The notes under the pieces: model-generated
What the model was told of the DNA's origin: nothing
The model's database searches: none
The model's input: the letters and a program-made list of their open reading frames with translations, nothing else
Part shown: positions 1-64,000 of the stretch, piece after piece
Layout of the letters: each line of letters begins with the position of its first letter
Position numbering within the stretch: position 1 is the first letter of the stretch
Made by a program: the position numbers and the translations under genes
NCBI GenBank assembly: GCA_041484445.1
Contig: JBGPHP010000001.1
Coordinates: 4,150-68,149 of the forward strand
DNA length: 64,000 bases
Direction: 5' to 3'
Source of the DNA: Gemmatimonadota bacterium
GTDB lineage: Bacteria > Gemmatimonadota > Gemmatimonadetes > Gemmatimonadales > GWC2-71-9

Positions 1-1
1 G

Positions 2-745
2 GCGCGCTACCTCGTGAGCCGCGGCTGCCACACAGACCTCTTGATGGTCTCGGCCCTCGGGGATCTCGGGCGCGTGCAGCGGCACCTCGACGCGGACCCC
101 GCCTCGATCCGCATGACCGTCTCGGAGCGCTGGTTCCCCAAGCGCGACCCCCGAAGCGGCGGCTCGATCTACATCTGGACGCTGGGCGGACACAAGACCG
201 CCCACGTCATCGCGCGGGAGTTCGGCCACGAGGGCGTGCTCGCGGTGCTGATGGAGCGCAGCTCGGAGGAATTGAGGCTAGGCCTGGCGTGTGAGCTGGG
301 AGACGAGGCGCTGTTCGCGCAACTGCTCGCGAGCCGCCCCGACCTGGCACGGACCCTGACCGACGACGACCGGCAGAAGCTGGTGAGCGCAGCGGAGAGC
401 AACAATGGCAACGCGGTGCGCCTCATGCTGGCCGCGGGGTGGCCGCACGACGTGCGCGGCCAGCACGGCGGCACGCCGCTCCACTGGGCCGCGTGGCACG
501 GGAACGCGGAGATGGTACGGGACCTGTTGCGTCACCACGCGGCGGTGAACGCGAAGGGCGACGACCACGACCTGAACCCGCTCGGCTGGGCGTTGCACGG
601 ATCCGGACACAGCTGGCACCGCCACACCGGCGATTACGCGGGCGCCGTCGAGGCGCTACTCGAGGCGGGTGCGACAGCGCCCGAGCGCCCGGACGGTTTC
701 GAGGCGAGCGAGGCGGCGCTGACGGCACTCCGTGCCGGCAGCTAG
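2..745 (+). CDS. Ankyrin-repeat protein, 5' end probably outside the window
   Basis: The frame is open to the window edge (the track start at 14 is GTG). ANK consensus GGTPLHWAAWHGNAEMVRDLLRHHAAVNAKG plus degenerate upstream repeats. GC3-rich. Confidence 0.75.
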   Translation, partial: ARYLVSRGCHTDLLMVSALGDLGRVQRHLDADPASIRMTVSERWFPKRDPRSGGSIYIWTLGGHKTAHVIAREFGHEGVLAVLMERSSEELRLGLACELGDEALFAQLLASRPDLARTLTDDDRQKLVSAAESNNGNAVRLMLAAGWPHDVRGQHGGTPLHWAAWHGNAEMVRDLLRHHAAVNAKGDDHDLNPLGWALHGSGHSWHRHTGDYAGAVEALLEAGATAPERPDGFEASEAALTALRAGS

Positions 746-2877
746 GGCGCGTCGCTCTCGCCCAGCTGCCCCGTCGTGAGCTCCGTGACGATGCGGCGCG
801 CTCCGTACACGTTCGCGAGCGCCGCCTGGATCGCGCGCACGTCCACCATCACGTTACGGCCGCGCTCGGGGAGATAGATGTAGTCGCGCACCAGGGCGTC
901 GATGTTGCGGTCGAAGTTGAGCCCTACGATGCGCAGGTCCCGTGTCACGACCGGACTCCCCGAATTGCCGCCGTAGGTATCGGCGGTGGACACGAAGTCG
1001 AGCGGCGTGCCGAGGTCGAGTCCGGCGGGTGGCGTGCGCCAACGGTAGGGCAGATCCCATTCACTTCCCGGGCCGTTGGCGCGGAAGCGGTCGTACATGC
1101 CGTAGAACGTGGTGAACGGGGGCGCCAGCGTGCCGTTATAGGCGTAGCCCTGCACGACTCCGTCGGCGATACGCGGGGAGAACGTCCCGTCGGGCGGGAC
1201 GGTCTTCCCGAAAACCGCGAAGTGCGCCCGGCCCAAGTCGCTGGATAGCTCGCGCTCCTCGGTCGTGAGCGCGCCGAAGTCGCGGTTGAAAGCCCGGATC
1301 GCCGGGAGCAAGACAGCCAACAGCGTGAGCGCCGGGTCATCCGTCGAGAGCCCGGCGGAGAGCGCCAGATCGGCTTTGGCCGAGTCGGCGAGCGCCGAGG
1401 TGCTCAACAACCCCTCGGCGGCCGCCTCCGGGGTGGCCTGCCCCATGAGCGCGGCCTTGGCGAGCGGGTGCGCCGCTCCGTAGGCCCGTACGATGTCGCC
1501 CAGCTCCAGGGTCAGGAAACGCCTCTCGAGCTCGGGCGGTAGGTTGCCGACGGCGCGCAGGCGCCGACTGAACACCGCCGCCGAGTCTCCGCTGGCACCT
1601 CCGATCTGCGCCGCGTTGATAGCGCGCCGCGCCAGCGCCGATCCCGCAAAGCCGCTCGGGAAAAAGACGAACGCGCGATACGGGGCCGCGAAGGTCGCTT
1701 TGCGGCGCTGCAGGTCGGCCATGCGATCCAGCAGCCGGCCGTAACGGTCCTTCAGCTCGCGCCGCGCCGTCAGGCTTTCCGCCAGCTGCCGCTCGGCATC
1801 GCGCCGCCGCGCCATGATCCCGGGGTCGAGGAGGGCCCCGAGCCGACCCTGCGACGATTTCAGGCTGTTCGAGACGCCGAACATCCAGTTGCGCATGTCC
1901 AACGAGTCCCCGGTGACTCGATGGCCATCGTAATAGGCGCGTAGGGCGCTCAGACGCGTAGACAGAAAACTCACCTGCGCCGGCACGCTCACCGCACGTT
2001 CGTACTCGAGCTGCGACATCGGTTTCAGACGGGAGGTAGAGCCGGGGTTGCCGATCACGAACACCGCGTCGCCCGGTGCGACGCCCTGACTCCCCCAGGT
2101 GAACCAGTTCGGCGTCTCGTAGGGCTTGCCGTCGGCGCCGTAGATCCGGATCACCGAGAAATCCAGATCGTAGCGCGGGTAGGTGAAGTTGTCCGGGTCC
2201 CCGCCGAAGAACCCCATCTGCAGCTCCGGCGCCGCGACCAGCCGGACGTCGGTGAAGCGGCGGAACACGTACCCCGAGTAGCGCCCGCCGTTGTAGAGCG
2301 ACACCACCTGCACCCAGATCGAATCGCCGGGCGACGCGAACGCCGTCTTGAGCCGGGCGGCGGCGGTCGTGCTCGCCTCACGACGCACGCGGGCGCGGGC
2401 CGTGTCGAAGGTCGCCCGGTCGACCACAGGCTGGATCTGATCCGTAATGTCCTGCACGGCGAGCAGCTGGTCGGCGAAGAAGTCCGGCATGCGCCGCTCG
2501 TCGGCCAGCGAGTGCGCCACGAACCCCGAATCGAGCAGCGTTTCGCCGGGCTTCGTGACGGCCACGATCCCTTCGCGTGAGCAGTGATGGTTGGTGACCA
2601 CGAGTCCGTGGGGCGACACGAAGGAGGCCGAGCACCCGGGGATGCGCAACGCCGCGAGACGGGCGCGGGTGAACCACGCCGAGTCGGCCGCGAACCCGTA
2701 GGTGTCCGAGAAGTACCGGTCGGGGGGGTACTCGAACGTCCACATCTTGCCGTTGTCGAACCGGCCGGCCCGATTGGTATCGGCGGGTTGTTGGGCGGCG
2801 AGCGTGATCGGCACCGCGAGCAGCAGGAAATTGAGCGATTTCATCGGGACTCCACGTGGCATGGCGATTAGACGCAC
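742..2877 (-). CDS. S46 family dipeptidyl-peptidase (DPP7/DPP11-like), secreted
   Basis: 711-aa ORF with an N-terminal signal-like segment. S46 hallmarks are SFVSPHGLVVTNHHC (catalytic His region) and YGGNSGSPVV (catalytic Ser). Confidence 0.9.
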   Translation of the reverse strand: MRLIAMPRGVPMKSLNFLLLAVPITLAAQQPADTNRAGRFDNGKMWTFEYPPDRYFSDTYGFAADSAWFTRARLAALRIPGCSASFVSPHGLVVTNHHCSREGIVAVTKPGETLLDSGFVAHSLADERRMPDFFADQLLAVQDITDQIQPVVDRATFDTARARVRREASTTAAARLKTAFASPGDSIWVQVVSLYNGGRYSGYVFRRFTDVRLVAAPELQMGFFGGDPDNFTYPRYDLDFSVIRIYGADGKPYETPNWFTWGSQGVAPGDAVFVIGNPGSTSRLKPMSQLEYERAVSVPAQVSFLSTRLSALRAYYDGHRVTGDSLDMRNWMFGVSNSLKSSQGRLGALLDPGIMARRRDAERQLAESLTARRELKDRYGRLLDRMADLQRRKATFAAPYRAFVFFPSGFAGSALARRAINAAQIGGASGDSAAVFSRRLRAVGNLPPELERRFLTLELGDIVRAYGAAHPLAKAALMGQATPEAAAEGLLSTSALADSAKADLALSAGLSTDDPALTLLAVLLPAIRAFNRDFGALTTEERELSSDLGRAHFAVFGKTVPPDGTFSPRIADGVVQGYAYNGTLAPPFTTFYGMYDRFRANGPGSEWDLPYRWRTPPAGLDLGTPLDFVSTADTYGGNSGSPVVTRDLRIVGLNFDRNIDALVRDYIYLPERGRNVMVDVRAIQAALANVYGARRIVTELTTGQLGESDAP

Positions 2878-2899
2878 GGCGGGATGGGAGCGTTGCGAC

Positions 2900-3634
2900 T
2901 CACACGTCGCAGTCGTAGCCGTTCTCCAGCAGCTCGCGGGGCCCGGCGGGCCCGAGGATGAGGAGCGAAAAGGACGACAGGCAGGTCGAGCCGTCTCCGG
3001 GATCCCATTCGATGAGGGCGATCGTTCCGGTCGGATCCCGGTGGAACAGGGTCACGTGCAGCACTTTGGGAAAGGCGAAACTGGGTCGGGGGAATCGATG
3101 CTCCCTCCCGGCCACGGAGATCGCGAAGCTGTCCCGCCCCACGGCAGTGACCGCCGTCGCATCGAGCGCGGGGTCCCGCAGCGTCGCGCCGCTCACGTAG
3201 AACGCCGCCGCTTCAGGCGTGCGGCCCAGGGCGCACGCCACGCCTCCCGCGACCGGCTCGGCCGTGAGCGTCAACGTCGAATCGAAGAAGTAGGCGACGT
3301 TCCCGCGGAGCACCGTGGGAATCACCGGTGCGGCGCCGCCGCGATACAACACGACCCAGAACCGGTCTCCCACGCTCGCCGGGATGGACGCCTCGAAGGG
3401 AACGGACATCGAGTTGCCCAGCTCCGGCTCGAGCCCCGCGCGCAGCACGTCGGGGCTCGGATGCGCGAACCGCTCCTGCCCCAGTGACTGGACGGCGAGC
3501 GACCGCCAATCGACGAGCCCGGCGGGCAGATCGAGACACACCTCACCGCGCTGCGATGACGCGTTGCCCCAGTAGACGGGGCCCGTCGCGCCCGCCACGG
3601 CAACGGCGACGCATGCCAGCGTCGCGCATCTCAT
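2900..3634 (-). CDS. Secreted hypothetical protein
   Basis: 244-aa ORF with a signal-like N-terminus (MRCATLACVAVAVAGA) and normal amino-acid composition. No family recognised. Confidence 0.6.
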   Translation of the reverse strand: MRCATLACVAVAVAGATGPVYWGNASSQRGEVCLDLPAGLVDWRSLAVQSLGQERFAHPSPDVLRAGLEPELGNSMSVPFEASIPASVGDRFWVVLYRGGAAPVIPTVLRGNVAYFFDSTLTLTAEPVAGGVACALGRTPEAAAFYVSGATLRDPALDATAVTAVGRDSFAISVAGREHRFPRPSFAFPKVLHVTLFHRDPTGTIALIEWDPGDGSTCLSSFSLLILGPAGPRELLENGYDCDV

Positions 3635-3653
3635 GGGCAGCCGGAGCGCACGG

Positions 3654-4061
3654 TCAATCCTGCGTCTTCTCGGGTCCGGATGGGGGGCTAGGGTGGGGGC
3701 GCAGTGACCGCGCCACGAGCCCGATCCCCGCCGCGAGCAGCCCGAGGATGATCAGCGTGTCGAACAACGACGTCGCTTGGAAGTAGATGTGCAGATTGGC
3801 GAGGATCCCGGCCACGATGATCAGTGCCCCGGCGCCGGTCAGTCCCCACCCCGGAATGGAACGGCCGTTGAAGAACAGCACGCCGATCCCGACGAGCAGC
3901 GGCAGAAGCGACAGGCCGAACGCGTTGTAGCCCCAGAGCGTCCAGCCCCCGCTCGCCACCGTAACGCGCGTGAGGAGCAGATAGCCGCCGGCCACGATCA
4001 TCGCGGCGCCGCCCAGGAACGTACCCACGCCTCCCGGGGTGCCGCCCGCTCCTCGGATCAT
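3654..4061 (-). CDS. Small integral membrane protein (about 4 TM segments)
   Basis: Hydrophobic Gly/Leu-rich segments. I moved the start to the internal ATG (MIRGAGG...) because the upstream 38 codons are Arg/Pro-rich and crowd the divergent ABC gene. Confidence 0.6.
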   Translation of the reverse strand: MIRGAGGTPGGVGTFLGGAAMIVAGGYLLLTRVTVASGGWTLWGYNAFGLSLLPLLVGIGVLFFNGRSIPGWGLTGAGALIIVAGILANLHIYFQATSLFDTLIILGLLAAGIGLVARSLRPHPSPPSGPEKTQD

Positions 4062-4165
4062 CCGTGGTCTCTCATCGTGGATCAAATGTGTGGATCCGCG
4101 GACGGCGGCGCCATGTGCGGTCGCGGGCGACGCCGCGCAAGGTGGACGGCTACCTTTCACTTCCT

Positions 4166-6028
4166 GTGACCGCACCCCGATTCTTCCCCCCCTCCCGCCC
4201 GGCCCCCGACGGGAAGCCCCCGACCTGGGGCCAGCGACTCGAAGCGCTGCGCCACGTGCCGCCGCTCTTGCGCCTGGTGTTCCGCACGCACCGCGGCTAC
4301 ACCGTCGCGATCCTGGCGCTGCGCACCGTCCGGTCGGTCATTCCCGTCGCCGTCCTGTGGATCGGCAAGCTCATCATCGACGGCGTGATCGCCGCAATCG
4401 CCGTGACGCACGCCGGGCAGCCCGTGGACTGGTGGACACTCGGCGGCCTGGTCGCCCTCGAGCTCGGCATCGCCGTCGTCGGCGAGGCGCTGGCGCGCGC
4501 TTCGTCCCTGCTCGAGAGTCTTCTGGGCGACCTGTTCGCGAACCGCATCAGCGTGCGCCTGATGCAACACGCCGCGACGCTCGATCTGGCCCAGTTCGAG
4601 GACGCCGACACCTACGACCACTTGGAGCGCGCCCGGCGCCAGACGGTCGGCCGCATCGGGCTCTTCGCCCTGCTGCTCTCCACCGCCCAGGACCTGGTGA
4701 CGCTCGCCTCGCTCGCGGGTGTGCTCCTCGTGCAGCTGCCGTGGCTCCTGCTGCTCCTGGCCGTCGCGGTGGTGCCCTCGTTCCTCGGCGAGGCGCACTA
4801 CGCCTCGCTCGGCTATTCGCTGCTGTTTCGCTGGACCCCGGAGCGCCGGCTGCTCGACTACCTGCGCTACATGGGCGCGTCCGACGAATCGGCCAAGGAA
4901 GTGAAGCTGTTCGGCCTCTCCGATTTCCTCGTGGGCCGATACGCGCGCCTGTCCGACGAGTTCTACGAAGCGAACAAAAAGCTCGCCGTGCGCCGCAACG
5001 TGGTATCGACGGCGCTCGTGACCCTGGGGACGCTGGGGTACTACGCCGCGTATGCGGTGATCGTCTACCTCACGGTACTGGGCCGCTACACGATCGGCTC
5101 CCTGACCTTCCTCGCGGGCTCGTTCCGCTCGAGCCGCGATCTGATCCAGCGCATCCTGCTCTCGTTGTCGAACATCTACGAGCAAAGTCTCTACCTGGGC
5201 GATCTGTTCACGTTCTTCGACGTCCAGCCCCGGGTCGTCTCCCGCGCCGGAGCCCGGCCCGTGCCGTCGCCGATCCGGCAGGGCTTCGAGTTCAAGGACG
5301 TCGGGTTCCGATACCCGGGGTCGGAGCGGTGGGCCGTCCGGCACCTGACGTTCACCATCGGGCCGGGCGAACGGATCGCGCTGGTGGGGGAAAACGGCGC
5401 CGGCAAGACGACGCTCGTGAAGCTGCTCGCCCGCTTGTACGACCCGGACGAAGGACAGATCCTGCTCGACGGCGTGGACCTGCGTGACTACGACCTGGTG
5501 AGCCTGCGCCGCAACATCGGCGTGATCTTCCAGGACTTCGTGCGCTACGACTTCATCTTCAAGGAGAACATCGGGGTGAGCGAGATCGAGCGCCTGGAGG
5601 ACGACGCCCGAATCCACGAGGCGGCGCGCCGCAGCCGCGCCGAAGACGTCGCGGGACGGCTTGCCGGCGGTTACGGTCAAATGCTCGGTCGACGCTTCGA
5701 CGGCGGGGTCGAGCTCTCCGGGGGCGAGTGGCAGAAGGTCGCGCTGGCGCGCGCCTATTTGCGCGAGGCACAGGTGCTGATCCTGGATGAGCCCACCGCG
5801 GCGCTCGACGCGCGCGCCGAGTACGAGGTGTTTCTCAGATTCGCCGAGCTGACGAAGGGGCGCATGGCGGTGCTCATTTCGCACCGCTTCTCGACGGTCC
5901 GCATGGCGGACCGGATCCTGGTGCTGCAGGGCGGCGAGCTCATGGACCAGGGGACCCACGGAGAGCTCGTCGCGCGTGGCGGGCTGTACGCCGAGCTCTT
6001 CGGCCTGCAGGCGGCCGGCTACCGCTGA
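4166..6028 (+). CDS. ABC exporter, fused permease plus ATPase (MsbA-like type I exporter)
   Basis: Six-TM N-terminal half. Walker A GENGAGKTT, signature LSGGEWQKVALARA, Walker B VLILDEPTAALD. The start is uncertain: GTG at 4166 was chosen, and the ORF is open from 4064. Confidence 0.85.
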   Translation: MTAPRFFPPSRPAPDGKPPTWGQRLEALRHVPPLLRLVFRTHRGYTVAILALRTVRSVIPVAVLWIGKLIIDGVIAAIAVTHAGQPVDWWTLGGLVALELGIAVVGEALARASSLLESLLGDLFANRISVRLMQHAATLDLAQFEDADTYDHLERARRQTVGRIGLFALLLSTAQDLVTLASLAGVLLVQLPWLLLLLAVAVVPSFLGEAHYASLGYSLLFRWTPERRLLDYLRYMGASDESAKEVKLFGLSDFLVGRYARLSDEFYEANKKLAVRRNVVSTALVTLGTLGYYAAYAVIVYLTVLGRYTIGSLTFLAGSFRSSRDLIQRILLSLSNIYEQSLYLGDLFTFFDVQPRVVSRAGARPVPSPIRQGFEFKDVGFRYPGSERWAVRHLTFTIGPGERIALVGENGAGKTTLVKLLARLYDPDEGQILLDGVDLRDYDLVSLRRNIGVIFQDFVRYDFIFKENIGVSEIERLEDDARIHEAARRSRAEDVAGRLAGGYGQMLGRRFDGGVELSGGEWQKVALARAYLREAQVLILDEPTAALDARAEYEVFLRFAELTKGRMAVLISHRFSTVRMADRILVLQGGELMDQGTHGELVARGGLYAELFGLQAAGYR

Positions 6029-6031
6029 CGC

Positions 6032-8284
6032 TCAGGGCGAGAGGTTCATCCCTTTCAGGATTGCCTGGAACCTGGGATGCGCGCGCAGGTCCGCGAACAG
6101 GAATGAGCCCTTGATCCCGTAGATCCCGCCCGCTCGCTCCTGTCTGGCCTGCTCCAACCAGTCGATCGCCGTTTCCGCGTCGCCGAGGCCGGCCGGAACG
6201 TAGGCGAGGTGATACGGGCTCACGTATCGCTGGCGCGAGAGCTCCTCCAGCCTGTGTTGCACCTCTCGCGCTTCCGCGCTCCGTCCGGCGATCGCGTAGG
6301 CCTCCCCGAGCTGCCCCAGCAACATGGCGTCTTCGGGAGCGAGCGCGACCGATTGCTCCAGCTCGGCGATCCCCTCGTCGATCCTGCCATTCTTCAGATA
6401 TGCCCACGCCAGGGTCGCGCGCCCTCTCGCGTACTGTGGGTCGAACTCGACGCTCCGGAGTGCCTGCTCCAGCGCCTCCGGATATCGTCCCGCCCTGAGC
6501 AGCGCCGACGCCACGTCGGCGCGATGGGTCAGCGGGTCGAGCTCCTGCGCGCGTTTCACGAGCGCGCAGGACTCGTCGTAGCGCCCCATGGCGCCGCACA
6601 TCCACCCGTAGTGATCGTAGATGTCGGCCCCACCGGGACTCAGCTCGAGCGCCAGCGTGAACTCACGCTCGGCGCCGGCCCAATCGTAGTCCCAGATGAA
6701 CTTGAGCAGCGCCAGCACGCCATGCGCCTCGCCCAGCCGCTGATCCAGGGTCAGGGCCTTTTCCACCGCCTGTCTCGCCCGCTCGTAGGCCTCGCCCGGT
6801 CGCAGGCCGCGGCCTCCTTGGCCGGTGGAAATGAGCTCCGCATAGGCCACCGCGACGGCCGTGTATGCCATGGCGTAGCCGGGGTCCACCGCAATCGCGC
6901 GCTCGAAGTACTCGATCCCTTTGGTAATGCCATCCTGGGTGTAACGGCGATACCAGGCGCGGCCCTGGAGGTAGAGCTGGTAGGCCCCGAGATCGCTCGT
7001 CGGCGGGACGTGAATCCGGGCCCGCTCCTCGTGCGAGAGCTCCGCGCGCAGCGCGGTCGCGATCTGGACCGCGACGTCGGTCTGGATCGCGAAGATGTCG
7101 GTGAGCTGGCGATCGTAGGTCTCGGCCCAGAGATGCTGGTCCGTTTGGGCGTCGATGAGCTGGGCAACGATCCGCACGCGATCCCCCGCGCGCCGCACGC
7201 TGCCCTCGAGCAGCGTCGCCACCTCGAGCTGGGCGGCGATGTCGCGCAGGCTCTTGTCCCGTTTCTTGAAGGGCATCACCGACGTGCGCGAGATCACCTT
7301 GAGCGCGCGGATCTTCGAGAGCTGGGCGATCACGTCCTCCGTGATGCCGTCGGCGAAGTATTCGTTGTCGGGGTCCGCGCTCAGGTTCAGAAAGGGCAGT
7401 ACGGCGACCGATCCCGCGTGCGGCGACGCGCCGTCGGAGTGGGTCAGCGCCTCGGCGAACGCCGCAGCCGACGGGAAACGGTCGGCGGGGGCCCGGGCCA
7501 GGGCCTTGGTGATTGCATGGTCAACGGCCGCCGGGACGCCGTCCCGCAGGCGGCGCACGCCCGAGACGTGGTCCGTCATCCGCTTGGCGATCACGGCCTG
7601 CGCCGTCGGCCCGGTGTGCGGCGGCTCGCCCGCGAGCATCTCGTACAGCACACAGCCCAGGCTGTATACGTCACTGCGCGCATCCAAGCCGCGCTCTCCC
7701 ATTCCCTGTTCTGGGCTCATGTACTCGGGCGTGCCGACCAGCATGCCGGTCTCGGTGAGTCGCTCGCCGGTCGTCCCGGTAGCCGCGAGTGCGATGCCGA
7801 AGTCGGCGACCATCGCTTCGCCTTCGTAGAGCAGAATGTTCTCGGGTTTGATGTCCCGATGAATCACTCCCTGCCCGTGGGCGTACGCCAATGCCGACGC
7901 CACCTGCCGGGCGATGCCGACGGCCATGTCGACCGGTAACTGGTGCTCGCGCTCGAGCGCCTGCCGCAGCGATTCCCCTTTGATGAAGGGCATGACGTAG
8001 AAGAGGAAGCCGCCGGCATCGCCAGAATCGTGGAGCGATAGGATGTGGGGATGGTTCAGGGTTGCCGCGACCGCGATCTCGCGCAGAAACCGGTCCGGTC
8101 CGATGGCTGTCGCCAGCTCGGGGCGCAGCACCTTCACCGCCACCGGCCGATGGTGTTTCAGGTCGTCGGCCAGGAAGACGGTCGCCATGCCTCCGCTCCC
8201 CAGCTCGCGCACGATGGCGTAGCTGTGGCCGAGGGCCGCGCGGAGACGCTGCAAGTGATCTGGTTGCATCGGAGCTTGGAACAT
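6032..8284 (-). CDS. Ser/Thr protein kinase with a TolB-N-like middle domain and C-terminal TPR repeats
   Basis: Kinase motifs GSGGMATVF, AVK, HRDIKPENIL, DFG and SPE. Middle region VAVLPFLNLSADPDNEYFADGITEDVI. TPR-like C-terminus. ATG at 8284 (MFQAPMQ), with an alternative ATG at 8269. Confidence 0.9.
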   Translation of the reverse strand: MFQAPMQPDHLQRLRAALGHSYAIVRELGSGGMATVFLADDLKHHRPVAVKVLRPELATAIGPDRFLREIAVAATLNHPHILSLHDSGDAGGFLFYVMPFIKGESLRQALEREHQLPVDMAVGIARQVASALAYAHGQGVIHRDIKPENILLYEGEAMVADFGIALAATGTTGERLTETGMLVGTPEYMSPEQGMGERGLDARSDVYSLGCVLYEMLAGEPPHTGPTAQAVIAKRMTDHVSGVRRLRDGVPAAVDHAITKALARAPADRFPSAAAFAEALTHSDGASPHAGSVAVLPFLNLSADPDNEYFADGITEDVIAQLSKIRALKVISRTSVMPFKKRDKSLRDIAAQLEVATLLEGSVRRAGDRVRIVAQLIDAQTDQHLWAETYDRQLTDIFAIQTDVAVQIATALRAELSHEERARIHVPPTSDLGAYQLYLQGRAWYRRYTQDGITKGIEYFERAIAVDPGYAMAYTAVAVAYAELISTGQGGRGLRPGEAYERARQAVEKALTLDQRLGEAHGVLALLKFIWDYDWAGAEREFTLALELSPGGADIYDHYGWMCGAMGRYDESCALVKRAQELDPLTHRADVASALLRAGRYPEALEQALRSVEFDPQYARGRATLAWAYLKNGRIDEGIAELEQSVALAPEDAMLLGQLGEAYAIAGRSAEAREVQHRLEELSRQRYVSPYHLAYVPAGLGDAETAIDWLEQARQERAGGIYGIKGSFLFADLRAHPRFQAILKGMNLSP

Positions 8285-8360
8285 CACTCTGCGGCACGAC
8301 CGACGGAACCCCGGCCAGATATCGCTTGAGTCTGCTGGGGCATGCTGGGAGTGGGGACCG

Positions 8361-9107
8361 CTAGCAGGCGGAATCCTGCTGCTGGGCATCCCAACAGAGC
8401 ACGCTGCCACCGCCGAGCCGCACGCCGCCTGTTCCTGCCGTCGGATTCCAGTGCAGCAGGAAGTTGTCGGGCGAGTTGGTCGCGACCCACTCGATCTGAC
8501 GATACGGCTCGTTCCAGGTGTAGGTGAGCACGCCGTCCGGTCCTTTGGTGAACTGCAGGTAGTTGGTGACCCCGTCGTAGCTCCACTGGATCGATGCGGT
8601 ATCGGCGGGACTCGCGCCCGCCGGATCCTCGATCACCCAGTACCCCGGGCTCCCGTAGACGCTCGCCAGCCCGGAATACCACTTGTAGTCGGAGAGCGGC
8701 GGAGTCCGCCCCGGCGCGGACAGGTACATGATCCAGCCGTTGCTGATGCCGACGGGGCCGCCCAGGAGCGACCCGTGGTAGGCCTGGCCTCCCGCCGTCG
8801 TGTCGAAGTCCCATTGCCAGTAGTCGCCCTGGTTGCTGGGCTGCTGCGCTTCGGCCGCGCGCAGCGTGGCCAGCGGAACCGCGAGTAGGCGGTTGATCGC
8901 CGTGTCGACGAAGGTGATCCGGTCGAGGGCAAGATCCCAGTTCGCCGTCGATCCGCCGGGCGCCGGTGTGTGCGTGTGGAAGAACGAGACATCGGCATCG
9001 AGCGACTGGACGGGCGGCAGAATGGGCTGGGCGCCGCCGCCCAGCATCTCTGATTTGACGTCGCAGGCAGCGAGGGCCAGCACGAGGAGGATCGCAGGCT
9101 TCACCAT
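8361..9107 (-). CDS. Lipoprotein, function unknown
   Basis: ATG at 9107 gives MVKPAILLVLALAAC, a lipobox with Cys. 248 aa, Trp/Tyr/Gly-rich, ends in Cys. The upstream part of the 471-aa track ORF is Arg-rich shadow. Confidence 0.7.
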   Translation of the reverse strand: MVKPAILLVLALAACDVKSEMLGGGAQPILPPVQSLDADVSFFHTHTPAPGGSTANWDLALDRITFVDTAINRLLAVPLATLRAAEAQQPSNQGDYWQWDFDTTAGGQAYHGSLLGGPVGISNGWIMYLSAPGRTPPLSDYKWYSGLASVYGSPGYWVIEDPAGASPADTASIQWSYDGVTNYLQFTKGPDGVLTYTWNEPYRQIEWVATNSPDNFLLHWNPTAGTGGVRLGGGSVLCWDAQQQDSAC

Positions 9108-9117
9108 GAATGACAAA

Positions 9118-9152
9118 CCCCCTGTCCGCCCGAAAGGTAGGCGGACAGGGGG
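9118..9152 (-). terminator. GC-rich hairpin (13-bp perfect stem) followed by TTTGTCATT
   Basis: CCCCCTGTCCGCC (9118-9130) pairs with GGCGGACAGGGGG (9140-9152) around a 9-nt loop. It starts 17 nt after the TAG of the repeat-protein gene. The downstream ATG (9107) is only 10 nt beyond the hairpin. Confidence 0.6.
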
Positions 9153-9169
9153 TCGGGCGTGAAGCCGAT

Positions 9170-10960
9170 CTACGGCGCGCGCGTCACCGTGATGCCCCAC
9201 CCTTCGGGATCGTCCGGCGGATCGTCGTTCCAGTCGCCATAGGCGTGCGAGCCGTCCGTGTCGTAGTGCAGCACGTACCGGCCGGCGAGCAGTCGCACCG
9301 TCCCGTCGAACAGGCGATTCTTGCTCGCGCCGCCGGCGTGGGTCGTCGAGCGATACGTCATCTCCCACACCGTATCGCCCGTCGCGGCGTCCTCGATCCA
9401 CCCGTAGTCGGCCATTTCCCCACCGCTGGCTTCGCCGATGGCGTACACGCGGACCGTCGTCACCTGGTCGAGCGTGAACAGCTCGCGTTTGTGCTTGTCG
9501 CTCTTCACCCGCACGATCTCGGCGATGGCGTCGGCCGTGGTGCGCTGGAACGGGGCGACGACGCTCGAATCCACCCGGCCGCTCGCGGGGAAGACGCTCA
9601 CGCCCCAGTACTCGTTCTCCGGCGGGGGCGCAGCGTTCCAGTTGCCGAAGGAGTGCGACCCGTCGCTCTTGTAGTAGACGAGATAGCTCCCGGCCTCGAG
9701 CCGGAGGGTGCCGTCGTACAACCGGTTCTTGTCCGCGCCACCGGCGGCTTCGGTGTCTTCGTAGCGCATCGCCCACACGCGGCGGCGCGTCGTGGCGTTC
9801 ACGATCCAGGCGTAGTCGTCCATGTCGCCGTCGGGGGTACTGCCTTCACCCAGGGCATAGACCCGCACGTCCATCGGCCGCCGCAGCGTGAAGCCCGCCG
9901 AGCGGAGGGCATCGTCCCCGATGCCGGTGAGCGAGACGATCGTCTGCTCGGGGACCGGCTGCCACGCGAACGGCTTCACGGCGGCGCGACCGGCCGCGTC
10001 GGCGATGCGCAGCGTCATGCCCCAGAAGTCGGGATCGAACGGCGGCATGGCATTCCACTCACCAGGGTCGTGCGAGTCGTCGCTCACGAAGTAGGCGACG
10101 TACCGGCCGGCGGGCAGCCGGACCGTGTCTCGCACCATGCGGTTCTTGTGCGCGCCACCCGCATCGGCGGTGCGGCGGTATTCCATTTCCCAGACGCGCC
10201 GTCGCGTATCGGCGTTCTGGATCCAGCCGTAGTCGAACGCGCCGTCTTTCCGCAGCTCACCGATGGCGTAGACCTCGATGTCGGCGGGCCGCGTGAGCTC
10301 GAAGGCTTTGCGCGTCGAGGCGCTCGGGCCGTCGTCCAGCAGCGACAGCACGATCGACCCGGTGAACGACTGCGACGCGCTGTCCAGGTCGCGGTCGACG
10401 GCTACCCGGCCCACCCCGCGGATCACGATGCCGAGGTCCCGGTACGAGCCGTCGTCGACGTACGGTCCGCGGTAGCGAACACGGCCGCGCCGCTGGTCGC
10501 GACGCAGCGAGATCAGGTCCTTGAAGTCCCCGCTGTACGAAACCGACGTCGCCACGAAGGAGCCGAAGTGCGCCTCGTACACGCCGGCCGGGAGCCTGAT
10601 CACGCCGGAGAACCGCCGCAGGCCGTTGGGCGAGCGCTCGGTCTCGGCAGTCCGCAGGTCCCACACCACCGCGCGGGTGCGGACATCCAGAATCCACGCC
10701 GCGGCGGGCCAGGTGGTGCGGTCATCGTCGTCGCCCCATCGCCAGCCGTCCCGATCGCGGTCGCGCCGCGGTTCGGCGCCGGTCGCCTCGACCTGGAGCA
10801 CTTGCGGCGTGGCAAGCACGAACGCCGCGGAGCGGTGCTCCTGCGGCGTCAGGTCACGAATATCCACCAGGGCGGACTGAGCGCGAAGCGACGGCGTGCG
10901 CCAGACGGCGAGCGCAAGCGCCGTCAGGGCAGTCCGTTGCAGGATGACACGCGATGGCAT
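9170..10960 (-). CDS. Secreted protein built from four copies of an unrecognised ~100-aa module
   Basis: 596 aa with signal peptide MPSRVILQRTALTALALAVWRTPSLRAQS. Three clear modules and one degenerate module share DYGWI..VWEM..AGGA.KNR..GTVRL.AGRYV..Y..D.SH..WN..PP..P..WG. Confidence 0.8.
   Translation of the reverse strand: MPSRVILQRTALTALALAVWRTPSLRAQSALVDIRDLTPQEHRSAAFVLATPQVLQVEATGAEPRRDRDRDGWRWGDDDDRTTWPAAAWILDVRTRAVVWDLRTAETERSPNGLRRFSGVIRLPAGVYEAHFGSFVATSVSYSGDFKDLISLRRDQRRGRVRYRGPYVDDGSYRDLGIVIRGVGRVAVDRDLDSASQSFTGSIVLSLLDDGPSASTRKAFELTRPADIEVYAIGELRKDGAFDYGWIQNADTRRRVWEMEYRRTADAGGAHKNRMVRDTVRLPAGRYVAYFVSDDSHDPGEWNAMPPFDPDFWGMTLRIADAAGRAAVKPFAWQPVPEQTIVSLTGIGDDALRSAGFTLRRPMDVRVYALGEGSTPDGDMDDYAWIVNATTRRRVWAMRYEDTEAAGGADKNRLYDGTLRLEAGSYLVYYKSDGSHSFGNWNAAPPPENEYWGVSVFPASGRVDSSVVAPFQRTTADAIAEIVRVKSDKHKRELFTLDQVTTVRVYAIGEASGGEMADYGWIEDAATGDTVWEMTYRSTTHAGGASKNRLFDGTVRLLAGRYVLHYDTDGSHAYGDWNDDPPDDPEGWGITVTRAP
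9182..10309 (-). repeat. Protein-level tandem repeat: three modules with an exact 137-aa (411-nt) period
   Basis: Modules begin at residues 218, 355 and 492 of the 596-aa protein (KAFELT / AGFTLR / ELFTLD). A degenerate fourth copy lies at about residues 45-135 (nt 10556-10828). Confidence 0.8.
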
Positions 10961-11171
10961 GAGGATCCTCGATCGAGTGATCTCTGTTGGACAGCGAATA
11001 CAGGCCGTCGGTTGCGGACCGGCACCCCGGCTAAGTCAAGTTGCGTGCCTCGGGATGACGATCCGGAATACGCTGTCTGCCAACGATTTGATTCAGGAGG
11101 ACCCGGGCGACCTGTCGCGGTGGTGTGCGTGATTGGGACGCCCGGGTCCCGCAAGCGGACGGTTGGGAGGG

Positions 11172-11681
11172 CTATACGTAGCGAGCCAATGCCATGGCCG
11201 CGACAGCCAGCACGAGGAGGACTGCCACCACCTGGCCCGCCGACGCAGCTCGCAGCCGCAGTCCCTGCGCCACCGCCAACTGGGTATCGCGCTCGGCGGC
11301 AGGGGCCCGCGCGGCCGCCTCGGCGAGGACGCCAGCCCGCTGCATCGCGGGACGCACAATGGACACGCCGATCACGAAAGCGGCGATCGCCGCTGCCCCA
11401 CCGAGACCGAACGCCATGCCGGTTGCGGAATGCATGAACGAGGGCTGGAATCCGCCGGACACTCTCCAGAAGAGCCAGAACCCGGACAGGATGTTCAGGC
11501 CTGCGACCACCGGCATGATGGCGAGGAACCGCCGGCGGGCGAGGCCGGCCGCGACCTTGGCGCCATCAGGTCCTGCGTCGCGCACGGCGGGGAAGAGAAA
11601 GACAGCGGAGAATATCATGGTCCCGGCCCAGAAGACGCCGAGCAGGATGTGGACCAAGCGCATGACGAGCAACAGGAACAT
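11172..11681 (-). CDS. Integral membrane protein (4 TM), function unknown
   Basis: 169 aa starting MFLLLVMRLVHILLGVFWAGTMIFSAVFLFPAV, with four hydrophobic spans. Confidence 0.7.
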   Translation of the reverse strand: MFLLLVMRLVHILLGVFWAGTMIFSAVFLFPAVRDAGPDGAKVAAGLARRRFLAIMPVVAGLNILSGFWLFWRVSGGFQPSFMHSATGMAFGLGGAAAIAAFVIGVSIVRPAMQRAGVLAEAAARAPAAERDTQLAVAQGLRLRAASAGQVVAVLLVLAVAAMALARYV

Positions 11682-11787
11682 TACGGTAGCTCCCGTGGTG
11701 GAATGGTGAATGCCGCCGAAGAATAGCTGGTCCAGAGGGTTTTACCACCTCGCTGTCGCGGCAGCGCCGTGCTACCATTGTGCTCCC

Positions 11788-12081
11788 ATGACCGCACCCA
11801 ACGAGCGCCGGCGACCGCTCGATCGCCGCTCCATCCTCGATCGGCGCGGCGGCGCTCCGCGGCCGGAGCATCCGGCGGCGGACCGGCGCATCAACGGCGA
11901 TCGGCGAACGGCCGGCGAGCGGCGGCTGTCCATTCTTTCGGCGGGGGACCAGATCCGTGAGGCGCTGCGGCTCCTCACCCGTGTGGTAGAAAGCGGCTCG
12001 GCGCCCGATGAGGAGCAGCGCACGCTCGAAGCGGCGATGCTGCGGCTGCGGTTCGCGCTGGACCGGCTGGAAGAGTCCTGA
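11788..12081 (+). CDS. Small Arg-rich hypothetical protein with (D/E)RR repeats and a helical C-terminus
   Basis: ATG at 11788 gives MTAPNERRRPLDRRSILDRRGG...ADRRINGDRRTAGERRL followed by an amphipathic helix. GC3 bias is acceptable. No family recognised. Confidence 0.45.
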   Translation: MTAPNERRRPLDRRSILDRRGGAPRPEHPAADRRINGDRRTAGERRLSILSAGDQIREALRLLTRVVESGSAPDEEQRTLEAAMLRLRFALDRLEES

Positions 12082-12122
12082 CGAAGGGCGCAACCCTGGA
12101 CCGGCGGGCAGCATCTAAGGGG

Positions 12123-12365
12123 GTGACTGGCTACCCGGAGCCCCTGATGAGCGCCCTGACATTCACGCACGCCGGACCCGTGCATACGGGTCCCTGTCTG
12201 ACGCTGCCCGCCCGGTTGCACGGCCGGTGGTCTCCGGTGGGCACCGCCCGCGAATACTGCCTGCACGATCTGACCGGTAGTCCGCTCGGCACGATCGCCG
12301 CTCCTATGGCGCGTCCCGTCGTCGGCTCGTCCGCACCGACCGTCTACCTCCGCCGCGGCCACTAG
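12123..12365 (+). CDS. Small hypothetical protein (weak call)
   Basis: 80-codon ORF (GTG start, internal ATG at MSALTF). The only support is moderate GC3 and the strong hairpin 9 nt after its TAG. Confidence 0.3.
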   Translation: MTGYPEPLMSALTFTHAGPVHTGPCLTLPARLHGRWSPVGTAREYCLHDLTGSPLGTIAAPMARPVVGSSAPTVYLRRGH

Positions 12366-12374
12366 CAGCGGGCT

Positions 12375-12409
12375 GCGCCACCCCGTTCGCGATCGGAACG
12401 GGGTGGCGC
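12375..12409. terminator. Hairpin with a 14-bp perfect stem between convergent genes
   Basis: GCGCCACCCCGTTC (12375-12388), loop GCGATCG, then GAACGGGGTGGCGC (12396-12409). It lies 9 nt after the plus-strand TAG and 6 nt after the minus-strand TAA. The plus-strand side is followed by TGTTCGTTA. Confidence 0.7.
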
Positions 12410-12415
12410 TGTTCG

Positions 12416-13375
12416 TTACGGATTCACACTCGCCCCCATATTCACCACCTCGAAGTTGCTTCCTGCCACCTGCTTCAGGGTGTTGAGCTCGGCGTCATTC
12501 CAGCGGGCGTCGGGGGCTCCCGAGATGAACCAGTCCCCGCCGTTGTCCGCGACCATCATGCCGTAGGTCTTGAGCGCCTGCAGGATCACGCGCGCGCTCG
12601 GCGGGAAACCGGAAATGTCGAAGCTCGCCTTGAGGCGCACCCGCATCCCCATGGGCGGCCGGTTGGAGCTGGTATCGGCGCTCGCGTAGTGGCGTGCGGG
12701 GTACACATAGGCGCGTCGCGTGGTCTGGACCGTGAAACGCAACGCATGCCGGATCACACCCAGCTCCACCACCTCGTCGTAGCGGACCAGACCGGGAAAG
12801 ATCGGGAGCCCGGCCGCATCGGCCGACGTCCAGCCGTCGGGACGAACCGCGTTGGAGCCGAGATCGAAAATCGCCCCCGACCCGGCGGTCCAGTCGCGCG
12901 AGCGAGGTACCGGGTAGGCGGCGAACAGCTCGTACAGCCTCCAATAGTCGCGATCAACCACGAGCACGTGACGGTCGCCACCGGAGGAGGCCCCTCCTTC
13001 GACGGGTGCACCGGGTGGGATGGGATAGGGCCCCGAGTCGCTTTCGTCGGCGTAGTCGAAGGCCACCTGTACGCCAGGCGTATTGCCACTCACGACGACG
13101 TAGGGAATTCCGAACGGCCCGCCGTTGTAGTTGGCGCCGAAGTCGGGGTGAAGTCCCTTGGTGAGCCCGATGCTGGCGATCAGCGCGCTCGAATTGGGGT
13201 CGAGCGGCATCAGATCCACCGGCGTGTTCCAGAGATTGTCGCCGGGGAACGGGCGCCGGCCCTGTAGGCTGGCGTTGACTCCGAGACCGGGGTCGCTGAC
13301 GGACGCGGTTGGGCCGGCGGCGCGGCACCCCAGCGCCAGGCAGATTGTGACGAAGGCCCGTCGGGAAGGCGTCAT
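12416..13375 (-). CDS. Secreted hypothetical protein
   Basis: ATG at 13375 gives MTPSRRAFVTICLALGC, a signal or lipoprotein-like N-terminus. 319 aa with ordinary composition. No family name recalled. Confidence 0.7.
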   Translation of the reverse strand: MTPSRRAFVTICLALGCRAAGPTASVSDPGLGVNASLQGRRPFPGDNLWNTPVDLMPLDPNSSALIASIGLTKGLHPDFGANYNGGPFGIPYVVVSGNTPGVQVAFDYADESDSGPYPIPPGAPVEGGASSGGDRHVLVVDRDYWRLYELFAAYPVPRSRDWTAGSGAIFDLGSNAVRPDGWTSADAAGLPIFPGLVRYDEVVELGVIRHALRFTVQTTRRAYVYPARHYASADTSSNRPPMGMRVRLKASFDISGFPPSARVILQALKTYGMMVADNGGDWFISGAPDARWNDAELNTLKQVAGSNFEVVNMGASVNP

Positions 13376-13492
13376 ACTAGTGGAGATATGTCGCAGCGGG
13401 TGGAGGGGGGATGTGACCGTCACCACGGGGGCCCGGGCAGCATGCCGCGCTTCCAGACCTTCGCACGAAACCAACAGCTTACGGAGGCGTTC

Positions 13493-14038
13493 ATGAAGCA
13501 GCTTCATGCGACGGCGCTCACGGCCATGTGCCTGCTGGCGGCGAGCGCCTCACTCGTCGCGCAGGATCCGGGATACGGCGGTATGGGAGGGATGGGCCGT
13601 ACCGGCGGCTGGCGCGAGCGCGGCCGTCCGGAACGGGCGATGCCGACTACGGGCCAGCTCGAGGGGCCGCCCCTCCCGGACTTCTTCATCCCACGCTTCG
13701 AGCTCGACAGCGGCCAGGCGGGAGAATACCGCGTGGTCTATGACTCCTTCATGAGCGCCACCGCGGCGATCCGCGACAGCGCTCAGGCCGCTCGGCGCGC
13801 CATCGACGCCACACTTCAGGGTGGCGACCGCGAGGCCGCCCGCTCGAGCTTCCCCGTCCTGCGGGCGTTGGGAGATTCCCTCGTCAAAGAAGACGCGCGC
13901 TTCGACCAACGCTTGAAGAGTTTTCTCGCCGCGAGTCAGCTGAAGGCCTACAGGAAGTGGAAGGACGAGCAGCAGCGACAGGAAGAGGCGGAAGGTCGCG
14001 AGGAAATGGAGCAGCGCGGGGGACGGCGCCGCGGCTGA
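13493..14038 (+). CDS. Periplasmic helical protein with a Gly/Met-rich N-terminus and a charged C-terminus
   Basis: GGAGG lies 5 nt before the ATG at 13493. Signal peptide MKQLHATALTAMCLLAASASLVAQ. C-terminus KWKDEQQRQEEAEGREEMEQRGGRRRG. Confidence 0.7.
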   Translation: MKQLHATALTAMCLLAASASLVAQDPGYGGMGGMGRTGGWRERGRPERAMPTTGQLEGPPLPDFFIPRFELDSGQAGEYRVVYDSFMSATAAIRDSAQAARRAIDATLQGGDREAARSSFPVLRALGDSLVKEDARFDQRLKSFLAASQLKAYRKWKDEQQRQEEAEGREEMEQRGGRRRG

Positions 14039-14110
14039 GGGCCAGCCTTCGAGTCTGGCATCCCTTCGGCAACGTCCGTAAGTTGCCGGCCGGTCCCATC
14101 CGGAGAGTAG

Positions 14111-16570
14111 ATGATGCGATTCGCAGGCTCCGCCTTCCTCGTCGCGCTCGCCACCGTCGCGGCGCGGCCCTCGGTCGCGCAAAGCAACGCCGAGCGCATG
14201 GCGAACGATCACTATACGCGCTCGCACGACTACGATCTCGTGGACCAGCGCATCGCCCTGCGGGAGTTCGACTGGGACTCGACGTCGTTCGAAGGGCGGG
14301 TGGCCACGACGCTCGTCGCCCGGCGCCCCGGGCTCGACTCGGTGGTGCTCGACGCGGGCGCCAAGCTGCGCGTGACGCGCATCGCCGACGCCGCCGGCCG
14401 TACGCTGCGCTTCACGGCACACGGGGATACGCTGGTGGTGTTTCCTGCGGCCCGCGTCGCTTTCGGCGACACGACCCGGTTCACCATCACCTACCACGGC
14501 CGGGTGGAGAACGGGACCGGGCTCACATTCATTCAGCCCGAGGGCCGGGCGCATCGCCCGCGTCAAATCTGGAGCCAGGGAGAGGATCACAACAATCACT
14601 ACTGGTTCCCGACCTACGACTTTCCCAACGACAAGATGACGTGGTCGCTCGAGGCTACGGTGCCCGGTGGATTCACGGCCGTGTCCAACGGCAGCCTCAC
14701 GGCGGACCGCCGCAACGCCGACGGCACCCGCACCATGAGCTGGCGACAGGACAAGCCCAGCGCCACCTACCTCGTGTCGTTGATCGTCGCGCCGCTCGTG
14801 AAGATTCCCGACGCGTGGCGCGGCCTTCCGGTGGACTACTACGTCTATCGGGAAGACAGCGCCCTGGCCCGACGGTTGTTCCACCGCACGCCGGACATGA
14901 TCGACGTCTACTCGACGCTCACCGGCGTCCGGTACCCGTGGGCCAAGTACGCACAGACCACCGTCGCGGACTTCTTCGGCGGCATGGAAAACGTGAGCGC
15001 CACGACGCTCGTGGACTGGCTGCCCGATGCGCGGGCGTACGCCGACCGGCCGTGGTACGACTGGATCCTCATTCCCCACGAGCTGTCGCATCAGTGGTTC
15101 GGGGACTACGTGACGACGATGAACTGGGCCAACATGTGGCTCAACGAGGGCTTCGCCGAATTCATGCCGGGCCAGTACTGGGAAACCCGGCTGGGCCGGC
15201 ACGCCGCCGACGACTACTACCTGGACGAGTATCAGCAGTTCATGCAGATCGACGTGCAGCGCCGTATGCCGCTCGCTTCACTGGGGTCGAACAACATCTA
15301 CCCAAAGGGCGCCCTCGTCCTGCGGATGCTCCAGCACCTGCTCGGCCCCGAGCGGTTCTGGGCCGCCATCCACCGCTACCTGACCGACCACGCGTACGGC
15401 ACGGCCACGACCGACGACCTGCGGCAGGCCGTGCTCGAGGCCACGGGCGAAAACCTCGACTGGTTCTGGGACGAATGGATGTACCAGGCGGGATACCCGG
15501 AGCTCACCGTCACCGCGACGTACGATTCCGGCGCGGCGCGCCTCACCCTGCACGTGCTGCAGACCCAGCCGGACACCGCCAAGGCCGACACCACCGGACT
15601 CCGCATCACCACGCCGGCCGTCTTCCGCATGCCGCTCACGATCCGGATCGGGACGGCGGCGGGCGACGTGGTCGAGCACGCCCAGCTGGACCAGCGGGAG
15701 CAGTCGATCGCGATCGACGGGGTGAAGCGCGCGCCGACCATGGTCGTGTTCGACGACGGCAACGCCGTGCTCAAGACGCTCACGTTCGACCAGCCCACGG
15801 CCTGGCTCGCCACGCAGCTGGAGCGCGATCCCGATCTCTGGAACCGTCAGTGGGTGATCGAGCGCCTCGCCTCGCGCCGCGCCGACTCTGCGGCCGGGGC
15901 GGCGCTGGCCCGGGCGGCGGTCTCGGCGGACTACTTCCTGACGCGGGTGCAGGCGACGGAAGCACTCGACAGCGCACCCGCCGCGGTGGCGCTGCCGGCG
16001 CTCGAGCGCGCCCTGGCGGATAGCTCCGCGCAGGTCCGGGCCGCGGCTGTGACTGCGCTCGGCAAGATCGGCGGGGAACGCGCCATGGCACTCGCGCGCG
16101 GCGCGTGGACTCGCGATGCGAGCTACGAAGTCCGGGGCCACGCGCTGACCGCCCTCGCACGGCTCGACACTGCGGGCCGCCACGCGCTCATCGCCCAGGG
16201 CCTCGCCACTCGTTCCTACCGGGACGCCATCGTGAACGGTGCGCTGGGCGCGATCCTCGAGGCGAACGACACGACGTTCATTCCGCAGGTGGACAGCGCG
16301 GCCGGCAACGCCATCGAGCCGTCGTTCGTGCTCGCGATTCTCGGCGCCCGCGGCAACACCCGCGCGCTCGACCTCCTCGTGGGTCACCTGAACGACGACC
16401 GGGCCGGTGTGCGGCGGTGGGCGCTGATCGCCATCGAGAACGCACTCCCCCCTGAGGTTGCTCAGACCCGGCTCGCCGCGGTGCGCGACCGGCTCACCCA
16501 CCCCGACACGCAGCAGGCGGTGACGGAAGCACTCGATCGCTTGTCTAGAGGGAGCAGTCCGCACCAGTAA
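14111..16570 (+). CDS. M1 family aminopeptidase (aminopeptidase N-like) with C-terminal HEAT-like repeats
   Basis: GGMEN exopeptidase motif (FGGMENVS). Zinc motif HELSHQWFGDYVTTMNWANMWLNEGFAEF (HExxH-18-E). Signal peptide present. GGAG lies before the ATG. Confidence 0.92.
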   Translation: MMRFAGSAFLVALATVAARPSVAQSNAERMANDHYTRSHDYDLVDQRIALREFDWDSTSFEGRVATTLVARRPGLDSVVLDAGAKLRVTRIADAAGRTLRFTAHGDTLVVFPAARVAFGDTTRFTITYHGRVENGTGLTFIQPEGRAHRPRQIWSQGEDHNNHYWFPTYDFPNDKMTWSLEATVPGGFTAVSNGSLTADRRNADGTRTMSWRQDKPSATYLVSLIVAPLVKIPDAWRGLPVDYYVYREDSALARRLFHRTPDMIDVYSTLTGVRYPWAKYAQTTVADFFGGMENVSATTLVDWLPDARAYADRPWYDWILIPHELSHQWFGDYVTTMNWANMWLNEGFAEFMPGQYWETRLGRHAADDYYLDEYQQFMQIDVQRRMPLASLGSNNIYPKGALVLRMLQHLLGPERFWAAIHRYLTDHAYGTATTDDLRQAVLEATGENLDWFWDEWMYQAGYPELTVTATYDSGAARLTLHVLQTQPDTAKADTTGLRITTPAVFRMPLTIRIGTAAGDVVEHAQLDQREQSIAIDGVKRAPTMVVFDDGNAVLKTLTFDQPTAWLATQLERDPDLWNRQWVIERLASRRADSAAGAALARAAVSADYFLTRVQATEALDSAPAAVALPALERALADSSAQVRAAAVTALGKIGGERAMALARGAWTRDASYEVRGHALTALARLDTAGRHALIAQGLATRSYRDAIVNGALGAILEANDTTFIPQVDSAAGNAIEPSFVLAILGARGNTRALDLLVGHLNDDRAGVRRWALIAIENALPPEVAQTRLAAVRDRLTHPDTQQAVTEALDRLSRGSSPHQ

Positions 16571-16590
16571 GGAACCGGACGCGTTCGCCG

Positions 16591-17394
16591 TCAGTCCAGC
16601 GGGATCTCGAAGCGCGTCTTCATGACGATCCTGCTTCCGGCGCTCGTCAGCCCGAACCCGACGCCGAGGTTGATCTCGAAGCCTTCGCCCAGTCTAAGGT
16701 CCACCCCAGGATAGATCTGGTGGACCCGGTCCGCCGCGATCTCTCCGAGCTTGCCATAGTACTCCAGGCTCAATTCGACCGTGGGACTCACCGCGAACCC
16801 GACGCGTGCGCTGGGCTCGAACTCCCACTCCCCGGTGCGGGCTCCGCCGTGGGCCCGCAGGCCGCGCTCGAGGACGGGGTCGACATCGAACAGCAGCCGA
16901 CCGAGACGCCGCTCGACGATCGGCCGGATCTCGAGACCGATCGCGCTTTCGTCGTAGGCCGCGGGTGAGAACTCGAGTTCCGCCGCGAGACTGAGCCCGA
17001 CCGGCAGCCGCCACGCCTCCGGGACGCGCACCCGCGAACGGACGCGCGCCCCCGCGTAGCCGAAGCCCGGTCCCGGGCGATACGCCGACAGCAGATACGC
17101 GGCGACCTCCCAGTGGTCGGTCAGCCCGTGGGTGAGCTCGAACGCCAGGTGTCCCTGGTGCTCGGATGGGGCGACGGTGCCGTCGAACGCGCTCGTGCCA
17201 CGGGCGACGTAATTCAGGTGCGTGTCCAACTCCCACTCCCCGCGCGCCGCCGTGCGATAGCCGTACACTTCGATTTCGAACGGATCCTGGGCGGCGAGTC
17301 GACCGGGTAGGGTGATGGCCGCGAACAGCATCACCGCGATGCGAGCCACACGTGGGAGGGCTGGTTTCGATAGCACTGCGAGCGGTCCTCTCAT
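16591..17394 (-). CDS. Outer-membrane beta-barrel-like protein, uncharacterised
   Basis: ATG at 17394 (MRGPLAVLS...). Signal peptide ending AAQ. Alternating beta-strand pattern. The C-terminal half aligns by eye to the product of 28563..29042. Confidence 0.65.
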   Translation of the reverse strand: MRGPLAVLSKPALPRVARIAVMLFAAITLPGRLAAQDPFEIEVYGYRTAARGEWELDTHLNYVARGTSAFDGTVAPSEHQGHLAFELTHGLTDHWEVAAYLLSAYRPGPGFGYAGARVRSRVRVPEAWRLPVGLSLAAELEFSPAAYDESAIGLEIRPIVERRLGRLLFDVDPVLERGLRAHGGARTGEWEFEPSARVGFAVSPTVELSLEYYGKLGEIAADRVHQIYPGVDLRLGEGFEINLGVGFGLTSAGSRIVMKTRFEIPLD

Positions 17395-17523
17395 GGGCTG
17401 TTGCGAAACACGGGCGGCGACGAGGAACCCCAGTCTAAATGGGAGATTCCCAGCAGTCAAATATTAGATGAGAGTCGTTCTCAATGCACTGACGGCAAGT
17501 GCCACGGAACCGGTCCGTGCGTT

Positions 17524-19791
17524 CTAGAGGTCGGTCCCGATTCGGAGCACGATGTTACGTCCGGGGTTAAGTGCGAACGCCTTGTAGCGGCTCAAGAAGT
17601 CGCGGTACCGGGTGTTGAGCGCGTTCTTGACCTGCAGCTCCAGGTGCAGCACCCGTCCTCCCAGACGGGGATCGAGATTGCCGAACAGATCGAGGAGCCC
17701 GTACCCGGCCGTTCCCTGGTCGAACGGGCTGAGCCGCGTCTGGCGGGCCACGAGGTCGACATCGAAACCGGCGCCGGCCCCGCCGCGGTGCCACTCGGCG
17801 CCGAGCTTTACGCGCAGCGGCGGCACCTGCGGCAACGGCTCGCCGTCACTGCGTCGCTCGCCTCGCACGTAATCCACCCGCACCGAGAGCGCCACGGTGC
17901 TCCAGGCCGCCACCTCGAGCGAGGCCTCACCGCCCACCAGCCGCGCGTTCGTCTGGCCGTAGCGGTACACCGGCAGCGAGTCCTGCGTGCTGCCGGTGGG
18001 TGCGATGTAGATGTAGTGGTCGATGCTGTTCGAGAACGCGGCGATCTCGCCGCGCACCCGGTCCGCCTGCCAGCGGGCGCTCACGTCGAAGTTGAGTCCC
18101 ACCTCGGGCACCAGGGTCGCCTCCCCGATCTCGAAGCGCGCCTCACCCGGGTGCGGACCGTTGGTGAACAGCTCGAAGAAGGTCGGCGCGCGCCACGCCC
18201 GGCCGACGTTGGCGGCGAACGCGACTGCGGCGACGGGTCGGAACACGAGCCCGACGTCGCCCGAGCCGGCGGTGTAGTTACGCCGCTGGTCTCCGATTCC
18301 CAAGGGGGTATTGGAGTCGGCCTCGACCCGGCGGAGGTCGAGCCGCGCTCCCGCTAACGCGCTCCAGTGCGGGCCCAGCGCCAACTGCTCGAAGGCGAAC
18401 GCCGCTGCCCCGGCGGCGCGCGCGTCGGGCACCAATGGCTCGTCCCCGCGGGTGGCGCTCGTCTGGTAGTAGCCTGAAGCGCCGATCGTGCCGGTGACTC
18501 GCGCGCCTGCGGCGTGGTGCACGAGCAGGTCGAGGCTCGTGGTGTTGAGCAGCAGGTCGAAGCCCTTCTCGGTCGACGCTGTATCGCCTTCCACGGTCTC
18601 GGCCAGCCAATGGCGCTGCCACTGGCCCTTGGCCTCGAGACGCAGAGGCCCGAGCGGGAACGTGCCGCCCAGCTGCATGCGGTCGTCGGTCAGCTTACGG
18701 ACCGGCCCTTCTTCCTTTCCGCCGACGGGTGGGGGCGGCGGTAGCGAGCCGGTATCGGCTTCGAGCAAATGGAATTCCCCGCCGTAGTGCGTGAAGCGCG
18801 CCGTCGCCTTGCCCCAGCTGCCCTGCGTGCCCAAAGCCGCTTCCCCGGAAAACGCGGTGAACCCGGTGTTCTCGAGCTCTCCCACCGGGGTAGACAGCGC
18901 CTCCGAGTGACGGCCGACAACACCGGCCAGAAACCCAACCCCGCGCGTCGCGCCGACGGCCCGCAGGGCGCTCCCGAACTCGTGGTTGTTGCTGGCGCCG
19001 TACGCCTCGACGTGGGCACGCACCGGCGTGCGCGCGCTACGGGCGTCGGGCACATCTTCGGGGATCACGTTGACGACGCCCCCCAGGGCGTCGGAGCCGT
19101 ACAGGACGCTCGCGGGGCCGCGGATCATCTCCACCCGATCGGCGAGGCGCGTCTCGACCGACGGGCCGTCCTCGTCGCTCCAGGAATAGTCTTCGAGGCG
19201 ATTCCCGTCTCCCAGCACCAGCACGCGCGCCCCGGAGAGGCCGCGGATCACCGGCTTGCCGATCTCGCCACCGGTCGTAAGGGCACGGACGCCGGCCAGC
19301 GTCTCCAGGGCGTGGGCCAGCGAAACGCGGTATTCGCGAGCGAGGGCGGCCGCGCCGAGGCTGACGGCGGGGAGCGGAGATGATAACGGATCGGCGGGAG
19401 CGCGGGTCGCCGTGACTGTGACGGCGTCGAGCTGAACGACCGACGGCCGCAGCACGACGCTGAGCGCCGACGCGCCGGGCACCGCGATGCGGCGCGCCAG
19501 CGGCGCGAAGCCGGCCCGCCGGAAGACGATGGTGTACCCCCCATCGGGCACCCCGGCGAACGCGAACTCCCCACCCGCACGAGTGGATGTCCGGCGGGAC
19601 AGCTCAGCGAGCAGGACCTCGACGCCCGCCAGCGGGTGTCCGGCGGAATCGGCGACGACTCCCTGGATGCTGTCGGCGGAAGAACGATGGTCCCGGAGCG
19701 CGGTCGCGCTGGTTGCGCCGGTCGCCGCCAGGGCACCGACGCCGAGGGCGACGCTGAGACGCAGCGGAAGCATGAGAGGCATGCGTTTCAA
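17524..19791 (-). CDS. TonB-dependent receptor with an N-terminal carboxypeptidase-regulatory-like domain
   Basis: 755 aa with a signal peptide. CarbopepD_reg-like IQGVVADSAGHPLAGVEVLL...GGYTIVFRRAGF, then a plug (DAVTVTATR...IRGLSG) and a beta-barrel. Confidence 0.88.
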   Translation of the reverse strand: MKRMPLMLPLRLSVALGVGALAATGATSATALRDHRSSADSIQGVVADSAGHPLAGVEVLLAELSRRTSTRAGGEFAFAGVPDGGYTIVFRRAGFAPLARRIAVPGASALSVVLRPSVVQLDAVTVTATRAPADPLSSPLPAVSLGAAALAREYRVSLAHALETLAGVRALTTGGEIGKPVIRGLSGARVLVLGDGNRLEDYSWSDEDGPSVETRLADRVEMIRGPASVLYGSDALGGVVNVIPEDVPDARSARTPVRAHVEAYGASNNHEFGSALRAVGATRGVGFLAGVVGRHSEALSTPVGELENTGFTAFSGEAALGTQGSWGKATARFTHYGGEFHLLEADTGSLPPPPPVGGKEEGPVRKLTDDRMQLGGTFPLGPLRLEAKGQWQRHWLAETVEGDTASTEKGFDLLLNTTSLDLLVHHAAGARVTGTIGASGYYQTSATRGDEPLVPDARAAGAAAFAFEQLALGPHWSALAGARLDLRRVEADSNTPLGIGDQRRNYTAGSGDVGLVFRPVAAVAFAANVGRAWRAPTFFELFTNGPHPGEARFEIGEATLVPEVGLNFDVSARWQADRVRGEIAAFSNSIDHYIYIAPTGSTQDSLPVYRYGQTNARLVGGEASLEVAAWSTVALSVRVDYVRGERRSDGEPLPQVPPLRVKLGAEWHRGGAGAGFDVDLVARQTRLSPFDQGTAGYGLLDLFGNLDPRLGGRVLHLELQVKNALNTRYRDFLSRYKAFALNPGRNIVLRIGTDL

Positions 19792-19830
19792 ATACCGGAC
19801 GTTCGGAGCCGGCGCAAGATGAGCAGCGGA

Positions 19831-20139
19831 TCAGGTGGGCTGGTGCAACACGTCGTAGTGGACCGAGCGGGCATCGAAGCGCGCCAGCAACGCCCGCGCC
19901 GCGGGGGGGACGACCGCCGCCTCGAAGTCGGGGCCGGCGAATTCCCGGACGGCGTCCCACGAATCGAACAGCGTCATGGTCACGAATTCCACTTCCGGAC
20001 CCGCATCGCGACGCAGCAGGTATGCTCCCTGATAGCCGGGCACGCGATGAATCCCGGGAAGCACCTCGCGCCGCAGCAGCGCCTCGTAGGCATCTGCGTT
20101 CTCGTGGTTCGTCCACCCATGCCAGAGGCGACCGATCAT
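19831..20139 (-). CDS. Antibiotic-biosynthesis-monooxygenase (ABM/Dabb)-like small protein
   Basis: 102 aa with the size and pattern of a ferredoxin-like ABM domain (MIGRLWHGWTNHENADAYEALL...FVTMTLFDSWDAVREF). Confidence 0.6.
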   Translation of the reverse strand: MIGRLWHGWTNHENADAYEALLRREVLPGIHRVPGYQGAYLLRRDAGPEVEFVTMTLFDSWDAVREFAGPDFEAAVVPPAARALLARFDARSVHYDVLHQPT

Positions 20140-20184
20140 ACGTATAGACTAGTCGAGATCGCACCGCGCCGGTATCGTGCCGGT

Positions 20185-20667
20185 ATGCCTCCAGCAAAGG
20201 CCGCACCACCGGCGCTACGCATCGCCCTGCCCGCCGATGCCGCGGAGCTCGCCCGGCTGCGCTATGAGTTTCGCTCCACCGAGCGGTCCGCGACGGAGCC
20301 GCGCGAGGCGTTCGTCGCACGGGCGACGGCGTGGATGCGCGAGCGGCTGGCCCCGGGGACGTCGTGGCGGTGCTTCGTCGCCGTGCGCGACGGGGCGATC
20401 ACGGGCCACGTGTGGATCACACTGGTGGACAAGGTGCCCAATCCCGGGGGCGACGAGCCGGAGCGACACGCATATCTCACGAACCTCTATGTGCGTCCGG
20501 CCGAGCGCGGCGGGACGGGCAGCGCGCTGCTCGAGGCGGCGCTGGCCTGGTGCCGCGAGGCACATGTGGACACGGTAATTCTGTGGCCCAGCGAGCGCAG
20601 CCGCACGCTGTATGCGCGCTATGGGTTCGATGCCTCCCATGCCGTCATGGTGCTGCCGCTTCGCTAA
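20185..20667 (+). CDS. GNAT family N-acetyltransferase
   Basis: ATG at 20185. Motif A LYVRPAERGGTGSALLEAAL. C-terminus YARYGF. Confidence 0.85.
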   Translation: MPPAKAAPPALRIALPADAAELARLRYEFRSTERSATEPREAFVARATAWMRERLAPGTSWRCFVAVRDGAITGHVWITLVDKVPNPGGDEPERHAYLTNLYVRPAERGGTGSALLEAALAWCREAHVDTVILWPSERSRTLYARYGFDASHAVMVLPLR

Positions 20668-22118
20668 GGGCGCGGGGCGATTCTGAGCGCGCCCTCCCGG
20701 CGCGCGACCGTAGCATGCGGCGCGCGGAGCGTGAACCGTCGCGCCTCGACCCGCAACGCCGCCACCTCGACCGCGCCGGTGTCCGGCACGGCGAGCGGCG
20801 CGCCGCCCGCCGTGATGACGAGCGAGTCGCTATCCGCGATCACCGTTTGGTACTCACCCGTGCGGCGATCCTCCGTCGCCGGCTGCTCGAACGACACGGA
20901 GACGCTGTCACCGCCGCACAAGACGACGAACCGGGCATGGAGCATCCGGCCGTCCCCCACCTGCAGCAGATTCTGCGGGTCGAATCCGCAGTAGAAGAAC
21001 CGCCCCCCCGGGACTCCCGTCGCCTCGACGACGAGTCGCGCTCCCGGCTGCTGCATCACGCTGTCCACCTGTGCCAGCCGTCGGGCGCGCAGGCCCGCCA
21101 CCGCACGCTCGGCTTCGGGACGCGTCGCCCGCTGCAGCTGGTGGAGGGAGTCGGGCCATGCGGTCCCGAGTAGCGCCGCGCCGTGATACCCCGCGACCAG
21201 CGCGAGCTCGTCTTGGATCGTCCGGTCCCCGACGACCAGGGCGCGCTTCCATGTGGGCCCGGCCAGACGATCCAACAGGAGGCTCATCGTGCTGCCGGTC
21301 GCATAGAAGCGCCGCCGCACCGAGTTCCGGGTCCGGGTCAGCAGACTGTCGAGGAGCGCCGTCTCATCGTCCACGATCCGGCGTGCGGCTGTGTCTCGGG
21401 GCGTCCCGCCGTTGCGGCCCAGCTCGCTGACCCCGCGCAACAGGGCGTATTGGGCCAACCCCTCGTTCAGCTCGCCCATCCGCTCGAAAGTCACGAAGCT
21501 GGAGTCGAGCCGTGATTGGCGCGCGTCGCGCACCGCCAGGAAACGGCGCGTGAGGGCCTTGGTTTCCGCTGCGGTCTGCGCGCGGAACGCCCGCCGCAGG
21601 AGACGGGCTTCGATCGCCCACAACGTTTCGTTCTCCACGTCGAACACGGGGTAGTCCGCGACCAGCATCGCGTTCTCCCAGGTGCCGAAGCGTCGACCCT
21701 CGCGCCGGGTCATGCGCTCGAAGGAGTGGAATTCCTCGTGCAACGCGAGGCCGAGCACGTCTGCCGCGGTCGCGGTCGAATCGACGCTCAGGAAGGCGAT
21801 GAAGCGATTGCTCGGGAACGACACCGTCTGGGTGTCGGTCCAGAACGCCCTCGCGCCGGGGAGCGGAGCGAACCCGGCCGGAGCAGTGTCGCGCCAAGCG
21901 ACGAACAGCTTGGCTCGTCCGGGAATCACGTACAGCGTGGGAATCGACTCCGGGTGAAAGCCGGGCCAGATGCGTGGCCCGATCACCGATCCCAGGGTGG
22001 CGATCCGGGCGTGCAGGCGGGCGATGGCGCGCGCCGTGTCGGCAGGTCCCTGCCCGGCGAGTGGAGCCGCGGCCAGGACGGACGCCAGCATCATCAAATA
22101 CGAAGACCTTCGTAACAT
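20664..22118 (-). CDS. Secreted HExxH protein (candidate uncharacterised zinc metallopeptidase)
   Basis: GGAG lies 8 nt before the ATG at 22118. Signal peptide MLRRSSYLMMLASVLAAAPLAGQ. LALHEEFHSFE, and 83 residues later LNEGLAQYA. No named family recognised. Confidence 0.7.
   Translation of the reverse strand: MLRRSSYLMMLASVLAAAPLAGQGPADTARAIARLHARIATLGSVIGPRIWPGFHPESIPTLYVIPGRAKLFVAWRDTAPAGFAPLPGARAFWTDTQTVSFPSNRFIAFLSVDSTATAADVLGLALHEEFHSFERMTRREGRRFGTWENAMLVADYPVFDVENETLWAIEARLLRRAFRAQTAAETKALTRRFLAVRDARQSRLDSSFVTFERMGELNEGLAQYALLRGVSELGRNGGTPRDTAARRIVDDETALLDSLLTRTRNSVRRRFYATGSTMSLLLDRLAGPTWKRALVVGDRTIQDELALVAGYHGAALLGTAWPDSLHQLQRATRPEAERAVAGLRARRLAQVDSVMQQPGARLVVEATGVPGGRFFYCGFDPQNLLQVGDGRMLHARFVVLCGGDSVSVSFEQPATEDRRTGEYQTVIADSDSLVITAGGAPLAVPDTGAVEVAALRVEARRFTLRAPHATVARREGALRIAPRP
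22099..22114 (-). promoter_or_regulatory. Perfect palindrome TACGAAG-N2-CTTCGTA on codons 2-6 of the HExxH gene (putative BlaI-family operator)
   Basis: The plus strand reads TACGAAGACCTTCGTA. The arms are identical to the site at 23771-23786. Confidence 0.6.
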
Positions 22119-22161
22119 TGGACACGCTCCGGGCAAATAGTCGAGTGCCACCTGTCTCAGC

Positions 22162-23367
22162 TCAGGGAGTCCGGGACGACCAGGAGAAGCCCTGTGGACG
22201 GAGCTTCAAGGAGAAGGTGCCGCGCGACCACGGCAGCACGACGCTGTCGCCGCGCTGCTCGATGCGCTCCACCGGCACCCGCACCCCGCCCACCACGGCG
22301 CGCACCACGCGGCCGTGCTCCACGGCGATCGTGAAGGCCCCGGCGGGGTCGGAGGCGTGCACCACGAAATAGGACGGTACGAGGGCGCCGGGGCGCAGGG
22401 CATCGAGTGTCCCCGGCAACAACGCCTCTCCGGCGACGGCGAGCAGCGCCGCGGTGATTCCGCCGCCGGTGGCGAGCGCGGCCAAGCCCCGCCCCGCCGG
22501 GACGCGGGGGCCAGGCCGGGTCAGCCGCTCGAGTCGGGCCGCGAGGGATCCTCCGGTCGCCGCGAGCGCCGGTGCCGTCGCGTCCGCGCGCAATACCTCG
22601 AGTCGCGCCAGGGCGCGGGCATACGTGCGCGGATCCCCCACCGCCCGGACGGCGATTTCGTCGCAGCTCGCTTCCCGCTCGTGCCGCACAGCGCCCGATA
22701 CCCACCACCCGGCGGGATGGAAGCACAGCAACGACTCCACCAGCACCTGGATCAGGTTGGCCAGGCCATCGTGGCGTCGCACGTGTCCCAGCTCGTGCGC
22801 CAGGATCGCCTCGAGCTCACGGGCCTCGAGGGGGGCCAGCGTGGTGGGGATGAGGATGCGTGGGCGCCGCGTGCCGATCAGCGTCGGCACGGTCACGGCG
22901 CTCGAGAGGGCGATCGCCACGCGACGGTCGACGCCGACGCGGTGCGCGGCGCGAGCGAGGGCGTCGATCCATAGCTGCGGCGCGGGCTGCGTGCCCCCTC
23001 GACCGAGTCGAGCGGTCAGCCACCAGCCGCCGATCCAGCGCACCAGCATGATGGCCGCCAGCACGACCCACACCGCGGCGAGCCAGCGAGCCGCGGGCGT
23101 GAGCGCGTCGTACACGCCGGCCAGCAGCGCCGGGGCGGCCGCCGCTCCGCCGACCGCGAGCGACGGCCGATGCCGGCCGGCCCAGGCGAGGTAGCCTGCG
23201 TCGAGTACGGGGAGCAGCAGGAGCAGTAGCAGCGTCGCGTACGCCGCGGCGTAGCGCACCCGCGCGCCCAGCCCCCCGACCCCGAGTCCGAGCGCCAGTC
23301 CGCCGGCCAGGAGTACCGCCTGCCAGCTGAAGTGGACGAGCGCCCATCCCCACAGGGCGAGGCTCAC
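22162..23367 (-). CDS. BlaR1-like M56 family membrane sensor-peptidase
   Basis: 401 aa, multi-TM. M56 zinc motif ILAHELGHVRRHD. 4-nt overlap (ATGA-type) with the upstream BlaI-like gene. Confidence 0.88.
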   Translation of the reverse strand: MSLALWGWALVHFSWQAVLLAGGLALGLGVGGLGARVRYAAAYATLLLLLLLPVLDAGYLAWAGRHRPSLAVGGAAAAPALLAGVYDALTPAARWLAAVWVVLAAIMLVRWIGGWWLTARLGRGGTQPAPQLWIDALARAAHRVGVDRRVAIALSSAVTVPTLIGTRRPRILIPTTLAPLEARELEAILAHELGHVRRHDGLANLIQVLVESLLCFHPAGWWVSGAVRHEREASCDEIAVRAVGDPRTYARALARLEVLRADATAPALAATGGSLAARLERLTRPGPRVPAGRGLAALATGGGITAALLAVAGEALLPGTLDALRPGALVPSYFVVHASDPAGAFTIAVEHGRVVRAVVGGVRVPVERIEQRGDSVVLPWSRGTFSLKLRPQGFSWSSRTP

Positions 23368-23756
23368 GTGCGCTCCCGGTCCAGACGAGCGAGCAGCGCG
23401 CGCACTGCCGCCAGCTCGGCGCCGCGCGCCGGCCGGCTCGACAGCGCCCGCAGCGCGAGTCGCGCGGCCGAACCGCCGAACGCGCGCAGGGCGAGGTCGT
23501 CCACCAAGCGCCGTTGTGTGCGCTCCGAGGGCTCGGCGGCGGCGTAGATGTGGGTGCGCGACGACTTCTCGCGCGACACGAGCCCCTTGGCGTGCATGAT
23601 CTGGAGCAGTTTCAGCACGGTCGTGTACGCCGTGTCCTGTCCCCGTCCCAGGGCGACGCGGACGTCACGAACGGTGCTCGGGCCCCGGGTCCACAGGACC
23701 CCGAGGATCTCGAGCTCCGCCCCGGTGGGAAGCGGCGGCCCGCGTCGCGCTGTCAT
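23364..23756 (-). CDS. BlaI/MecI/CopY family transcriptional repressor
   Basis: 130 aa. Winged-helix N-terminus ELEILGVLWTRGPSTVRDV...YTTVLKLLQIMHAKGLV. Paired with the M56 gene. Confidence 0.88.
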   Translation of the reverse strand: MTARRGPPLPTGAELEILGVLWTRGPSTVRDVRVALGRGQDTAYTTVLKLLQIMHAKGLVSREKSSRTHIYAAAEPSERTQRRLVDDLALRAFGGSAARLALRALSSRPARGAELAAVRALLARLDRERT

Positions 23757-23770
23757 CGGAGCCAGTTATA

Positions 23771-23786
23771 TACGAAGAGCTTCGTA
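23771..23786 (-). promoter_or_regulatory. Perfect palindrome TACGAAG-N2-CTTCGTA, 15-30 nt upstream of the BlaI-like ATG (putative autoregulatory operator)
   Basis: The plus strand reads TACGAAGAGCTTCGTA inside an AT-rich island. On the minus strand it fills the spacer between TTGCGT and TATAAC, and the ATG follows 8 nt after TATAAC. Confidence 0.65.
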
Positions 23787-23810
23787 GACGCAAGAGCCGC
23801 GGATACAGCC

Positions 23811-24782
23811 TTACGGTCGCAGCAACACCTTCCCCGCCGTTGTGCGGCTCTCCAATGCACGGTGCGCGTCGGCCGCCTGGGCCAGCGGCCATTCGCGATC
23901 GATGTGCAGCACGAGCGTTCCGTCCTGCACCCACCGCAACAGCTCCTCCACGCGGGTCTCGAGCTCCGCGCGGGTCGCCACGTAGTGGCCCAGCGTCGGC
24001 CGGGTGAGAAAGAGCGAGCCGCGCTGGTTCAGCACCTGCGGGTCGAGCGGCGCCACGGGCCCGCTCGACTGTCCGAACAGCACCATCATGCCGCGGCGGG
24101 CGAGACAGCGCAGTCCCGCATCGAAGGTGGTGCGCCCCACCGAATCGTAGACGACCTGCACCCCCGAGCCTCCCGTCAGGCGCCGGACTTCGGCTTCGAA
24201 ATCCTGCTCGGTGTAGAGGATCACGTCGTCGGCGCCCGCTTCGCGGGCGAGCGCCGCCTTTGCCGCCGTGGACACGGTCCCGATGACCCGCGCACCGCGT
24301 CGCTTGGCGATCTGGCACAGCACCAGCCCCACCCCGCCCGCGGCGGCGTGCACCAGGCAGGTGTCGCCGGGCTCGAGGGGGTAGGTCGTGCAGGCGAGGT
24401 AGTGCGCGGTCATTCCCTGGAGCATCAGGGCAGCGCCCTGCGCCGCGCTTACCCCATCAGGGAGCGGGACGACGCGATCGGCCGGGGCGACGGCGTACTC
24501 GGCATAGGCACCCAGCCCGCCGTGGTAGCAAGCGACTCGGTCACCGACGCGAAATCCTGTGACACCAGCGCCGAGCGCGGCGACGGTGCCCGCCGCTTCC
24601 TGACCCGGCACGAACGGCGTCGCGGTCTTGTAGAGTCCAGTGCGTTGATAGACGTCGATGTAGTTGACCCCGACGGCCTCCACGGCGATGCACAACTGCC
24701 CCGGTCCGGGCTCGGGGCTCGGGACGTCGTCGAGCAGCAGCACTTCCGGCCCGCCGCGCGCGTGGACGCGGATCGCCTTCAC
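23811..24782 (-). CDS. qor: NADPH:quinone oxidoreductase (zeta-crystallin/MDR family)
   Basis: 323 aa with [14 protein letters not shown] and AAAGGVG nucleotide-binding motifs. Confidence 0.88.
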
Positions 24783-24792
24783 GCGGGCGCCT

Positions 24793-25779
24793 TCAGAGGT
24801 TGACCCCCCGCATGGCCCGCTCGGGATAGCGGGGGCCCGCCGTGGCGCCCTTGGGATACGCCTGATCGAGACGACGCAGATCTTCCGGCGTCAGCCGCAC
24901 GTTGAGCGCGCCGACGTTCTCCTCGAGATAACGGCGGCGTTTGGTCCCTGGGATCGGCACGATGTCCGTCCCCTGGGCCAGGACCCACGCCAGGGCGAGC
25001 TGACCGGCGCTGCAGGGCTTCTCGCGCGCGATCGCCTCGATCCGCTCCGTGAGCGCCAGGTTCCGCGCGAAGTTCTCTGCCTGAAACCGGGGGTGATTGC
25101 GGCGGTAGTCGTCCGCCGGCAGGTCCTCGGGACGGCGAAAGCGCCCGCTCAGGAATCCGCGCCCCAAAGGACTGTAGGCAACGAACCCGATGCCGAGCTC
25201 GCGGCAGGTGGCGAGGACCCCGTCTTCGGGGTCACGGGACCAGAGTGAGTACTCTGTCTGCAGCGCCGTGATGGGGTGCGTGGCCTGCGCGCGACGGAGC
25301 GTGGTCGGCGCGGCCTCCGACAGGCCGAGGTAGCGGACCTTCCCCACGTGGACGAGCTGCGCCATCGCGCCGACCGTCTCCTCGATCGGCACCGCGGGAT
25401 CGACCCGGTGCTGGTAATACAGATCGATCCGCTCCACGCCGAGGCGCTCGAGCGAGGCGTCACACGCGGCGCGCACGTACTCCGGACGCCCGTTGACCCC
25501 CAGCCACGCCCCGTCGGGTCCCCGTACGTTGCCGAACTTGGTGGCGAGGATGACCTGATCGCGCCGGTCCGCGATGGCGCGACCCACCAGGCGCTCGTTG
25601 GTGAGCGGCCCGTATACGTCGGCGGTGTCGAGAAACGTGACGCCGAGATCCAACGCGCGGTGGATCGTCGCGACCGATTCGACGTCGTCGCGTCCCGCGT
25701 AGAAGTCGGACATCCCCATGCAGCCCAGCCCGAGAGCGGGCACCGTCAGTCCCTGAGATCCCAGCCGCCGCTGCTCCAC
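24793..25779 (-). CDS. Aldo/keto reductase
   Basis: GTG at 25779 gives [24 protein letters not shown], a typical AKR N-terminus. [10 protein letters not shown] is also present. The upstream 32 codons of the track ORF are probably non-coding. Confidence 0.88.
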
Positions 25780-25887
25780 ACACCCTCCGATCGGTCCAAC
25801 TAGATGAAAACCCGTTCTGCACTCCGGAAGCTGGCGCGGAGCGCCGCGGGGGACAACGCGCGTGGGCAGACGCATGGACGTCGAGCT

Positions 25888-26412
25888 TCACGGCCGGGTC
25901 TTGGCATGACCCTGGCTCCGCCACCAACGACGGATGCGGGTGCGAGCCCACAGGTAGTGCGCCGCCGTGCTCGCGCGCAAATAGTCGCTCAGCGTCCACG
26001 ACGGACCCGTCCAAGAGAAGCGTCCCAGGGTTACCAGGTCCTCGTCCGGCAGCGCGTTGATGAGGGCAACGACCCGTTCGTGGTATGACCGGTAATCTCG
26101 CACCACAGCCTGCAGCGAGCGACGATGATGCTTGCGATAGATCATCTCGTTCAATCGAGGCAGCTCTCGCAACGTGAACCCGGGTGCAGGCATTGCCGGA
26201 TGCTCGCCCCGCCGACCAGCCGCATACCAGCCAAGGTTCATTTGCTGCCACTCAACCAAGTGGGCGAGAACGTCCTTGACCGACCACCCGCCCCGAGTGA
26301 CGCCTGACCTCGTCATCTGACGGGATGTCAGCAGCGCGAGTGTGTCGTCGAGCGCGGCGCGCTCAATACGGATCTCGGCGAGCAAATCGTGCTTGCGGAG
26401 TCGCCTGCCCAT
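25888..26412 (-). CDS. ClbS/DfsB (DUF1706)-like or DinB-superfamily four-helix-bundle protein
   Basis: ATG at 26412 (MGRRLRKHDLLAEI...). WSVKDVLAHLVEWQQMNLGWY. The remaining 425 N-terminal codons of the 600-aa track ORF are antisense shadow over feoB. Confidence 0.65.
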   Translation of the reverse strand: MGRRLRKHDLLAEIRIERAALDDTLALLTSRQMTRSGVTRGGWSVKDVLAHLVEWQQMNLGWYAAGRRGEHPAMPAPGFTLRELPRLNEMIYRKHHRRSLQAVVRDYRSYHERVVALINALPDEDLVTLGRFSWTGPSWTLSDYLRASTAAHYLWARTRIRRWWRSQGHAKTRP

Positions 26413-26420
26413 ATTGCGCT

Positions 26421-28286
26421 CTACCCGACGAGTACCTTCGCGAGCAGCGCCGCGCCGTAGGCGAGCGTCAGCATGTAGCCGAACTGCAGCAGCGGATAGC
26501 GCCAGCCTCCTGTTTCCCGGCGCACGATGGCGATGGTGGACAGGCACTGCATCGCGAAGGCGAAGAACACGAGCAACGCCACCGCTCCGCCAGGGGTGAG
26601 GTCGTGGCGCAGCGCCCGCTGCAGGCCCGAGGAGCCCGCGTCGCCGTCGATGCCGTGAATCGTGCCGAGCGTGCCGACGATCACCTCCCGAGCGGCGAGC
26701 GAGGTGACGAGACCCACGCCGATCTTCCAGTCGAAGCCGAGCGGCCGGATGGCGGGCTCGATGGTCCGGCCGATCGTTCCCGCCACGCTGTGAGAGAGGT
26801 CGGGCGCCTTGCCGTCGACGAGCGGCAGGTGGCAGAGGAGCCAGATCCCTACGGTCACGCCCAAGATCACCGTACCGGCGCGGGTGAGAAACACCCTGGA
26901 ACGATCCACCACCCGGAGCCCGAGCGAGCGCAGGGTCGGCCACCGGTAGGGTGGCAGCTCGAGCAGGAACGGGGTCCGGTCGCCTCTCAGGATCGTGGAT
27001 CGGAGCAGCCGTGCGGTGCCCACCGCGGCGAGGAACCCGAGGACGTAGAGGCCCAGCAGCGCCGCGGCGCGGACGCCGAAGATCGGGCCCAGGAGCGGTG
27101 TGTTGGGCAAAAAGGCGGCGATGATCAGGGCGTACACCGGCAGCCGGGCCGCGCACGTCATGAACGGCGCAACGAGGATGGTGGCAAGGCGGTCGCGCTT
27201 GCTCTCGATGGTGCGGGTGGCGAGGATCGCCGGGACCGCACACGCGTACGCCGAGAGCAGCGGGATGAACGACTTCCCCTGGAGGCCGATGCGGGCCATC
27301 GTGCGGTCGGCGATGAGGGCCGCGCGCGCCAGGTACCCCGAATCCTCGAGAATCCCGATGAAGAGGAACAGGACGGCGATCTGCGGCAGGAAGACGATCA
27401 CGGAGCCGACGCCGGCCACCGCTCCCTGCACCACGACGTCGCGCGCCACCCCCGCGGGCAGGAATGCGGCTGCCCAGCCGCCGATCGCGCCGACCAGGGT
27501 TTCCAAGCCATCCGAGAGCGGCGCCGCCGCGGAGAACATCGCCTGAAACACGCCGAGGACCACCGCCAGCAGCAGCAGCGGTCCGGCGACCGGGTGCAGG
27601 AATACGCCGTCCAGACGTCGCGTCCAGAGCGGCGGCGCGGGCGCCCGGTACGTGGACCGCGACGCCAGCCGGCCTGCCCACATCCGGCAAGCCGGGATAT
27701 TCTGGATCGTGGGGAGCGGGATGCGCGCGGGAACGGCGAAGCGACCGGCCAGGAATTCGTGTATCGTCTCGATCCCGCGTCCGGTCGCGGCGCTTGCGGG
27801 AACGACGGGCGCGCCGAGCTGTTGCGCCAGGGCGGCGGCGTCGAGCGAGCCGCCGCGGCGCTCCAGATCGTCGGAAAGATTCAGCACCACGAGCGTGGGG
27901 AGCCCGAGTGCCAGCACCGGTGCGGCGAGCACCAGGTGCCGCGCCAGATTGGTCGAATCGAGCACGAGCAGGATGGCGTCGGGCCGGGGCGTCCCGGGCA
28001 GACGTCCGCGGAGCACGTCGTCGGTGATCCGCTCGTCATCGGAACGGGGCTGCAGTGTGTAGGTGCCGGGGAGATCGAGCAGCTCGACGTCGCCCCGGGC
28101 CCCCAACCGGAGACGGCCGCGACGCTGCTCCACCGTGACACCGGGATAGTTCGCCACCCGTTGGCGCAGCCCCGTGAGCCGGTTGAAGAGAGTCGATTTT
28201 CCGGAATTGGGAGGGCCCACCAGGGCGACCGTTATAGCCCTGGTGTCATCCCGCGACGCGAGCACGCAATCGTGGCAGCCGCTCAT
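26421..28286 (-). CDS. feoB: Ferrous iron transporter FeoB
   Basis: G-domain VALVGPPNSGKSTLFNRLTG followed by a polytopic membrane domain. 621 aa. Confidence 0.93.
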   Translation of the reverse strand: MSGCHDCVLASRDDTRAITVALVGPPNSGKSTLFNRLTGLRQRVANYPGVTVEQRRGRLRLGARGDVELLDLPGTYTLQPRSDDERITDDVLRGRLPGTPRPDAILLVLDSTNLARHLVLAAPVLALGLPTLVVLNLSDDLERRGGSLDAAALAQQLGAPVVPASAATGRGIETIHEFLAGRFAVPARIPLPTIQNIPACRMWAGRLASRSTYRAPAPPLWTRRLDGVFLHPVAGPLLLLAVVLGVFQAMFSAAAPLSDGLETLVGAIGGWAAAFLPAGVARDVVVQGAVAGVGSVIVFLPQIAVLFLFIGILEDSGYLARAALIADRTMARIGLQGKSFIPLLSAYACAVPAILATRTIESKRDRLATILVAPFMTCAARLPVYALIIAAFLPNTPLLGPIFGVRAAALLGLYVLGFLAAVGTARLLRSTILRGDRTPFLLELPPYRWPTLRSLGLRVVDRSRVFLTRAGTVILGVTVGIWLLCHLPLVDGKAPDLSHSVAGTIGRTIEPAIRPLGFDWKIGVGLVTSLAAREVIVGTLGTIHGIDGDAGSSGLQRALRHDLTPGGAVALLVFFAFAMQCLSTIAIVRRETGGWRYPLLQFGYMLTLAYGAALLAKVLVG

Positions 28287-28516
28287 GAGGGGGGACGCAG
28301 GCGGAGGCAGCGCGCCGTCTCGCGACGCAGGGCGACTTCGGCGCCGTCCACGCGAAAGACGCGCGGATCCCCTCCCGGGGCGGCGCGCACGGCGACGACA
28401 CGCACGCCCGGAAAGAAGCCCATTTCCATCAGCCGGGCCGCATCGTCCGGCGGCAACGCGAGCTCGTCGAGCACCGCATCGCTACCAAAGGGGAGGTCTT
28501 CGAGGGTGTTGGTCAC
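28283..28516 (-). CDS. feoA: FeoA family protein
   Basis: 77 aa SH3-like protein (LMEMGFFPGVRVVAV...). 4-nt overlap with feoB. Confidence 0.85.
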   Translation of the reverse strand: MTNTLEDLPFGSDAVLDELALPPDDAARLMEMGFFPGVRVVAVRAAPGGDPRVFRVDGAEVALRRETARCLRLRPPS

Positions 28517-28562
28517 GGTTCCAAAGGAAGGGCTGGCGGGAGCAAAGCTTCACGAAGTTTCG

Positions 28563-29042
28563 GTGAAGGGAGCTTTACTCGTGCTACTCGCCCTCGCGGT
28601 GCTCGCCGCCGGCCCGGTCGGGGTGAGCGTGTCGCAAGAGATCGGCTACCAGCGGCGGGCCTACTCGGAAGACACCTGGACCTGGGAGATCCGGCCGATC
28701 GTGGACCGGCGCTTCGGCCCGCTCTACGTCTCGCTCAATCCCGTCTTCGATCGCGCCCTCAAGGGGCCCGGCGCCGGCGCGGGATTCGGCTTCTCGCCCA
28801 ACGCCCAGGCGACCCTCGACCTCTCCGCCAGAGTGACCGCGGCGCTCGAATACTACGGCGGATTCGGACCCCTGAACGATCTTGCCCCACTCGATCGCAG
28901 CGCGCAGCAGATCCTCCCGGCCGTGGATCTGAATCTGGGAGATGACTGGGAGTTCAACTTCGGTGTAGGGATCGGACTCACGCCAACGACGGATCGGTTG
29001 TTGATGAAGCTCATCCTGGGTCGGAGGCTGGGCGGCACGTGA
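28563..29042 (+). CDS. Half-length paralog of the 16591..17394 outer-membrane protein
   Basis: A GTG at 28563 (or 28581) gives signal-like VKGALLVLLALAVLAAG. The remainder aligns by eye to the C-terminal half of the 16591..17394 product (EIRPIVDRRFG / EIRPIVERRLG; LEYYG; NFGVGIGLT / NLGVGFGLT). Confidence 0.55.
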   Translation: MKGALLVLLALAVLAAGPVGVSVSQEIGYQRRAYSEDTWTWEIRPIVDRRFGPLYVSLNPVFDRALKGPGAGAGFGFSPNAQATLDLSARVTAALEYYGGFGPLNDLAPLDRSAQQILPAVDLNLGDDWEFNFGVGIGLTPTTDRLLMKLILGRRLGGT

Positions 29043-29707
29043 GGGGCGGACCAGCGTTCCTGTTCGACCTCGACGGCACCTTGGTCGACAGCGTGTACCA
29101 GCACGTGCTCGCCTGGCGCGAGGCGCTGGAGCGGGTGGGGGTCGAGCTGTCGGTGTGGCGGATCCACCGGCGCATCGGCATGAGCGGCGGGCTGCTGGTC
29201 AACGCGTTCCTGCGTGAGACGGGACGCGAGATGAGCCCGGAGGAAGCCGTGCGGGTCCGTCGCTTCCACGCGGAAGCCTACGCTCGGTTGTCCGGGACGG
29301 TGCGGCCGCTCCCCGGTGCGCGCGACCTCCTGGCGCACCTCTCCCGTCTCCGGGTTCCCTGGGCCGTCGCCACGAGCGGCTGGATCGAGAGCGCGAAGCC
29401 GACGCTCGAGATGCTCGCAATCCCGGCCGACGTCCCGGTGATCACGCGCGACCAGGTGGAGCATGCCAAACCCGATCCCGATCTCTTCCTCGCTGCTGCC
29501 GAACGGCTGGGAATCCCGATCACGGAATCCGTCGTCGTCGGGGACAGCGTCTGGGACCTCCTCGCCGCGCAGCGCGCCCGCGCGCTCGGCGTGGGGCTCT
29601 TGTCGGGCGGGTACGGACAGGACGAGCTCGAGCGGTCCGGTGCCTACCGGGTCTATCAGGACCCCGCCGACCTGCTGCGCCACCTCGACGAAGTAGGCGT
29701 GCGCTGA
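29039..29707 (+). CDS. HAD-superfamily hydrolase (phosphoglycolate phosphatase-like)
   Basis: Motif I FLFDLDGTLVDS and motif IV VGDSVWDLLAA. GTGA overlap with the preceding gene. Confidence 0.88.
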   Translation: MRGGPAFLFDLDGTLVDSVYQHVLAWREALERVGVELSVWRIHRRIGMSGGLLVNAFLRETGREMSPEEAVRVRRFHAEAYARLSGTVRPLPGARDLLAHLSRLRVPWAVATSGWIESAKPTLEMLAIPADVPVITRDQVEHAKPDPDLFLAAAERLGIPITESVVVGDSVWDLLAAQRARALGVGLLSGGYGQDELERSGAYRVYQDPADLLRHLDEVGVR

Positions 29708-29715
29708 TCCGCCGC

Positions 29716-31623
29716 TCAGGGGGCGGCCGGCGGCGGGGCCCTGAGATAGCGATCCAGGAATTCGAGTGCCGTGCGGTAGGCGGTGAGGTTGTTCTCCTTC
29801 CGGATGAACCCGTGCCCCTCGTCGGGAAACACGACGTACTGCGCCACGCCACCACGTTGCCGCACGGCGTCGACGATCTGATCGGATTCGACCTTCAGCA
29901 CGCGCGGATCGTTGGCACCCTGGAGCACCAGCAACGGGTGCTTGATCTGATCGGCGTGGAACAGCGGTGAAATGCGGTACAACCGCACCGAGTCGTCGGT
30001 CCCGGGATCACCCATTTCGGTATAGAGCGCCGTCCGGAACGACTCCCACCACGGCGGGATGCTGCGCAGCGTGCGGACCCAGTTGGAAATCCCGAAGAAG
30101 TCCACGCCGACCGCGAACACATCCGGGCGGAACGTCACGCCCGCGAGCGTGAGGTAGCCGCCGTAGCTGCCGCCGATGATGCCGACGCGCGCCGTATCCA
30201 CGTAGCCGAGCGTCGCGAGGAACCGCTTGGACCAGACGAGGTCGTCGAGGTCGGCTTCACCGTGGTGGCGATCGTCCATGCGGCCGAACGCCTTGCCGTA
30301 GCCGCCGCTGCCCCGGTTGTTGACGCCGAGGACCACGTAGCCGTGGTTGGTGAGGTATTGCACGAAGGCGCTGTAGCTGATCCGCGTCTGCCCGCCCGGG
30401 CCGCCGTGAATCCACAGGACTGCCGGTGCCCGGTCCCCGGCGCCGACCTGGAGCGGCCGGTAGAGCAGCGACGGGATCTGGACACTGTCGTAGGAAGCGA
30501 ATCGCACCACCTGGGCGTCCACCAGGTTCGCGGCGTCGAGGTCGGGGCTCAGGTTCTGGGTGAGCTGGCGCGCGGCCCCGGTCGCGAGATCCATGACGAA
30601 CAGATTCCCGGGCGCGCGACTGCCGTTCACGTAGTACGCCATCCGCCGCTCGCTGGGAGCGATGGTGATGCCGGTGACATCGCCGGCCGGCGGCGTGGGG
30701 AGTGCCACTCGGGCGTGGGTCGCCGCTTCATAGACGCGGATCTCGGTGCGGGCGTCGTTGTTGATACCGATTACGAGGTATTTCCCGTGCTTCGAGAAGT
30801 AGGCGTACATCACGTCCCAATCCGCTCGCTCGACCGTATCCCGCTTCCCAGTGGCCAGCTCGTAGCGCGCCAGGTACTGGAAGTCGTTGCCTTCGTTCGT
30901 CAGGAAGTACAGGTAGCGCCCGTCGGGGCTGAAGACCTGGGGCGCATGCAGGACGTCGCCCGAATGCGGGCTGATGTGCGTGATCGTCCCACTGCGCCCG
31001 TCACGCAGGTACATCTCGTTGTTCTGCGTGGTGAGCTCGCGGGTGAGCGCGAGCCAGCGGCCTTCGGGGGAGATGGCGCTCAGCGCGTACCCGACGGTGT
31101 CGCGGAACAGCTCGTGCGGGGTGAGGGTCGCGACCGGCATCTCGAACACGTCGAAGAAGCGCCGGTCGCGGGCGTTCGTACCGTAGAAGAACGACTTGTC
31201 GTCCCCCGCCCAATCGTAGAACACCGCCTTGAGACTGTCCCCTGGCGTCAGGTCGCGTGCCGTGCCGTCGGCGGCGCGTAGATACAGATGATCGTTCTCG
31301 TTGCCACCGCGATTCTGCCGGTAGAGAAAGCGGCGCTCGCCGGGGAGGAAGTCGATGGCGAAGATGCCGTCGGTCGTCGACGTCGTGATCTGGCGTGGCG
31401 CGCCGCCCTGTGCCGGTATCTCCCAGGCGTTGAACACCCCGGACCGGTCGCTCGTCACGAGCATCGAGGCTTCGTCCGGCGCGAACGATGCGCCGAACAT
31501 CGCCGTCGTGTTCATGAATTGCTCGATCGTGTACTGCGGAACCGTGCGGTGTTGCTGCGCGTCCACACGGGCGGAGCCGAGCGTGAGGCACGCGGCGAGG
31601 ATGGAGAGGGACCGGGTTGCCAT
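29716..31623 (-). CDS. S9 family prolyl oligopeptidase / dipeptidyl aminopeptidase with an N-terminal beta-propeller
   Basis: Nucleophile elbow GGSYGGYLT. ATG at 31623 gives signal peptide MATRSLSILAACLTLGSARVDAQ. The track ORF extends to 31665. Confidence 0.9.
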   Translation of the reverse strand: MATRSLSILAACLTLGSARVDAQQHRTVPQYTIEQFMNTTAMFGASFAPDEASMLVTSDRSGVFNAWEIPAQGGAPRQITTSTTDGIFAIDFLPGERRFLYRQNRGGNENDHLYLRAADGTARDLTPGDSLKAVFYDWAGDDKSFFYGTNARDRRFFDVFEMPVATLTPHELFRDTVGYALSAISPEGRWLALTRELTTQNNEMYLRDGRSGTITHISPHSGDVLHAPQVFSPDGRYLYFLTNEGNDFQYLARYELATGKRDTVERADWDVMYAYFSKHGKYLVIGINNDARTEIRVYEAATHARVALPTPPAGDVTGITIAPSERRMAYYVNGSRAPGNLFVMDLATGAARQLTQNLSPDLDAANLVDAQVVRFASYDSVQIPSLLYRPLQVGAGDRAPAVLWIHGGPGGQTRISYSAFVQYLTNHGYVVLGVNNRGSGGYGKAFGRMDDRHHGEADLDDLVWSKRFLATLGYVDTARVGIIGGSYGGYLTLAGVTFRPDVFAVGVDFFGISNWVRTLRSIPPWWESFRTALYTEMGDPGTDDSVRLYRISPLFHADQIKHPLLVLQGANDPRVLKVESDQIVDAVRQRGGVAQYVVFPDEGHGFIRKENNLTAYRTALEFLDRYLRAPPPAAP

Positions 31624-31666
31624 GAACGTCTCCGATGGGGAAGCGTCCATCATATCGCCCGGCATC

Positions 31667-32434
31667 TCACCCGGCTACGTCAACGCGGCCCACGCGGAGC
31701 GCCAGGTCCCATCGCACCGGCCGGCGCGTATCGTGGGAGCCCCAGACTCGCCCCAGCTCACGGGTGACAGCCTCGAGCAGCGCACCGCCCCCACCCTGCT
31801 CGCCCTCCGTCCCCCGCAGCGCGGACCAGGTCCCCACATATCCCAGCACGTGACCGAGCGTCCAAGTCTCTCGCATCTCCTGCGGCGGCGTGGGCAGCTC
31901 CGCGAACGGAAACGGCAGCGCGCGGTAGCCGTTCTCGACGTGACGACGCTGGGGCGGCCACAGCGGCCCTAACGATCCGTAGAACGCATCGATGACCGAG
32001 TCGATCTCGGGCGCGATCCGGATCAGACCGTAGCTCACGAGCGCGAGGATCGCGCCGGGGCCGCTCACGCGCCGGACTTCCGCGTAGTACGCCGGCAGGT
32101 CGAACCAATGCGCCGCCTGCGCCGCCACCGCGAGGTCCACCGTCCCCGGGGGAATCCCCGATGTTTCGGCGCTGACCCGCCGGTATTCGACGCGCCGGTG
32201 GGGTGCCGCCCGGGCAAGCTGCTCGACGCTCACGTCGGTGGCGATCACCCGGGTAAACCGTTGCGCCAGACCGACCGACAGCTGTCCCGAGCCGCACCCC
32301 GCATCCCAGGCCAGATCATGAGCCGGCGCGAGCTCGGCCAGGAGGTCCACCAGCGCCGCGGGATATGCGGGGCGGTACGCCGCATAGCCGCCGGCAACGC
32401 GGGAAAAGTGGTCTGGCAGGTTGGGGGTCTCCAT
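31667..32434 (-). CDS. Class I SAM-dependent methyltransferase
   Basis: SAM-binding motif DAGCGSGQLSVGLA. 255 aa. Confidence 0.85.
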   Translation of the reverse strand: METPNLPDHFSRVAGGYAAYRPAYPAALVDLLAELAPAHDLAWDAGCGSGQLSVGLAQRFTRVIATDVSVEQLARAAPHRRVEYRRVSAETSGIPPGTVDLAVAAQAAHWFDLPAYYAEVRRVSGPGAILALVSYGLIRIAPEIDSVIDAFYGSLGPLWPPQRRHVENGYRALPFPFAELPTPPQEMRETWTLGHVLGYVGTWSALRGTEGEQGGGGALLEAVTRELGRVWGSHDTRRPVRWDLALRVGRVDVAG

Positions 32435-32527
32435 CGGTTACCCGGATACCATAGCTCGATTCCGGCCGGCTCCAAACCGGGCGCCGGCTACCGGCATCGA
32501 ATCATCGAACCTTTGGGAGCCGCCCCC

Positions 32528-34390
32528 ATGTCGAGACCGATCGCCGCTATCGCCATCCTCGCCGCCCTGGTGCCGCTCGCCGGGCGCCTGGTCGCTCAGC
32601 ATCCCCTGCACCATCCGGTCGATGCCGTCGAAATCCGCTACGCCGCGTCGCAGCCCGTCGTCGCGTACACGCTGCGAGTGGACAGCGCCGATCTCTCGGG
32701 CTTCGACGTCGAGATGCGGATCCGCCACGCTCCGGACACGTTCCGGCTGGCGATGGTGGCGCACCCGGAATACGACGATCGTTACTGGCGGTTCATCGTC
32801 AATCTCCGGGTCGAGGGGGTGACCGCCGGGGCCACCGTGGCCCGCGCGGATAGCGCCGTGTGGCGCGTCGTCGCACCCGGTGGCGAGAGTGTGGTGCGCT
32901 ACCGGCTGCAGCTTCCTGCCGCCGAGGGCCAGTTCCGCTCCGCGTGGGTGCCGTTTCTCGCTCCCACCGGCGGTCTCATCGGGGGTCCGCACAGCTTCCT
33001 GTACATCGTCGGGGCGACGTTGGTCCCGGCCCACGTGACGCTGTCGCTTCCATCCGGGTGGGCAATCGCCACCGGGCTCGAGCCGACCGTCGATCCCAAC
33101 ACGTTCTTCGCGCCCAGCGTGGACGTCCTGGTGGATGGGCCGATCCTCATGGGCCGGCTGCGCAGCTGGCGCTTTGCGGTCGATGGCGTGCCGCACCGCG
33201 TGGTGTACTGGCCGCTCCCCGACGCGCGGGCGTTCGACACGACCGCGCTCGTGGCGGGACTGGAGCGGCTCTCACGCCAGGCCGTGGCGCTGTTCGGCCG
33301 GGCGCCCTACCGGGATTTCACTTTCCAGATCCAGGACGGCGCCGTCGGGTCGCTCGAGCACCGGAATTCGGTATCGCTCGGCGCCCCGAGCATATGGCTC
33401 ACCCAGGATCTGACCGACTTCTTCAGCGAAACCTCGCACGAGTACTTCCATACCTGGAACCTGATGCGCATCCACCCCGTGGAGTACGGCGACGTGGATT
33501 ACCACACGCCGCCGCGGTCGCGCGGCCTGTGGTGGGCGGAAGGCATCACCATGTTCTACGCCGACCTGCTGCGGCGACGCGCCGATCTTCCGAGCTACGA
33601 CTCCACGCGGGCCACCCACCTCGCGGGGTTGATCACGCGCTACCGGGCGAGTCCCGGGAATGCGCGATTCTCTCCTGAAAGCGTGAGCGTCGTGTCCTAC
33701 GGCGCCCCGCCGGGGGTTCTCGGAGACTACAGCGCGAGCGTCCATCTCCAGGGAGAGCTGCTGGGCGCGATGCTCGATTTCATCGTGCGCGACGCCACCG
33801 CCGGCCGCCGGTCCCTCGACGATGTGGTGCGGGCTGCGCTCGAGCGCTTCTCGGGTGAGCGGGGCTATGCTGGAGCCGATCTCGAGCAGACGGTCGCGGA
33901 CGTCTGCGGCTGCGCGGTGGGGGACTTCTTCGATCGCTACGTTCGGACCGCCACCCCGATCGAGTTCGACCGGTACCTCCGTCTCGTCGGGCTCCGAACC
34001 AACATCACGTGGTCCCCCGCGCTCGCACGCGATGGTCAACCCGCGACCGATCTCCGCGTGTATGGCTGGGTGCCGTCCGGAGCGCGGTCGGTGAGCCTCC
34101 TCGTCACGAACCCGGCGAGCATCTGGGGTCGCGCCGGCTTGCACACGGGCGACCGGATCGCCGCGGTCAATGGTGCGCCGCTGGCCGACATGACCGCCTT
34201 CCGCACGCTGTTCGGCGGTCTGCGCATCGGCGACACGGTGCGGATCGAAGTCGCGCGGGCGACCGGCTCGTTCCGGACGACGGTCGTCGTGACGGGGTAC
34301 GACCGACCGACGGTGCGGCTGGAGGAATTCCCGCAGGCCACCGAGCGCCAGCGGGCGCTGCGCGCCCGCTGGTTGGCCGGCAGCCCCTAG
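32528..34390 (+). CDS. M61 glycyl-aminopeptidase-like peptidase with a C-terminal PDZ domain
   Basis: ATG at 32528 gives signal peptide MSRPIAAIAILAALVPLAG. HEYFHTWN ... WWAEGITMFY zinc motifs. PDZ-like GLHTGDRIAAVNGAPL. Confidence 0.88.
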   Translation: MSRPIAAIAILAALVPLAGRLVAQHPLHHPVDAVEIRYAASQPVVAYTLRVDSADLSGFDVEMRIRHAPDTFRLAMVAHPEYDDRYWRFIVNLRVEGVTAGATVARADSAVWRVVAPGGESVVRYRLQLPAAEGQFRSAWVPFLAPTGGLIGGPHSFLYIVGATLVPAHVTLSLPSGWAIATGLEPTVDPNTFFAPSVDVLVDGPILMGRLRSWRFAVDGVPHRVVYWPLPDARAFDTTALVAGLERLSRQAVALFGRAPYRDFTFQIQDGAVGSLEHRNSVSLGAPSIWLTQDLTDFFSETSHEYFHTWNLMRIHPVEYGDVDYHTPPRSRGLWWAEGITMFYADLLRRRADLPSYDSTRATHLAGLITRYRASPGNARFSPESVSVVSYGAPPGVLGDYSASVHLQGELLGAMLDFIVRDATAGRRSLDDVVRAALERFSGERGYAGADLEQTVADVCGCAVGDFFDRYVRTATPIEFDRYLRLVGLRTNITWSPALARDGQPATDLRVYGWVPSGARSVSLLVTNPASIWGRAGLHTGDRIAAVNGAPLADMTAFRTLFGGLRIGDTVRIEVARATGSFRTTVVVTGYDRPTVRLEEFPQATERQRALRARWLAGSP

Positions 34391-34400
34391 ACCGACTCGA

Positions 34401-35207
34401 TCAGAACACGACCTCGAGCTTGAGGCCCACGGAGTACTTCAGCAGATCACCGATGTCGCTTTCGAGGGGTACGCGCACCAGCACACCGGGCCGAAACTGG
34501 CCGAACGTCATCGAGCCGCCGAGCGCCAGGTCATGGACGGTGCGCTCGCCGATGCTCCCCGGCTCGGTGAGGAGCGCACGGCCGGTAAAGGTGATCCCGA
34601 AACTGGCCCGCGCGGTCTCGTAGCCCCCCTGCACGCCGTAGTCCAGGAACAACTCGGAATCGGCCCCAGAACTGCTCCCGACCGGCTTGACGAGCGTCGG
34701 ACGCAAGGCGACCCGCATGCCGAGATGGCTCGGCGCGCGGTACCGATACCCCGCCGTGGCGCGGATGCTGAGCAGGTCCTCCCCGTATGCCTCCAGGTCC
34801 ATGAAGTCGGCCAACACACCCACGGCCTGCGCGAAACCGCGCTCCGGCGTCGAGGCACTGACGATGGGGATCCGCACACCAAAATCCCCGATGAACGATG
34901 CGGTGGGTGCCGTAGAGGCCCCCAGAAACGGGTTGCCGATCAGCAGGGCGCCGGAGGGGGCCCCGTCCACCTTGGCGTTGACGAACGGAAGCTCGGCGGT
35001 GAGCACCATCGCACCCACCGGCCAGCGGAAGCTGAGCTGGTCGACCGTCGTGAGCGTTGAGGTACCGCCACCCTCGAACGCCGGCCGGAGCGCGTCGAGC
35101 GAGATGCTCTTGATTGCGGGCTCGCTCCAAGGTTGGAGGACTTGCGCGGAACCCGCGCTCAACGACGTCACCACCATGCAGGAGACCAAGCCCATCACGC
35201 GTTTCAT
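34401..35207 (-). CDS. Outer-membrane beta-barrel-like hypothetical protein
   Basis: 268 aa with a signal peptide ending SAQV, an alternating strand pattern and a C-terminal ...LKLEVVF aromatic terminus. Confidence 0.65.
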   Translation of the reverse strand: MKRVMGLVSCMVVTSLSAGSAQVLQPWSEPAIKSISLDALRPAFEGGGTSTLTTVDQLSFRWPVGAMVLTAELPFVNAKVDGAPSGALLIGNPFLGASTAPTASFIGDFGVRIPIVSASTPERGFAQAVGVLADFMDLEAYGEDLLSIRATAGYRYRAPSHLGMRVALRPTLVKPVGSSSGADSELFLDYGVQGGYETARASFGITFTGRALLTEPGSIGERTVHDLALGGSMTFGQFRPGVLVRVPLESDIGDLLKYSVGLKLEVVF

Positions 35208-35274
35208 TGCAGACGCTCCGTGTTCGAGGACGTCGGATGATGTCGTGCCGCGGTCAAGTAGGCATCAAGCCCCC

Positions 35275-36234
35275 CTAGCGGCCTCCCCCGACGTCGATCC
35301 GGCCCAGGCGCTGCGTGCCGCTCAGGGCGAGCCACAGCCGGCCCCGGGTCGAATCGACGGTCATGTTGCGCACGATCGCACCGCGCGTGGGGATCGCCAC
35401 CGTCTGCACGCGCTCGGTAGCGGGATCGAAGACGACGATCTGCCCTGTCGCAGCCTCGTCGTACCAGATGCGCCCGTCGGGCGCGATCGCGATTCCATAG
35501 GGGCCGCTGCTGCCGCCGCCGGGGCTCGCGAACTCACGCACCTGCCCGGTGGCCGGATCGAGCCGGCCGAGGTAGCCGCGGGCGTAGTCCGTGTACCAGA
35601 TGATCCCCTTCGGGTCCACCTGCAGGCGGCGCGGCCGTGCCCCGGCGTCTGGCAGGGTGAACTCGCGCAGGGCGCCGTCCGCCGGGTTGATGCGGACGAT
35701 CTTGTTCGACCCCAGGAGCGCCATCCACAGCGAGCTGTCCGGCGCCCCCACGAGGCCGTAGGGCCGCGCGTCCGGCGTCGCGAGCGGGAAGGTCTTCACC
35801 GCCCCGGTTGCGGGATCGAGGCAGCCGTAGAGGTTGGCGCCCTGCGCCGTGAACCAGACCTTTCCCCCGTGAAATACCGGAGTGTGCGGGTCACGGGCCG
35901 CGGCGGGCATCGCGTATTCCTTGATGGCACCGCTCGCGGGATCCAGGCGCCCGATCAGGCCCTTGGCATTCCCCGTGTACCACACCGCGCCGTCCGGCGC
36001 CACGATGATGCCATGGGGTCCCGATGCCGGGGTGGGCGTCGGGTAGTCGGTGACCTTCCCGGACGCGGCGTCGAGCCGTCCGATGGTGCTGTTGCGCTGA
36101 TCCGTGTACCAGACGGTGCCGTCCTTGCTCACCGCCGGATCATGCGGGAAGGCACCCGTGCGCGGCAGCGGATACTCGACGACGGCGGGTCCTTGGACAG
36201 CGGCTACGAATGCGAGGGCGATGAGGCGCTTCAT
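35275..36234 (-). CDS. Vgb (streptogramin lyase)-like beta-propeller protein
   Basis: Repeated GP.GI...PDG..WYT blades (GPHGIIVAPDGAVWYTG, GPYGIAIAPDGRIWYDE). Signal peptide MKRLIALAFVAAVQG from the ATG at 36234. Confidence 0.8.
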   Translation of the reverse strand: MKRLIALAFVAAVQGPAVVEYPLPRTGAFPHDPAVSKDGTVWYTDQRNSTIGRLDAASGKVTDYPTPTPASGPHGIIVAPDGAVWYTGNAKGLIGRLDPASGAIKEYAMPAAARDPHTPVFHGGKVWFTAQGANLYGCLDPATGAVKTFPLATPDARPYGLVGAPDSSLWMALLGSNKIVRINPADGALREFTLPDAGARPRRLQVDPKGIIWYTDYARGYLGRLDPATGQVREFASPGGGSSGPYGIAIAPDGRIWYDEAATGQIVVFDPATERVQTVAIPTRGAIVRNMTVDSTRGRLWLALSGTQRLGRIDVGGGR

Positions 36235-36258
36235 GGGTGGTCCCTCCATCTGAATGGC

Positions 36259-37023
36259 TCACGTCTCTGCCAGGCGGCGCAGCGCTGCTCCAGCGTACCG
36301 GCTCGAAATCAACTTGGTTCCATCCCGTAGAAACACGACGTAGCTCCCCTTCCCGTAGGGCTCGAGCGCGCGGATCGCCGAGACGTTGACCAGGGCCGAG
36401 CGACGGATGCGGATGAACCGTTCCCCCAGGCGCCCCGCCGTGCGCTCGACCGTCTGACGCATGAGATGCTCCGCAGCGCCGACGTGGAGCTTCACGTAGT
36501 TCCCCGCAGCCTCTACCCAGTCGACGGCGGCGACGGGCACGAACTGCAGCCGTCCGTTCTCCCGGACGACGAGGCGCTCGACGGGATCGAGGACCTCGCG
36601 CGGCCGCCCGGCGAGCTGCGCGATCAGCGCTTCGAGGCGCCCCGCGGCGCGCTCCCGGCCGTCGCGCTCGGTGGCGCGCGCCGCGCGCGCATACGCCTCG
36701 CGGAACCGATCCGGATCGATCGGCTTGAGTAGGTAGTCCACCGCGTGGGCTTCGAACGCCCGCAGCGCATAGCGGTCGTACGCGGTCACGAAAACGACGG
36801 CGGGCACCGCCTCCGACCCGACCCGTTCCAGTACGTCGAATCCCGACAAACCCGGCATCTGGACATCGAGAAACGCGAGATCCGGCGACTCGCGAACGAT
36901 CGCCTCCACGGCGGCGGCCCCATCCCCGCACTCGGCGACGATTTCCGCCTCGGGCAGCGTCGCGAGCTGCTGGCGCACCGCCAGCCGGCCGAGCGGCTCG
37001 TCGTCCACGATCACGATGCGCAT
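36259..37023 (-). CDS. LytR/AlgR family response regulator (REC plus LytTR)
   Basis: REC domain MRIVIVDDEPL...FLDVQMPG. LytTR domain with FIRIRRSALVNVSAI. Its start overlaps the kinase stop (TGATG). Confidence 0.9.
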   Translation of the reverse strand: MRIVIVDDEPLGRLAVRQQLATLPEAEIVAECGDGAAAVEAIVRESPDLAFLDVQMPGLSGFDVLERVGSEAVPAVVFVTAYDRYALRAFEAHAVDYLLKPIDPDRFREAYARAARATERDGRERAAGRLEALIAQLAGRPREVLDPVERLVVRENGRLQFVPVAAVDWVEAAGNYVKLHVGAAEHLMRQTVERTAGRLGERFIRIRRSALVNVSAIRALEPYGKGSYVVFLRDGTKLISSRYAGAALRRLAET

Positions 37024-38132
37024 CAGCCGGCCGTCCGGAACGGAATGTCGACCCGGACCACGGCGCCTCCCGCGGGGACCGGACGCAGCACAAAGCCGTG
37101 CGAATCCGGATAGAGCTGCGCCAGCCGGGCCCGCGTGTTGGCCAGGCCGATGCCGGGAACCGGTGGATCCGCGGTCGGGCCCGGCCCGTCGTCTTCGACC
37201 TCCAGGTGGAGTCGGTCGCCCGCCCGTTCGACCCGGAGCACGATCGTCGCACCCTCGGGCCGTCGACTCACGCCGTGTTGCACGGCGTTTTCGACCAGCG
37301 GCTGGAGAATCAGCGCCGGAACCAGCGCGGCCCGCGCCTCGGCCGAGATCTCCTCCCGGAAGCGCATCCGTTCGCCGAATCGCATTCGTTGGATATCGAC
37401 GTACGGAGCGAGCAGCGCCAGCTCGCGCTCGAGGGACACCTCGGCGGCACCATCGCCCTCGAGCGTCTGCCGCAGCAGTTCACCCAACCGCGCCAGCATC
37501 TTCTGGGCGCGGGCGGGATCGGCAGCGGCGAGCGCCGCGATCGCGTTCAACGTGTTGAACAGGAAGTGCGGATGGAGCTGCAAGCGCAGGGCGTCGAGCT
37601 GCGCGTGGGCCAGCCGGCTCTCGAGCAGCGCGGTTCGCGTGGCGAGCTCGGCCGCCCCCGTGCGCTCGGCGTGGTACAGGCGCGGATAGATGAACGCCGT
37701 GTGGACGCCGAGGATGAGCCAGTAATACAGGCAGCCGGTGAAGGTCCCCCACACGATGCCCGGCCCCAGGCCCGCCAGCCACTTCCCCAGATCGGGCGCG
37801 GGGGGCATTCCGAACCCCGCGAGTATCCCGTAATGAAACAGGTACGTCGCGGTGATCTGGACCGGCGCCAGCAGGAGCATCAGGCCGAGATGGCGTGGCA
37901 GCGGACGGAGACCGGCCCCCGGCTCGAGGCGCCAGCGCCTGGCCGCGGCGAGCACGACCGGCGTGCAGGCCGCCCACGTCAGCGCATAGACGAATTCGTG
38001 GAAGATGTCCCACTGCCATTCGAGCGTCCCGTGGCGCGATACCCGAACGAGCACGTTCTGCGCGCTGAAGAATACTCCCACGCCGAGCCACACGATGAGG
38101 ATGCGCGCGGCGCGACTGCGCACGATACCCAT
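37023..38132 (-). CDS. LytS-type sensor histidine kinase (His_kinase plus HATPase_c)
   Basis: Multi-TM N-terminus. LQLHPHFLFNTLNAI H-box. QPLVENAVQHG N-box. ATG chosen at 38132, with an alternative at 38168. Confidence 0.88.
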   Translation of the reverse strand: MGIVRSRAARILIVWLGVGVFFSAQNVLVRVSRHGTLEWQWDIFHEFVYALTWAACTPVVLAAARRWRLEPGAGLRPLPRHLGLMLLLAPVQITATYLFHYGILAGFGMPPAPDLGKWLAGLGPGIVWGTFTGCLYYWLILGVHTAFIYPRLYHAERTGAAELATRTALLESRLAHAQLDALRLQLHPHFLFNTLNAIAALAAADPARAQKMLARLGELLRQTLEGDGAAEVSLERELALLAPYVDIQRMRFGERMRFREEISAEARAALVPALILQPLVENAVQHGVSRRPEGATIVLRVERAGDRLHLEVEDDGPGPTADPPVPGIGLANTRARLAQLYPDSHGFVLRPVPAGGAVVRVDIPFRTAG

Positions 38133-38314
38133 GGGCCAAATCTGGGGAGGGCGAGCACGCCCGGGCAACGGTGCCTTCCACAGCCCGCGGCCTCCGTCCC
38201 ATTCGTCACGCGTTCGTCCGCATTCATCCCACCCCGCACCGCGTCGACGGCACCGTCATTGTCGTCCCCGCCCCGACCCCGCACCGTTGACGCACACCGA
38301 CCCGGAGTATTCCC

Positions 38315-38752
38315 GTGAAAGCGTCTCTCTTCCTGTCGCTCGGCCTCGCCTGCGGAGTCGTTCCGCTCGCCCGGGCCCAGAGCGCCGCCGACAGCGCGGC
38401 GATCCGTACGACCGCCCTCGACTACATCGACGGGTACTATTCGGCCGACGCCCCGCGGATGGAGCGGGCCCTCCACAACCATCTCGCGAAGCGGCTCGTG
38501 TACAGCGACTCGGCGGGACGCAGCCATCTCGTGGACCTGACCGCTCTCGAGCTGGTTCAGGCAACCGGCCGACACCCGGCGGCACCCGCCGCGGAGCGGC
38601 GCGAGGACGTCAAGATCCTGGACATCTTCGGCAACGCCGCCATGGTGAAGATCGATGCGACGGGATGGGTCGACTATCTGCAGGAAGTCAAATGGAACGG
38701 CCGGTGGGTGATCATCAATGTGGTGTGGGAGAACCGCCCGGCGTCGAGATGA
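38315..38752 (+). CDS. NTF2-like 'putative lumazine-binding' family protein, secreted
   Basis: Signal peptide MKASLFLSLGLACGVVPLARAQ. ALDYIDGYYSADAPRMERALHNHLAKR is typical of that family (recalled, not searched). Confidence 0.7.
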   Translation: MKASLFLSLGLACGVVPLARAQSAADSAAIRTTALDYIDGYYSADAPRMERALHNHLAKRLVYSDSAGRSHLVDLTALELVQATGRHPAAPAAERREDVKILDIFGNAAMVKIDATGWVDYLQEVKWNGRWVIINVVWENRPASR

Positions 38753-38995
38753 GCGTGGACGGCTGACGACGCGAAACAACGCCGTTGGATCCCGAACCCT
38801 TCGGATCTTCCCTCGCACGAGACCTGCCGGAGGGAAGGTCCGGAGGTATCCCATGCACCAGTTTCGATTCTGCGTGCTCGGGGTGTTCTCGCTCAGCTGC
38901 GCCATCCCCGGATTCGAGCACGACCCGCACGCCGTGTCGCCGGCTCGTGCGGCGGCTGGGCGAGGCGGCGCTCGCCAAGCTCGCGGGCTCCGGTC

Positions 38996-40894
38996 TCACC
39001 CTGCCCCAGCGGCCTCCACGAGGCGCTTCCGCTGACCCGGCAACACCAGGTCCTGCTTGACGACCTCCCGTACGATCCGGGCGACGAACCCGTAGCCCCG
39101 CCCGTCGGCGACGATCCACCGGTTCCATTCCAGCTCGTCGAGCCCTCCCGTCGCCTCTTCCATCGCGAGTCCGGTGGCACGTTGTAGTCGATCCGCCGTG
39201 ACGCTTCCCCCGAGCACGGCAAGGGCCTGCAGCAGCCGCTGAGCGGCAGGGCCGAGGCGCCGGAATCCGACCCGGATAGCGCCCACCACAGTCTCGGGCA
39301 GATCGCCGGGCAGGGTCTGGTCGAGCGTGCGGAAGGCCTCCGGCCAGGCACCACGGACCTTCGTGAGATCCAGGCCGGCGGCGACCGCGCTCAACAACTC
39401 CACCACGAGCAGCGGCAAGCCGGCCGAATCGGTACTCACCCGCCGGGTGAGGCGCTCCAACGCGGCCTCGTCGTAGTCCGGCATAGCCCAGTGAGCCAGC
39501 GCTTTGATCTCGGCGTTGCCGAGTGCGGCGAGCCGTACGACGCCGCCCGCCACGTCGCGGCCGAGGGTCGCGCGCAGCTCCTCCAGCTCGGGACGTGCCG
39601 CGGCACCATTCGAGGTACAGAGGACGTACAGCGGGCGGTCGGCCAGGTCCCGCAGCGCGGCGCCGACTGCGAGGACGGAATCACGATCCAGCAGCTCAAC
39701 GTCGTCCACCACCAGCGTCACCGGCTGCGCCGCGAGCGCCGCGCTCAGCACTTCGCTGAGCGCCCAGGCCGGCGGGCCTTCGGCGGAGACGCGGCGAGCG
39801 GCGGTGAAGCGGTCGGCCCACTCAGGGAGGCGCTCGATGAACCACGCCAGCGCGCCCGGTGCCGCACCGCCGACGCCACCCGCGTCGAGCAACCCGCCCC
39901 GGGCGAGACCGAGAATCCCACTCCAGGGCGTGGCGAGATCGCTCTCGACGGCCCGGATCACGGCCGTGGCCACTCCCTCGAGACGCATCCGAGACGTGAT
40001 CTCCTCGGCCAGGCGCGACTTTCCCACTCCGGCGTCGCCGACCAGGACCGTCGCACCCGCGCGCCCGGCGTCCCGTCCGAGTCGCCATGCGGCGATCAGG
40101 CGCTCCAGCTCCGCGCTCCTCCCGGTCAGTGGGGCGCGGCGTCGGTCGGACGGCTGCTCTCGTCCCCGGCTGCGCAGCACTCCCGGCGTCCGCCGAATCC
40201 GCTCGGCCAGGTCGCTGCACGATGCGCTGGGCCGGGTCCCCACCTCCGTCGCGAGCCGCGATGCGAGCTCGTCGTATTCCCGGAGCGCCCCGGCGTAGTC
40301 CCCGTCGAGCGCCAGCGCGCGCATCAGGCTCACCACCGCGGCTTCAGCGCAGGGGGCGATGGCCACGGCGCGGCGGGCGGCGCCGGCCGCCGCGCGCTGT
40401 GAGCCGCCGTCCACCTCCGCTTGAGCGAGTCGCAGCAGCGCGTCGATCGCGCGCCCGTTCCAGGATCGTCGCTCGCCGCTGAGCCACTCTTCGAATCCGG
40501 TCGCCCCCGGCACGGCGAGCCCCTCGGCGAACGTCCCGGTCACCAGCGCGGCGGCGTCACGCCAGTGTTCCCCGGCGACGAGGCGCGCGAACTCATCGGT
40601 GTCGAGCCGCACGACGTCGGGCGCGAGCCGCACCTGGTCCGCGACGGTATCGAGGGAGTGTTCGCCGACGGTCTGCCGCAACGTCGAAAGCGCGACGGTC
40701 AGCGAACGCCGTGACGCGTGGTCCGGCTTGTCGGGCCACAACAGGCCCACCAGGTGATCGCGCGTGCGGCTCCGCTTGGGCGAGCACGCCAGGTACACGA
40801 GCAGGGCGAGGTTCTTGCGCCACAACAGCTCAGCGGGGGGAGCGGCTCCGTTCACGCTGACGCGGATCGGGCCGAGCAGCTCGAGGTCGATCAT
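38996..40894 (-). CDS. AfsR/SARP-like regulator: winged-helix DNA-binding domain plus BTAD plus P-loop ATPase plus helical C-terminus
   Basis: ATG at 40894 (MIDLELLGPIRVSVNG...LVGLLWPD) gives an OmpR-type wHTH/SARP domain. The BTAD region ends ALREYDELASRLATEVGTRP. Walker A GDAGVGKSRL and Walker B LVVDDVELLD. ATGA overlap with the upstream kinase gene. Confidence 0.8.
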   Translation of the reverse strand: MIDLELLGPIRVSVNGAAPPAELLWRKNLALLVYLACSPKRSRTRDHLVGLLWPDKPDHASRRSLTVALSTLRQTVGEHSLDTVADQVRLAPDVVRLDTDEFARLVAGEHWRDAAALVTGTFAEGLAVPGATGFEEWLSGERRSWNGRAIDALLRLAQAEVDGGSQRAAAGAARRAVAIAPCAEAAVVSLMRALALDGDYAGALREYDELASRLATEVGTRPSASCSDLAERIRRTPGVLRSRGREQPSDRRRAPLTGRSAELERLIAAWRLGRDAGRAGATVLVGDAGVGKSRLAEEITSRMRLEGVATAVIRAVESDLATPWSGILGLARGGLLDAGGVGGAAPGALAWFIERLPEWADRFTAARRVSAEGPPAWALSEVLSAALAAQPVTLVVDDVELLDRDSVLAVGAALRDLADRPLYVLCTSNGAAARPELEELRATLGRDVAGGVVRLAALGNAEIKALAHWAMPDYDEAALERLTRRVSTDSAGLPLLVVELLSAVAAGLDLTKVRGAWPEAFRTLDQTLPGDLPETVVGAIRVGFRRLGPAAQRLLQALAVLGGSVTADRLQRATGLAMEEATGGLDELEWNRWIVADGRGYGFVARIVREVVKQDLVLPGQRKRLVEAAGAG

Positions 40895-43590
40895 CCCGCC
40901 GGCACCCTGCAGTCCCGGGCCGTGGCAGCTCGCGCGCTGTCCGCTCGGGCGGCATAGAGAGGCTCCGCGTTCGCCCACAGCCACGCCACCTCGCGCAGCA
41001 GGGCGCATTCCCCCGCCGCGGCGCTGAACCGGAGGCGACGCCACCGCCCCAGCGTGCCGAACGCCCAGTCCACCTCCATCGGCTGTGGCCCACCGGTCGG
41101 GAGCGAAATGCCGTCCGAGCTCTCGTACCAGATCAGCTCGAGATCCGCGTCGTGCGGCTCACCGACCCGTTCCCGCCACTCCGCCCGCAGCAAATGGAGC
41201 ACGGTGCGGAAACACGGGTCGCCGACCCACGCTGCGGGAAGCTCGATGAGACCATCACTCTGTACGATCGCATCCCCGTAGCGGCCCGCCAGAGCGGTGT
41301 CATAGGCGCGGAGCAGTCCGGTGAGCGATGCCGGCGCTCCCACTTCGAACGCCGGCCGCGCGGCCCCGAAACGTCGCGCGAGAAGCGCCGCCATCCAGCC
41401 GGCGCGAGCGCGCAGGCTCGCGGGCGCGCGACTCGCAAAGACCTGGAGCCGGTGTATCAGATCCGGCCACGCGGGGGCGCCCGAATCGGGATCGAACATC
41501 CGCAGCACCGCGTCGATCTCGAGTCCTAACAAGTCGAAGTCTGGGTCTCCGAATTCGGTGTGGATGCGCGCCAGTGTCCGGCGCGCCAGCTCCGGCCGCC
41601 CGGCGGTGAGGTGTCCGAACACCTGGGCGACCATCGCCGACGGACGATGATAGTCGCGCGCTTCGAGCTGCTCGCCGAGCCACACGGCACCGTTCGGCGC
41701 CGCAAAGTGATTGAGGTAGCGTGCGCCGGCATCCAGGGGCTCGTTGCTCCGGCCGGCGGCGGCGCCGACGAGCGATGCCGTGCGTCGGGCCGCGTCGGCG
41801 GGTGGCAAGAAGCGCCAGGCGAATGCGGCCTGGAGGAGATCTCGCATGCCGCTCGAGGCGGCTCCGGGGGGACCGAGGGCTCCCAGGGTGTCGAGCGCGG
41901 CCCGAGCCGACGACTCGTTGCCCTCAGCGATCCACAACCAGGCGAGGTGCTCCCACGCCGGCGCGAAATCGCGCCGGATTTCCGTTACTCTCGCGAATTC
42001 CACCGAGGCACTCAGACGCGGGCGACCGACGAGCGGGCCGCGATGCAGCAGCTCGTCACCCAACCGGAACGGGGCGAACAGAAAGCCGGGGGAGCGCCGG
42101 GCGAGGGCGTCGAGCGAATCGAGCCGAGGGTCGAGGGTCAACAGCTCAGCCCGGATCAAGGTTTGATAGTCTGGCGGGAAGCGATCGAGCTGTGCCCGGT
42201 ATTGCAGGGCGTCGCCGGTATCCGGCGGCAGTGCGAGGAAGCGGGCGACTTCGGCATGGCGCCAGGCGCACAGCCCGCACGAATCGTCGAGCGCTGCCGC
42301 TTCCGCGTAACCGAGGTATGCCGAGTCCAACCAAGCGCGCGCGAACGCCTTCTCGGCGCCGAGGAACGGGCGCAACGCGTCGGGGCGGCGCGGCAGGACG
42401 CGGACCGGGAGCCGCGGATCGAGCGGTCTCGCGCTGTACAGCCGCACCAGGATACTGTCGGCGAGGAGGTCAGCCGCCGGCCGCCACGCGGTGTCGGCGC
42501 TCGTGAGCGAAACCGGCGGCTGGCCCGGAAGCTGCACCCGGACGGCCAGCCCGGCCACCGAAACGCTCAGCGACCCCGACGCGACCGTCTTCGCCCGTCG
42601 CACCGGTGCGGGACCCAAGACCGTGAAATCGGGGAACCCCGTCAACCGTCCGGCGATGTGGAAGGCGATCGAGTCGCCCAGGCTCGCCGCGGCTCCGCTG
42701 ACGCGAAACCGCTCGATCCGCACGTCCACCTGTGGACTGCGGGGAAACGGGAACAGCCGCAGCGACACCGCGGCGACCACGACGACAGCGCCGGCATACC
42801 ACCACCCCGACGGGACAACCGACCGGCGCCACAGCGCGTGTTCAAACGCGCCCGCGCTGTGCCAGCGCTCGTCCGGGGACAGTTCGAGCGCGCGGCTCAG
42901 GGCGCGGCGGAGCTCCGGCGGGATGGCCGCAAGATCGGACTCAGTACCCTCCCAGTAACGTCCGGTCACCGCCTCGTACAGGACCATGCCGACGAGATAC
43001 AGGTCGGTCTGCGGATACTCGCGCCCGACGATCTGCTCCGGCGCCATGTATCGTCGCGTGCCCATCACCTGGCCGGGCTGGGTCTGGAGGGAGCCGGAGT
43101 CGGACTGCGATTTCGCGATACCGAAGTCCACCAGCACGCCCCGGCCGCGCACCAGGAAGATGTTGGAAGGCTTCACGTCCCGATGAATCACGCCGCGGCC
43201 GTGCGAGGCGTGCAGCGCGTCCAGCATGTCCCGGCCGAGGGAGAGCACTTCGGGAATCTCCAGCCGCCCGCGCGTCAGGCGCTTGGCCAGAGTCTCGCCG
43301 TCGAGGTACTCCATGATGTAGTAGATGAAGGGGTCGGTGTCCCGGCCCACGTCGTAGATGCGGACGATGTTGGGATGCTCGAACTCCGCCAGCGTGCGGG
43401 CTTCGTGGAGGAAGCGACGGGCCGCTTGTGCGCTGGCATTCTCGGGCAGGAGCGCTTTCACGGCCACCGGCCGGTCCAGAGCGGTGTCGTGTGCCAGGTA
43501 CACCGTCCCCATCCCGCCGCTCCCCAGCTCGCGTTGCAGCTGGAACCGGGGAGCGAGGAACTCTCGGAGCTGCTCGAAGAACGAGGCCAT
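40891..43590 (-). CDS. Membrane receptor Ser/Thr protein kinase with a ~600-aa extracytoplasmic region
   Basis: GSGGMGTVY, AVK, HRDVKPSNIF, DFG and APE motifs. A single TM (WWYAGAVVVVAAVSLRLFPF) follows the kinase domain. ATG at 43590 (MASFFEQL), with an alternative ATG at 43674 overlapping the upstream stop. Confidence 0.88.
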   Translation of the reverse strand: MASFFEQLREFLAPRFQLQRELGSGGMGTVYLAHDTALDRPVAVKALLPENASAQAARRFLHEARTLAEFEHPNIVRIYDVGRDTDPFIYYIMEYLDGETLAKRLTRGRLEIPEVLSLGRDMLDALHASHGRGVIHRDVKPSNIFLVRGRGVLVDFGIAKSQSDSGSLQTQPGQVMGTRRYMAPEQIVGREYPQTDLYLVGMVLYEAVTGRYWEGTESDLAAIPPELRRALSRALELSPDERWHSAGAFEHALWRRSVVPSGWWYAGAVVVVAAVSLRLFPFPRSPQVDVRIERFRVSGAAASLGDSIAFHIAGRLTGFPDFTVLGPAPVRRAKTVASGSLSVSVAGLAVRVQLPGQPPVSLTSADTAWRPAADLLADSILVRLYSARPLDPRLPVRVLPRRPDALRPFLGAEKAFARAWLDSAYLGYAEAAALDDSCGLCAWRHAEVARFLALPPDTGDALQYRAQLDRFPPDYQTLIRAELLTLDPRLDSLDALARRSPGFLFAPFRLGDELLHRGPLVGRPRLSASVEFARVTEIRRDFAPAWEHLAWLWIAEGNESSARAALDTLGALGPPGAASSGMRDLLQAAFAWRFLPPADAARRTASLVGAAAGRSNEPLDAGARYLNHFAAPNGAVWLGEQLEARDYHRPSAMVAQVFGHLTAGRPELARRTLARIHTEFGDPDFDLLGLEIDAVLRMFDPDSGAPAWPDLIHRLQVFASRAPASLRARAGWMAALLARRFGAARPAFEVGAPASLTGLLRAYDTALAGRYGDAIVQSDGLIELPAAWVGDPCFRTVLHLLRAEWRERVGEPHDADLELIWYESSDGISLPTGGPQPMEVDWAFGTLGRWRRLRFSAAAGECALLREVAWLWANAEPLYAARADSARAATARDCRVPAG

Positions 43591-43673
43591 GGCCGGCGGC
43601 CCCGCCAATGTAGCCTCGGGGGCCGCCGGCACCAGTTGCAGCCACGGACGCCACCGCGCCGCGACGCCTGCCA

Positions 43674-44852
43674 TTATTCGGCCACGTCAGCCCGTTCCCG
43701 CCACGGTCCAATGGTCGGCAGCAGGAACGTGGTGACGAGCCCGGCGTGATCCGAGGGCCAGAGGCCGCCGGCGGTCCGGTCGCCCGGCCGGTCACCCACG
43801 ACTTCGCGCCGCAGCGGGACGGCGAGTCGCGGCAGATTCCGTGTGAAGATGAAATCGATCCGCTGATTCAGGGTGGGCTGTGGATTGCCGAGATCCGCGC
43901 TCTCGCAGCACGTGGCGCCCGGATCGCGCTGGTGCGGTCGTAGCCAGCTGTCCGCAAAACCCGCCCCCGTGACCATGCCGTAGGACGGGGTCGCGGCGCC
44001 GGGCACCTGCCCCAGCACATCGGAATTGAAATCGCCCACGAGGATCGTCGGCCGGGTCTCCGACTGGAGCAGCCCCAGCAGCTCCTGCGCTTGCCCCACC
44101 TGTACGGGGACGGCCAGCTGCGCTTCGAGGTGCGTGGAGACGAACCGGAACGTACGACCGTGGATCGTCGCCTCTACGGACGCCCACCCTTCGAACACCC
44201 CCGTCTGCACGGGACCGAAGCTCACGGGAATGAACGCCTGGTATTTGCCGTGCTGCGCGTTGGCAAACTGCACGTCGGCGCGGGCGAGCACGGCGTCCCG
44301 ATCGGTCAGGCGGACGTCGTCGAAGGTCGGGTTTCCCGTTCCGTCGATGCCGGCGAACGCCGGGAGCTCCACGTCCGTGGTGGAGTCCGCGGCGGCGACG
44401 ACGTAGTGGAGGCCGCGCGCCGCGAGCGAATCCACCAGCAGCGCCAGAAAGTCGTACACGACGGCCGTCGCCGGCGTCGCTCCACCGAACACCGCATCCC
44501 CGGGATGCTGCACCCGGTACAGGGCCGCTTCCTGCAGGCCGACGAGGTGCGGCCGGCGGCGCGCGATCAGCGCCGCCAGGGCGCCGGCGCGCGCCGGGAA
44601 GTTCGTATGCTGCGCCAGGGCCCACACCCCGGCGGCGACGAACGGAACTTGATCGAGCGGCGTGGCCAGCAGCGGCGTCGGATCGGTACCGTAGTAGACG
44701 TTGTACGTCATGACCGTGAGGCCGGGGCCATCTCGGTCGTCGTGGTCATCGTTTCCCTGATTGGACCGGCTCGCGCTGATTCCCGCGATATCGCGGTCGG
44801 CGCAAGCCGCCGCCAGCACGGCGGCGGCGAGAAGCGAGCAGAGTGTGCGCAT
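43674..44852 (-). CDS. Endonuclease/exonuclease/phosphatase (EEP) family lipoprotein
   Basis: Lipobox LAAAC. LTVMTYNVYYG N-terminal motif and C-terminal SDHAGLV motif. Confidence 0.85.
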   Translation of the reverse strand: MRTLCSLLAAAVLAAACADRDIAGISASRSNQGNDDHDDRDGPGLTVMTYNVYYGTDPTPLLATPLDQVPFVAAGVWALAQHTNFPARAGALAALIARRRPHLVGLQEAALYRVQHPGDAVFGGATPATAVVYDFLALLVDSLAARGLHYVVAAADSTTDVELPAFAGIDGTGNPTFDDVRLTDRDAVLARADVQFANAQHGKYQAFIPVSFGPVQTGVFEGWASVEATIHGRTFRFVSTHLEAQLAVPVQVGQAQELLGLLQSETRPTILVGDFNSDVLGQVPGAATPSYGMVTGAGFADSWLRPHQRDPGATCCESADLGNPQPTLNQRIDFIFTRNLPRLAVPLRREVVGDRPGDRTAGGLWPSDHAGLVTTFLLPTIGPWRERADVAE

Positions 44853-44926
44853 GAGCTACCCCTGTGGAGGAAGTGATCGACGGGAGAAGCTCGGGTGGCA
44901 CCGTCAAGAAATGGTCAAGCCGGGGG

Positions 44927-44962
44927 TTGCTAAGTTTTTAGCATGATGCTAGAATTTTAGCA
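44927..44962 (+). promoter_or_regulatory. Sigma70-like promoter (TTGCTA-17-TAGAAT) overlapped by two tandem TGCTA(A/G)-N4-TTAGCA palindromes
   Basis: The -35 is at 44927-44932 and the -10 at 44950-44955. Palindromes are TGCTAAGTTTTTAGCA (44928-44943) and TGCTAGAATTTTAGCA (44947-44962). This is an AT-rich island 20 nt upstream of the BlaI-like ATG, with GGAG in between. Confidence 0.65.
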
Positions 44963-44982
44963 CTTCATCCGGAGCTGCGAAC

Positions 44983-45372
44983 ATGGCACCCCCGGCCCGC
45001 TCCCAGCTCTCACGGCGCGAGCGCCAGATCATGGACGTGATCTACCGGCTCGGCCGCGCGACGGCCGCCGACGTCCACGACGCCCTCCCCGACCGTCCCA
45101 GCTATTCCACGGTCCGCGCGTTGTTGCGCGTGCTCGAGGGCAAAGGCCATCTGCGGCACATCGAAGACGGCCCACGTTACGTCTACTCCCCGACCGTGCC
45201 GCGGGAACGCGCGCGGGAATCGGCGCTGCGCCAGGTCGTCAGCACTTTCTTCGGCGGCTCCACCGAAGCCGCGGTCGCGGCCCTGCTCGACTTGTCGAAC
45301 GCGCGACTCTCCGACTCCGAGCTGAATCGACTCGCCGGGCTCATCGCCCAGGCCAAGAAAGAAGGACGGTGA
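44983..45372 (+). CDS. BlaI/MecI/CopY family transcriptional repressor (second copy)
   Basis: 129 aa with RRERQIMDVIYRLGRATAADV...YSTVRALLRVLEGKGHL. Followed 3 nt later by an M56 gene. Confidence 0.9.
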   Translation: MAPPARSQLSRRERQIMDVIYRLGRATAADVHDALPDRPSYSTVRALLRVLEGKGHLRHIEDGPRYVYSPTVPRERARESALRQVVSTFFGGSTEAAVAALLDLSNARLSDSELNRLAGLIAQAKKEGR

Positions 45373-45375
45373 CCC

Positions 45376-47853
45376 ATGCGCGATTTCGTCCTCGACTCGC
45401 TGGCCAAAGCAACGCTGCTGCTCGGCGCCGCGGGCCTGGTCACCCTGGCGTGGCGTGCGGCCGCGCCGCGGCACTTCGTCTGGACGCTCGGACTCACCGG
45501 CGCCCTGGTCCTCCCGGCGGCCAGGCTGTTCGGGCCGGCGTGGCGCGTGCCGGTGTTCCCGGCACCCGCGCTGATGGCGGAGCCGGCGCCGCCGGCGCCC
45601 GGCGTGAATGATCCCGCGACGACGACCGTCGCCGGACCGCTGCCTGCTGTCACCAGCGCCACGGCCTCGATCGTGGCGGCGGCACCCGCAGCCGCACGCC
45701 CGAGGCTCGGCCCGTGGCTGATCGCCGTCTGGCTCGTCGGGATGGCGCTCGTGCTCGGAGCGTACATGGCCGGCGCCTGGCGCGTGGCGCGGATCGCGCG
45801 CCGCGCCCACCCCATCCAGTCGCGGGACTGGCTCGAGCTCCTGGCCTCCATCGCCGCCCAACTGGGGCTGCGCACGCCGGTGCAGCTGCTCGCCGCAGCG
45901 GGTCCCGCGATGCCGATGACCTGGGGCATCAGGCGGCCGGTCGTCCTGCTCCCGGCCGACGCGGAGCAGTGGTCCGCCGAGCGCCGCCGGGACGTCCTAC
46001 TCCACGAGCTGGCCCATGTCGAGCGGCGCGATTGCCTGACGCAGCTCCTCGCCGTCTGCGCCTGCGCCGCGTACTGGTTCCATCCGCTCGTGTGGGTTGC
46101 CGCGGCGCGGCTGCGCATCGAACGCGAGCGCGCCTGCGACGACCGGGTCCTCGCCGGCGGCGCCAAGCCGTCCGACTATGCCGGGCATCTGCTCGACATC
46201 GCGCGCACGTTGCGGGCGGCGCCGGTCACCGGACTCGCCAGTGTCGCCATGGCCCGGCCGTCGCAGCTCGGCAGCCGCCTCCTCGACGTGCTCGATCCCG
46301 CGCGGCGTCGCGACGCGTTGAACCGCCGGCTGGTGGTCCCCAGCGCTCTCGCCGCAGCCCTCGTCGTGCTGCCGCTCGCCGTCCTGCGTCCCACGCGCCT
46401 GTCGGCGCATCAGGCGGCCCGGACGACGCTGCCGTGGACCTCGAGTGACGATCCGCAGGAAACCCTGCAGGCGGTGCATCGCGCGATGGCGCAGGAGCCT
46501 GCGCTCCACCATCCAACCCCCGATTCGAGCGGGTGCCAGCCGCGTTCGTCCCGCAACAGCTCCGGCAGCACCAGCAGCTCCAGCACCTCCAGCGAACACA
46601 GCACGGGGCACCGCACACAGCTGCTGTACAAGACCGGCAGCTGCTCGCTGGAGCTCGTGGCGGAGGGGGGATTCCACTTCACGACCGACTACACCGACAT
46701 CTCCCAGATCGATGCCGGCGGCTCGGTCGTGCTGGAGCGACGCGACGGCAACCAGGAGCGCCGCGTGGAGATGCGACCCGGTTCGGGCGGTGTGGCGCAC
46801 CGCTGGTTCGTGGACGACACCGAGCGTCCCTACGATGCCGAGGCCCGCGCCTGGCTCACCGCGACGCTCACGGAGCTGCTGCGCCGGACGGGATATGCCG
46901 GCGAAGCGCGCAGCCGCTGGATCCTGCAGACCCGCGGGCAGGACGCCCTGTTCCAGGAGATCACCCAGATCTCGGGGGATTACGCGAAGCGCCTCTACTA
47001 TCAGGAGCTCGTGGCCGATGGCCGGTTGGATCCAGCCGGCGTCGCGAGAGTCGTGACACAGGCGGGGAGCGAGATCTCCAGCGACTATGACCTGGCGGAG
47101 ATCCTGGTGCTCGTGGCGGCCCGCTACCCATTGAGCGAGCCCTCCCGCACCGCCTTCGTGACCGCGGCCGATCACATCCAGTCCGATTATGACCGCCACC
47201 GGGTGCTCGCGGTGGTGCTGGCCGGGAAGAGCCTGCCCGATGAGCTCGCGACCGCCGTCCTGGGGTCAGCCGGTCATATCGAGTCGGACTACGACCTCGC
47301 CGAAGTGCTCATCGTGCTCATCCAGAAACACCCGATCACGGCGGCGATGAGCCCCGCGTTTTTCCAGGCCGTAAACGGCATCGAGTCCGATTACGACCGC
47401 CGTCGCGTCCTGGCGACGCTCCTCGCGCAACGCGAGACGCCGCCGGCGCTGGTCGCCGCCGCCCTCACGTCGGCGGGACAGATCTCGTCGGATTACGATC
47501 GGGCGGAGCTGCTGGTGCAGGTGGCCGAGGGCCCCGGCGTGGATGAAACCTCGCGGAGCCCTTTCTTCGCGGCGGCCGACGGCATCGGCTCGGACTACGA
47601 CCACGCCCGGGTGCTGACGGCCTTGAGCGAGCACGCGGGCCTGGCCGAGTCCGCGGCGGCGGCCGTGATCGCCTCCGCTCGTCGCATCGGCTCGGCCTAC
47701 GATTGCGCCAACGTGCTGGTCGCGGTCGCGCAGCACCTGCGCCTCACGAGCGCGTTGCGACAGGCCTACATCGAGGCGGCGAACCAGATCGGCTCCGAAT
47801 CGGACCGTAACCGCGCTCTCGCCGCCCTGGCAGGCAGCTCGCAGCTCGACTGA
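45376..47853 (+). CDS. BlaR1-like M56 sensor-peptidase with a long C-terminal extension (Ser-rich linker, ~110-aa domain, 34-aa repeat array)
   Basis: 825 aa. M56 motif LLHELAHVERRD. Linker SSRNSSGSTSSSSTSSEHS. C-terminal SDYD repeats. Confidence 0.88.
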   Translation: MRDFVLDSLAKATLLLGAAGLVTLAWRAAAPRHFVWTLGLTGALVLPAARLFGPAWRVPVFPAPALMAEPAPPAPGVNDPATTTVAGPLPAVTSATASIVAAAPAAARPRLGPWLIAVWLVGMALVLGAYMAGAWRVARIARRAHPIQSRDWLELLASIAAQLGLRTPVQLLAAAGPAMPMTWGIRRPVVLLPADAEQWSAERRRDVLLHELAHVERRDCLTQLLAVCACAAYWFHPLVWVAAARLRIERERACDDRVLAGGAKPSDYAGHLLDIARTLRAAPVTGLASVAMARPSQLGSRLLDVLDPARRRDALNRRLVVPSALAAALVVLPLAVLRPTRLSAHQAARTTLPWTSSDDPQETLQAVHRAMAQEPALHHPTPDSSGCQPRSSRNSSGSTSSSSTSSEHSTGHRTQLLYKTGSCSLELVAEGGFHFTTDYTDISQIDAGGSVVLERRDGNQERRVEMRPGSGGVAHRWFVDDTERPYDAEARAWLTATLTELLRRTGYAGEARSRWILQTRGQDALFQEITQISGDYAKRLYYQELVADGRLDPAGVARVVTQAGSEISSDYDLAEILVLVAARYPLSEPSRTAFVTAADHIQSDYDRHRVLAVVLAGKSLPDELATAVLGSAGHIESDYDLAEVLIVLIQKHPITAAMSPAFFQAVNGIESDYDRRRVLATLLAQRETPPALVAAALTSAGQISSDYDRAELLVQVAEGPGVDETSRSPFFAAADGIGSDYDHARVLTALSEHAGLAESAAAAVIASARRIGSAYDCANVLVAVAQHLRLTSALRQAYIEAANQIGSESDRNRALAALAGSSQLD
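46969..47850 (+). repeat. Protein-level tandem array: one 35-aa, seven exact 34-aa and one truncated repeat (I.SDYD...VL...)
   Basis: Repeats start ISGDYAK, ISSDYDLAEIL, IQSDYDRHRVL, IESDYDLAEVL, IESDYDRRRVL, ISSDYDRAELL, IGSDYDHARVL, IGSAYDCANVL and IGSESDRNRAL. The summed lengths (294 aa) run exactly to the stop codon. Confidence 0.85.
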
Positions 47854-47854
47854 T

Positions 47855-49267
47855 TCAGACGATCGGGCCGAACTGGCCCTTGCTGGGCTCCGCTCAGCAA
47901 AACCAGGGCTCGGTGAGCCGCGCCGATCGACGCCGCGCACGGGGCGTCGCGCCGACGCGGGGCTCGGGCCCGGGTCGGTCGGCAAGTGCTGCCGCGGCGG
48001 CGCGGATCCGCTCGAGTGTCACGCCAGCGTCCGCGGCGCGCTCGGCGGCCTCTTCCACCAGCCGGCTCACCACCCCATACAGGCGGTCCATGCGCGGATC
48101 GGGGTGCGTCCAGCGATACGTCAGCGCGGTCTCGTCCAGCTCCCCCAGGTGCTCGCGCATCCACGGCTTCGCGAGCAGCGCGGAACCCGGCGGCACGAGC
48201 AACCGGATGGCGTATTGGATCGGATCGACCTGATCGATCAACCCCTCGGCGACGGTCACGTCCAGCATGTCCAGGTAATCGTCGAACGTCGTCCACGGGG
48301 TGAACGCGACGAACGAAGGCCGCAGCGCGATGGCGGCATCCCGCGTGATGCCGAGCGCAGTGAACACGTCGGCGCGCGTGTGTCCTTTCTCCAGCCGGGC
48401 CAGGACGACGTCGCTGAACGATTCGACCGCCGACACGATGAACAGGCATCCGAGGGCGGCGAGCTCGGGGAGCATGGTACGATGCCGCACCAGATGCTCG
48501 ATCTTGGCCGTAATGTCGAACGTCACCTCGGGGAAATCCGCGTGCAGCGCCCGGGTCACGCGCAACGCATGCCCGGGCCCGTTCAGAAAATCGGGGTCAC
48601 CGAAGGTGATGTGACGCGCGCCCGACTCCACCTGTTGCCGGATGTCCGCCAGCACCACCGGAGCGGGCACCGCGAAGAAACGCCCGTCATAGACCGGCGG
48701 GATGGGACAATGGAGGCAATGATGCAGGCACCCCCGGGTCGACTCGACGTATCCCGCGGAGACCAGCTGTCCGTCCCGCTCGAGCCGGGCATACCCCGGT
48801 GAGCCGGGGGCCCTCGTCCGGCGCGGGAGCGGGAAGTCGAGACGCGCGAGCAGCGGGCGGGACGCGCCGGCAGTCGCCTGTCGTTCTCCCCGACTCACCT
48901 GCTCGACGAGCGAGACCAGCGCCTGCTCGAGCTCGCCACCGAGCACCGCGTGCCCCCGACCGGCCAGCAGGTAGGCGGCGTTCAGTGTGGCGTAGAGTCC
49001 GTAGAAACAAATGAACGCATCGGGATTGAGGACGTGGATACGCTCCGCCGCTCGCACGCCGAGGCGGAGCGCCGTATGCATCGGGACCGAGATGCCGACG
49101 AAGCGTGCCCGGCGCACCGCCGCTTCATCGAGGGGCTCGACGGCGAGATCGATCTGCGCCGGTCGAAACCCGGCGCGCTCGAGGAAAGCGGCGGGCCAGG
49201 CTGTGCCGAGCGGCCGGTGCCCCAGCTCGTAGCACGAAACGAGAAGAACCTCGCCCGGAGCCCGCAT
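47855..49267 (-). CDS. B12-binding-domain radical SAM protein, probable selenoprotein (C-U-A-E-P tail; in-frame TGA at 47894-47896)
   Basis: CX3CX2C motif GCLHHCLHC. The track ORF ends ...LTEPWFC at a TGA. Read-through gives U-A-E-P-SKGQFGPIV and a second TGA at 47855-47857. Confidence 0.7.
47865..47879 (-). promoter_or_regulatory. Candidate bacterial SECIS hairpin (GGGCC-AGUUC-GGCCC)
   Basis: The stem starts 14 nt after the UGA, placing the apical loop 19 nt downstream. The loop contains GU. The stem is only 5 bp, so this is tentative. Confidence 0.4.
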
Positions 49268-49290
49268 CGCCGAATCTGAAGGGCCGAGCC

Positions 49291-50979
49291 CTATTGCCGG
49301 CAGGGCGCGGTCGGATCGGGTTTCGGGTGATCCACCACGATGCGATGATCGAGGTCCGCGACGTGGAGCGCGATATCGGCCACGAAGCTCGCGACGCGGG
49401 CCATATGGTCGTAGTCGATGTACTCCGGCTCGTCGGTCACCTGGTGGTAGTCCGAGTGCAGGCCCGTCGTGAAGAACGTGATGGGGATGCCGTAGCGCGC
49501 GTAGGAATAGTGATCGCTGCGGCAGTAGATGTTGGACGGATGGCCGTCGGCGTCGATCGCGTAGTCGAGCGTCAGACCGTGGTGGCCCTGCGTGTTCACC
49601 GTCTCGATCAGGTTACCCAGCTCGGTCGACAGGCGGCGCGACCCGACGAGCTGCAGGTAGGTCGGCGTGCCGCGAATCGCCGTGCCCTCCTTGGTACGTC
49701 CCGTTTCGTCGGCCGCGTCGCCGCGACCGATCATGTCCATGTTGAGCTGCGCCACGATCGAGTCGCGTGACACGGTCGGGTGATCGGTGAAGAACCGGGA
49801 GCCGAGCAGCCCCTTCTCCTCGCCGGTGTGCCAGACGAACAGGATCGACCGTTTCGGCTTGCGCGGCATCGAGACGATGTGCTCGGCCACTTCGAGGGCG
49901 GACACGGTCCCCGATCCGTCGTCGTCGGCGCCGTTGGAGATCGAGTCGACCCGCGTGCTGCCCGGGTGCGCGGCGCGGAATGCCGCGAGCAGCGAGTCCA
50001 CCGTCACCTGTTGCGCCGGCGTCGCCTGCTTGCCGCCGTCGTCGGCCCCCTCGGGACGCACGACGTGGTTCCAGATGCGGATCGAGTCGTGGTCCACGGG
50101 CCGGGCCAGGCCGATGTGATCGTTGTGCGCGCCGATCGCCACGAATTCGCCCTTCAGCTTCGGGTCGCTGCCCGGGACGATGGCGACGACGTTCCGCGCC
50201 GGATCGGCGATCGCGGTGACGGTGTAGCGCACGTCGACCGCCGCGCCGGCGCCGGTCGCGCCCAGCGTGAGCGAGTCGAACCGCGTGCTGAACATCTTCG
50301 CCGCCGCGGCCTGCGAAATGAGGATGATCGTCGGCTGCGATTGGCCCGGCGGGTTGTCGTCCAGGAACATCTGCGGCCGCCGCAGGAATCCCGTGAACTG
50401 GGGCGGCAGGCTGTCGAGGCCGAGCAGCGCCACGCCCCAGGCCCCTTCGATCGTCGGCGCGCGACGGAGCGCCCGCAGCGAATTGAGCCCGCCGGTCGTG
50501 AGGACGACGAGCTTGCCGGCCACCTGTGCCGCCGGCAGCTGGTGGGCTGAATCTCCCATCATCCCGCCGAAGACGATCGGCACTGATGCAGTGCTCGAGG
50601 GCTGGCGGGTGAGCGGCAGGTATTCGGTGAACAGGGCGAGCGGGGCGCCCGCCACCGTGAAGGTCGATGTCGTGTCGAAACTGCGCGTCTTGAGCGGGAT
50701 CGTCTGAAAGTAGGTGCCGCTGTCGCCGGCGGGTTGCAGCCCCATGCGCCGCAGCTCGGCGGCGATGTAGCTCGTCGCCTTGACGTTGCCGGCCGTTCCC
50801 GCCTCACGACCCATCATCGAGTCGTCCGCGTAGACATAGAGCCGGCTCATCAAGTCCGCCGCCGTAATCGCCGAGGTCGTGGGCTGGGCCGCGCGCTTCA
50901 CTGGCAGCGAGCTCTGCGCCCGCACCGGCAGGGCCGCGAGTAACCCGATGAGAGGAAGGAACAGGACGCGGTTACGCAT
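49291..50979 (-). CDS. M28 family aminopeptidase with a PA domain, secreted
   Basis: Signal peptide MRNRVLFLPLIGLLAALPVRAQ. Zinc-ligand motifs GAHNDHIG, DDDGSGTV and GEEKGLLGS. Confidence 0.9.
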   Translation of the reverse strand: MRNRVLFLPLIGLLAALPVRAQSSLPVKRAAQPTTSAITAADLMSRLYVYADDSMMGREAGTAGNVKATSYIAAELRRMGLQPAGDSGTYFQTIPLKTRSFDTTSTFTVAGAPLALFTEYLPLTRQPSSTASVPIVFGGMMGDSAHQLPAAQVAGKLVVLTTGGLNSLRALRRAPTIEGAWGVALLGLDSLPPQFTGFLRRPQMFLDDNPPGQSQPTIILISQAAAAKMFSTRFDSLTLGATGAGAAVDVRYTVTAIADPARNVVAIVPGSDPKLKGEFVAIGAHNDHIGLARPVDHDSIRIWNHVVRPEGADDGGKQATPAQQVTVDSLLAAFRAAHPGSTRVDSISNGADDDGSGTVSALEVAEHIVSMPRKPKRSILFVWHTGEEKGLLGSRFFTDHPTVSRDSIVAQLNMDMIGRGDAADETGRTKEGTAIRGTPTYLQLVGSRRLSTELGNLIETVNTQGHHGLTLDYAIDADGHPSNIYCRSDHYSYARYGIPITFFTTGLHSDYHQVTDEPEYIDYDHMARVASFVADIALHVADLDHRIVVDHPKPDPTAPCRQ

Positions 50980-51109
50980 GAGACCTCCGGAGGCGGACAG
51001 AAGGATCAGGGAAACGGATGGGGCACCAACCCCCTATACGATCGTCAGCCGCGCAACGTTGCGGGAAGCCCCCCCGCAAACCCTATATTGGGCCGGCCTT
51101 CGAGGCTCC

Positions 51110-52198
51110 ATGAACCGCCCCAAAGATCCGGAACACCCGCCCGCCGGCGATTCGCGTCGCGTCGGTCCCGACGTCCTCCGCGCCGTGGCCATCCTCCTGG
51201 TGGTCGTGATCCACACGGCCTCGAGCGTCGTCAATGCCGGACCGGCCCAGGGGCTTGGGCGCTGGTGGGCCGGCGATCTGTTCGACAGCTTCGCCCGCGT
51301 CGGCGTGCCGTTGTTCGTGCTCCTCTCCGGCTGGATGCTGCTCACCCCCGAACGACGCCACGAGCCCATCGCCTCGTTCCTGTGGCGTCGCGGACAGCGG
51401 ATCGTCCTGCCGCTCGTCACCTGGTCGGCGCTGGCGTACGCCTGGTTGGCGCTGCGCGATCACCGCCCGGTCGCGTGGGTGCGGTTCGGACGCGACCTCC
51501 TCAACGGCCCCGTGTACTTCCACCTGTGGTACGTGTACATCCTGCTCGGCTTGTACCTGGCGGTCCCGCTCGTGCGGCCGCTCGCCGCCGAATCCTCCCG
51601 GCCGCTGCGGTGGTACACGCTGGGGCTCTGGTTCGTGGGAACGGCCTTGCTGCCGCTGTGGGAATGGTGGGGAGGACCCCACGTGGGGATTCCCGTGCTG
51701 GTGGTCAGCACGTACGTGGGCTACCTGCTCGCCGGGACGTGGCTGGCCGGGACGCCGGTGACGCCACGCGCGCGCTGGCAGCTCCTGCTGCTCATCGCAC
51801 TCACCGGGGCGTGGACAGCGGCGGCGACCGCCCGCCTGACGGGAGGCGAAGAGATGAACGTGGCGCTGTACGCCTACGATCGACCGAACGTGGTGGTGAT
51901 GAGCGTGGCGCTGTTCGTGCTGCTGACGCAGCCGGAGCCCGCAGCCTGGACATCGCGTCACCCCAAGACTCTGGGGATCATCCGGACCGTGGCGGCGACG
52001 AGCTTCGGCGTCTACCTCTTGCATCCGCTGCTGCTCGATGTCCTGGGCAGCGGAGTGCTCGGCTACCGGCTGACGGCCGCCACGCTTCACCCGATCATCG
52101 GCATTCCGCTGTTGTCGGTTGCGGTGCTGGCGGTGTCGGTAGCGCTGATGCTCGTCCTGCGCCGTATCCCGTTCCTCGGCAGAGCCCTGGGCGCCTGA
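51110..52198 (+). CDS. Acyltransferase family 3 (membrane O-acyltransferase)
   Basis: ATG at 51110 (MNRPKDPEH...). LRAVAILLVVVIHTAS and about 10 hydrophobic spans. Confidence 0.85.
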   Translation: MNRPKDPEHPPAGDSRRVGPDVLRAVAILLVVVIHTASSVVNAGPAQGLGRWWAGDLFDSFARVGVPLFVLLSGWMLLTPERRHEPIASFLWRRGQRIVLPLVTWSALAYAWLALRDHRPVAWVRFGRDLLNGPVYFHLWYVYILLGLYLAVPLVRPLAAESSRPLRWYTLGLWFVGTALLPLWEWWGGPHVGIPVLVVSTYVGYLLAGTWLAGTPVTPRARWQLLLLIALTGAWTAAATARLTGGEEMNVALYAYDRPNVVVMSVALFVLLTQPEPAAWTSRHPKTLGIIRTVAATSFGVYLLHPLLLDVLGSGVLGYRLTAATLHPIIGIPLLSVAVLAVSVALMLVLRRIPFLGRALGA

Positions 52199-52214
52199 GC
52201 GCCACGGCGATCGA

Positions 52215-52718
52215 TCAGCGCCGGTGGGTGACGGTCGTCGAGTCGAGTGTCGCTCCCGCGGCGTGATGGTCGCCGCGTTGCGCGGCCAGGAACTCGTGAA
52301 TCGCCTGCAACGCCGTGGAGTCGCGGGTCGTAATGCGCACCGCCCCACCCCCGGGGAGGGTGTCCATCCGATAGGTGATCGCGGCTCGGCGCTCGCGCAT
52401 CACCGCGGTCCCGGGGAGCGTATGCTGGTGTACCATCATGGTATGGCCGAAGTCACCAGCGGCGAAGGCGCGGGCGATCTCGGCGAGGTGTGCGCGGATC
52501 GCGCGTACGCCGGCCGTGTCTTCCGGCGATCGGGTCAGCACGATCCGGCCGCCGTCGGCCAGATCGTCGAAGCAATGCACACTCGTGTATTGGTCGACCC
52601 CCATCACCATCTTCCCGCGCTGCTGTAGGGCGGCGAACCCCGTGTCGGGGGGCGTCTGGGCAGGGAGTCGCCCGGCCAGTACGACCAGCAACAGCATGAC
52701 CGGCAATCGCGTCTGCAT
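52215..52718 (-). CDS. Secreted hypothetical protein
   Basis: 167 aa with signal peptide MQTRLPVMLLLVVLAGRLPAQ. No family recognised. Confidence 0.6.
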   Translation of the reverse strand: MQTRLPVMLLLVVLAGRLPAQTPPDTGFAALQQRGKMVMGVDQYTSVHCFDDLADGGRIVLTRSPEDTAGVRAIRAHLAEIARAFAAGDFGHTMMVHQHTLPGTAVMRERRAAITYRMDTLPGGGAVRITTRDSTALQAIHEFLAAQRGDHHAAGATLDSTTVTHRR

Positions 52719-52807
52719 AGTGTCTCCTCATCAGGTGGTCCCAGCAGCGCGTAGGTTACGGTATCCGTCGGCTGACCGCAGGAACAACGGTTCCAGGCCT
52801 GGTGCTC

Positions 52808-53482
52808 ATGCTCGACATTCGTACGATGCGACGAATCCCGACGTTCGCGGCACTTGCGCCCCCGGCCCTGCGCGAGCTCGCAGCGCGCGGGGTCGAGCGC
52901 CGCTACGCGACGCGCCAGACGCTGTTTCGCGCCGGCCACCCATCCCCGGGAATGTTTCTCGTGGTCGAAGGCCGAGTGCGCGTCGTCCGAGACGGGGCCG
53001 ACCGGCGGCAGGTGGTGCACACGGAAGGACCGGGAGCCACGCTCGGAGAAGTCCCGCTGTTCGACGGGGGCGTGTTGCCGGCGACGGCCGTTGCACTGCT
53101 GCCCACCCGCTGCCTCGTCTTCACGCTGGGGGCGATCGAGGCGGCGATCGGGCAGGACCCGCGGCTCGCACTGCTGCTGCTGGGCCAGCTGTCGCGCCGC
53201 GTGCGGCAGCTCGTGCTGCGGCTCGACCGGTTGTCGTTTCAGAGTGTTCGCGCCCGGCTGGCCGACTATCTGCTCAGTCGCTCGAGCGCCGCGACGAAGC
53301 ACGTCGTTTCGTTCGAGGGGACGCAGACCGACCTCGCCGAGGAGCTGGGCACGGTGCGGGAGGTGCTCGTGCGGGAGCTGCGGCACCTGCGACGTGAGGG
53401 CGTGATCCGAGCAACCGGGCGAGACGGTTATCAGCTGCTGGACGCCGGTAAACTGCGGCAGCTCGTCGCCGGCTCGCAGTGA
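52808..53482 (+). CDS. Crp/Fnr family transcriptional regulator
   Basis: cNMP-binding-like domain (FRAGHPSPGMFLVVEGRVRV) and C-terminal HTH (TQTDLAEELGTVREVLVRELRHLRREGVI). Start options are 52802 (GTG), 52808 and 52826. Confidence 0.85.
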   Translation: MLDIRTMRRIPTFAALAPPALRELAARGVERRYATRQTLFRAGHPSPGMFLVVEGRVRVVRDGADRRQVVHTEGPGATLGEVPLFDGGVLPATAVALLPTRCLVFTLGAIEAAIGQDPRLALLLLGQLSRRVRQLVLRLDRLSFQSVRARLADYLLSRSSAATKHVVSFEGTQTDLAEELGTVREVLVRELRHLRREGVIRATGRDGYQLLDAGKLRQLVAGSQ

Positions 53483-53486
53483 CCCG

Positions 53487-54314
53487 CTACGGCTGAGCGC
53501 CCTCGCCTGCGGTCGGGTGGAACTCGGCCGCGACACCGAGGAACGTGGCGGCGGCGACGAGCGCCGCCGGCGTCGTCCTCTTCCTGAGCTGGACGCGATA
53601 GGTCATCACGCTCCGGTTGTCCACGCCCGCGTCGCGCTGGGCCAGCCGCCAGTGCTTCACGTGCTGGCCGAGGGCGGTTTCGAGCCGCTCTTGTCCGGCG
53701 CGATCCGCCTGCACCACCAGGGTGCCGTGCGCCCCTTCGGGGTGGGCGATGCGAAACTCGCGGGTGAAGGTCGGACCCGGCTCCCCCGCATAGATGTCCC
53801 CGACGTTGAGGGCCCAGAGCGCCAGCACGGTGGCGTTGAAGAGACCACTCACCACGAAGCCTAGCTCGAGCGCCTGGACGCCCGCCGCCAACCCCACCGC
53901 GATGGCGAGGAAGATGTACACCGCGTCCTTCGTATCCTTGAGCGTGTTGCGAAACCGCACCGCCGCCGCGAGCCCGGCGAGGCTGAACGCCAGCGCGAGG
54001 CTGTTGCGCACCAGGGCGGCGATGCCGGCGACCGCCAGCGGCAGCAGGATCACCGTCTGCACCACCGACGGATCCCAGCGCTGCCGCCGCTTGGTCAGCA
54101 TGTAGACCCAGGCCACGGGGATCACGAGGGCCACCGCGCCGACCATCGCGAGCGCGACGGCGAGCGCCCCACGGTGCGACGCCGTCTCGCCTTCGGCCAC
54201 GGACACGGCCGCCCGGACCGCGGGCGACACACGCTCCAGGGCGAGCGTCGCGGCGACGAGGACGGCGTAGTAGAGCAGCAGCCGGAAGAGGGAGCGATTC
54301 GCCGGGTCGGGCAT
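53487..54314 (-). CDS. DUF4956-like membrane protein
   Basis: ATG at 54314 (MPDPANRSLFRLLLYYAV...). 4-5 TM segments. RFRNTLKDTKDAVYIFLAIAVGLAAG. The start overlaps the upstream stop (TGATG). The upstream 222 codons of the track ORF are shadow. Confidence 0.65.
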   Translation of the reverse strand: MPDPANRSLFRLLLYYAVLVAATLALERVSPAVRAAVSVAEGETASHRGALAVALAMVGAVALVIPVAWVYMLTKRRQRWDPSVVQTVILLPLAVAGIAALVRNSLALAFSLAGLAAAVRFRNTLKDTKDAVYIFLAIAVGLAAGVQALELGFVVSGLFNATVLALWALNVGDIYAGEPGPTFTREFRIAHPEGAHGTLVVQADRAGQERLETALGQHVKHWRLAQRDAGVDNRSVMTYRVQLRKRTTPAALVAAATFLGVAAEFHPTAGEGAQP

Positions 54315-55390
54315 CACGGGGCCGTGCAGTTGATCATGAACACACGTCGGACGGCCCGCGGGTCGTTGATGGTGCGGTAAAACTCGTCGTAGTAGTCGAG
54401 CGCCTGCCGGACCCGACCCGGGTCGAGCCCCTCCTGGCCGCGATACAGCGCGTAGATGGAATCCTTCAACAGGTTGAACCGCGCGAGGGTCGGGACGAGC
54501 TGCTCGGGGCTGCGGCAGCCGGCGCGGAACAGCCGCTCGCGCACCGTGCGGAGACCGAGACGGGCGTCGGGAATCGCATAGGGCGGTGAAATCACGCCGG
54601 ACCAATCGAAGTCGTACGGCACGGGATACACCACATTGGTCGAATCCCGGATGAGCACGATGTTGTGCAGCCCCCCTACCGACCAGTCGGTGTTCCCGGC
54701 CAGGTACTCGAACACCGCGAGCAGGCTCATCTGGGTGGAATCGACTTCGTCCTGGCTCACGCCCTGCTGCTCGAACACGTCGGCGTGGCTGCGGTGCGCC
54801 ATGCGATCGTCGTCCTCGACGAAGAACCCGCGCCGCGTCTCGGGCGGGTGTTTCGTGCCGGGGTCGACATAGGTGACGTCCACCAGACGGACGCGGAAGC
54901 TCCGGTCGGACAGGAGGCCGTAGACGCGGTAGAGCAGGTACTCTTCGAGGAGGTAGTCGCTCCAGCGGCCGCCGCCGCGGCACTGCACCACGAGCTTGAG
55001 CGCGTTCTGGTGCGCGAAGATCGTGTGCGCGGTGTGTTCCTTGTCGAAGGCGACCTTGAGCGGCGGGTACTGGCAGGTCCGTAACCGGTAGTGCCCGCGC
55101 GTGCGCAGGGTGACGTCGAGCCGGGTGCTGTCACCGCTTTCGGCGGTGAACGTGAGCACAGCGGGATGGTCCTGCTTCCGCTCGCCCCGGTCCCGGGCGA
55201 CGGCGCCGAAGTCGGCGGCCAGGCTCACGTGGAGCGGTGTCGCAACCTCGAACAGCCGGGGCGCCCGGCTACCGCTGTCACCCGGCGCCTGCGCGCTCGC
55301 GCCGGACGCCAGGCCCAGCGTCACGAGCATCACCCAAGGAAGCCGCACCGGGCAATTGTACGGGCGGCCCGCGTCGCACGCTACCACCAC
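54314..55390 (-). CDS. CotH-like protein (atypical-kinase fold family), secreted
   Basis: LDVTLRTRGHYRLRTCQYPPLKVAFDKE, LLEEYLLYRVYGLL, GNTDWSVGGLHNIVL and PYDFDWSG resemble the CotH pattern (recalled by eye, not searched). The start is uncertain (55390 or the internal M at 55330). Confidence 0.5.
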   Translation of the reverse strand: MVVACDAGRPYNCPVRLPWVMLVTLGLASGASAQAPGDSGSRAPRLFEVATPLHVSLAADFGAVARDRGERKQDHPAVLTFTAESGDSTRLDVTLRTRGHYRLRTCQYPPLKVAFDKEHTAHTIFAHQNALKLVVQCRGGGRWSDYLLEEYLLYRVYGLLSDRSFRVRLVDVTYVDPGTKHPPETRRGFFVEDDDRMAHRSHADVFEQQGVSQDEVDSTQMSLLAVFEYLAGNTDWSVGGLHNIVLIRDSTNVVYPVPYDFDWSGVISPPYAIPDARLGLRTVRERLFRAGCRSPEQLVPTLARFNLLKDSIYALYRGQEGLDPGRVRQALDYYDEFYRTINDPRAVRRVFMINCTAP

Positions 55391-55444
55391 CCTTGCGACA
55401 CCCGCCGTCCCGCCTCACACTTGCTGCCACGCCCTTCTTGAGGA

Positions 55445-57103
55445 GTGCCCGTGCGCGTCCTGACTTTCGTCGTCCTCGCCGCTTGTACCATGGCCGCCCG
55501 TGCCGCCACCGCCCAGGGACCGCGATTCGAGATCACGATCCCCGCGCAGCTGCGCGGCACACCGGTGACCGGACGCGTCTATGTGTTCGTCTCGTCCAAG
55601 CGTGACGAGGAGCCGCGCCTGGGAGACCATGGGGAGAGCGACTGCGTCCCCTTCTACGGCGTGGACGTGATCGGCCTCGCGGCCGGGACGCCGGTCGTGA
55701 TCGACGGGACGACGCTGGGCTATCCGGTGGCGAGTCTCAACGAGATCCCAGCCGGTGACTACTACGTGCAGGCGCTCGTCAGCCTCTACACCGAGTTTCA
55801 CCGCGCCGACGGCCACACGCTCTGGATGCACGACGACCAATGGGAGGGACAGCAGTTCAACATCTCTCCCGGAAACCTGGTGAGCGAGGTGCAGCACGTG
55901 CACCTCGATCCCAAGAGCGGCTACACCATCCGGCTCTCGCTCGCCCGGGCGCTGCCGCCGGTGCAGGTCCCGCCCGACACCAAGTGGGTGCGGCGGATCA
56001 AGTTTCAGAGCAAGCTCCTCTCCGCCTGGTGGGGACGCTCGATCTACCTCGGCGCCACCGTCTTGCTGCCGCGGGACTACGACCGCGACACGACGCGCCG
56101 CTACCCGGTGGTCTACGAGCAGGGGCACTTCTCGCTGCGAGCCCCGTTCGGATTCTCGACCGACAGTGTGGCGGAAACACCCGAGCGCAAGGCCGAGCGC
56201 GAGCTGCGCACCATGCGCGAGCCCGGGTTCGAGTTCTATCGCGCCTGGCGCTCCGACAGCTTCCCGCAGGTGGTCGCCGTGACATTCCAGCATCCGACGC
56301 CGTACTTCGACGACTCGTACGCGGTGAACTCCGTGAACAACGGGCCGTACGGCGACGCCATCATGCAGGAGCTGATCCCGTATCTGGAGGATCACTTCCG
56401 GATCTCCCGCCAGCCGGCCGCCCGTTTCCTCACGGGAGGCTCGACCGGAGGATGGGAGGCGCTGGCGCTCCAGGTGTACCACCCCGACTTCTTCGGCGGC
56501 ACGTGGGTGCTCTATCCCGACCCGGTGGATTTCCGCAGTTACGAGCTGGTCAACATGTACAGCGATACGAACGCGTTCGTCTACCCGGTGTCGGACTGGA
56601 TGTGGTCCGAGGTACCGGCGGAGGTCGAGGTGACGGGCCAGCCGCGCATCACCGTGCGGCAGGAGAGTCAGTTCGAGGCGGTGTTGGGCAGCCACGCCCG
56701 CTCCGGCGAGCAGTTCGCGATCTGGGAAGCGACCTATGGCCCGGTCGGGCCGGACGGCTACACCGCGGAGCTGTGGGATCTCCGGACCGGGCACATCCGC
56801 CACGACGTGGCCGAGTACTTCCGCACGCACGACTACGACTTGCGGGACTACCTCGAGCGCAACTGGGCGGCGCTGGGACCGAAACTGCGCGGCAAGATCC
56901 ACGTCTTCGTCGGCGACTACGATACGTTCTACCTCAACCTGGCGGTGTACCGGCTGGAGGACTTCCTCAAGCGCACCACCCCGCCGGCCGACGCGGAATT
57001 CGGCTACGGCCGGCCGATGAAGCCGCACGGCTGGCAGCCCTGGACCAACGCCGATCTCATGCGGATCATGGCCGCGCAGGCTGCCCGTCCCGGGAGTCCC
57101 TGA
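55445..57103 (+). CDS. Secreted esterase-like alpha/beta hydrolase (enterochelin-esterase-like fold)
   Basis: Signal peptide ...VLAACTMAARAATAQG. N-terminal beta-sandwich-like region, then LLPRDYD...RYPVVY and nucleophile-elbow-like GGSTGGWEAL. The start is GTG at 55445 or 55451 (AGGAG lies just upstream). Confidence 0.7.
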   Translation: MPVRVLTFVVLAACTMAARAATAQGPRFEITIPAQLRGTPVTGRVYVFVSSKRDEEPRLGDHGESDCVPFYGVDVIGLAAGTPVVIDGTTLGYPVASLNEIPAGDYYVQALVSLYTEFHRADGHTLWMHDDQWEGQQFNISPGNLVSEVQHVHLDPKSGYTIRLSLARALPPVQVPPDTKWVRRIKFQSKLLSAWWGRSIYLGATVLLPRDYDRDTTRRYPVVYEQGHFSLRAPFGFSTDSVAETPERKAERELRTMREPGFEFYRAWRSDSFPQVVAVTFQHPTPYFDDSYAVNSVNNGPYGDAIMQELIPYLEDHFRISRQPAARFLTGGSTGGWEALALQVYHPDFFGGTWVLYPDPVDFRSYELVNMYSDTNAFVYPVSDWMWSEVPAEVEVTGQPRITVRQESQFEAVLGSHARSGEQFAIWEATYGPVGPDGYTAELWDLRTGHIRHDVAEYFRTHDYDLRDYLERNWAALGPKLRGKIHVFVGDYDTFYLNLAVYRLEDFLKRTTPPADAEFGYGRPMKPHGWQPWTNADLMRIMAAQAARPGSP

Positions 57104-57231
57104 CACTCCGCGCACAGGCGTGCCGCAACCAACGGCTCCACTCCCGCGTCTGATTCTGCTGTAGCGAAGAGTGGAGATGCCGTCCCACGAATCTCCGCCC
57201 GCGTTTCATTTCGGAGCGTCGGAGGACGGCT

Positions 57232-57915
57232 ATGGCATTCGCACTCATCGAGTCCGATCGGAAGCTCGGCAACAGCCTGTTCGGCGGAGGCGTTCCGTCC
57301 CTCATCATCCACTCGGCCATCATCGGTGCCGCGGTGTTGGCCACCCTGAGCGCGCGGCAGAGCACCGCCAGCATCGCCGCCGATACCACCCTCGTGTTTT
57401 TGGCGCCTCCACCCGAGCGGCAGCCGCCCCCGGCGCAACCGGAGCTGAGTGTACCGCTGAAAGGGTTCCAGACGATGGATGTGCCGGCGGTGATTCCCAC
57501 CGCCATCCCTCCCGTCACCCTCCAGGAGCGCTTCGATCCGAAGGACTTCTCCGGGGTTGGTGTCGAAGGAGGGCGCGCGACCGGCGTCGAGCCCAGTCTG
57601 GACCAGGTGTACGCCGCGAGCGCGGTGGACGAGCAACCGCTGCTCCTTGCCGCACCGCCGCCCACCTACCCCGCGCTGTTGCGGGACGCCGGGATCACGG
57701 GACGGGTGATGTTGCAGGCGGTCATCGACACGACGGGCCGGGTGGATCCGGGCTCCGTGAAGGTGCTGCGCAGTCCGAACCCCGGGTTCGAGATCCCGAG
57801 TCGGCAGTGGATCCTCAAGGCGCTGTTCCGGCCCGCTCGGCTCGGGGGACGTCTGGTCCGAGTGCTCGTCAACCTGCCGCTCGACTTCTCGATCACGGAT
57901 CGAGCCGGCAGCTGA
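57232..57915 (+). CDS. tonB: TonB family energy transducer
   Basis: GGAGGA lies before the ATG. N-terminal TM, Pro-rich linker PPPERQPPPAQPE, C-terminal YPALLRDAGITGRVMLQAVIDTTGRV. Confidence 0.85.
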   Translation: MAFALIESDRKLGNSLFGGGVPSLIIHSAIIGAAVLATLSARQSTASIAADTTLVFLAPPPERQPPPAQPELSVPLKGFQTMDVPAVIPTAIPPVTLQERFDPKDFSGVGVEGGRATGVEPSLDQVYAASAVDEQPLLLAAPPPTYPALLRDAGITGRVMLQAVIDTTGRVDPGSVKVLRSPNPGFEIPSRQWILKALFRPARLGGRLVRVLVNLPLDFSITDRAGS

Positions 57916-57918
57916 TCG

Positions 57919-58701
57919 CTACGGGTCGAAGTGCTGCAGCCGACTGCGATAGCGGCGGCTGAGCTTGAGCTTCGCCCCGTCGCTCAAGACGACGACCCAG
58001 TCTCCATGCGACCACGGCCGCAGCTCGGCCACGCGGTCCACGTTCACGATCGCCGAGCGGCTCACCCGCACGAAACGGCGGGGATCGAGCCGCTGCTCCA
58101 GGCGATCGAGCGTGGTTCGGACGCGGTAGGTCTCGCGGCCGGCGTGCAGCACCGCGTAATTGCGCGCCGACTCGATCCGGTCGACGCGCGCCAGCGGCAA
58201 CAGCACCGCGCGGTCCGCCTGTTCCACGAGCAGCCGCTCCAGCCGTTCCGGCCGTTCGCGCCGGACGTCGGCCAGGAGCTGCGTGAGACGGCGCCGGTCT
58301 TCCCCGTCGCGCCGCCGACCGACGGCCTCCTTCGCCCGCGCGAGCGCCAGCGTAAGTCGCTCCACATCGAACGGCTTCAGCACGTAGTCCACGGCGTGGA
58401 TCTCGAACGCGCGGACGGCGTATTCGTCGAACGCGGTGACGAACACGACGTGCGGCCGGACCCCGGGGTCGAGCGCCTCCAGCACACCGAAGCCGTCCAG
58501 CCCCGGCATCTGCACGTCCAAAAAGACGAGATCCGGCGATTCCTCGCGCACCAGGTCCACGGCGCGGACACCGTCCGCGGCCTCGAAGATCGTGCCGATC
58601 TCCGGATCGCCCGCCACGAAGCGGCGCACCTTCGCCCGCGCCGGCCGCTCGTCGTCCACGATCAGCACCGAGAGGCCGGCGGACCGCCCTGCCGCGCTCA
58701 C
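57919..58701 (-). CDS. LytR/AlgR family response regulator (second copy)
   Basis: GTG at 58701 (VSAAGRSAGLSVLIVDDERP...) overlaps the kinase stop (GTGA). REC domain plus LytTR with FVRVSRSAIVNVDRV. The remainder of the 642-aa track ORF is shadow. Confidence 0.85.
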   Translation of the reverse strand: MSAAGRSAGLSVLIVDDERPARAKVRRFVAGDPEIGTIFEAADGVRAVDLVREESPDLVFLDVQMPGLDGFGVLEALDPGVRPHVVFVTAFDEYAVRAFEIHAVDYVLKPFDVERLTLALARAKEAVGRRRDGEDRRRLTQLLADVRRERPERLERLLVEQADRAVLLPLARVDRIESARNYAVLHAGRETYRVRTTLDRLEQRLDPRRFVRVSRSAIVNVDRVAELRPWSHGDWVVVLSDGAKLKLSRRYRSRLQHFDP

Positions 58702-59783
58702 GGCGCCTCCCGGAACGGCAGCTCGACCGAGACGCGCGCCCCCCCGCCCTGCCGGTTTTCCAGGCGGAGCGACTGCTGCGCGCCGTACAACTGCTCCAGG
58801 CGGCGCGCCGTATTGGCGAGTCCTACGCCCTTCCCGATCGCTTCCTCCGGTGTCCCGTGGATGCCGTGACCGTTGTCTTCCACCTCGAGCACCAGGCGCC
58901 CGTCGTCGCGTCGCGCCCGCACCGCGATGCGCGCCGCCATCCCGGGCCCCGGATCGCCGTGGCGCAGAGCGTTCTCGACCAATGGCTGCAACACGAGCGC
59001 CGGAACCGCGGCGCGACGCGCCGCCGGCGCCGCCGACACCACGACCGACAAGCGGTCCCCGAAGCGGGCCCGCATGATGTCGAGATAGAGCTCGAGCGTC
59101 TCGAGCTCCGCATCGAGCGCGATCTCTCCTCCGCTCGGACGTCGCAGCGTGCGGCGCAGCAGATCCGCGAGACGCATGAGCATCGTGTCCGCCGCGGCGA
59201 CGTCCTCGTACATCACGGATGAGATCGTGTTCAAGACATTGAACAGAAAGTGCGGTCGCAGCTGTCCTTCCAGCGCCTCGAGTCGCACCCGGGTGAGCTC
59301 GGTCTCGACCTGCGCCAGGCGCAGCTCGCGGTCGCGCGACTCGCGATAGCGGTCGAACAGGTAGGCGAGGCCCATGAGCAGCGTGAACGCCAGCATGTCC
59401 ATGGGGAATTCCATCGCGAAGCGCAACGGCATGCGGCCGTAGTCGTACGGACCCAGTCCAGCCAGCGGGAACACCATGTGGCGGGTGAGGAAGTTCCACA
59501 TGGTATGAGCGACGGAGAAGAACGGCAGGATCGCCGCGTACACGGCGAAGAGCCGCCAGCCCGACCAGCCTCGGGCGCGCGCGCGGCGGGCCAGGGCGAT
59601 CGCCGCCAGGAACAGGACGGCGGCCCCGTAGGCCGCCGTCATTTCCTCGATCAGCGGGACGCGGAACGGCTCGACATGACCGCTGGCCAGGACGTCGAGA
59701 TAGTGGTAGGTGAACTCCAGCAGCCCGACGACGCTGAACGACCCCGCCCACAACAGTCCGAGCCGCCACGCTGAGCGCTTCAT
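58698..59783 (-). CDS. LytS-type sensor histidine kinase (second copy)
   Basis: 361 aa. TM-rich N-terminus. GQLRPHFLFNVLNTI H-box. QPLVENALRHG. Confidence 0.88.
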   Translation of the reverse strand: MKRSAWRLGLLWAGSFSVVGLLEFTYHYLDVLASGHVEPFRVPLIEEMTAAYGAAVLFLAAIALARRARARGWSGWRLFAVYAAILPFFSVAHTMWNFLTRHMVFPLAGLGPYDYGRMPLRFAMEFPMDMLAFTLLMGLAYLFDRYRESRDRELRLAQVETELTRVRLEALEGQLRPHFLFNVLNTISSVMYEDVAAADTMLMRLADLLRRTLRRPSGGEIALDAELETLELYLDIMRARFGDRLSVVVSAAPAARRAAVPALVLQPLVENALRHGDPGPGMAARIAVRARRDDGRLVLEVEDNGHGIHGTPEEAIGKGVGLANTARRLEQLYGAQQSLRLENRQGGGARVSVELPFREAP

Positions 59784-59792
59784 GCGGGGAAG

Positions 59793-62078
59793 CTATCCCC
59801 CGGTCCGACGGAACGAGAACGTGCCGCGCTCTGGATGCTCGCTGCAACTGCTCACTACGGTGACGTCGCCGTCCAGCAGGCCGCCGCCGTTCGCCTGCGC
59901 TCCCTCCCCGGTGAGCGTACCGCCGCAGTGCTTTTCAGGGTAGGTGAACGAGAAAACGAACCGCACGGCGGTGCCGGCGGCACGGGCCGACACCGTCCCC
60001 GAGATGCGGCCGCTGTCGGCGCTGGCTTCACCCGTCAACGAATCGCCGGCGGCGCGCAGCGTGAGCCGCGTGGGGTGGCGGTCGGTGTCGTTGATGCGCA
60101 GCTCCCCGAGCCACGATCCGGCAAGCCCGCGCGCCATGGTATCCGGCACCGGGGCGCCGGGAGCGGGGAGCGTGTACGCCATGACATAGTCACCCAGGGC
60201 GGTCCCCAGCCGGTCGTGGCCGCCCGCGGCGATCACGACATACTGCCGGCCGCCGGCGATGTAGGACATCGGCAGGGCGTGGCCGCCCGCCGGCAGCGGC
60301 GTGCTCCACAATTCGCGCCCGGTGTCGAGGTCGAACGCCCGCAGCCGTTGGTCGAGCGTGGCGGAGATGAACGCGAGCCCGCCGGCGGTGACGAGCACGC
60401 CGCCAAGCGAGATCGACCCGAACGGCGCGCCGGGCAAGGCGGCGGTGCCGGGCCAGTTGCCGAGCGGCACCCTCCACTTCACCTGTCCCCGGATCAGATC
60501 GAACGCCACCAGCTCGCCAAAAGGGGGCGGACTGCACGGCACACGATTGGGGGTGAGCAGCGTCTGTCGCATCATGCCGAACGGCGTGCCGCGCATGGGG
60601 CTGATCTCTTCGTTGGGGTGGGCCATCCGCGCCGCGTGCAGCGAATCGCGCGGGATCAGCGTCACCACCATCGCGAGATGATTGACGGGTGCCACGAGCA
60701 GGCCATCCCGCTCGTCCACCGACACGCCCGCCCAGTCGAAGCCGCCGATGTGCCCCGGGAAGTGGATCGTGCCCCGCAACGACGGCGGTGAGAAGATGCC
60801 GTCGGACCGGAGCCCGGCCATCCACACGCGGCACTGCTCGCGCGCCTCCGGAGTCAACCCGAAGGCGTCGGTCACCGGGAGACTCTCGGGAACGAAGCGG
60901 TACGCCGGCGGCGGGAACGGCTGTGTGGGCCACGCCTGCTCGCCGAGAACGTCGCTGGACGGTACGGGGCGCTCTTCGACCGGCACGAGCGGCCGGCCCG
61001 TCGCGCGATCGAGAATGAAGAGGTGTCCCATCTTGGTCGCGACGGCGAGGGCCGGTATCGCGCGCCCGCCGCGCCGCAGGGTGAAGGCGACGGGCTGAGC
61101 CGGGACGTCGTAGTCCCACAGATCGTGATGCACGACCTGGAAGTGCCACACGACCGCTCCGGTCGTGGCGCGCAGGGCGACCACCGAATTGGCATACAGG
61201 TCGCTCCCCAGCCGAAGGCCGCCGTAGAAGTCGGGACTCGCGCTCCCCACCGGGACGAACACCAGGCCGCGCTCGGGGTCCGCCGACAGGACGGTCCACG
61301 CGTTCGCCGCGCCGGTTTGATGCGCCCCCGGGCCCTGCCACGTGTCGTAGCCGGGCGCGCCGGGAGTGCGCGGGATCGGATCCCAGCTCCAGCGCGGCGC
61401 GCCGGTCCGGACATCGTAGGCGCGCACCACACCGTTCGGGGCGTCGGTCCGCTGGTTGTCGGAGATCGCCGAGCCTACGATCACGAGATCGCCTACCACG
61501 GTGGGGGGCGAGGTGACGCCGTACTCGTACTGGTACGCCGGGGCGTTCAGGAGATCGCGACTCAGGTCCACCGTGCCGTGCGTGCCAAAATCGTTGCACG
61601 GCGACCCGGTGTTCCCGTCCAGCGCGATGAGTCGGGCGTCGACGGTGGCCACGTAGATCCGGCGGCGGCAGACGGCTCCGGAAGCGGCGCGCGCGTCGAG
61701 CCACGTCGCGACGCCGCGGTTCGCCAGGTCGCCGTAGTCTCCCGACAAGTCGACGCGCGGATCGTAGGTCCAGCGCTCGGCGCCGCTCGCCGGGTCGAGC
61801 GCCACGACCCGCGCGAGCGGGGTGGAGACGAACAGCGTGCCGTCGACAAGCAGCGGCGTGGCCTCGAACCGGCCCCGTCCCCGCATCAGATCGCCCGTGC
61901 GGTACACCCAGGCGAGCCGCAGGCCGCCCACGTTCACCCGGGTGATCTGATCGAGCGGCGCGAAGCGGTGGCCGCCGGGATCGCCTCCGTATGCGGGCCA
62001 CTCGCTCGGTGCCGGTTGCTGGGCGAGCCCGGTGCTGGAGGCGAAAAGCAACGCGATGATGAGCAGGCAGGGCTTCAC
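59793..62078 (-). CDS. PQQ-dependent dehydrogenase (quinoprotein beta-propeller) with a ~124-aa extra C-terminal domain
   Basis: WPAYGGDPGGHRFAPLDQI and repeated W-containing blades. The start is probably the second GTG (VKPCLLIIALLFASSTGLAQQ, 62078). The track start at 62135 sits directly on the upstream terminator tail. Confidence 0.85.
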   Translation of the reverse strand: MKPCLLIIALLFASSTGLAQQPAPSEWPAYGGDPGGHRFAPLDQITRVNVGGLRLAWVYRTGDLMRGRGRFEATPLLVDGTLFVSTPLARVVALDPASGAERWTYDPRVDLSGDYGDLANRGVATWLDARAASGAVCRRRIYVATVDARLIALDGNTGSPCNDFGTHGTVDLSRDLLNAPAYQYEYGVTSPPTVVGDLVIVGSAISDNQRTDAPNGVVRAYDVRTGAPRWSWDPIPRTPGAPGYDTWQGPGAHQTGAANAWTVLSADPERGLVFVPVGSASPDFYGGLRLGSDLYANSVVALRATTGAVVWHFQVVHHDLWDYDVPAQPVAFTLRRGGRAIPALAVATKMGHLFILDRATGRPLVPVEERPVPSSDVLGEQAWPTQPFPPPAYRFVPESLPVTDAFGLTPEAREQCRVWMAGLRSDGIFSPPSLRGTIHFPGHIGGFDWAGVSVDERDGLLVAPVNHLAMVVTLIPRDSLHAARMAHPNEEISPMRGTPFGMMRQTLLTPNRVPCSPPPFGELVAFDLIRGQVKWRVPLGNWPGTAALPGAPFGSISLGGVLVTAGGLAFISATLDQRLRAFDLDTGRELWSTPLPAGGHALPMSYIAGGRQYVVIAAGGHDRLGTALGDYVMAYTLPAPGAPVPDTMARGLAGSWLGELRINDTDRHPTRLTLRAAGDSLTGEASADSGRISGTVSARAAGTAVRFVFSFTYPEKHCGGTLTGEGAQANGGGLLDGDVTVVSSCSEHPERGTFSFRRTGG

Positions 62079-62138
62079 GGTTCGACCTCGCGGTGTGTGC
62101 GCGAGGATCGTTAACCCAGGGAGGGTCCGTTTCACAAA

Positions 62139-62166
62139 CCGCGGGGGACGAAGTGGTCCCCCGCGG
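62139..62166 (-). terminator. Intrinsic-terminator-like hairpin (11-bp perfect stem) followed by TTTGTGAAA
   Basis: CCGCGGGGGAC (62139-62149), loop GAAGTG, then GTCCCCCGCGG (62156-62166). It lies 11 nt after the TAG of the small membrane-protein gene. Confidence 0.7.
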
Positions 62167-62177
62167 GACGAACAGGT

Positions 62178-62378
62178 CTAGGCTTCGCCTTCGTCCTTGC
62201 GCCGCCGCACCAGCCACCAGACGAGCAGCAGGAGCCCGATGATGAGGACGACCTTGACCACCGTCAGGAGCATCCCCAACAGCGTGCCGACGAGCGGCAG
62301 GAACAAGATCGAAAGGAGCTTCCAGAGGGCGATGCCGAGGAATCCGGCTGCCGCGACCGTCACGATGGGCTTGAACAT
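62178..62378 (-). CDS. Small two-TM membrane protein (66 aa) downstream of arsM
   Basis: ATG at 62378 gives MFKPIVTVAAAGFLGIALWKLLSILFLPLVGTLLGMLLTVVKVVLIIGLLLLVWWLVRRRKDEGEA. Followed by the terminator. Confidence 0.6.
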   Translation of the reverse strand: MFKPIVTVAAAGFLGIALWKLLSILFLPLVGTLLGMLLTVVKVVLIIGLLLLVWWLVRRRKDEGEA

Positions 62379-62430
62379 AGTGGTCGCCCTACGGGCCGGG
62401 GGGCGGAAAGGTGTCGCCCCCCGGCCACGG

Positions 62431-63258
62431 TCAGGCTGCAGGTTGCAACGGCTTGGTCGCCCGCACGAACGCACCCATCACCCGGCCGCCGATCTCACGG
62501 GCCAGGACCTCCGCGTCGAGCCCCGCGCCGGCGAGGAAGGCCCGCGCGTCTTCGAACGCATAGACGCGGGTCGGCTCGATCGCCACGTCCGTGAACCCGC
62601 TTGCGGCCAATAGCCCCGCGAACTCCTTCTCCTCAAGGGCCCCGGCGATGCACCCGACCCACAGCTCCATGCTGCGCCGTACCTCGGCGGGAAGCGTCCC
62701 TTGGACGACGACATCCGACACCGCGAAGTGGCCCCCGGGCTTCAGCACACGAAACGCTTCCGCCAACACCCGCTGCTTGTCGGCAGCGAGGTTGATCACG
62801 CAGTTCGAGATGATCACATCGATCGAGACGTCGGGGAGCGGGATGTGCTCGATGTCGCCCTTGAGGAACTCGACGTTGGTGACGCCGGCCTTCCGCTGGT
62901 TCTCACGCGCCAGGGCGAGCATCTCGTCCGTCATGTCGAGCCCGTACGCCTTCCCGCCCGGGGCCACACGCCGGGCGGACAGCAGGACGTCGATTCCGCC
63001 GCCCGACCCGAGGTCGAGGACGACGTCGCCCGGCTTGAGCTCCGCGAGTGCGGTCGGGTTGCCGCAGCCCAGGGAGGCAAGAACGGCGGTCTCGGGTAGG
63101 ACGCCCTTGTCTTCGGCCGTGTACAGATCGGTAGTGACGGGATCGCAACAGTCGCCGGCGGCCGCAGCCCCGCAACAGCTCGACCCCGAGCCGGCGAGCA
63201 CCCGCAGCGCCGCCTGGCCGTACTTCTCACGTACCGTGTCTTTGATCGCGTCGCTCAT
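62431..63258 (-). CDS. arsM: Arsenite S-adenosylmethionine methyltransferase ArsM
   Basis: AGGAG lies 7 nt before the ATG at 63258. N-terminal Cys cluster SCCGAAAAGDCC, SAM motif VLDLGSGGGID, and conserved WVGCIAGA Cys. Confidence 0.9.
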   Translation of the reverse strand: MSDAIKDTVREKYGQAALRVLAGSGSSCCGAAAAGDCCDPVTTDLYTAEDKGVLPETAVLASLGCGNPTALAELKPGDVVLDLGSGGGIDVLLSARRVAPGGKAYGLDMTDEMLALARENQRKAGVTNVEFLKGDIEHIPLPDVSIDVIISNCVINLAADKQRVLAEAFRVLKPGGHFAVSDVVVQGTLPAEVRRSMELWVGCIAGALEEKEFAGLLAASGFTDVAIEPTRVYAFEDARAFLAGAGLDAEVLAREIGGRVMGAFVRATKPLQPAA

Positions 63259-63271
63259 GGTCTGCTCCTGT

Positions 63272-63287
63272 ATCAAGAAACGTTGAT
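63272..63287 (-). promoter_or_regulatory. Inverted repeat ATCAA-N6-TTGAT between arsR and arsM (putative second ArsR site)
   Basis: The plus strand reads ATCAAGAAACGTTGAT. It has the same half-sites and spacing as the palindrome upstream of arsR and sits between a T8 tract and the arsM Shine-Dalgarno sequence. Confidence 0.5.
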
Positions 63288-63304
63288 GTATCGATGAAAA
63301 AAAA

Positions 63305-63631
63305 CTATGAACAGCAGGCCGTCTCACAGCTGCCCGCGTGCTTGCCGGGCCGCACCGCCGCGGCGAACGCCGCGATCTCATCTAGGGCTTCGCGGTTCAA
63401 CGAGTAGTGCACCCAGCGCCCGTCCCTGCGGTCGGTGACGAACCCCGAGTCCTTGAGAACGCGGAGGTGAAACGAGAGGCGGGACTGTTGCGCACCCAGC
63501 ACGTTCTGCAGCTCGCACACGCACCGTTCGCCGTGCGAGAGCATCCGCACGATTTCGACCCGGGTGGGGTCAGAAAGCGCGTGAAACCAGCGCGCGACAC
63601 GCGCCGTGGCCGGGAGAGTAGCCTGCTCCAT
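63305..63631 (-). CDS. arsR: ArsR/SmtB family metalloregulator
   Basis: 108 aa. LSDPTRVEIVRML, the metal-site helix ERCVCELQ, and a wHTH. Extra C-terminal Cys cluster GSCETACCS. Confidence 0.9.
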   Translation of the reverse strand: MEQATLPATARVARWFHALSDPTRVEIVRMLSHGERCVCELQNVLGAQQSRLSFHLRVLKDSGFVTDRRDGRWVHYSLNREALDEIAAFAAAVRPGKHAGSCETACCS

Positions 63632-63638
63632 GCCGCGT

Positions 63639-63666
63639 AATATATCAACATCGGTTGATTTGTCAA
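63639..63666 (-). promoter_or_regulatory. Near-consensus sigma70 promoter TTGACA-16-TATATT for arsR, with palindrome ATCAAC-N4-GTTGAT in the spacer; predicted leaderless transcript
   Basis: The minus strand reads TTGACA AATCAACCGATGTTGA TATATT ACGCGGC ATG. The -35 is at 63661-63666, the -10 at 63639-63644, and the palindrome at 63644-63659. Only 7 nt separate the -10 from the ATG. Confidence 0.65.
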
Positions 63667-63673
63667 ACGACCG

Positions 63674-64000
63674 TCAGCCGAGTGGCAGCTCCGGGCTTGC
63701 CTCGTGCGCCAGCAGCCAGCGTTTGCGCTCGATGCCCCCGCCAAAGCCGGTGAGCTCGCCATGCGCTCCCACCACGCGGTGGCAGGGGACGATGATGGGG
63801 ATCGGGTTCTTGCCGTTAGCGGCGCCCACGGCGCGCGCCGCGTCCGCGGCGCCGATACGGCGCGCGATTGCCGCGTAGCTCGACGTCGTGCCATAGGGGA
63901 TATCGCGCAGGGCGCTCCACACCCGCTCCTGGAACGGTGTGCCGCGCGGCGCGAGGGGCAAGTCGAATGTCGTGCGCGCGCACGCGAAGTACTCCTCGAG
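63674..64000 (-). CDS. ogt: Methylated-DNA--protein-cysteine methyltransferase (Ogt/Ada C-terminal domain), 5' end outside the window
   Basis: Active-site IPIIVPCHRVVG. The frame is open to the window edge (the track start at 63961 is TTG and probably internal). Confidence 0.88.
   Translation of the reverse strand, partial: LEEYFACARTTFDLPLAPRGTPFQERVWSALRDIPYGTTSSYAAIARRIGAADAARAVGAANGKNPIPIIVPCHRVVGAHGELTGFGGGIERKRWLLAHEASPELPLG

Follow-up and report, generated by a model that had tools for sequence, protein, structure and literature searches.

Why does an operon headed by a blaI-like gene carry the palindrome of its promoter a second time, in the first codons of a downstream gene? The locus lies in a 64-kb window (the whole stretch of DNA that we analyzed; 69.3% GC) from a soil bacterium. 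All three genes are on the minus strand, in the order blaI-like repressor gene, M56 (BlaR1-like) protease gene, and a third gene, here called g3. The features are as follows.

23788-23793, minus strand: −35 hexamer TTGCGT of the blaI promoter, whose TTG keeps a constant distance to the dyad in 20/20 loci
23771-23786, no strand assigned: O1, the promoter-proximal dyad TACGAAG-NN-CTTCGTA, in the −35/−10 spacer of the blaI promoter
23765-23770, minus strand: −10 hexamer TATAAC, ending 8 nt before the blaI ATG
23364-23756, minus strand: blaI-like repressor gene, 130 aa (Pfam PF03965, Penicillinase_R, E = 2.1e-21)
22162-23367, minus strand: M56 (BlaR1-like) membrane metalloprotease gene, 401 aa (Pfam PF05569, E = 2.8e-30; HELGH)
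22127-22130, minus strand: GGAG ribosome-binding site of g3, 8 nt before its ATG
22099-22114, no strand assigned: O2, the distal dyad TACGAAG-NN-CTTCGTA, at nt +5 to +20 of g3
20664-22118, minus strand: g3, encoding a 484-aa protein of an uncharacterized family with a signal peptide and the motifs HEEFH and ELNEGLAQY

A first-pass annotation of this DNA had described both dyads, and we found its coordinates and sequences to be exact. O1 reads TACGAAGAGCTTCGTA on the plus strand. Its context on the minus (coding) strand is cTTGCGT-c-TACGAAGCTCTTCGTA-TATAAC-tggctccg-ATG; it fills the 17-nt spacer and lies 15 to 30 nt upstream of the blaI ATG (23756). The elements of the TTGCGT-17-TATAAC promoter that the annotation proposed around O1 were likewise found as placed. 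O2 reads TACGAAGACCTTCGTA, has arms identical to those of O1, and lies 47 nt past the M56 stop and 1,672 bp from O1. Its minus-strand context is GGAG-cgtgtcca-ATG-T-TACGAAGGTCTTCGTA, with the g3 open reading frame starting at 22118, and its footprint is codons 2 to 7 of g3 (L R R S S Y).

The annotation had also held that such a pair was very unlikely to arise by chance. Consistent with that view, O1 and O2 were the only matches to TACGAAG-NN-CTTCGTA in the window, even with up to 2 mismatches; 0.04 matches were expected, and 0/100 dinucleotide-preserving shuffles gave 2 or more. Codons 2 to 7 of g3, TTA CGA AGG TCT TCG TAT, account for 0.57%, 7.3%, 2.5%, 2.0%, 36%, and 18% of their families by usage in the window. 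The product of these shares, a joint probability of about 1e-8, points to a constraint on the DNA sequence and not on the peptide.

Genes and promoter of the operon

In an alignment of 8 close relatives, TTGC.T was invariant at the −35 position and TATA(A/T)AC at the −10 position. In most operon-linked loci of operator classes A and B (described below), 6 to 8 nt separate the end of the −10 element from the blaI ATG. Because this distance is 8 nt in the window, the blaI transcript is probably leaderless. We found that residues 11 to 123 of the BlaI-like protein align with PF03965 profile positions 2 to 114 of 115, covering the winged-helix and dimerization domain of the BlaI/MecI/CopY family. 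As expected of that family, a palindromic candidate operator overlaps the gene's own promoter, and the two are conserved together in relatives.

The M56 gene is adjacent to blaI, and the two genes share 4 nt where blaI stops and the M56 gene starts. Its product has the zinc-protease domain with an HExxH motif that is typical of BlaR1/MecR1. We found no penicillin-binding (acyl-serine) sensor domain in this protein, Pfam shows no transpeptidase domain in it, and the NCBIfam model blaR1_generic matched at profile positions 105 to 256 of 585 only, with 55.7 bits against a cut-off of 400. The C-terminal domain, of about 90 aa, has no assigned type. Judged by sequence, the M56 protein would be BlaR1-like in its working and is not a β-lactam BlaR1. 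It would cleave BlaI, and the three genes would be cotranscribed. We rejected a hairpin within the M56 gene (22235-22218) that resembles a terminator; shuffles yielded 0.8 sites of this kind, and close relatives do not preserve the stem.

The g3 start that had been proposed, ATG 22118 with GGAG 8 nt upstream, is also the start of a database protein (P0001; 484 aa, 100% identity). Among the 8 close relatives, GG.G was invariant at the ribosome-binding site and GGAG was present in 7. We rejected an alternative start at the ATG ATG just past the dyad, which would leave O2 noncoding, because several orthologues, such as L058, L076, L036, L040, and L056, lack any start codon past the dyad and because GGAG precedes the upstream ATG. 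The 426 homologues of g3 are all unnamed and mostly from Gemmatimonadota. Pfam and NCBIfam searches with 34 family members gave zero matches even at an E value of 10, a PDB sequence search with g3 found no relative, and a Foldseek search of its AlphaFold2 model (pLDDT, 90.4) against the PDB gave no match at an E value of ≤0.001.

Paired dyads in related loci

The first-pass annotation had suggested checking whether the gene-start dyad is conserved in related genomes. We compared 80 Gemmatimonadota-type loci holding g3 homologues, with up to 4 kb of flanking sequence on each side. The order blaI-M56-g3 recurred in 20 genome loci and in 6 further metagenome loci, in agreement with the proposed unit of repressor, sensor-protease, and secreted protein. 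We found a dyad at the g3 start in 19/20 of these genome loci, the sole exception being L054, versus 0/43 g3 loci that lack blaI/M56 over an upstream stretch of at least 1.7 kb. Both positions carried a dyad in 19/20 genome loci and in 6/6 metagenome loci, and the O1-type dyad upstream of blaI was conserved in all class A loci. In 588 kb of related loci, 39/40 matches to the class A and class B patterns fell at the g3 start or within 110 nt upstream of blaI. This layout was seen across Gemmatimonadota, in Longimicrobia, and in one Krumholzibacteriota genome.

O2 lies 39 to 70 nt past the M56 stop across loci, and the O1-O2 distance in relatives is 1,468 to 1,825 bp. In the 8 close relatives, O2 forms an invariant island, ATG.TACGAA....TTCGTA.TT, and the M56-g3 spacer before it is the most variable stretch. 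The M56 stop and the g3 start codon can be as close as about 10 nt (L045), too little to fit a separate promoter or terminator between them.

We found that the sequences of O1 and O2 change in step and form three operator classes. Class A has TACGAA-N4-TTCGTA at O1 and O2 alike; class B has AACGACA-NN-TGTAGTT at O1 and AACTACA-NN-TGT(A/C)GTT at O2; and the class of L074 has TCCGAA-N4-TTCGGA at both positions. The recognition-helix region of BlaI reads YTTVLKLLQIM in class A, A(L/V/I)TTVSTLL in class B, and YNTVGKLLQIM in L074. The predicted recognition helix thus changes together with the dyad class. O2 encodes L-R-x-x-S-Y in class A, versus T-T-x-V-V in class B, and in L074 the dyad lies upstream of the start codon. 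The rare codons, the differing reading-frame registers, and the noncoding box of L074 together indicate a constraint at the level of DNA and not of peptide. Linkage to blaI/M56 and covariation support two further claims of the annotation, that both sites (still predicted operators) serve the BlaI-like repressor and that the start of the third gene is a second control point.

A likeness to TACA/TGTA-type dyads, which had also been claimed, held in part. The published BlaI-family operator cores are TACANNTGTA (PMC1935004) and RNYKACANNTGTMRNY (PMC7253601). The window box TAC-GAAG-NN-CTTC-GTA shares their 7-2-7 geometry, but it has GAAG in place of KACA, and its TAC/GTA lie 3 bp farther from the dyad center than in TACANNTGTA and RNYKACANNTGTMRNY. 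The likeness applies only to the class B sister loci, where AAC-TACA-NN-TGTA-GTT contains the core and ACTACA-NN-TGTAGT is mecA-like.

In metagenomes, TACGAA-N4-TTCGTA is the usual element upstream of BlaI genes with 52 to 64% identity. Where these relatives are not linked to g3, at least two tandem proximal boxes were present in 45/75 loci, mostly spaced by 21 to 22 bp, or two helical turns. We found no distal box in 151 kb downstream of blaI in these unlinked relatives; thus, the distal site goes with g3. The g3-linked operons have two boxes in total, one of them displaced far downstream. Four other g3 loci have a PadR-type regulator. Here, ATACA-N-TGTAG precedes padR and recurs immediately upstream of g3; the 588 kb contain no further copy. 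The padR and g3 upstream regions have no exact 10-mers in common; the box differs at its center and was found by pattern instead. By their arrangement of boxes, the PadR-type loci are an independent parallel to the paired-box layout.

Readings of the distal dyad

We favor the reading, with a probability of roughly 55%, that O2 is a second predicted BlaI operator that blocks read-through into g3 and possibly also loops to O1. According to this model, both 16-bp dyads would be operators of a dimeric BlaI-like repressor. O1, within the sole recognizable promoter, would autoregulate a leaderless blaI-M56-g3 transcript, and repressor bound at O2 would halt the RNA polymerases that escape this promoter. 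Basal repressor and sensor would be maintained while g3 stays off. Once activated by its signal, the M56 protease would cleave BlaI and both dyads would be vacated, and g3 induction would equal promoter derepression multiplied by roadblock relief. We infer both repressor binding at O1 and O2 and the roadblock itself. A roadblock site is expected inside a transcription unit without a promoter of its own. Around O2, the spacers are short and variable, and comparison of 21 loci showed no −35/−10 elements that keep a constant distance to it, versus 20/20 at O1. Published work shows that promoter control can be supplemented by a roadblock farther downstream, the two effects multiplying at low RNA polymerase flux (PMC4132739). 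A counterpoint is that efficient blocking of RNA polymerase may be a lot to ask of a small winged-helix dimer on one 16-bp site; LacI reached no more than about 25-fold even with its ideal operator (PMC4132739).

O2 could instead be an auxiliary looping operator, with a dimer of BlaI dimers bridging O1 and O2 over 1.7 kb to tighten repression of the whole operon and any g3-specific effect secondary. The loop would contain blaI and the M56 gene and increase repressor occupancy at O1, much as lac O2 within lacZ assists O1. In several respects, such as the paired dyads of relatives, the evidence fits this equally well. The tandem boxes of BlaI relatives hint indirectly at a bridging repressor, and g3-linked operons keep two boxes. 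O2 is a same-class site within loop range, inside a downstream gene, and its fit to the consensus equals or exceeds that of O1. Clostridium thermocellum BlaI regulators, moreover, appear to need two inverted-repeat pairs, or four protomers (PMC8457756). However, a looping partner would be free to lie at any point within one or two kilobases, also upstream of the promoter as in relatives, whereas O2 keeps to the M56-g3 junction in three classes, even though this place demands rare codons and constrains the signal peptide, and the PadR-type loci also put their second box directly before g3. We consider it unlikely that looping is the main role of O2. More doubtful still is a promoter of g3's own, located in the spacer or in the last part of the M56 gene, with O2 as its ordinary operator just past the transcription start; a weak promoter within the M56 3′ end might escape sequence analysis. 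Internal promoters are common, the second box of the PadR-type loci overlaps a good −10-like TACAAT upstream of g3, and two loci (L013 and L056) carry TTGAC(G/A) 16 nt before O2. Against this stand the missing conserved elements at O2, the variability of the spacer upstream of the ribosome-binding site, the gap in L045, and a consensus scan of 20400-24000, which found no promoter.

Two readings do without a repressor at O2. The palindrome might act in the mRNA, as a hairpin after the start codon that damps g3 translation initiation, and a 24-nt segment does give a 6-bp hairpin of −4.4 kcal/mol (z = −2.3 versus shuffles). This hairpin is weak, however, and is missing from the minimum-free-energy fold of its 91-nt context (z = 0.09); the arms keep their sequence and match O1, with no compensatory variation, and the dyad is missing wherever blaI/M56 is missing. 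We regard a role in the mRNA as very improbable. Finally, the dyad could be due to chance or to a signal-peptide motif, LRxxSY, that is palindromic by accident. That motif is indeed conserved in class A proteins, but the expected match number and the codon choices argue against an accident, the differing class B peptide encodes its own blaI operator, and the L074 box is noncoding; this reading is scarcely credible.

The roadblock reading can be extended to a two-tier operon, which we propose tentatively, at somewhat less than even odds. O1 would set basal repressor and sensor levels, and O2, in the signal-peptide codons, would be a programmed roadblock and perhaps the anchor of a loop around the regulator genes. 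The secreted HExxH enzyme would stay off until the repressor is destroyed, and the arrangement would have been kept through at least three changes of operator specificity.

Relation to known repressor systems

As in the bla and mec divergons of Staphylococcus aureus and Bacillus licheniformis, a gene for a Penicillinase_R winged-helix repressor is paired with one for an M56 membrane protease, autoregulation is predicted via a 16-bp-class dyad overlapping the promoter, and more than one operator is predicted. In the class B sister loci, ACTACA-NN-TGTAGT reads like the mecA operator CTACATTTGTAG (PMC1935004). Unlike in bla/mec, the sensor has no penicillin-binding domain, the target is codirectional and downstream of the regulators instead of divergent, and the second site is 1.7 kb away in the target's coding start and not in a shared intergenic region. 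The window box TACGAA-N4-TTCGTA also differs from TACANNTGTA. The Mycobacterium tuberculosis BlaI regulon (blaC and the atp genes) consists of separate promoters, and we know of no operator described for this BlaI within an operon at a downstream gene's first codons. Its operator is reportedly a TACGAC-type dyad, near TACGAA-N4-TTCGTA. The window M56 protein resembles M. tuberculosis BlaR (Rv1845c; BlaI is Rv1846c), which also has no β-lactam sensor domain (PMC9834060). [quoted passage not shown] Whereas both inverted-repeat pairs precede the operon in C. thermocellum, the window operon has one dyad ahead of it and the other before or inside the third gene.

Auxiliary operators are found in lac (O1/O2) and gal (OE/OI). 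As there, a second copy of the (here predicted) operator is found past the promoter operator, within the coding sequence of the first structural gene under control. The lac loops have been treated elsewhere (PMC3592455). Unlike in lac, where O2 is 401 bp away and the LacI tetramer loops, the distance here is 1,468 to 1,825 bp and the regulator genes lie within the interval. Natural transcriptional roadblocks include PurR in purB and CcpA or CodY sites inside operons; to our knowledge, no intra-operon roadblock is known for the BlaI/MecI/CopY family. Unlike in those natural cases, one repressor is predicted here both at the promoter and at the block. As in those cases and under the LacI roadblock rules (PMC4132739), the site would be inside a transcription unit without its own promoter, and an extra fold reduction over promoter control is predicted.

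BlaI/BlaR1-type proteolytic switches are usually studied at the promoter level and for antibiotic resistance. The relative described here is sensor-less, comes from a soil phylum that has received little study, and appears to rely on a distal second operator in its target's coding start; the downstream enzyme probably has its own checkpoint inside the operon. The locus would offer a clean natural system for how one repressor sets unequal expression of genes in one operon, and it ties an orphan secreted HExxH protein family to a dedicated signaling module. TACGAA-N4-TTCGTA is widespread ahead of BlaI genes in soil metagenomes and would be an operator class that had not been listed before. The covariation of two sites and a recognition helix may serve as a worked example of a substitute for binding data. 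If the roadblock at O2 is real, the BlaI/MecI/CopY family would gain its first described case of a natural roadblock within an operon.

The blaI-M56-g3 operon and its two dyads

The operon carries a blaI-like gene, an M56 gene, and a third gene, g3, with a promoter-proximal dyad (O1) and a distal dyad at the start of g3 (O2).

Features of the operon (window coordinates)
23771-23786: O1
23364..23756, minus strand: blaI-like repressor gene; Penicillinase_R (BlaI/MecI/CopY), PF03965, E = 2.1e-21
22162..23367, minus strand: M56 BlaR1-type metalloprotease gene, HELGH motif; PF05569, E = 2.8e-30
22099-22114: O2
20664..22118, minus strand: g3, secreted HExxH protein

We read the minus strand across 20800-24400 and found both dyads with exactly the positions, sequences, and gene context that the first-pass annotation had described. 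The front of blaI is cTTGCGT-c-TACGAAGCTCTTCGTA-TATAAC-tggctccg-ATG, followed by a 130-aa open reading frame (ORF; 23756..23364). The head of g3 is GGAG-cgtgtcca-ATG-T-TACGAAGGTCTTCGTA-TTTG, which opens a 484-aa ORF (22118..20664). When we searched the whole 64 kb for TACGAAGNNCTTCGTA, allowing up to two mismatches, we found only O1 and O2. The expected number is 0.04 per window, and none of 100 shuffles contained two or more sites, which bears out the earlier judgment that the pair is improbable by chance. The window is 69.3% GC, and codons 2 to 7 of g3 (TTA CGA AGG TCT TCG TAT) are among its rarest synonymous choices (TTA, 0.57% of Leu codons; TCT, 2.0% of Ser codons; AGG, 2.5% of Arg codons). 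Their joint probability, given the peptide, is ~1e-8. The dyad pair is not a chance occurrence. Elsewhere in the window, a near-perfect third box with one mismatch, TACGAACGCGTTCGTC, lies at 56566-56581 in the middle of an ORF for a 552-aa secreted protein (55445..57103, plus strand). The composition-based estimate for such hits is ~0.013 per window, and this box may be a regulon member or chance.

The blaI and M56 ORFs overlap by 4 nt. The 401-aa M56 protein lacks a penicillin-binding sensor, and the NCBIfam BlaR1 model covers its protease core only (55.7 bits versus a cut-off of 400). The M56 gene ends in 27 nt (TTCTCCTGGTCGTCCCGGACTCCCTGA, 9 codons, 22162-22190) that are nearly the same in eight close relatives, even at synonymous positions and at a rare ACT codon; third positions farther upstream are free to vary.

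We found no relative of the g3 protein in Pfam, NCBIfam, or PDB sequences. It has 426 homologues, all unnamed and for the most part from Gemmatimonadota. Its conserved features include a signal peptide, two cysteines that never vary, and HExxH and ELNEGLAQY motifs. AlphaFold2 modeled the protein with high confidence (pLDDT 90.4), and Foldseek returned no PDB match for the model at E <= 0.001. The model runs from the signal peptide through a long helix and a few strands (residues ~60-111) to a nearly all-helical region (~118-355) and a beta-domain (~360-483). The invariant residues (H127-E128-x-x-H131, E219 in ELNEGLAQY, and C377/C401) suggest that the protein is a secreted, disulfide-containing zinc enzyme. 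Its NEGxAxY sequence resembles gluzincin motifs. At its stop (20664-20667), g3 shares 4 nt with the end of a convergent ORF, to which syntenic relatives assign the annotation GNAT acetyltransferase, and a terminator would have no space after g3.

Conservation and co-variation of the boxes

A g3 profile search yielded 80 genome loci, whose ORFs were then profile-searched for neighbors. In 20 of the 80, blaI and then the M56 gene lie directly upstream of g3. Every repressor 54 to 95% identical to that of the window came with TACGAA-N4-TTCGTA (class A) ~30 nt before blaI and again at the g3 start. A different repressor clade (~27 to 32% identical; class B) has AACGACA-NN-TGTAGTT before blaI and AACTACA-NN-TGT(A/C)GTT at the g3 start. 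A Krumholzibacteriota locus, L074, represents a third class, with TCCGAA-N4-TTCGGA at both positions. The recognition-helix region of the repressor is distinct in each of the three classes. At the thresholds used, 39 of 40 box matches across 588 kb of loci fell at one or the other expected position.

The first-pass annotation had proposed looking in related genomes for the dyad at the g3 start, and it is kept there. It is present in 19 of the 20 loci with blaI and M56 upstream and in none of 43 loci without them (each with 1.7 kb or more of sequence upstream). Six more metagenome contigs, with g3 61 to 84% identical, are syntenic and contain both boxes. The one exception, L054 (3880-3960), has blaI-M56-g3 and O1 and no recognizable O2. 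At another locus, L063 (1040-1075), a degenerate class-B-like box, AACTACCGTCGTAGTC, occurs at the g3 start; it may be a relic, since no M56 gene lies upstream.

The box is constrained as DNA and not as peptide. Class A boxes are always translated as L-R-x-x-S-Y; class B boxes are translated as T-T-x-V-V, in another register relative to the dyad center. The L074 box sits immediately before the start codon, and its right arm supplies the GGAG. In several orthologues no codon after the box could serve as a start, so there the box must truly be coding.

We also used a class A repressor profile to retrieve 80 metagenome loci with BlaI 52 to 64% identical. None of these encodes g3, and their M56 proteins are longer (480 to 750 aa). 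At least two TACGAA-N4-TTCG(T/A)-type boxes precede blaI in 45 of 75 loci, spaced 21 or 22 bp apart in 39 of 46 cases. Downstream of blaI, 151 kb of sequence contained no box, not even in loci with co-directional ORFs there. Because tandem boxes are standard upstream of blaI in these soil-metagenome relatives, TACGAA-N4-TTCGTA probably serves this BlaI clade as its general operator. These loci indicate that a tandem proximal pair is the usual layout and that one proximal plus one distal box at a third gene is specific to the g3 operon. We know of no description of the TACGAA-N4-TTCG(T/A) operator class.

Four g3 loci have a PadR-like regulator and a small membrane protein in place of BlaI and M56. 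Each contains an ATACA-N-T(G/A)TAG box exactly twice, and the box occurs nowhere else in the 588 kb. One copy precedes the padR ATG by 14 nt, and the other precedes the g3 ATG by about 20 to 30 nt.

Boxes in PadR-type loci and ORFs resembling the M56 C terminus
L008: boxes at 228-238 and 1075-1085; upstream ORF
L010: boxes at 481 and 1327; upstream ORF
L011: boxes at 1020 and 1865; upstream ORF
L019: boxes at 718 and 1565; upstream ORF
L028: ORF at 3561-3995

The PadR-type loci follow the same two-site logic with another regulator family. The last ~75 residues of M56 (about 327-401; window 22162-22390) resemble the C terminus of the small membrane protein whose gene lies between padR and g3 (tblastn 2e-06 to 8e-07, 38 to 39% identity). 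This similarity falls inside the ~90-aa non-PBP C-terminal part of M56, a putative sensor domain that travels with g3 under either regulator.

Readings of the distal box

O1 always lies inside a sigma-70-type promoter, and TTG stands at a fixed dyad offset in each of 20 loci. A TAnnnT hexamer adjoins or overlaps the right arm of O1 and in most class A and class B operon-linked loci ends 6 to 8 nt before the blaI ATG (window, 23754-23770). No Shine-Dalgarno (SD) sequence precedes the blaI start. Because the -10-like hexamer ends so close to the ATG, blaI translation probably begins on a leaderless mRNA. In a nucleotide alignment of the eight close relatives, the island that never varies at O1 is TTGC.T.TACGAA..TCTTCGTATAT.ACT.

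At O2, the SD-ATG-dyad unit is invariant among the same eight relatives, and the most variable stretch is the spacer from the M56 stop to the ribosome-binding site. Across loci, the M56 stop is 39 to 70 nt and the g3 start codon 4 to 32 nt before O2. A g3 promoter that we failed to recognize near O2 is unlikely: we found no conserved -35 or -10 there in the loci comparison, and the spacer from M56 stop to g3 start is variable and as short as about 10 nt. For these reasons the simplest account has g3 transcribed from the blaI promoter. The palindrome could instead act as RNA, and we considered this candidate, but the hairpin is weak (-4.4 kcal/mol) and missing from the fold in context. Together with chance, against which the expected site number and the codon probability both speak, this reading is very improbable.

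As far as sequence can establish it, O2 is a predicted binding site of the repressor that the operon itself encodes, and selection acts on where O2 sits, at the M56-g3 junction. The comparative linkage and co-variation essentially support the earlier interpretation of the dyads as repressor operators, with a second control point at g3. We favor, with a probability of roughly 0.55, a model in which repressor bound at O2 would form a roadblock that blocks g3 specifically, possibly stabilized by an O1-O2 loop. A roadblock would account for the tie of O2 to g3, for its location past the M56 stop, and for its being tolerated within the signal-peptide n-region despite the rare-codon cost. It also fits the PadR-type loci, because a second ATACA-N-TGTAG box lies directly before g3. 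According to published rules for LacI, promoter control can be supplemented by a roadblock farther downstream, which reduces expression by a constant factor when polymerase flux is low (PMC4132739). Looping by itself, with O2 serving solely as the loop partner of O1, is a distinctly less probable alternative; it would explain the constant total of two dyads and is in keeping with some BlaI regulators that appear to require two inverted-repeat pairs (PMC8457756). Roadblock and looping are not mutually exclusive.

Relation to known systems

Like BlaI/BlaR1, the operon couples a winged-helix repressor to an M56 protease and has a dyad placed for autoregulation. Published BlaI regulons are reported to be very small (PMC8457756). 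Unlike in the classical beta-lactam system, the M56 protein has no penicillin-binding sensor, and the window's operator class lacks the TACANNTGTA core. The outer TAC and GTA bases had been likened to the canonical box, but they are 3 bp out of register (PMC1935004, PMC7253601). A mecA-like box, ACTACA-NN-TGTAGT, does occur in the class B sister loci. In function, O2 comes closest to lac O2, which lies inside lacZ, and to natural roadblock operators. For the BlaI/MecI/CopY family, our search of the literature, which left most subscription journals outside, turned up no operator described as lying both inside an operon and inside a gene. The components are known; the operator class and operator placement are new. 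The finding is of interest mainly because one repressor would act both at the promoter and within its own operon, and it provides a conserved natural example of this arrangement that is easy to test.

What the first reader, a model, noticed from the sequence alone, without database searches (positions are those of the whole stretch)
38996..44852. Membrane receptor Ser/Thr kinase translationally coupled to an AfsR-like SARP-ATPase regulator (AfsK/AfsR-type pair outside Actinobacteria?)
The kinase gene (40891..43590) ends in an ATGA overlap with the start (40894) of a 632-aa protein. That protein combines an OmpR-type winged helix plus BTAD (the SARP architecture) with a P-loop ATPase (GDAGVGKSRL / LVVDDVELLD) and a helical C-terminus.

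This architecture is that of Streptomyces AfsR, which is phosphorylated by the Ser/Thr kinase AfsK (established knowledge, recalled). Here the kinase differs from cytosolic AfsK. It carries one TM helix and a ~600-aa extracytoplasmic region, so the pair would be a complete outside-to-DNA pathway encoded as a coupled operon.

An EEP-family lipoprotein gene lies immediately upstream. Its TAA overlaps an alternative kinase ATG at 43674, so it may belong to the same transcript.
Basis: partly seen in the sequence, partly recalled or inferred. Interest (0 to 1): 0.55.

Follow-up and report, generated by a model that had tools for sequence, protein, structure and literature searches.

The report
Receptor kinase coupled to SARP-type regulator
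A membrane-spanning Ser/Thr kinase gene overlaps by four bases the gene of a SARP-type DNA-binding ATPase, and the pair is conserved across Gemmatimonadales soil bacteria, which extends a signalling scheme known from Mycobacterium and Streptomyces to a phylum where it has not been described.

Summary
On the minus strand, an EEP lipoprotein gene (44852..43674) is followed by a Hanks kinase (43590..40891) and a 632-aa regulator (40894..38996). The last two share an ATGA stop/start overlap.

The regulator has an OmpR-type winged helix, a BTAD and a STAND-type ATPase module, and stops after the winged-helix domain of that module. It has no TPR sensor, so it resembles a "medium" SARP more than AfsR.

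The kinase keeps all catalytic motifs. It has one conserved membrane helix and a roughly 600-aa outer domain made of a small alpha/beta unit plus a TPR-like solenoid.

Of 76 evaluable Gemmatimonadota loci, 40 keep the exact A/GTGA overlap and 8 more keep the same kinase upstream. Six loci carry a second kinase/regulator pair arranged head to head.

Two relatives lost the kinase by in-frame deletions. These left 28- and 30-codon mini-ORFs that still overlap the regulator start.

The closest precedent is the embR-pknH operon of M. tuberculosis, not AfsK/AfsR. Phosphotransfer, DNA targets and the signal are untested. The EEP gene is not a conserved operon member. I rate it a new variant of a known kind, of moderate interest.

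The parts
40891..43590 (-). Hanks-type Ser/Thr kinase gene (899 aa from the preferred ATG at 43590; the alternative ATG at 43674 gives 927 aa)
   Evidence: ORF. Pkinase 139.5 bits. The catalytic residues K45, E63, HRD136-138, N143, DFG155-157 and E185 are invariant in 71 homologues. The fold matches PknA, PknB and PknI. The start choice rests.
42826..43542 (-). Cytoplasmic kinase domain (about aa 17-255). The activation loop (aa 158-178) carries a conserved [TS]170-x-P-G and G177-T178.
42742..42807 (-). Single predicted transmembrane helix (about aa 262-283), with Arg residues on its N-terminal side
   Evidence: Hydropathy. A hydrophobic segment sits at the same position in all 71 homologues.
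40894..42735 (-). Extracytoplasmic sensor region (aa 286-899): a small alpha/beta unit (about 288-386) followed by an all-helical TPR-like solenoid (about 403-893). It holds the conserved motif ELxHRGPLxG, a CxxC at 438/441, and Cys862/Cys894.
   Evidence: AlphaFold model with mean pLDDT 88. Only weak TPR hits. Conserved residues.
40891..40894 (-). ATGA overlap of the kinase stop and the regulator start (translational coupling)
   Evidence: Sequence. ATGA occurs in 21 and GTGA in 19 of the 40 coupled relatives. It is retained by the mini-ORFs in L001 and L002.
38996..40894 (-). SARP-STAND regulator gene (632 aa)
   Evidence: ORF. Pfam. More than 1000 homologues of about 630 aa. AlphaFold model with mean pLDDT 87.8.
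40604..40894 (-). OmpR/PhoB-type winged-helix DNA-binding domain (aa 1-97). The recognition helix is aa 58-76, with conserved R62, S64 and R73.
   Evidence: Trans_reg_C 26.5 bits. Secondary structure. Foldseek hits to the AfsR SARP domain 8k60 (TM 0.66) and to EmbR. phmmer hit to EmbR 2fez.
40187..40603 (-). BTAD, the bacterial transcriptional activation domain (aa 98-236)
   Evidence: BTAD 55.9 bits
38999..40132 (-). STAND-type nucleotide-binding oligomerisation module (aa 255-632): P-loop domain, helical domain with a GxP-like SAGLPLL motif, and a winged-helix domain. No sensor domain follows.
   Evidence: AAA_16 55.4 bits. Conserved Walker A and B. Foldseek hits to Apaf-1, plant NLRs, MalT and ORC/Cdc6.
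39296..39346 (-). Conserved low-confidence loop between the helical and winged-helix domains (aa 517-533, WPxPxxTLDQ[TS]LPGxLP). Candidate phospho-acceptor or docking motif (inference).
   Evidence: pLDDT below 50. W517, P518, T523, P529 and P533 are invariant in 70 sequences. Present in nearly all 76 loci.
43591..43638 (-). Conserved non-coding element just upstream of the kinase ATG. It holds the 12-bp inverted repeat GCCGGCGGCCCC/GGGGCCGCCGGC (43630-43619 and 43603-43592) around a -10-like TACATT (43612-43607). Likely promoter or operator.
   Evidence: Nearly invariant in L081 and L005, with an indel. Retained in L001 and L002. A TACATT-like box recurs upstream of orthologues. The RNA fold is not exceptional, z = -1.3.
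43674..44852 (-). EEP (Exo_endo_phos) gene with a lipoprotein-type signal. It adjoins the pair here but is not a conserved operon member.
   Evidence: Pfam. Hydrophobic N-terminus ending in Cys. A sigma-70-like promoter lies at 44981..44954 and no terminator precedes the kinase. Its position varies among relatives.

Best explanation
This is a two-gene signalling operon of Gemmatimonadales.

**Components.**
- The first gene encodes a bitopic receptor Hanks kinase. Its catalytic domain is cytoplasmic. Its roughly 600-aa TPR-like domain faces the periplasm.
- The second gene is translated by termination-reinitiation at the ATGA overlap. It encodes a cytoplasmic transcription factor built from a SARP DNA-binding/activation domain and a sensor-less STAND ATPase switch.

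**Proposed mechanism (inferred).**
1. An unknown envelope or periplasmic cue binds the kinase's outer domain.
2. The kinase autophosphorylates its activation loop.
3. It then phosphorylates the regulator. A likely site is the conserved flexible loop between the helical and winged-helix domains, or elsewhere in the nucleotide-binding module.
4. Phosphorylation changes the ATP-dependent switch and oligomerisation.
5. The SARP domain then binds direct repeats near the -35 region of target promoters and recruits RNA polymerase, as shown for AfsR and EmbR.

**Shown here:** gene structure, domain architecture, intact catalytic and nucleotide-binding motifs, membrane topology by prediction, and conservation of the pairing and the overlap.

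**Inferred:** phosphotransfer, the site, DNA binding, the targets and the signal.
For: **Architecture.** Pfam, predicted structure and fold matches agree.

**Active kinase.** All catalytic residues are invariant in 71 homologues.

**Nucleotide switch.** Walker A and B are conserved.

**Topology.** One membrane segment is conserved in position in 71 of 71 homologues. Conserved Cys pairs in the outer domain fit an oxidising compartment.

**Pairing in 76 evaluable loci from different Gemmatimonadota genomes.**
- 40 loci keep the 4-nt overlap.
- 1 locus has a 16-nt gap.
- 7 loci have one inserted membrane-protein gene. In at least two of them that gene is itself ATGA-coupled to the regulator.

**Second arrangement.** Six loci carry a second regulator paralogue placed head to head with another Hanks kinase.

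**Coupling matters.** In-frame kinase deletions in L001 and L002 preserve the start, the frame and the ATGA junction.

**Shared motif.** The kinase activation loop and the regulator loop share a conserved [TS]-x-P-G. PknH substrates are reported to resemble its own autophosphorylation site.

**Precedents.** AfsR is phosphorylated by AfsK in its NOD and TPR domains. EmbR is phosphorylated by the operon partner PknH.
Against: - There is no direct evidence of phosphotransfer.
- The regulator has no FHA domain or other recognised phospho-docking module.
- About a third of related loci lack the orthologous kinase next to the regulator. L001 and L002 keep an intact regulator after losing the kinase. 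The regulator can therefore persist without a cis-encoded kinase.
- The loop motif is equally conserved in kinase-less loci, so it is not specifically tied to the neighbouring kinase.
- In AfsR, phosphorylation has only modest effects on activation in vitro.
- No SARP-type direct repeats or target genes were identified. Neighbouring genes are not conserved.
- Trans_reg_C only just passes its Pfam cut-off.
Confidence: 0.55

Rival explanations
1. The two genes are co-expressed but are not a kinase-substrate pair. The regulator is switched only by nucleotide binding or an unknown cytoplasmic ligand. The kinase acts on other substrates, and the coupling only fixes their stoichiometry or co-regulation.
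For: The regulator persists intact without the kinase in L001 and L002 and stands alone in other loci. More distant family members have no adjacent kinase, or only a small soluble one about 2 kb away. AfsR activation depends mainly on ATP and little on phosphorylation. Hanks kinases usually have many substrates.
Against: The tight 4-nt coupling is kept in 40 of 76 loci. The pairing recurs in a second, divergent gene arrangement with paralogous genes. Stoichiometric coupling is typical of interacting partners. A STAND module without a sensor needs some other input.
Confidence: 0.25
2. The SARP-STAND protein does not act as a transcription factor. It acts as a cytoplasmic scaffold or modulator of the kinase, comparable to EmbR2 or KbpA, which bind and inhibit their kinases.
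For: Trans_reg_C is only marginal by Pfam (26.5 bits against a cut-off of 26.2). No binding site was found. EmbR2 and KbpA are precedents for kinase-binding inhibitors.
Against: The winged helix is modelled with pLDDT above 90 and superposes on DNA-bound AfsR. The recognition helix keeps conserved basic residues (R62, R73) across the family. The regulator is retained after kinase loss.
Confidence: 0.08
3. The pair is an anti-phage defence module, a STAND NTPase plus a kinase, rather than a housekeeping signalling system.
For: STAND NTPases and Hanks kinases occur in defence systems. The kinase domain matches PADLOC kinase models such as PD-T4-6 and mad6.
Against: The PADLOC hits cover only the generic kinase domain, and the regulator matches no defence family. 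The pair is a vertically inherited gene pair present across many Gemmatimonadales genomes (520 loci in species-representative genomes) and has no mobile-element context. The effector part is a DNA-binding SARP domain.
Confidence: 0.03

Closest known systems
PknH / EmbR of Mycobacterium tuberculosis (embR Rv1267c and pknH Rv1266c in one operon)
   Same: A receptor-type Hanks kinase with one membrane helix and an extracellular sensor is encoded in the same operon as a SARP regulator (OmpR-type winged helix plus BTAD) that it phosphorylates. EmbR is the best sequence match in the PDB and a top structural match.
   Different: EmbR carries a C-terminal FHA domain that docks on phospho-PknH, whereas this regulator has a STAND ATPase module and no FHA. 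The gene order is reversed, regulator first in M. tuberculosis. The sensor domain is a TPR-like solenoid with no similarity detected to PknH's sensor. The phylum differs.
AfsK / AfsR of Streptomyces
   Same: AfsR combines a SARP domain with a STAND NOD and is phosphorylated by Hanks kinases in its NOD and TPR domains. ATP binding relieves autoinhibition. The AfsR SARP domain is the top structural match.
   Different: AfsR has a C-terminal TPR sensor that is absent here. AfsK scores 57 bits against a cut-off of 1300. By recalled knowledge, AfsK lacks a membrane-spanning receptor architecture. afsK and afsR are separated by two genes rather than overlapping.
'Medium' SARPs of actinomycetes (CdaR, CpkO, FdmR1; about 600 aa, SARP plus NB-ARC)
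   Same: Same overall length and domain order, SARP domain plus nucleotide-binding module without TPR.
   Different: Those are cluster-situated activators of antibiotic gene clusters in Actinobacteria with no dedicated kinase. The present family is Gemmatimonadota-specific, is not next to a conserved biosynthetic cluster, and is kinase-coupled.
STAND transcription factors (MalT, GutR) and NLR-type switches (Apaf-1, plant NLRs)
   Same: NBD-HD-WHD module with Walker A and B and a GxP-like motif. These proteins are structural matches.
   Different: Those proteins carry a C-terminal sensor domain (TPR, WD40, LRR or SUPR) that binds the inducer. Here the protein ends after the WHD, and a separate receptor kinase is the likely input.

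Membership tests
SARP family regulators | N-terminal OmpR/PhoB-type winged-helix DNA-binding domain | tested here: met
   Trans_reg_C 26.5 bits against a cut-off of 26.2. The model shows the beta-sheet/alpha1-3/wing topology with pLDDT above 90. Foldseek hit to the AfsR SARP domain 8k60, E = 6e-9, target TM 0.66.
SARP family regulators | BTAD following the winged helix | tested here: met
   PF03704 55.9 bits against a cut-off of 22.1. Aligns to EmbR over residues 2-236.
SARP family regulators | Binds direct repeats spaced at 11 bp that overlap the -35 region, and activates transcription through RNA polymerase contacts | not testable with these tools
   No target site could be derived. Neighbouring genes are not conserved, and the conserved element upstream of the kinase is an inverted repeat, not a direct repeat.
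SARP family regulators | Occurrence restricted to Actinobacteria, as stated in reviews | tested here: not met
   Reviews state the restriction. All named relatives here are Gemmatimonadota, apart from one 'Planctomycetota' label on a partial 1.8-kb contig.
AfsR-type large SARP (SARP + NOD + TPR) | STAND NOD with Walker A and B after the SARP domain | tested here: met
   AAA_16 55.4 bits. GxxGxGK[ST] and hhhhDD are conserved. Fold hits to Apaf-1, NLRs and MalT.
AfsR-type large SARP (SARP + NOD + TPR) | C-terminal TPR sensor domain | tested here: not met
   There is no TPR hit in the regulator. The model ends with the winged-helix domain at residue 632. The family length is uniformly about 630 aa.
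AfsR-type large SARP (SARP + NOD + TPR) | His-Asp activation switch in the NOD (reported for AfsR in a 2026 preprint) | tested here: inconclusive
   The preprint abstract describes the motif. No invariant His is present anywhere in the NOD of 70 family members. No residue-level alignment to the AfsR NOD was possible.
AfsK kinase | Full-length similarity to AfsK (NCBIfam equivalog NF053615) | tested here: not met
   57.4 bits against a cut-off of 1300, with only the kinase domain aligned.
Hanks-type Ser/Thr kinases | Catalytic Lys, HRD, DFG and APE motifs and the kinase fold | tested here: met
   Pkinase 139.5 bits. K45, HRD136-138, DFG155-157 and E185 are invariant. Foldseek top hits are PknA, PknB and PknI.
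PknH/EmbR-type operon | Kinase and SARP encoded in one operon | tested here: met
   ATGA overlap, conserved in 40 of 76 loci. The precedent is stated.
PknH/EmbR-type operon | FHA domain on the regulator mediating docking to the phosphorylated kinase | tested here: not met
   No FHA hit in the regulator.
STAND NTPases | NBD-HD-WHD core followed by a sensor or repeat domain | tested here: inconclusive
   The core is present and the sensor domain is absent. It is therefore a truncated, sensor-less STAND.
Anti-phage defence systems (PADLOC) | Match of both proteins to a defence-system model | tested here: not met
   The regulator has no hit, and the kinase matches only through its generic kinase domain.

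The most novel reading that the evidence does not exclude
The regulator is a sensor-less NLR/STAND-type switch. Its missing sensor is supplied in trans by the periplasmic TPR domain of a dedicated transmembrane kinase. Phosphorylation of the conserved flexible hinge (T523 / [TS]527-L-P-G) between the helical and winged-helix domains, rather than ligand binding, would flip the STAND switch and license the SARP domain to activate transcription. That would be a third type of outside-to-DNA pathway in diderm bacteria, alongside two-component and ECF-sigma systems, and a bacterial case of receptor-kinase control of an NLR-like module.
Probability: 0.25. Interest if true: 0.7.

Novelty: new variant of a known kind. 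Interest (0 to 1): 0.45.

Why it matters
Reviews describe SARP regulators as exclusive to Actinobacteria and tie them to antibiotic production.

Here a complete SARP-STAND protein forms a large, vertically inherited family in Gemmatimonadota. There are 520 loci in species-representative genomes. It is hard-wired to a receptor Ser/Thr kinase.

If the kinase controls the regulator, this is a simple, genetically compact model for two open questions:
- how Hanks kinases reach DNA in Gram-negative-type bacteria;
- how phosphorylation acts on STAND/NLR switches, which is still unresolved for AfsR.

The natural kinase-deletion variants offer a ready-made comparison. It would also give a first handle on signal transduction in an abundant but barely studied soil phylum.

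Tried and rejected
2. **Profile searches of the sensor domain.** Against PDB sequences and Pfam they gave only weak TPR matches and a non-significant FlgO-like hit, E = 1.7.
3. **Source contig lookup.** Looking up the exact kinase protein P0121 found nothing on record.
4. **Defence-system reading.** Rejected, because the regulator has no PADLOC match.
5. **Relaxation of the hinge-loop motif in kinase-less loci.** It is not relaxed, so the test neither supports nor refutes phosphorylation there.
6. **Conserved element upstream of the kinase as an RNA structure.** The folding energy is not exceptional, z = -1.3. No strict sigma-70 promoter or terminator was found between the EEP gene and the kinase.
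7. **Conserved neighbours as candidate regulon members.** None is conserved beyond the pair itself. The EEP gene recurs in only 13 of 80 loci and in varying positions.
8. **The 682-aa (GTG 41044) form of the regulator and the 927-aa form of the kinase.** Both were rejected on homologue N-termini and DNA-level conservation.
9. **Shine-Dalgarno-like motifs.** They are not clearly depleted before coupled starts: 13 of 40 coupled against 16 of 37 uncoupled.


Full report
**1. Observation**

Three minus-strand genes lie head to tail in a window of about 70% G+C:
- an EEP gene at 44852..43674 (392 aa);
- a kinase at 43674 or 43590..40891;

The kinase stop and the regulator start overlap as ATGA at 40894-40891. 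The EEP stop and an upstream ATG overlap as TAATG at 43676-43672.

Pfam confirms the stated domains:
- Regulator: Trans_reg_C just above its cut-off, plus BTAD and AAA_16.
- Kinase: Pkinase.
- Upstream gene: Exo_endo_phos.

Flanking genes are ordinary chromosomal genes:
- a LytS/LytTR-type two-component pair;
- a Lumazine_bd_2 protein;
- a BlaI/BlaR1-type pair;
- a radical-SAM enzyme;
- several peptidases.

**2. The regulator**

The best match among solved structures by sequence is EmbR of M. tuberculosis, over residues 2-236.

An AlphaFold model built from 70 homologues has mean pLDDT 87.8. It shows, in order:
- an OmpR-type winged helix (aa 1-97);
- a helical BTAD (to about aa 236);
- a disordered linker;
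- a five-stranded P-loop domain;
- a four-helix bundle;
- a winged-helix domain that ends the protein.

Foldseek puts the DNA-bound AfsR SARP domain (8k60, 8hvr) and EmbR first. Apaf-1, plant NLR resistosomes, MalT and ORC/Cdc6 follow for the C-terminal half.

Walker A and B and a GxP-like SAGLPLL motif are conserved. No TPR or other sensor domain follows.

The architecture is therefore SARP plus a sensor-less STAND module. This matches the 'medium' SARPs described in a review, not the SARP-NOD-TPR layout of AfsR.

**3. The kinase**

All catalytic residues are invariant in 71 homologues. The fold matches PknA, PknB and PknI.

There is one hydrophobic segment at about aa 262-283. It recurs at the same position in every homologue, although its sequence varies, and basic residues precede it. 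That places the C-terminal 600 aa outside the cytoplasm.

The outer region models confidently as a small alpha/beta unit followed by a long helical solenoid. Only weak TPR matches are found.

It carries an invariant ELxHRGPLxG motif and conserved cysteines:
- Cys862 and Cys894 are present throughout.
- A CxxC at 438/441 sits at a helix N-terminus in the closer subclade.

The conserved cysteines fit an oxidising compartment.

The kinase is not an AfsK orthologue.

**4. Which kinase start**

The 84 nt between the two candidate ATGs are almost identical in the window, in L081 (kinase 81% identical) and in L005 (65%). They lack the third-position changes seen just downstream and carry a 1-nt indel in L005. 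More distant homologues all begin at MxxFFE.

I therefore take 43590 as the start. The 48 nt before it form a conserved non-coding element: a 12-bp inverted repeat around a -10-like TACATT. Similar TACATT boxes, or a TTGACT-N18-ATGTTC arrangement placed after an upstream terminator hairpin, precede many orthologues. This suggests that the kinase-regulator pair is usually its own bicistronic unit.

In this window a sigma-70-like promoter lies upstream of the EEP gene, and no terminator separates EEP from the kinase. Read-through transcription is therefore possible.

**5. Conservation of the pairing**

The regulator has more than 1000 homologues. The best 120 are all about 630 aa long and at least 50% identical.

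A scan of species-representative genomes found 520 loci. The best 80 are all Gemmatimonadota, mostly Gemmatimonadales.

Classification of the 76 loci with enough upstream DNA:

| Class | Loci |
|---|---|
| Orthologous sensor kinase ending in a 4-nt overlap with the regulator start | 40 (21 ATGA, 19 GTGA) |
| Same kinase with a 16-nt gap | 1 |
| One extra membrane-protein gene between kinase and regulator | 7 (in at least two, it is itself ATGA-coupled to the regulator) |
| A different Hanks kinase within 6.5 kb upstream | 17 |
| No upstream kinase | 11 |

Six loci hold a second regulator paralogue, 43-48% identical, placed head to head with yet another Hanks kinase. The association thus recurs in an independent gene arrangement.

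An exhaustive profile search finds 15,752 cluster representatives at E <= 1e-30. The named members among the closest 150 are again Gemmatimonadota, apart from one 'Planctomycetota' label on a partial 1.8-kb contig.

More distant members of 696-752 aa have only a small soluble kinase 2 kb away, or none. The tight coupling is therefore a feature of the Gemmatimonadales clade.

**6. Natural kinase deletions**

L001 and L002 are the closest genome relatives of the regulator, at 76-77% identity. They have the EEP gene followed directly by the regulator.

Reading the DNA shows that several features are retained:
- the conserved upstream element;
- the kinase ATG;
- the first 11-20 codons;
- the final GGA-TGA.

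The remnants are in-frame mini-ORFs of 28 and 30 codons:
- MASFFEQFRDLLAPRFRLDRGAGTGFLG*
- MASFFEQFREFPAHDTGVPRPVAVKALLRG*

The two remnants keep different internal pieces, so neither derives from the other.

The deletions removed the kinase but kept the frame and the ATGA junction. This argues that regulator translation depends on the upstream ORF. It also shows that the regulator can be kept without its cis kinase.

**7. Mechanism**

The most economical reading follows the PknH-EmbR and AfsK-AfsR precedents. A periplasmic cue activates the kinase. The kinase phosphorylates the regulator. That changes the nucleotide switch and DNA binding.

One candidate site is the conserved but low-confidence loop between the helical and winged-helix domains (WPxPxxTLDQ[TS]LPGxLP). 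Its [TS]-L-P-G mirrors the conserved [TS]-x-P-G of the kinase activation loop. This is an inference only. The motif is equally conserved in kinase-less loci.

No FHA docking domain is present. No DNA target was found, and neighbouring genes are not conserved.

The rival readings are scored in the report sections:
- co-expression without phosphotransfer;
- a non-DNA-binding kinase modulator;
- a defence system.

The defence reading is weak.

**8. Comparison and novelty**

An operon of a SARP and a receptor kinase is known in M. tuberculosis. SARP-NOD proteins phosphorylated by Hanks kinases are known in Streptomyces.

What is new is the combination:
- a SARP fused to a sensor-less STAND module;
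- translational coupling to a TPR-type transmembrane kinase;
- conservation across an order of a non-actinobacterial phylum, although reviews state that SARPs are exclusive to actinomycetes.

I rate it a new variant of a known kind, of moderate interest.

The EEP gene recurs near the regulator in 13 of 80 loci but in changing positions. It is a loose associate, not an operon member.

Noticed in passing
L001:1156-1242 and L002:337-429: In the two closest genome relatives the kinase gene has been removed by different in-frame deletions. These leave 28- and 30-codon mini-ORFs that keep the kinase promoter element, the ATG and the ATGA overlap with the regulator start.
   Followed up: yes
window 43591-43638 (minus strand): This non-coding element upstream of the kinase ATG is nearly invariant in L081, L005, L001 and L002. 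It is a 12-bp inverted repeat GCCGGCGGCCCC/GGGGCCGCCGGC around a TACATT box. Whether it is a promoter, an operator or neither is unknown. Its RNA folding energy is not exceptional.
   Followed up: partly
L006, L007, L008, L026, L030, L063 (e.g. L063:9829-12387): A second full-length SARP-STAND paralogue (43-48% identical) lies 3-5 kb downstream of the first. In each case it is divergently paired with another Hanks kinase gene.
   Followed up: partly
L041:6221-6997, L018:5519-6139, L035:4885-5721 (also L024, L042, L058, L061): In seven loci a polytopic membrane protein gene of about 206-278 aa, with conserved His motifs (HAIHxAANAI, DEHWGHxELH) and no annotation, sits between kinase and regulator. 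In L024 and L042 its stop overlaps the regulator start as ATGA.
   Followed up: partly
window 43674-44852; L017, L025, L031, L052 (downstream of the regulator); L041, L042 (upstream, opposite strand); L081:9880-9990: An EEP lipoprotein homologue recurs next to the regulator in 13 of 80 loci, but in different positions and orientations. L081 keeps sequence resembling the 3' end of the EEP gene in front of the kinase. It might be a regulon member. This was not tested.
   Followed up: partly
window 40894-42735 (kinase aa 438/441, 862, 894): The outer domain has conserved cysteines. A CxxC at a helix N-terminus is invariant in homologues of at least 39% identity and is replaced by F..A in more distant orthologues. 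Cys862 and Cys894 lie in adjacent helices. They could be disulfides or a redox-sensitive site.
   Followed up: partly
window 45376-47853 (+): The BlaR1-type M56 peptidase (825 aa) has a long C-terminal region made of about eight tandem units of roughly 35 aa, each carrying an I-x-SDYD-x-x-x-[VL]L motif. No Pfam hit covers that region.
   Followed up: no
window 6032-8410 (-): A second Hanks kinase with clear TPR repeats (36% identical in the kinase domain) lies 33 kb away. It has no SARP-type partner.
   Followed up: partly
window 22162-23756 (-) and about 57949-59783 (-): The window contains second copies of a BlaI/BlaR1-like pair and of a LytS/LytTR-like two-component pair.
   Followed up: no
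L020:149-4951: In this locus the kinase N-terminal frame runs open through the regulator, giving a 1601-codon open frame. The sensor homology is interrupted. This is probably a frameshift or an assembly error rather than a true fusion.
   Followed up: no
window 40891-43674: The identical database protein P0121 (NCBI source) is annotated with the 927-aa start. The conservation pattern argues for the 899-aa start at 43590.
   Followed up: yes

Follow-up and report, generated by a model that had tools for sequence, protein, structure and literature searches.

The repeat array at the C-terminus of a Gemmatimonadota M56 protein and the beta domain preceding it together form, with a probability of about 0.65, the extracytoplasmic module that feeds a signal other than a beta-lactam into an autoregulated BlaR/BlaI protease–repressor switch. 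The array matches no named family or solved structure and represents a previously undescribed type of alpha-solenoid repeat. It lies at the outer end of a BlaR1-type membrane protease and has no known counterpart, so it probably provides the input to a non-antibiotic signalling switch; the sensor role of the module is likewise probable in view of its architecture. The gene is located in a window (the whole stretch of DNA analyzed) of 64 kb.

Organization of the M56 protein

The gene and its parts were delimited as follows.

45376..47853, + strand: M56 open reading frame, encoding 825 aa
45376..46386, + strand: M56 transducer/protease part, residues 1–337 (PF05569, hydropathy and motifs)
46525..46608, + strand: Ser-rich low-complexity linker after the fourth transmembrane segment, residues 384–411 (translation)
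46585..46830, + strand: beta domain of nine antiparallel strands, about residues 404–485 (AlphaFold2, pLDDT 94.9)
46837..46965, + strand: two long connecting helices, residues 488–530 (AlphaFold2, conservation)
46969..47850, + strand: SDY[DE] alpha-solenoid array of nine two-helix units, residues 532–825 (motif scan, autocorrelation, AlphaFold2)

Residues 92–302 match the Pfam model PF05569 with 117.3 bits against a gathering score of 31 (E 1e-33). The zinc-binding HEXXH motif is represented by HELAH (210–214), and the downstream EXXXD motif by ERACD (251–255). Hydropathy peaks predict four transmembrane (TM) segments in the M56 part (residues 4–22, 34–52, 115–133 and 319–337), whose flanks on the protease side are Arg-rich and positively charged. 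The four segments, the HEXXH motif and the charged flanks place the C-terminus of the protein, by prediction, outside the cell and the protease loop in the cytoplasm. Together with a BlaI-type gene ending 3 nt upstream, these properties bear out the preliminary description of the array as the C-terminal portion of an M56 protein resembling BlaR1. The Ser-rich linker and the further domain reported there ahead of the array were also found, the latter being resolved into the beta domain and the connecting helices. Part of the linker is encoded by a 9-nt tandem repeat (46557–46593, Tandem Repeats Finder), and the connecting helices bear conserved RPxDxEARAWL...R..G...R..IL...G motifs.

The AlphaFold2 model of the module (pLDDT 96.3, pTM 0.89) contains the nine-stranded beta domain, the two long helices and then a regular alpha-solenoid with two helices per unit, the fold for which a check by AlphaFold had been proposed. 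Helix A of each unit begins at the Asp following the motif Ser in the DSSP string of the model. From this string and sequence logic, the motif Ser would cap the first helix at its N-terminus (N-cap), with the fourth residue, [DE], at N3; these are capping-box positions. The SDY[DE] motif may therefore be at least partly a structural helix cap and not necessarily a ligand contact. The Tyr of the motif would lie on the hydrophobic face of the helix, and Glu (type A units, see below) and Arg (type B units) at position 9 could pair between neighbouring units.

Repeat array

The motif scan confirmed nine tandem units between nt 46969 and 47850, each opening with I-x-S-D-Y-D, as had been described. 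The 294 aa of the array are divided into a first unit of 35 aa (532–566, ISGDYA), seven units of exactly 34 aa starting at residues 567, 601, 635, 669, 703, 737 and 771, and a truncated last unit of 21 aa (805–825, IGSESD). Three units have a degenerate form of the motif (ISGDYA, IGSAYD and IGSESD).

The dominant period of the array is 68 aa. Mean BLOSUM62 autocorrelation reaches 1.48 at lag 68 and 1.32 at lag 136, compared with 1.00 for lag 34 and 0.73 for lag 102, whereas 1000 shuffles did not exceed -0.07 at any lag. The units follow the order (B)-A-B-A-B-A-B-A'-B, that is, about 4.5 A/B super-repeats, with the consensus [IML]-x-S-D-Y-[DE]-x-A-E-L-L for type A and [IL]-x-S-D-Y-[DE]-x-R-R-V-L for type B. 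Such alternation had been suspected from the first units, with the later ones thought to mix the two signatures. The alternation is real, but the mixing is not: the A/B order spans the whole array and about 190 homologs, in which neighbouring units are AB in 345 cases, BA in 279, AA in 5 and BB in 95. In these homologs 75% of units are exactly 34 aa long. Insertions and deletions between homologs comprise exactly 68 aa, and the array size varies from about 4 to 13 units. Structurally and evolutionarily, the 68-aa A/B pair is thus the basic unit, both in this array and in the family as a whole.

Identity between units within the array is 24–56% at the protein level and 43–62% at the DNA level, and Tandem Repeats Finder detected no 102- or 204-nt DNA repeat over the array. 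The array is not a recent expansion, since its units have diverged and a DNA repeat is absent.

Distribution of the module

Confinement of the repeat to this genome as a recent expansion, which the preliminary description had named as a refuting outcome, is not what was found. At least 5171 cluster representatives (50% identity) match the module, mainly in Gemmatimonadota, but also in Acidobacteriota and others. A search of species-representative genomes with one repeat pattern, built from an alignment of nine sequences and followed by confirmation of the relatives, yielded 240 sites encoding them. The module is old and widespread. A word-indexed search with the profile of the 68-aa pair returned only seven short fragments.

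Among the best 150 representatives, 117 of the 143 newly returned proteins have an M56 N-terminus, and all but two of these 117 have HEXXH. M56 and the module are encoded in one open reading frame in 73 of 80 genome loci. Homologs that stand alone carry either a signal peptide or one TM anchor, in agreement with the predicted extracytoplasmic location. They are encoded next to YceI with MacB/FtsX permeases, in an ars operon, or in an accB-X-pilT-like-accC arrangement, contexts that were uninformative. Since these housekeeping contexts are unrelated, the module also works without M56, which counts against the preferred reading. One supposed stand-alone copy (L056, Latescibacterota) adjoins a masked run of N.

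The solenoid could also be a rigid spacer, scaffold or oligomerization platform that holds the protein against the envelope or recruits a partner protein, the beta domain being the sensing element; this is unlikely. Such a role would be consistent with the gain and loss of whole 68-aa pairs in arrays of such different size. Conservation among orthologs peaks at the motif and core positions, which are structural, and no unit-specific patch stands out, a pattern that fits a scaffold as well as a sensor. The beta domain, conserved in all homologs, is present without the solenoid in two M56 proteins (P0054 and P0055), and another relative (P0056) has by eye a second beta-domain-like stretch upstream of the module. 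However, the beta domain and the solenoid are found together with few exceptions among the thousands of homologs, stand-alone forms included, and pure spacers rarely keep 96–99% identity at the motif Ser and Asp and 84–86% at Tyr across phyla. An input module composed of both parts is preferred.

The blaI-blaR operon

The region upstream of the M56 gene contains the following elements.

44927..44955, + strand: sigma-70-like promoter of the blaI-blaR operon (TTGCTA, 17 nt, TAGAAT, with TG before the -10 hexamer; promoter scan)
44928..44943, no strand assigned: putative operator palindrome 1, TGCTAAGTTTTTAGCA, overlapping the -35 hexamer
44947..44962, no strand assigned: putative operator palindrome 2, TGCTAGAATTTTAGCA, overlapping the -10 hexamer
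44983..45372, + strand: gene of a BlaI/MecI-type winged-helix repressor, 129 aa (PF03965, Penicillinase_R)

The repressor matches PF03965 with 99 bits against a cutoff of 22.6 (E 2e-28). In 68 of 80 related loci the M56 gene is directly preceded by a gene for a BlaI homolog. Clustering of open reading frames from the 80 loci revealed blaI as the only conserved neighbour gene shared across them. Other neighbour groups, by eye possibly DinB-like and Ada-like, are found in at most 26 loci and are probably explained by local synteny among closely related genomes.

The promoter agrees with the sigma-70 consensus at 9 of 12 positions, while dinucleotide-preserving shuffles of the region contain 0.1 sites on average. 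The palindrome TGCTAR-N4-YTAGCA occurs just twice in the 64-kb window, against an expectation of 0.03. It is found just upstream of blaI in 51 of the 80 related loci, and 73 of its 74 matches in 817 kb occupy this position. The two conserved palindromes located on the promoter are therefore putative operators of an autoregulated blaI-blaR operon.

Relation to named families

No match in Pfam, NCBIfam, PDB sequences or Foldseek explains the array, and it maps to no named repeat family with a known function, an outcome which had been named as one that would refute the observation. In Foldseek searches against PDB the module retrieved at best generic or designed solenoids (E of 5e-4 or higher, TM of 0.44 or lower), and the best match of the beta domain was p32/gC1qR (E 0.015, TM 0.25); there is no meaningful PDB match for the whole module or for the beta domain. 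Searching the literature for either the motif or DUF4476 (see below) brought up nothing relevant.

The 34-aa period could point to a TALE-like, nucleic-acid-reading repeat or to TPR or HEAT repeats with their usual function, and a phmmer search with the single sequence against PDB gave TALE chains at E 0.003–0.3. This reading is effectively refuted. With profiles, whether of the module or of the 68-aa pair, no TALE chain is retrieved from the PDB sequences, nor any other match below E 0.1. The TPR, Sel1 and HEAT models of Pfam have no match at E<=1 in the protein or at E<=0.1 in 45 homologs, in which TAL is not matched either. The structural matches mentioned above are poor and are to generic or designed targets, and the predicted location of the array is extracytoplasmic. 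The preliminary judgement that the repeats are neither TPR nor TALE was thus correct.

It is very improbable that the array is a module binding metals or other cations through a ridge of Ser-Asp-x-Asp/Glu, like TerB or the acidic patch of PhoQ. The ridge would then bind divalent cations or cationic compounds, and the system would be a sensor of cations or cationic peptides. Acidic residues outnumber basic ones in the array (38 Asp+Glu against 23 Lys+Arg in 294 aa), and two acidic residues per unit are nearly invariant. The window protein scores 13–16 bits with TerB (PF05099, gathering score 24.4 bits; E 0.1 for the whole protein, 0.014 for the module alone), and P0113, a divergent relative whose motif reads SDEE instead of SDYD, scores 20.8 bits (E 5e-4). 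The top NCBIfam match of the repressor is CopY/TcrY, though far below the cutoff. However, only one of 45 members matches TerB at E<=0.1, and all matches remain below the gathering score, so that membership in this family was rejected. Furthermore, Ser at the N-cap with Asp or Glu at N3 would be a helix capping box, a structural explanation of the ridge; Cys, His and Met are not conserved in the array, and the CopY Cys motif is absent from the repressor sequence.

The same divergent relative matches DUF4476 (PF14771), a Pfam family of unknown function, with 28.8 bits against a cutoff of 22.5, although no single stretch passes alone. Membership in this family was also rejected: the window protein has no match, one of 45 members has a match at E 0.03, and 44 of 45 have none at E<=0.01. 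The match of the relative may reflect a distant relationship.

Proposed mechanism

In the preferred reading, a module of about 420 aa, comprising the Ser-rich tether, the beta domain, the two long helices and the alpha-solenoid, would replace the penicillin-binding sensor of classical BlaR1. Located outside the inner membrane, it would perceive a cue other than a beta-lactam; proteins, peptides and polymers of the cell envelope are the likeliest cues for an alpha-solenoid. The resulting change would be relayed via TM4 to the cytoplasmic M56 zinc protease, which could inactivate the BlaI-type repressor, presumably by proteolysis. Once the repressor had left the two palindromic operators over the -35 and -10 hexamers, derepression would follow for the blaI-blaR operon and probably for target genes located elsewhere.

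Reading of a periodic extracytoplasmic ligand (a glycan strand, an envelope polymer or a cation lattice) by the SDY[DE] ridge, with one motif per 34 aa, is improbable. If it did occur, the solenoid would belong to a new class of modular readers, the length of the array would set the length of ligand read, and the state of an envelope polymer would be coupled via M56/BlaI to transcription in Gemmatimonadota and Acidobacteriota.

The boundaries, the repeat consensus and the high-confidence model define one large class of probable BlaR/BlaI sensor domains that is predicted to be well folded. This class is dominant in Gemmatimonadota, a major and poorly studied soil phylum, and its conserved putative operator could be used for finding the regulon. 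An alpha-solenoid type with an obligate 68-aa period of two flavours, A and B, is also of interest for the evolution and design of repeat proteins.

Comparison with known systems

Classical BlaR1 carries a penicillin-binding sensor domain. The BlaR1/MecR1–BlaI/MecI systems of Staphylococcus aureus and Bacillus licheniformis share with the present one the HEXXH and EXXXD motifs of the M56 part, an extracellular C-terminal domain following four TM segments (predicted here), and an adjacent Penicillinase_R gene in the same operon with palindromic operators overlapping the promoter (putative here). The sensor region is different: in place of a penicillin-binding/transpeptidase domain, there is a beta domain followed by an alpha-solenoid with a 68-aa period. 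Pfam gives no PF00905 (transpeptidase) match in the protein. Of the NCBIfam models, blaR1_generic reaches 103 bits (cutoff 400), with an alignment restricted to residues 114–335, and MecR1 reaches 21.5 bits (cutoff 1200). These results support a signal different from a beta-lactam, which the solenoid had been taken to imply. The half-site TGCTA(R) also differs from the TACA/TGTA half-site of BlaI/MecI operators.

Helix hairpins of about 34 aa (33–35 aa) stacking into a solenoid are common to TPR, TALE, HEAT, ARM and Sel1 repeats and the present array. Here, instead, two unit types alternate with a 68-aa period, no sequence model matches, the conserved motif is located in the inter-unit loop and at the helix N-cap, and structural matches are poor.

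BlaR/BlaI systems are now viewed as general outside-to-genome signalling devices with mostly unannotated sensor domains; about 6% of roughly 15,000 M56 proteins bear a beta-lactam-binding domain, and the commonest class has a C-terminus without annotation (PMC13492132). The present protein falls into this largest class of the survey, M56 with a C-terminus lacking an identifiable domain. The same protease–repressor logic is found in the atypical BlaIR systems CenIR of C. difficile (PMC13492132) and PvmSR of P. aeruginosa (bioRxiv 10.64898/2026.08.03.742534). The C-terminal region of CenR has been described as largely unstructured (PMC13492132), and PvmS has no sensor domain at all (bioRxiv 10.64898/2026.08.03.742534), whereas the C-terminus of the protein described here is large, confidently predicted to be folded and widely conserved.

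A 68-Residue Repeat in the C-Terminal Array

The true repeat unit of the SDY[DE] array, which closes the M56 (BlaR1-like) protein, is 68 residues rather than 34, because the mean BLOSUM62 self-similarity of the array is higher at lags 68 and 136 (1.48 and 1.32) than at lags 34 and 102 (1.00 and 0.73). The top score at any lag in 1000 shuffles of the array was -0.07, and the periodicity is thus far above chance. A scan of the translation for I-x-S-D-Y-D-like motifs bore out exactly the array extent given in the preliminary description (294 residues, nt 46969..47850):

45376..47853 (+), ORF of the 825-aa protein
residues 532-566, degenerate first unit, ISGDYA, 35 aa
residues 567, 601, 635, 669, 703, 737 and 771, starts of full 34-aa units
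residues 805-825, shortened last unit, IGSESD

Units were typed by the residue at position 9 (Glu/Asp, type A; Arg/Lys, type B). From residue 567 onward the array reads A-B-A-B-A-B-x-B; the second helix of the "x" unit (IGSAYDCANVL...AYIEAANQ) is of A type and the first unit (ISGDYAKRL) is B-like, so the alternation spans the whole array. The two alternating types recognized earlier are retained; under position-9 typing the later units do not mix them, contrary to what had been supposed.

Neighbouring units in about 190 homologs form 345 AB, 279 BA, 5 AA and 95 BB pairs, and 75% of the 1275 units are exactly 34 aa long. The close homologs P0006, P0018 and P0019 differ from the window protein by deletions of exactly 68 residues. 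The consensus of 214 A+B pairs, chosen on positions 9 and 43 (both columns are biased accordingly), is [IML]-D-S-D-Y-E-[KL]-A-E-L-L-I..[LVM]-A......D..L..A-[YF]-[VL].A-[VA].. for A and [IL]-D-S-D-Y-E-x-R-R-V-L..[LV].....L-[DS]...[LV]..[VL]-L..A.. for B. Motif Ser and Asp are conserved in 96-99% of these pairs and Tyr in 84-86%; Y-[DE] is replaced by G-D, H-D, E-E or Y-Y in divergent branches (P0048, P0053, P0113, P0050).

The array units are old, their identity being 24-56% in protein and 43-62% in DNA; Tandem Repeats Finder detected no 102- or 204-nt DNA repeat. Its sole match was a 9-nt repeat, CAGCTCCAG (4.1 copies, window 46557..46593), coding for part of the Ser-rich stretch that links TM4 to the beta domain; this repeat is a possible site of length variation.

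Predicted Structure and Conservation

The AlphaFold2 model of residues 430-825, built with an alignment of 45 sequences (mean pLDDT 96.3, pTM 0.89), contains beta strands followed by two long helices and then two helices per 34-aa unit. In the model of residues 400-570 (pLDDT 94.9), nine strands lie at ~404-485 and helices 488-505 and 509-530 precede the first unit. The first helix of each unit is predicted to begin at the Asp following the motif Ser; this would put Ser at the N-cap and [DE], fourth in the motif, at N3, as in a classical S-x-x-E capping box. Judging by the DSSP string, motif Tyr (N2) would share its side of the helix with the conserved Ala/Leu core residues. Position 9, equivalent from one unit to the next, alternates between Glu (A units) and Arg (B units), a pattern suggestive of a ladder of salt bridges linking neighbouring units.

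Among 47 non-redundant orthologs of equal array length, the motif and the core positions of both helices are the most conserved sites, and the loop joining helix A to helix B is the least conserved; no patch of conservation peculiar to any one unit is evident.

Comparison with Known Families

Peptidase_M56 (residues 92-302, E 1e-33) is the sole Pfam family in the window protein. NCBIfam models of BlaR1 and MecR1 were matched in their M56 part only, far under cutoffs. Over residues 340-825 Pfam gave nothing significant (best TerB, E 0.1), and no repeat family was found by Pfam in 45 homologs, TerB and DUF4476 each being touched by one of them. TerB-like cation binding by the array is a weak candidate. 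P0113, a stand-alone protein of 578 aa from a divergent branch with S-S-D-E-E replacing S-D-Y-[DE], is the only tested member over the Pfam DUF4476 threshold (28.8 bits, cutoff 22.5), which hints at remote kinship between DUF4476 and the SDY[DE] family, both uncharacterised.

A single-sequence phmmer search of PDB sequences gave weak TALE matches (E 0.003), most likely an effect of the 34-aa period common to both; profiles of the module and of the 68-aa pair found nothing under E 0.1 there. Membership of the array in the TALE, TPR or HEAT families was rejected, given the absence of a Pfam repeat family and of profile matches in PDB. In Foldseek searches against PDB, the whole module was best matched by designed repeat proteins and by HEAT/ARM solenoids of generic type (E >= 5e-4, TM <= 0.44); the beta domain had no significant match (best p32/gC1qR, E 0.015, TM 0.25). 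From these searches together it follows that the module is without a named family and without a solved relative.

The blaI-M56 Operon and Its Operator

The gene neighbourhood is as follows:

38996..41044 (-), BTAD/AAA transcriptional regulator
40891..43674 (-), Ser/Thr protein kinase, 927 aa
43674..44852 (-), endonuclease/exonuclease/phosphatase-family protein, divergent from blaI
44928-44943, palindrome 1, TGCTAAGTTTTTAGCA, upstream of blaI
44947-44962, palindrome 2, TGCTAGAATTTTAGCA, upstream of blaI
44983..45372, Penicillinase_R repressor gene (blaI), 129 aa, E 2e-28
residues 4-22, 34-52, 115-133 and 319-337, hydrophobic segments of the M56 protein
residues 210 and 251, M56 motifs HELAH and ERACD
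47894..49267 (-), B12-binding radical SAM protein
49291..50979 (-), M28 peptidase

None of the flanking genes (38996..44852, 47894..50979) is kept beside the cassette in other genomes. blaI ends 3 nt upstream of the M56 gene. TM3 and TM4 are flanked on the protease side by Arg-rich stretches, and the predicted topology is that of BlaR1, with the protease cytoplasmic and the C-terminal module outside; the latter placement is supported by stand-alone homologs, which are exported or anchored.

The two tandem 16-bp palindromes (TGCTAR-N4-YTAGCA) lie within an AT-rich island (44927..44962; window GC 69%) and no other match to this pattern occurs in the 64 kb, against an expectation of 0.03. A promoter-like, near-consensus sigma-70 site, TTGCTA-17-TAGAAT, is overlapped by the palindromes at its -35 and -10 hexamers. 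The palindrome, often doubled, closely precedes blaI in 51 related loci, and 73 of its 74 matches in 817 kb fall there, which is strong comparative evidence for an autoregulated repressor-operator unit.

A second pair in the window, 22162..23756 (-), consists of a BlaI-like gene (23364..23756) and an M56 gene (22162..23367, 401 aa) with a short C-terminal tail and no SDY[DE] module; the genome therefore possesses several BlaR/BlaI switches that are paralogous and differ in input. In nine loci of one clade of related genomes (L017, L019, L020, L021, L024, L025, L027, L032, L045), the SDY[DE]-type pair is closely preceded by an extra, divergently oriented blaI-M56 pair (~1..3700). The extra M56 copy in L020 is complete (1017 aa) and has no match to the module.

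Distribution of the Module and Proposed Mechanism

A profile search run exhaustively over 1.84 billion cluster representatives matched the module in 5171 proteins at E<=1e-3, of which 2276 also passed E<=1e-30. Within the top 150, 143 proteins were newly returned; 117 of them have an M56-like N-terminus, with HEXXH in all but two of the 117; the others are mostly fragments or carry a signal peptide or single TM anchor. Among species-representative genomes, 240 sites that had matched one repeat pattern were then verified to encode relatives. The best 80 of these are mostly Gemmatimonadota MAGs, with some Acidobacteriota (Luteitalea, Vicinamibacterales, Thermoanaerobaculia) and one Latescibacterota; further matches are labelled Pyrinomonadaceae, Blastocatellia and Hyphococcus. 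M56 and module share a single ORF in 73 of the 80 loci, and in 68 a co-oriented BlaI homolog is the gene immediately upstream, contig ends explaining most exceptions. The 80 loci have no further conserved neighbour in common.

Stand-alone copies were also found. L084 and L085 (6001..7518) encode a ~500-aa membrane-anchored module in a conserved accB-X-pilT-like ATPase-accC neighbourhood. Acidobacteriota copies of ~380 aa (L081, 5001..6134) adjoin YceI and MacB/FtsX permease genes. The genes called in these loci include neither M56 nor BlaI.

P0054 (687 aa) and P0055 (690 aa) are M56 proteins with the beta domain and conserved helix motif and no solenoid; as they carry only the pre-array region, the beta domain is an independently mobile unit. 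Such proteins, and the varying unit number of the array, would also fit an array that is a scaffold or spacer, with sensing performed by the beta domain.

The cassette most likely represents a BlaR/BlaI-type switch with a non-beta-lactam input. Its architecture, predicted topology, conservation and operator were read directly. By analogy with BlaR1 (PMC9834060) and the BlaIR-family survey (PMC13492132), a cue would be perceived by the extracytoplasmic module (tether, beta domain, solenoid), the cytoplasmic M56 protease would be activated, the repressor would be inactivated, proteolysis being assumed, and the operon, presumably with distant targets, would be derepressed. The alpha-solenoid argues for a protein, peptide or polymer as the cue; alternatively, the acidic, strictly periodic motif ridge could bind cations or a periodic polymer.

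The switch is of the same type as the known BlaR/BlaI system, and unannotated C-termini have already been recognised in most M56 proteins (PMC13492132). The new elements are a defined sensor module, large, well folded and spanning phyla, its obligate A/B 68-aa solenoid repeat without a family or structure match, and the conserved operator of the SDY[DE]-type blaI-M56 cassette.
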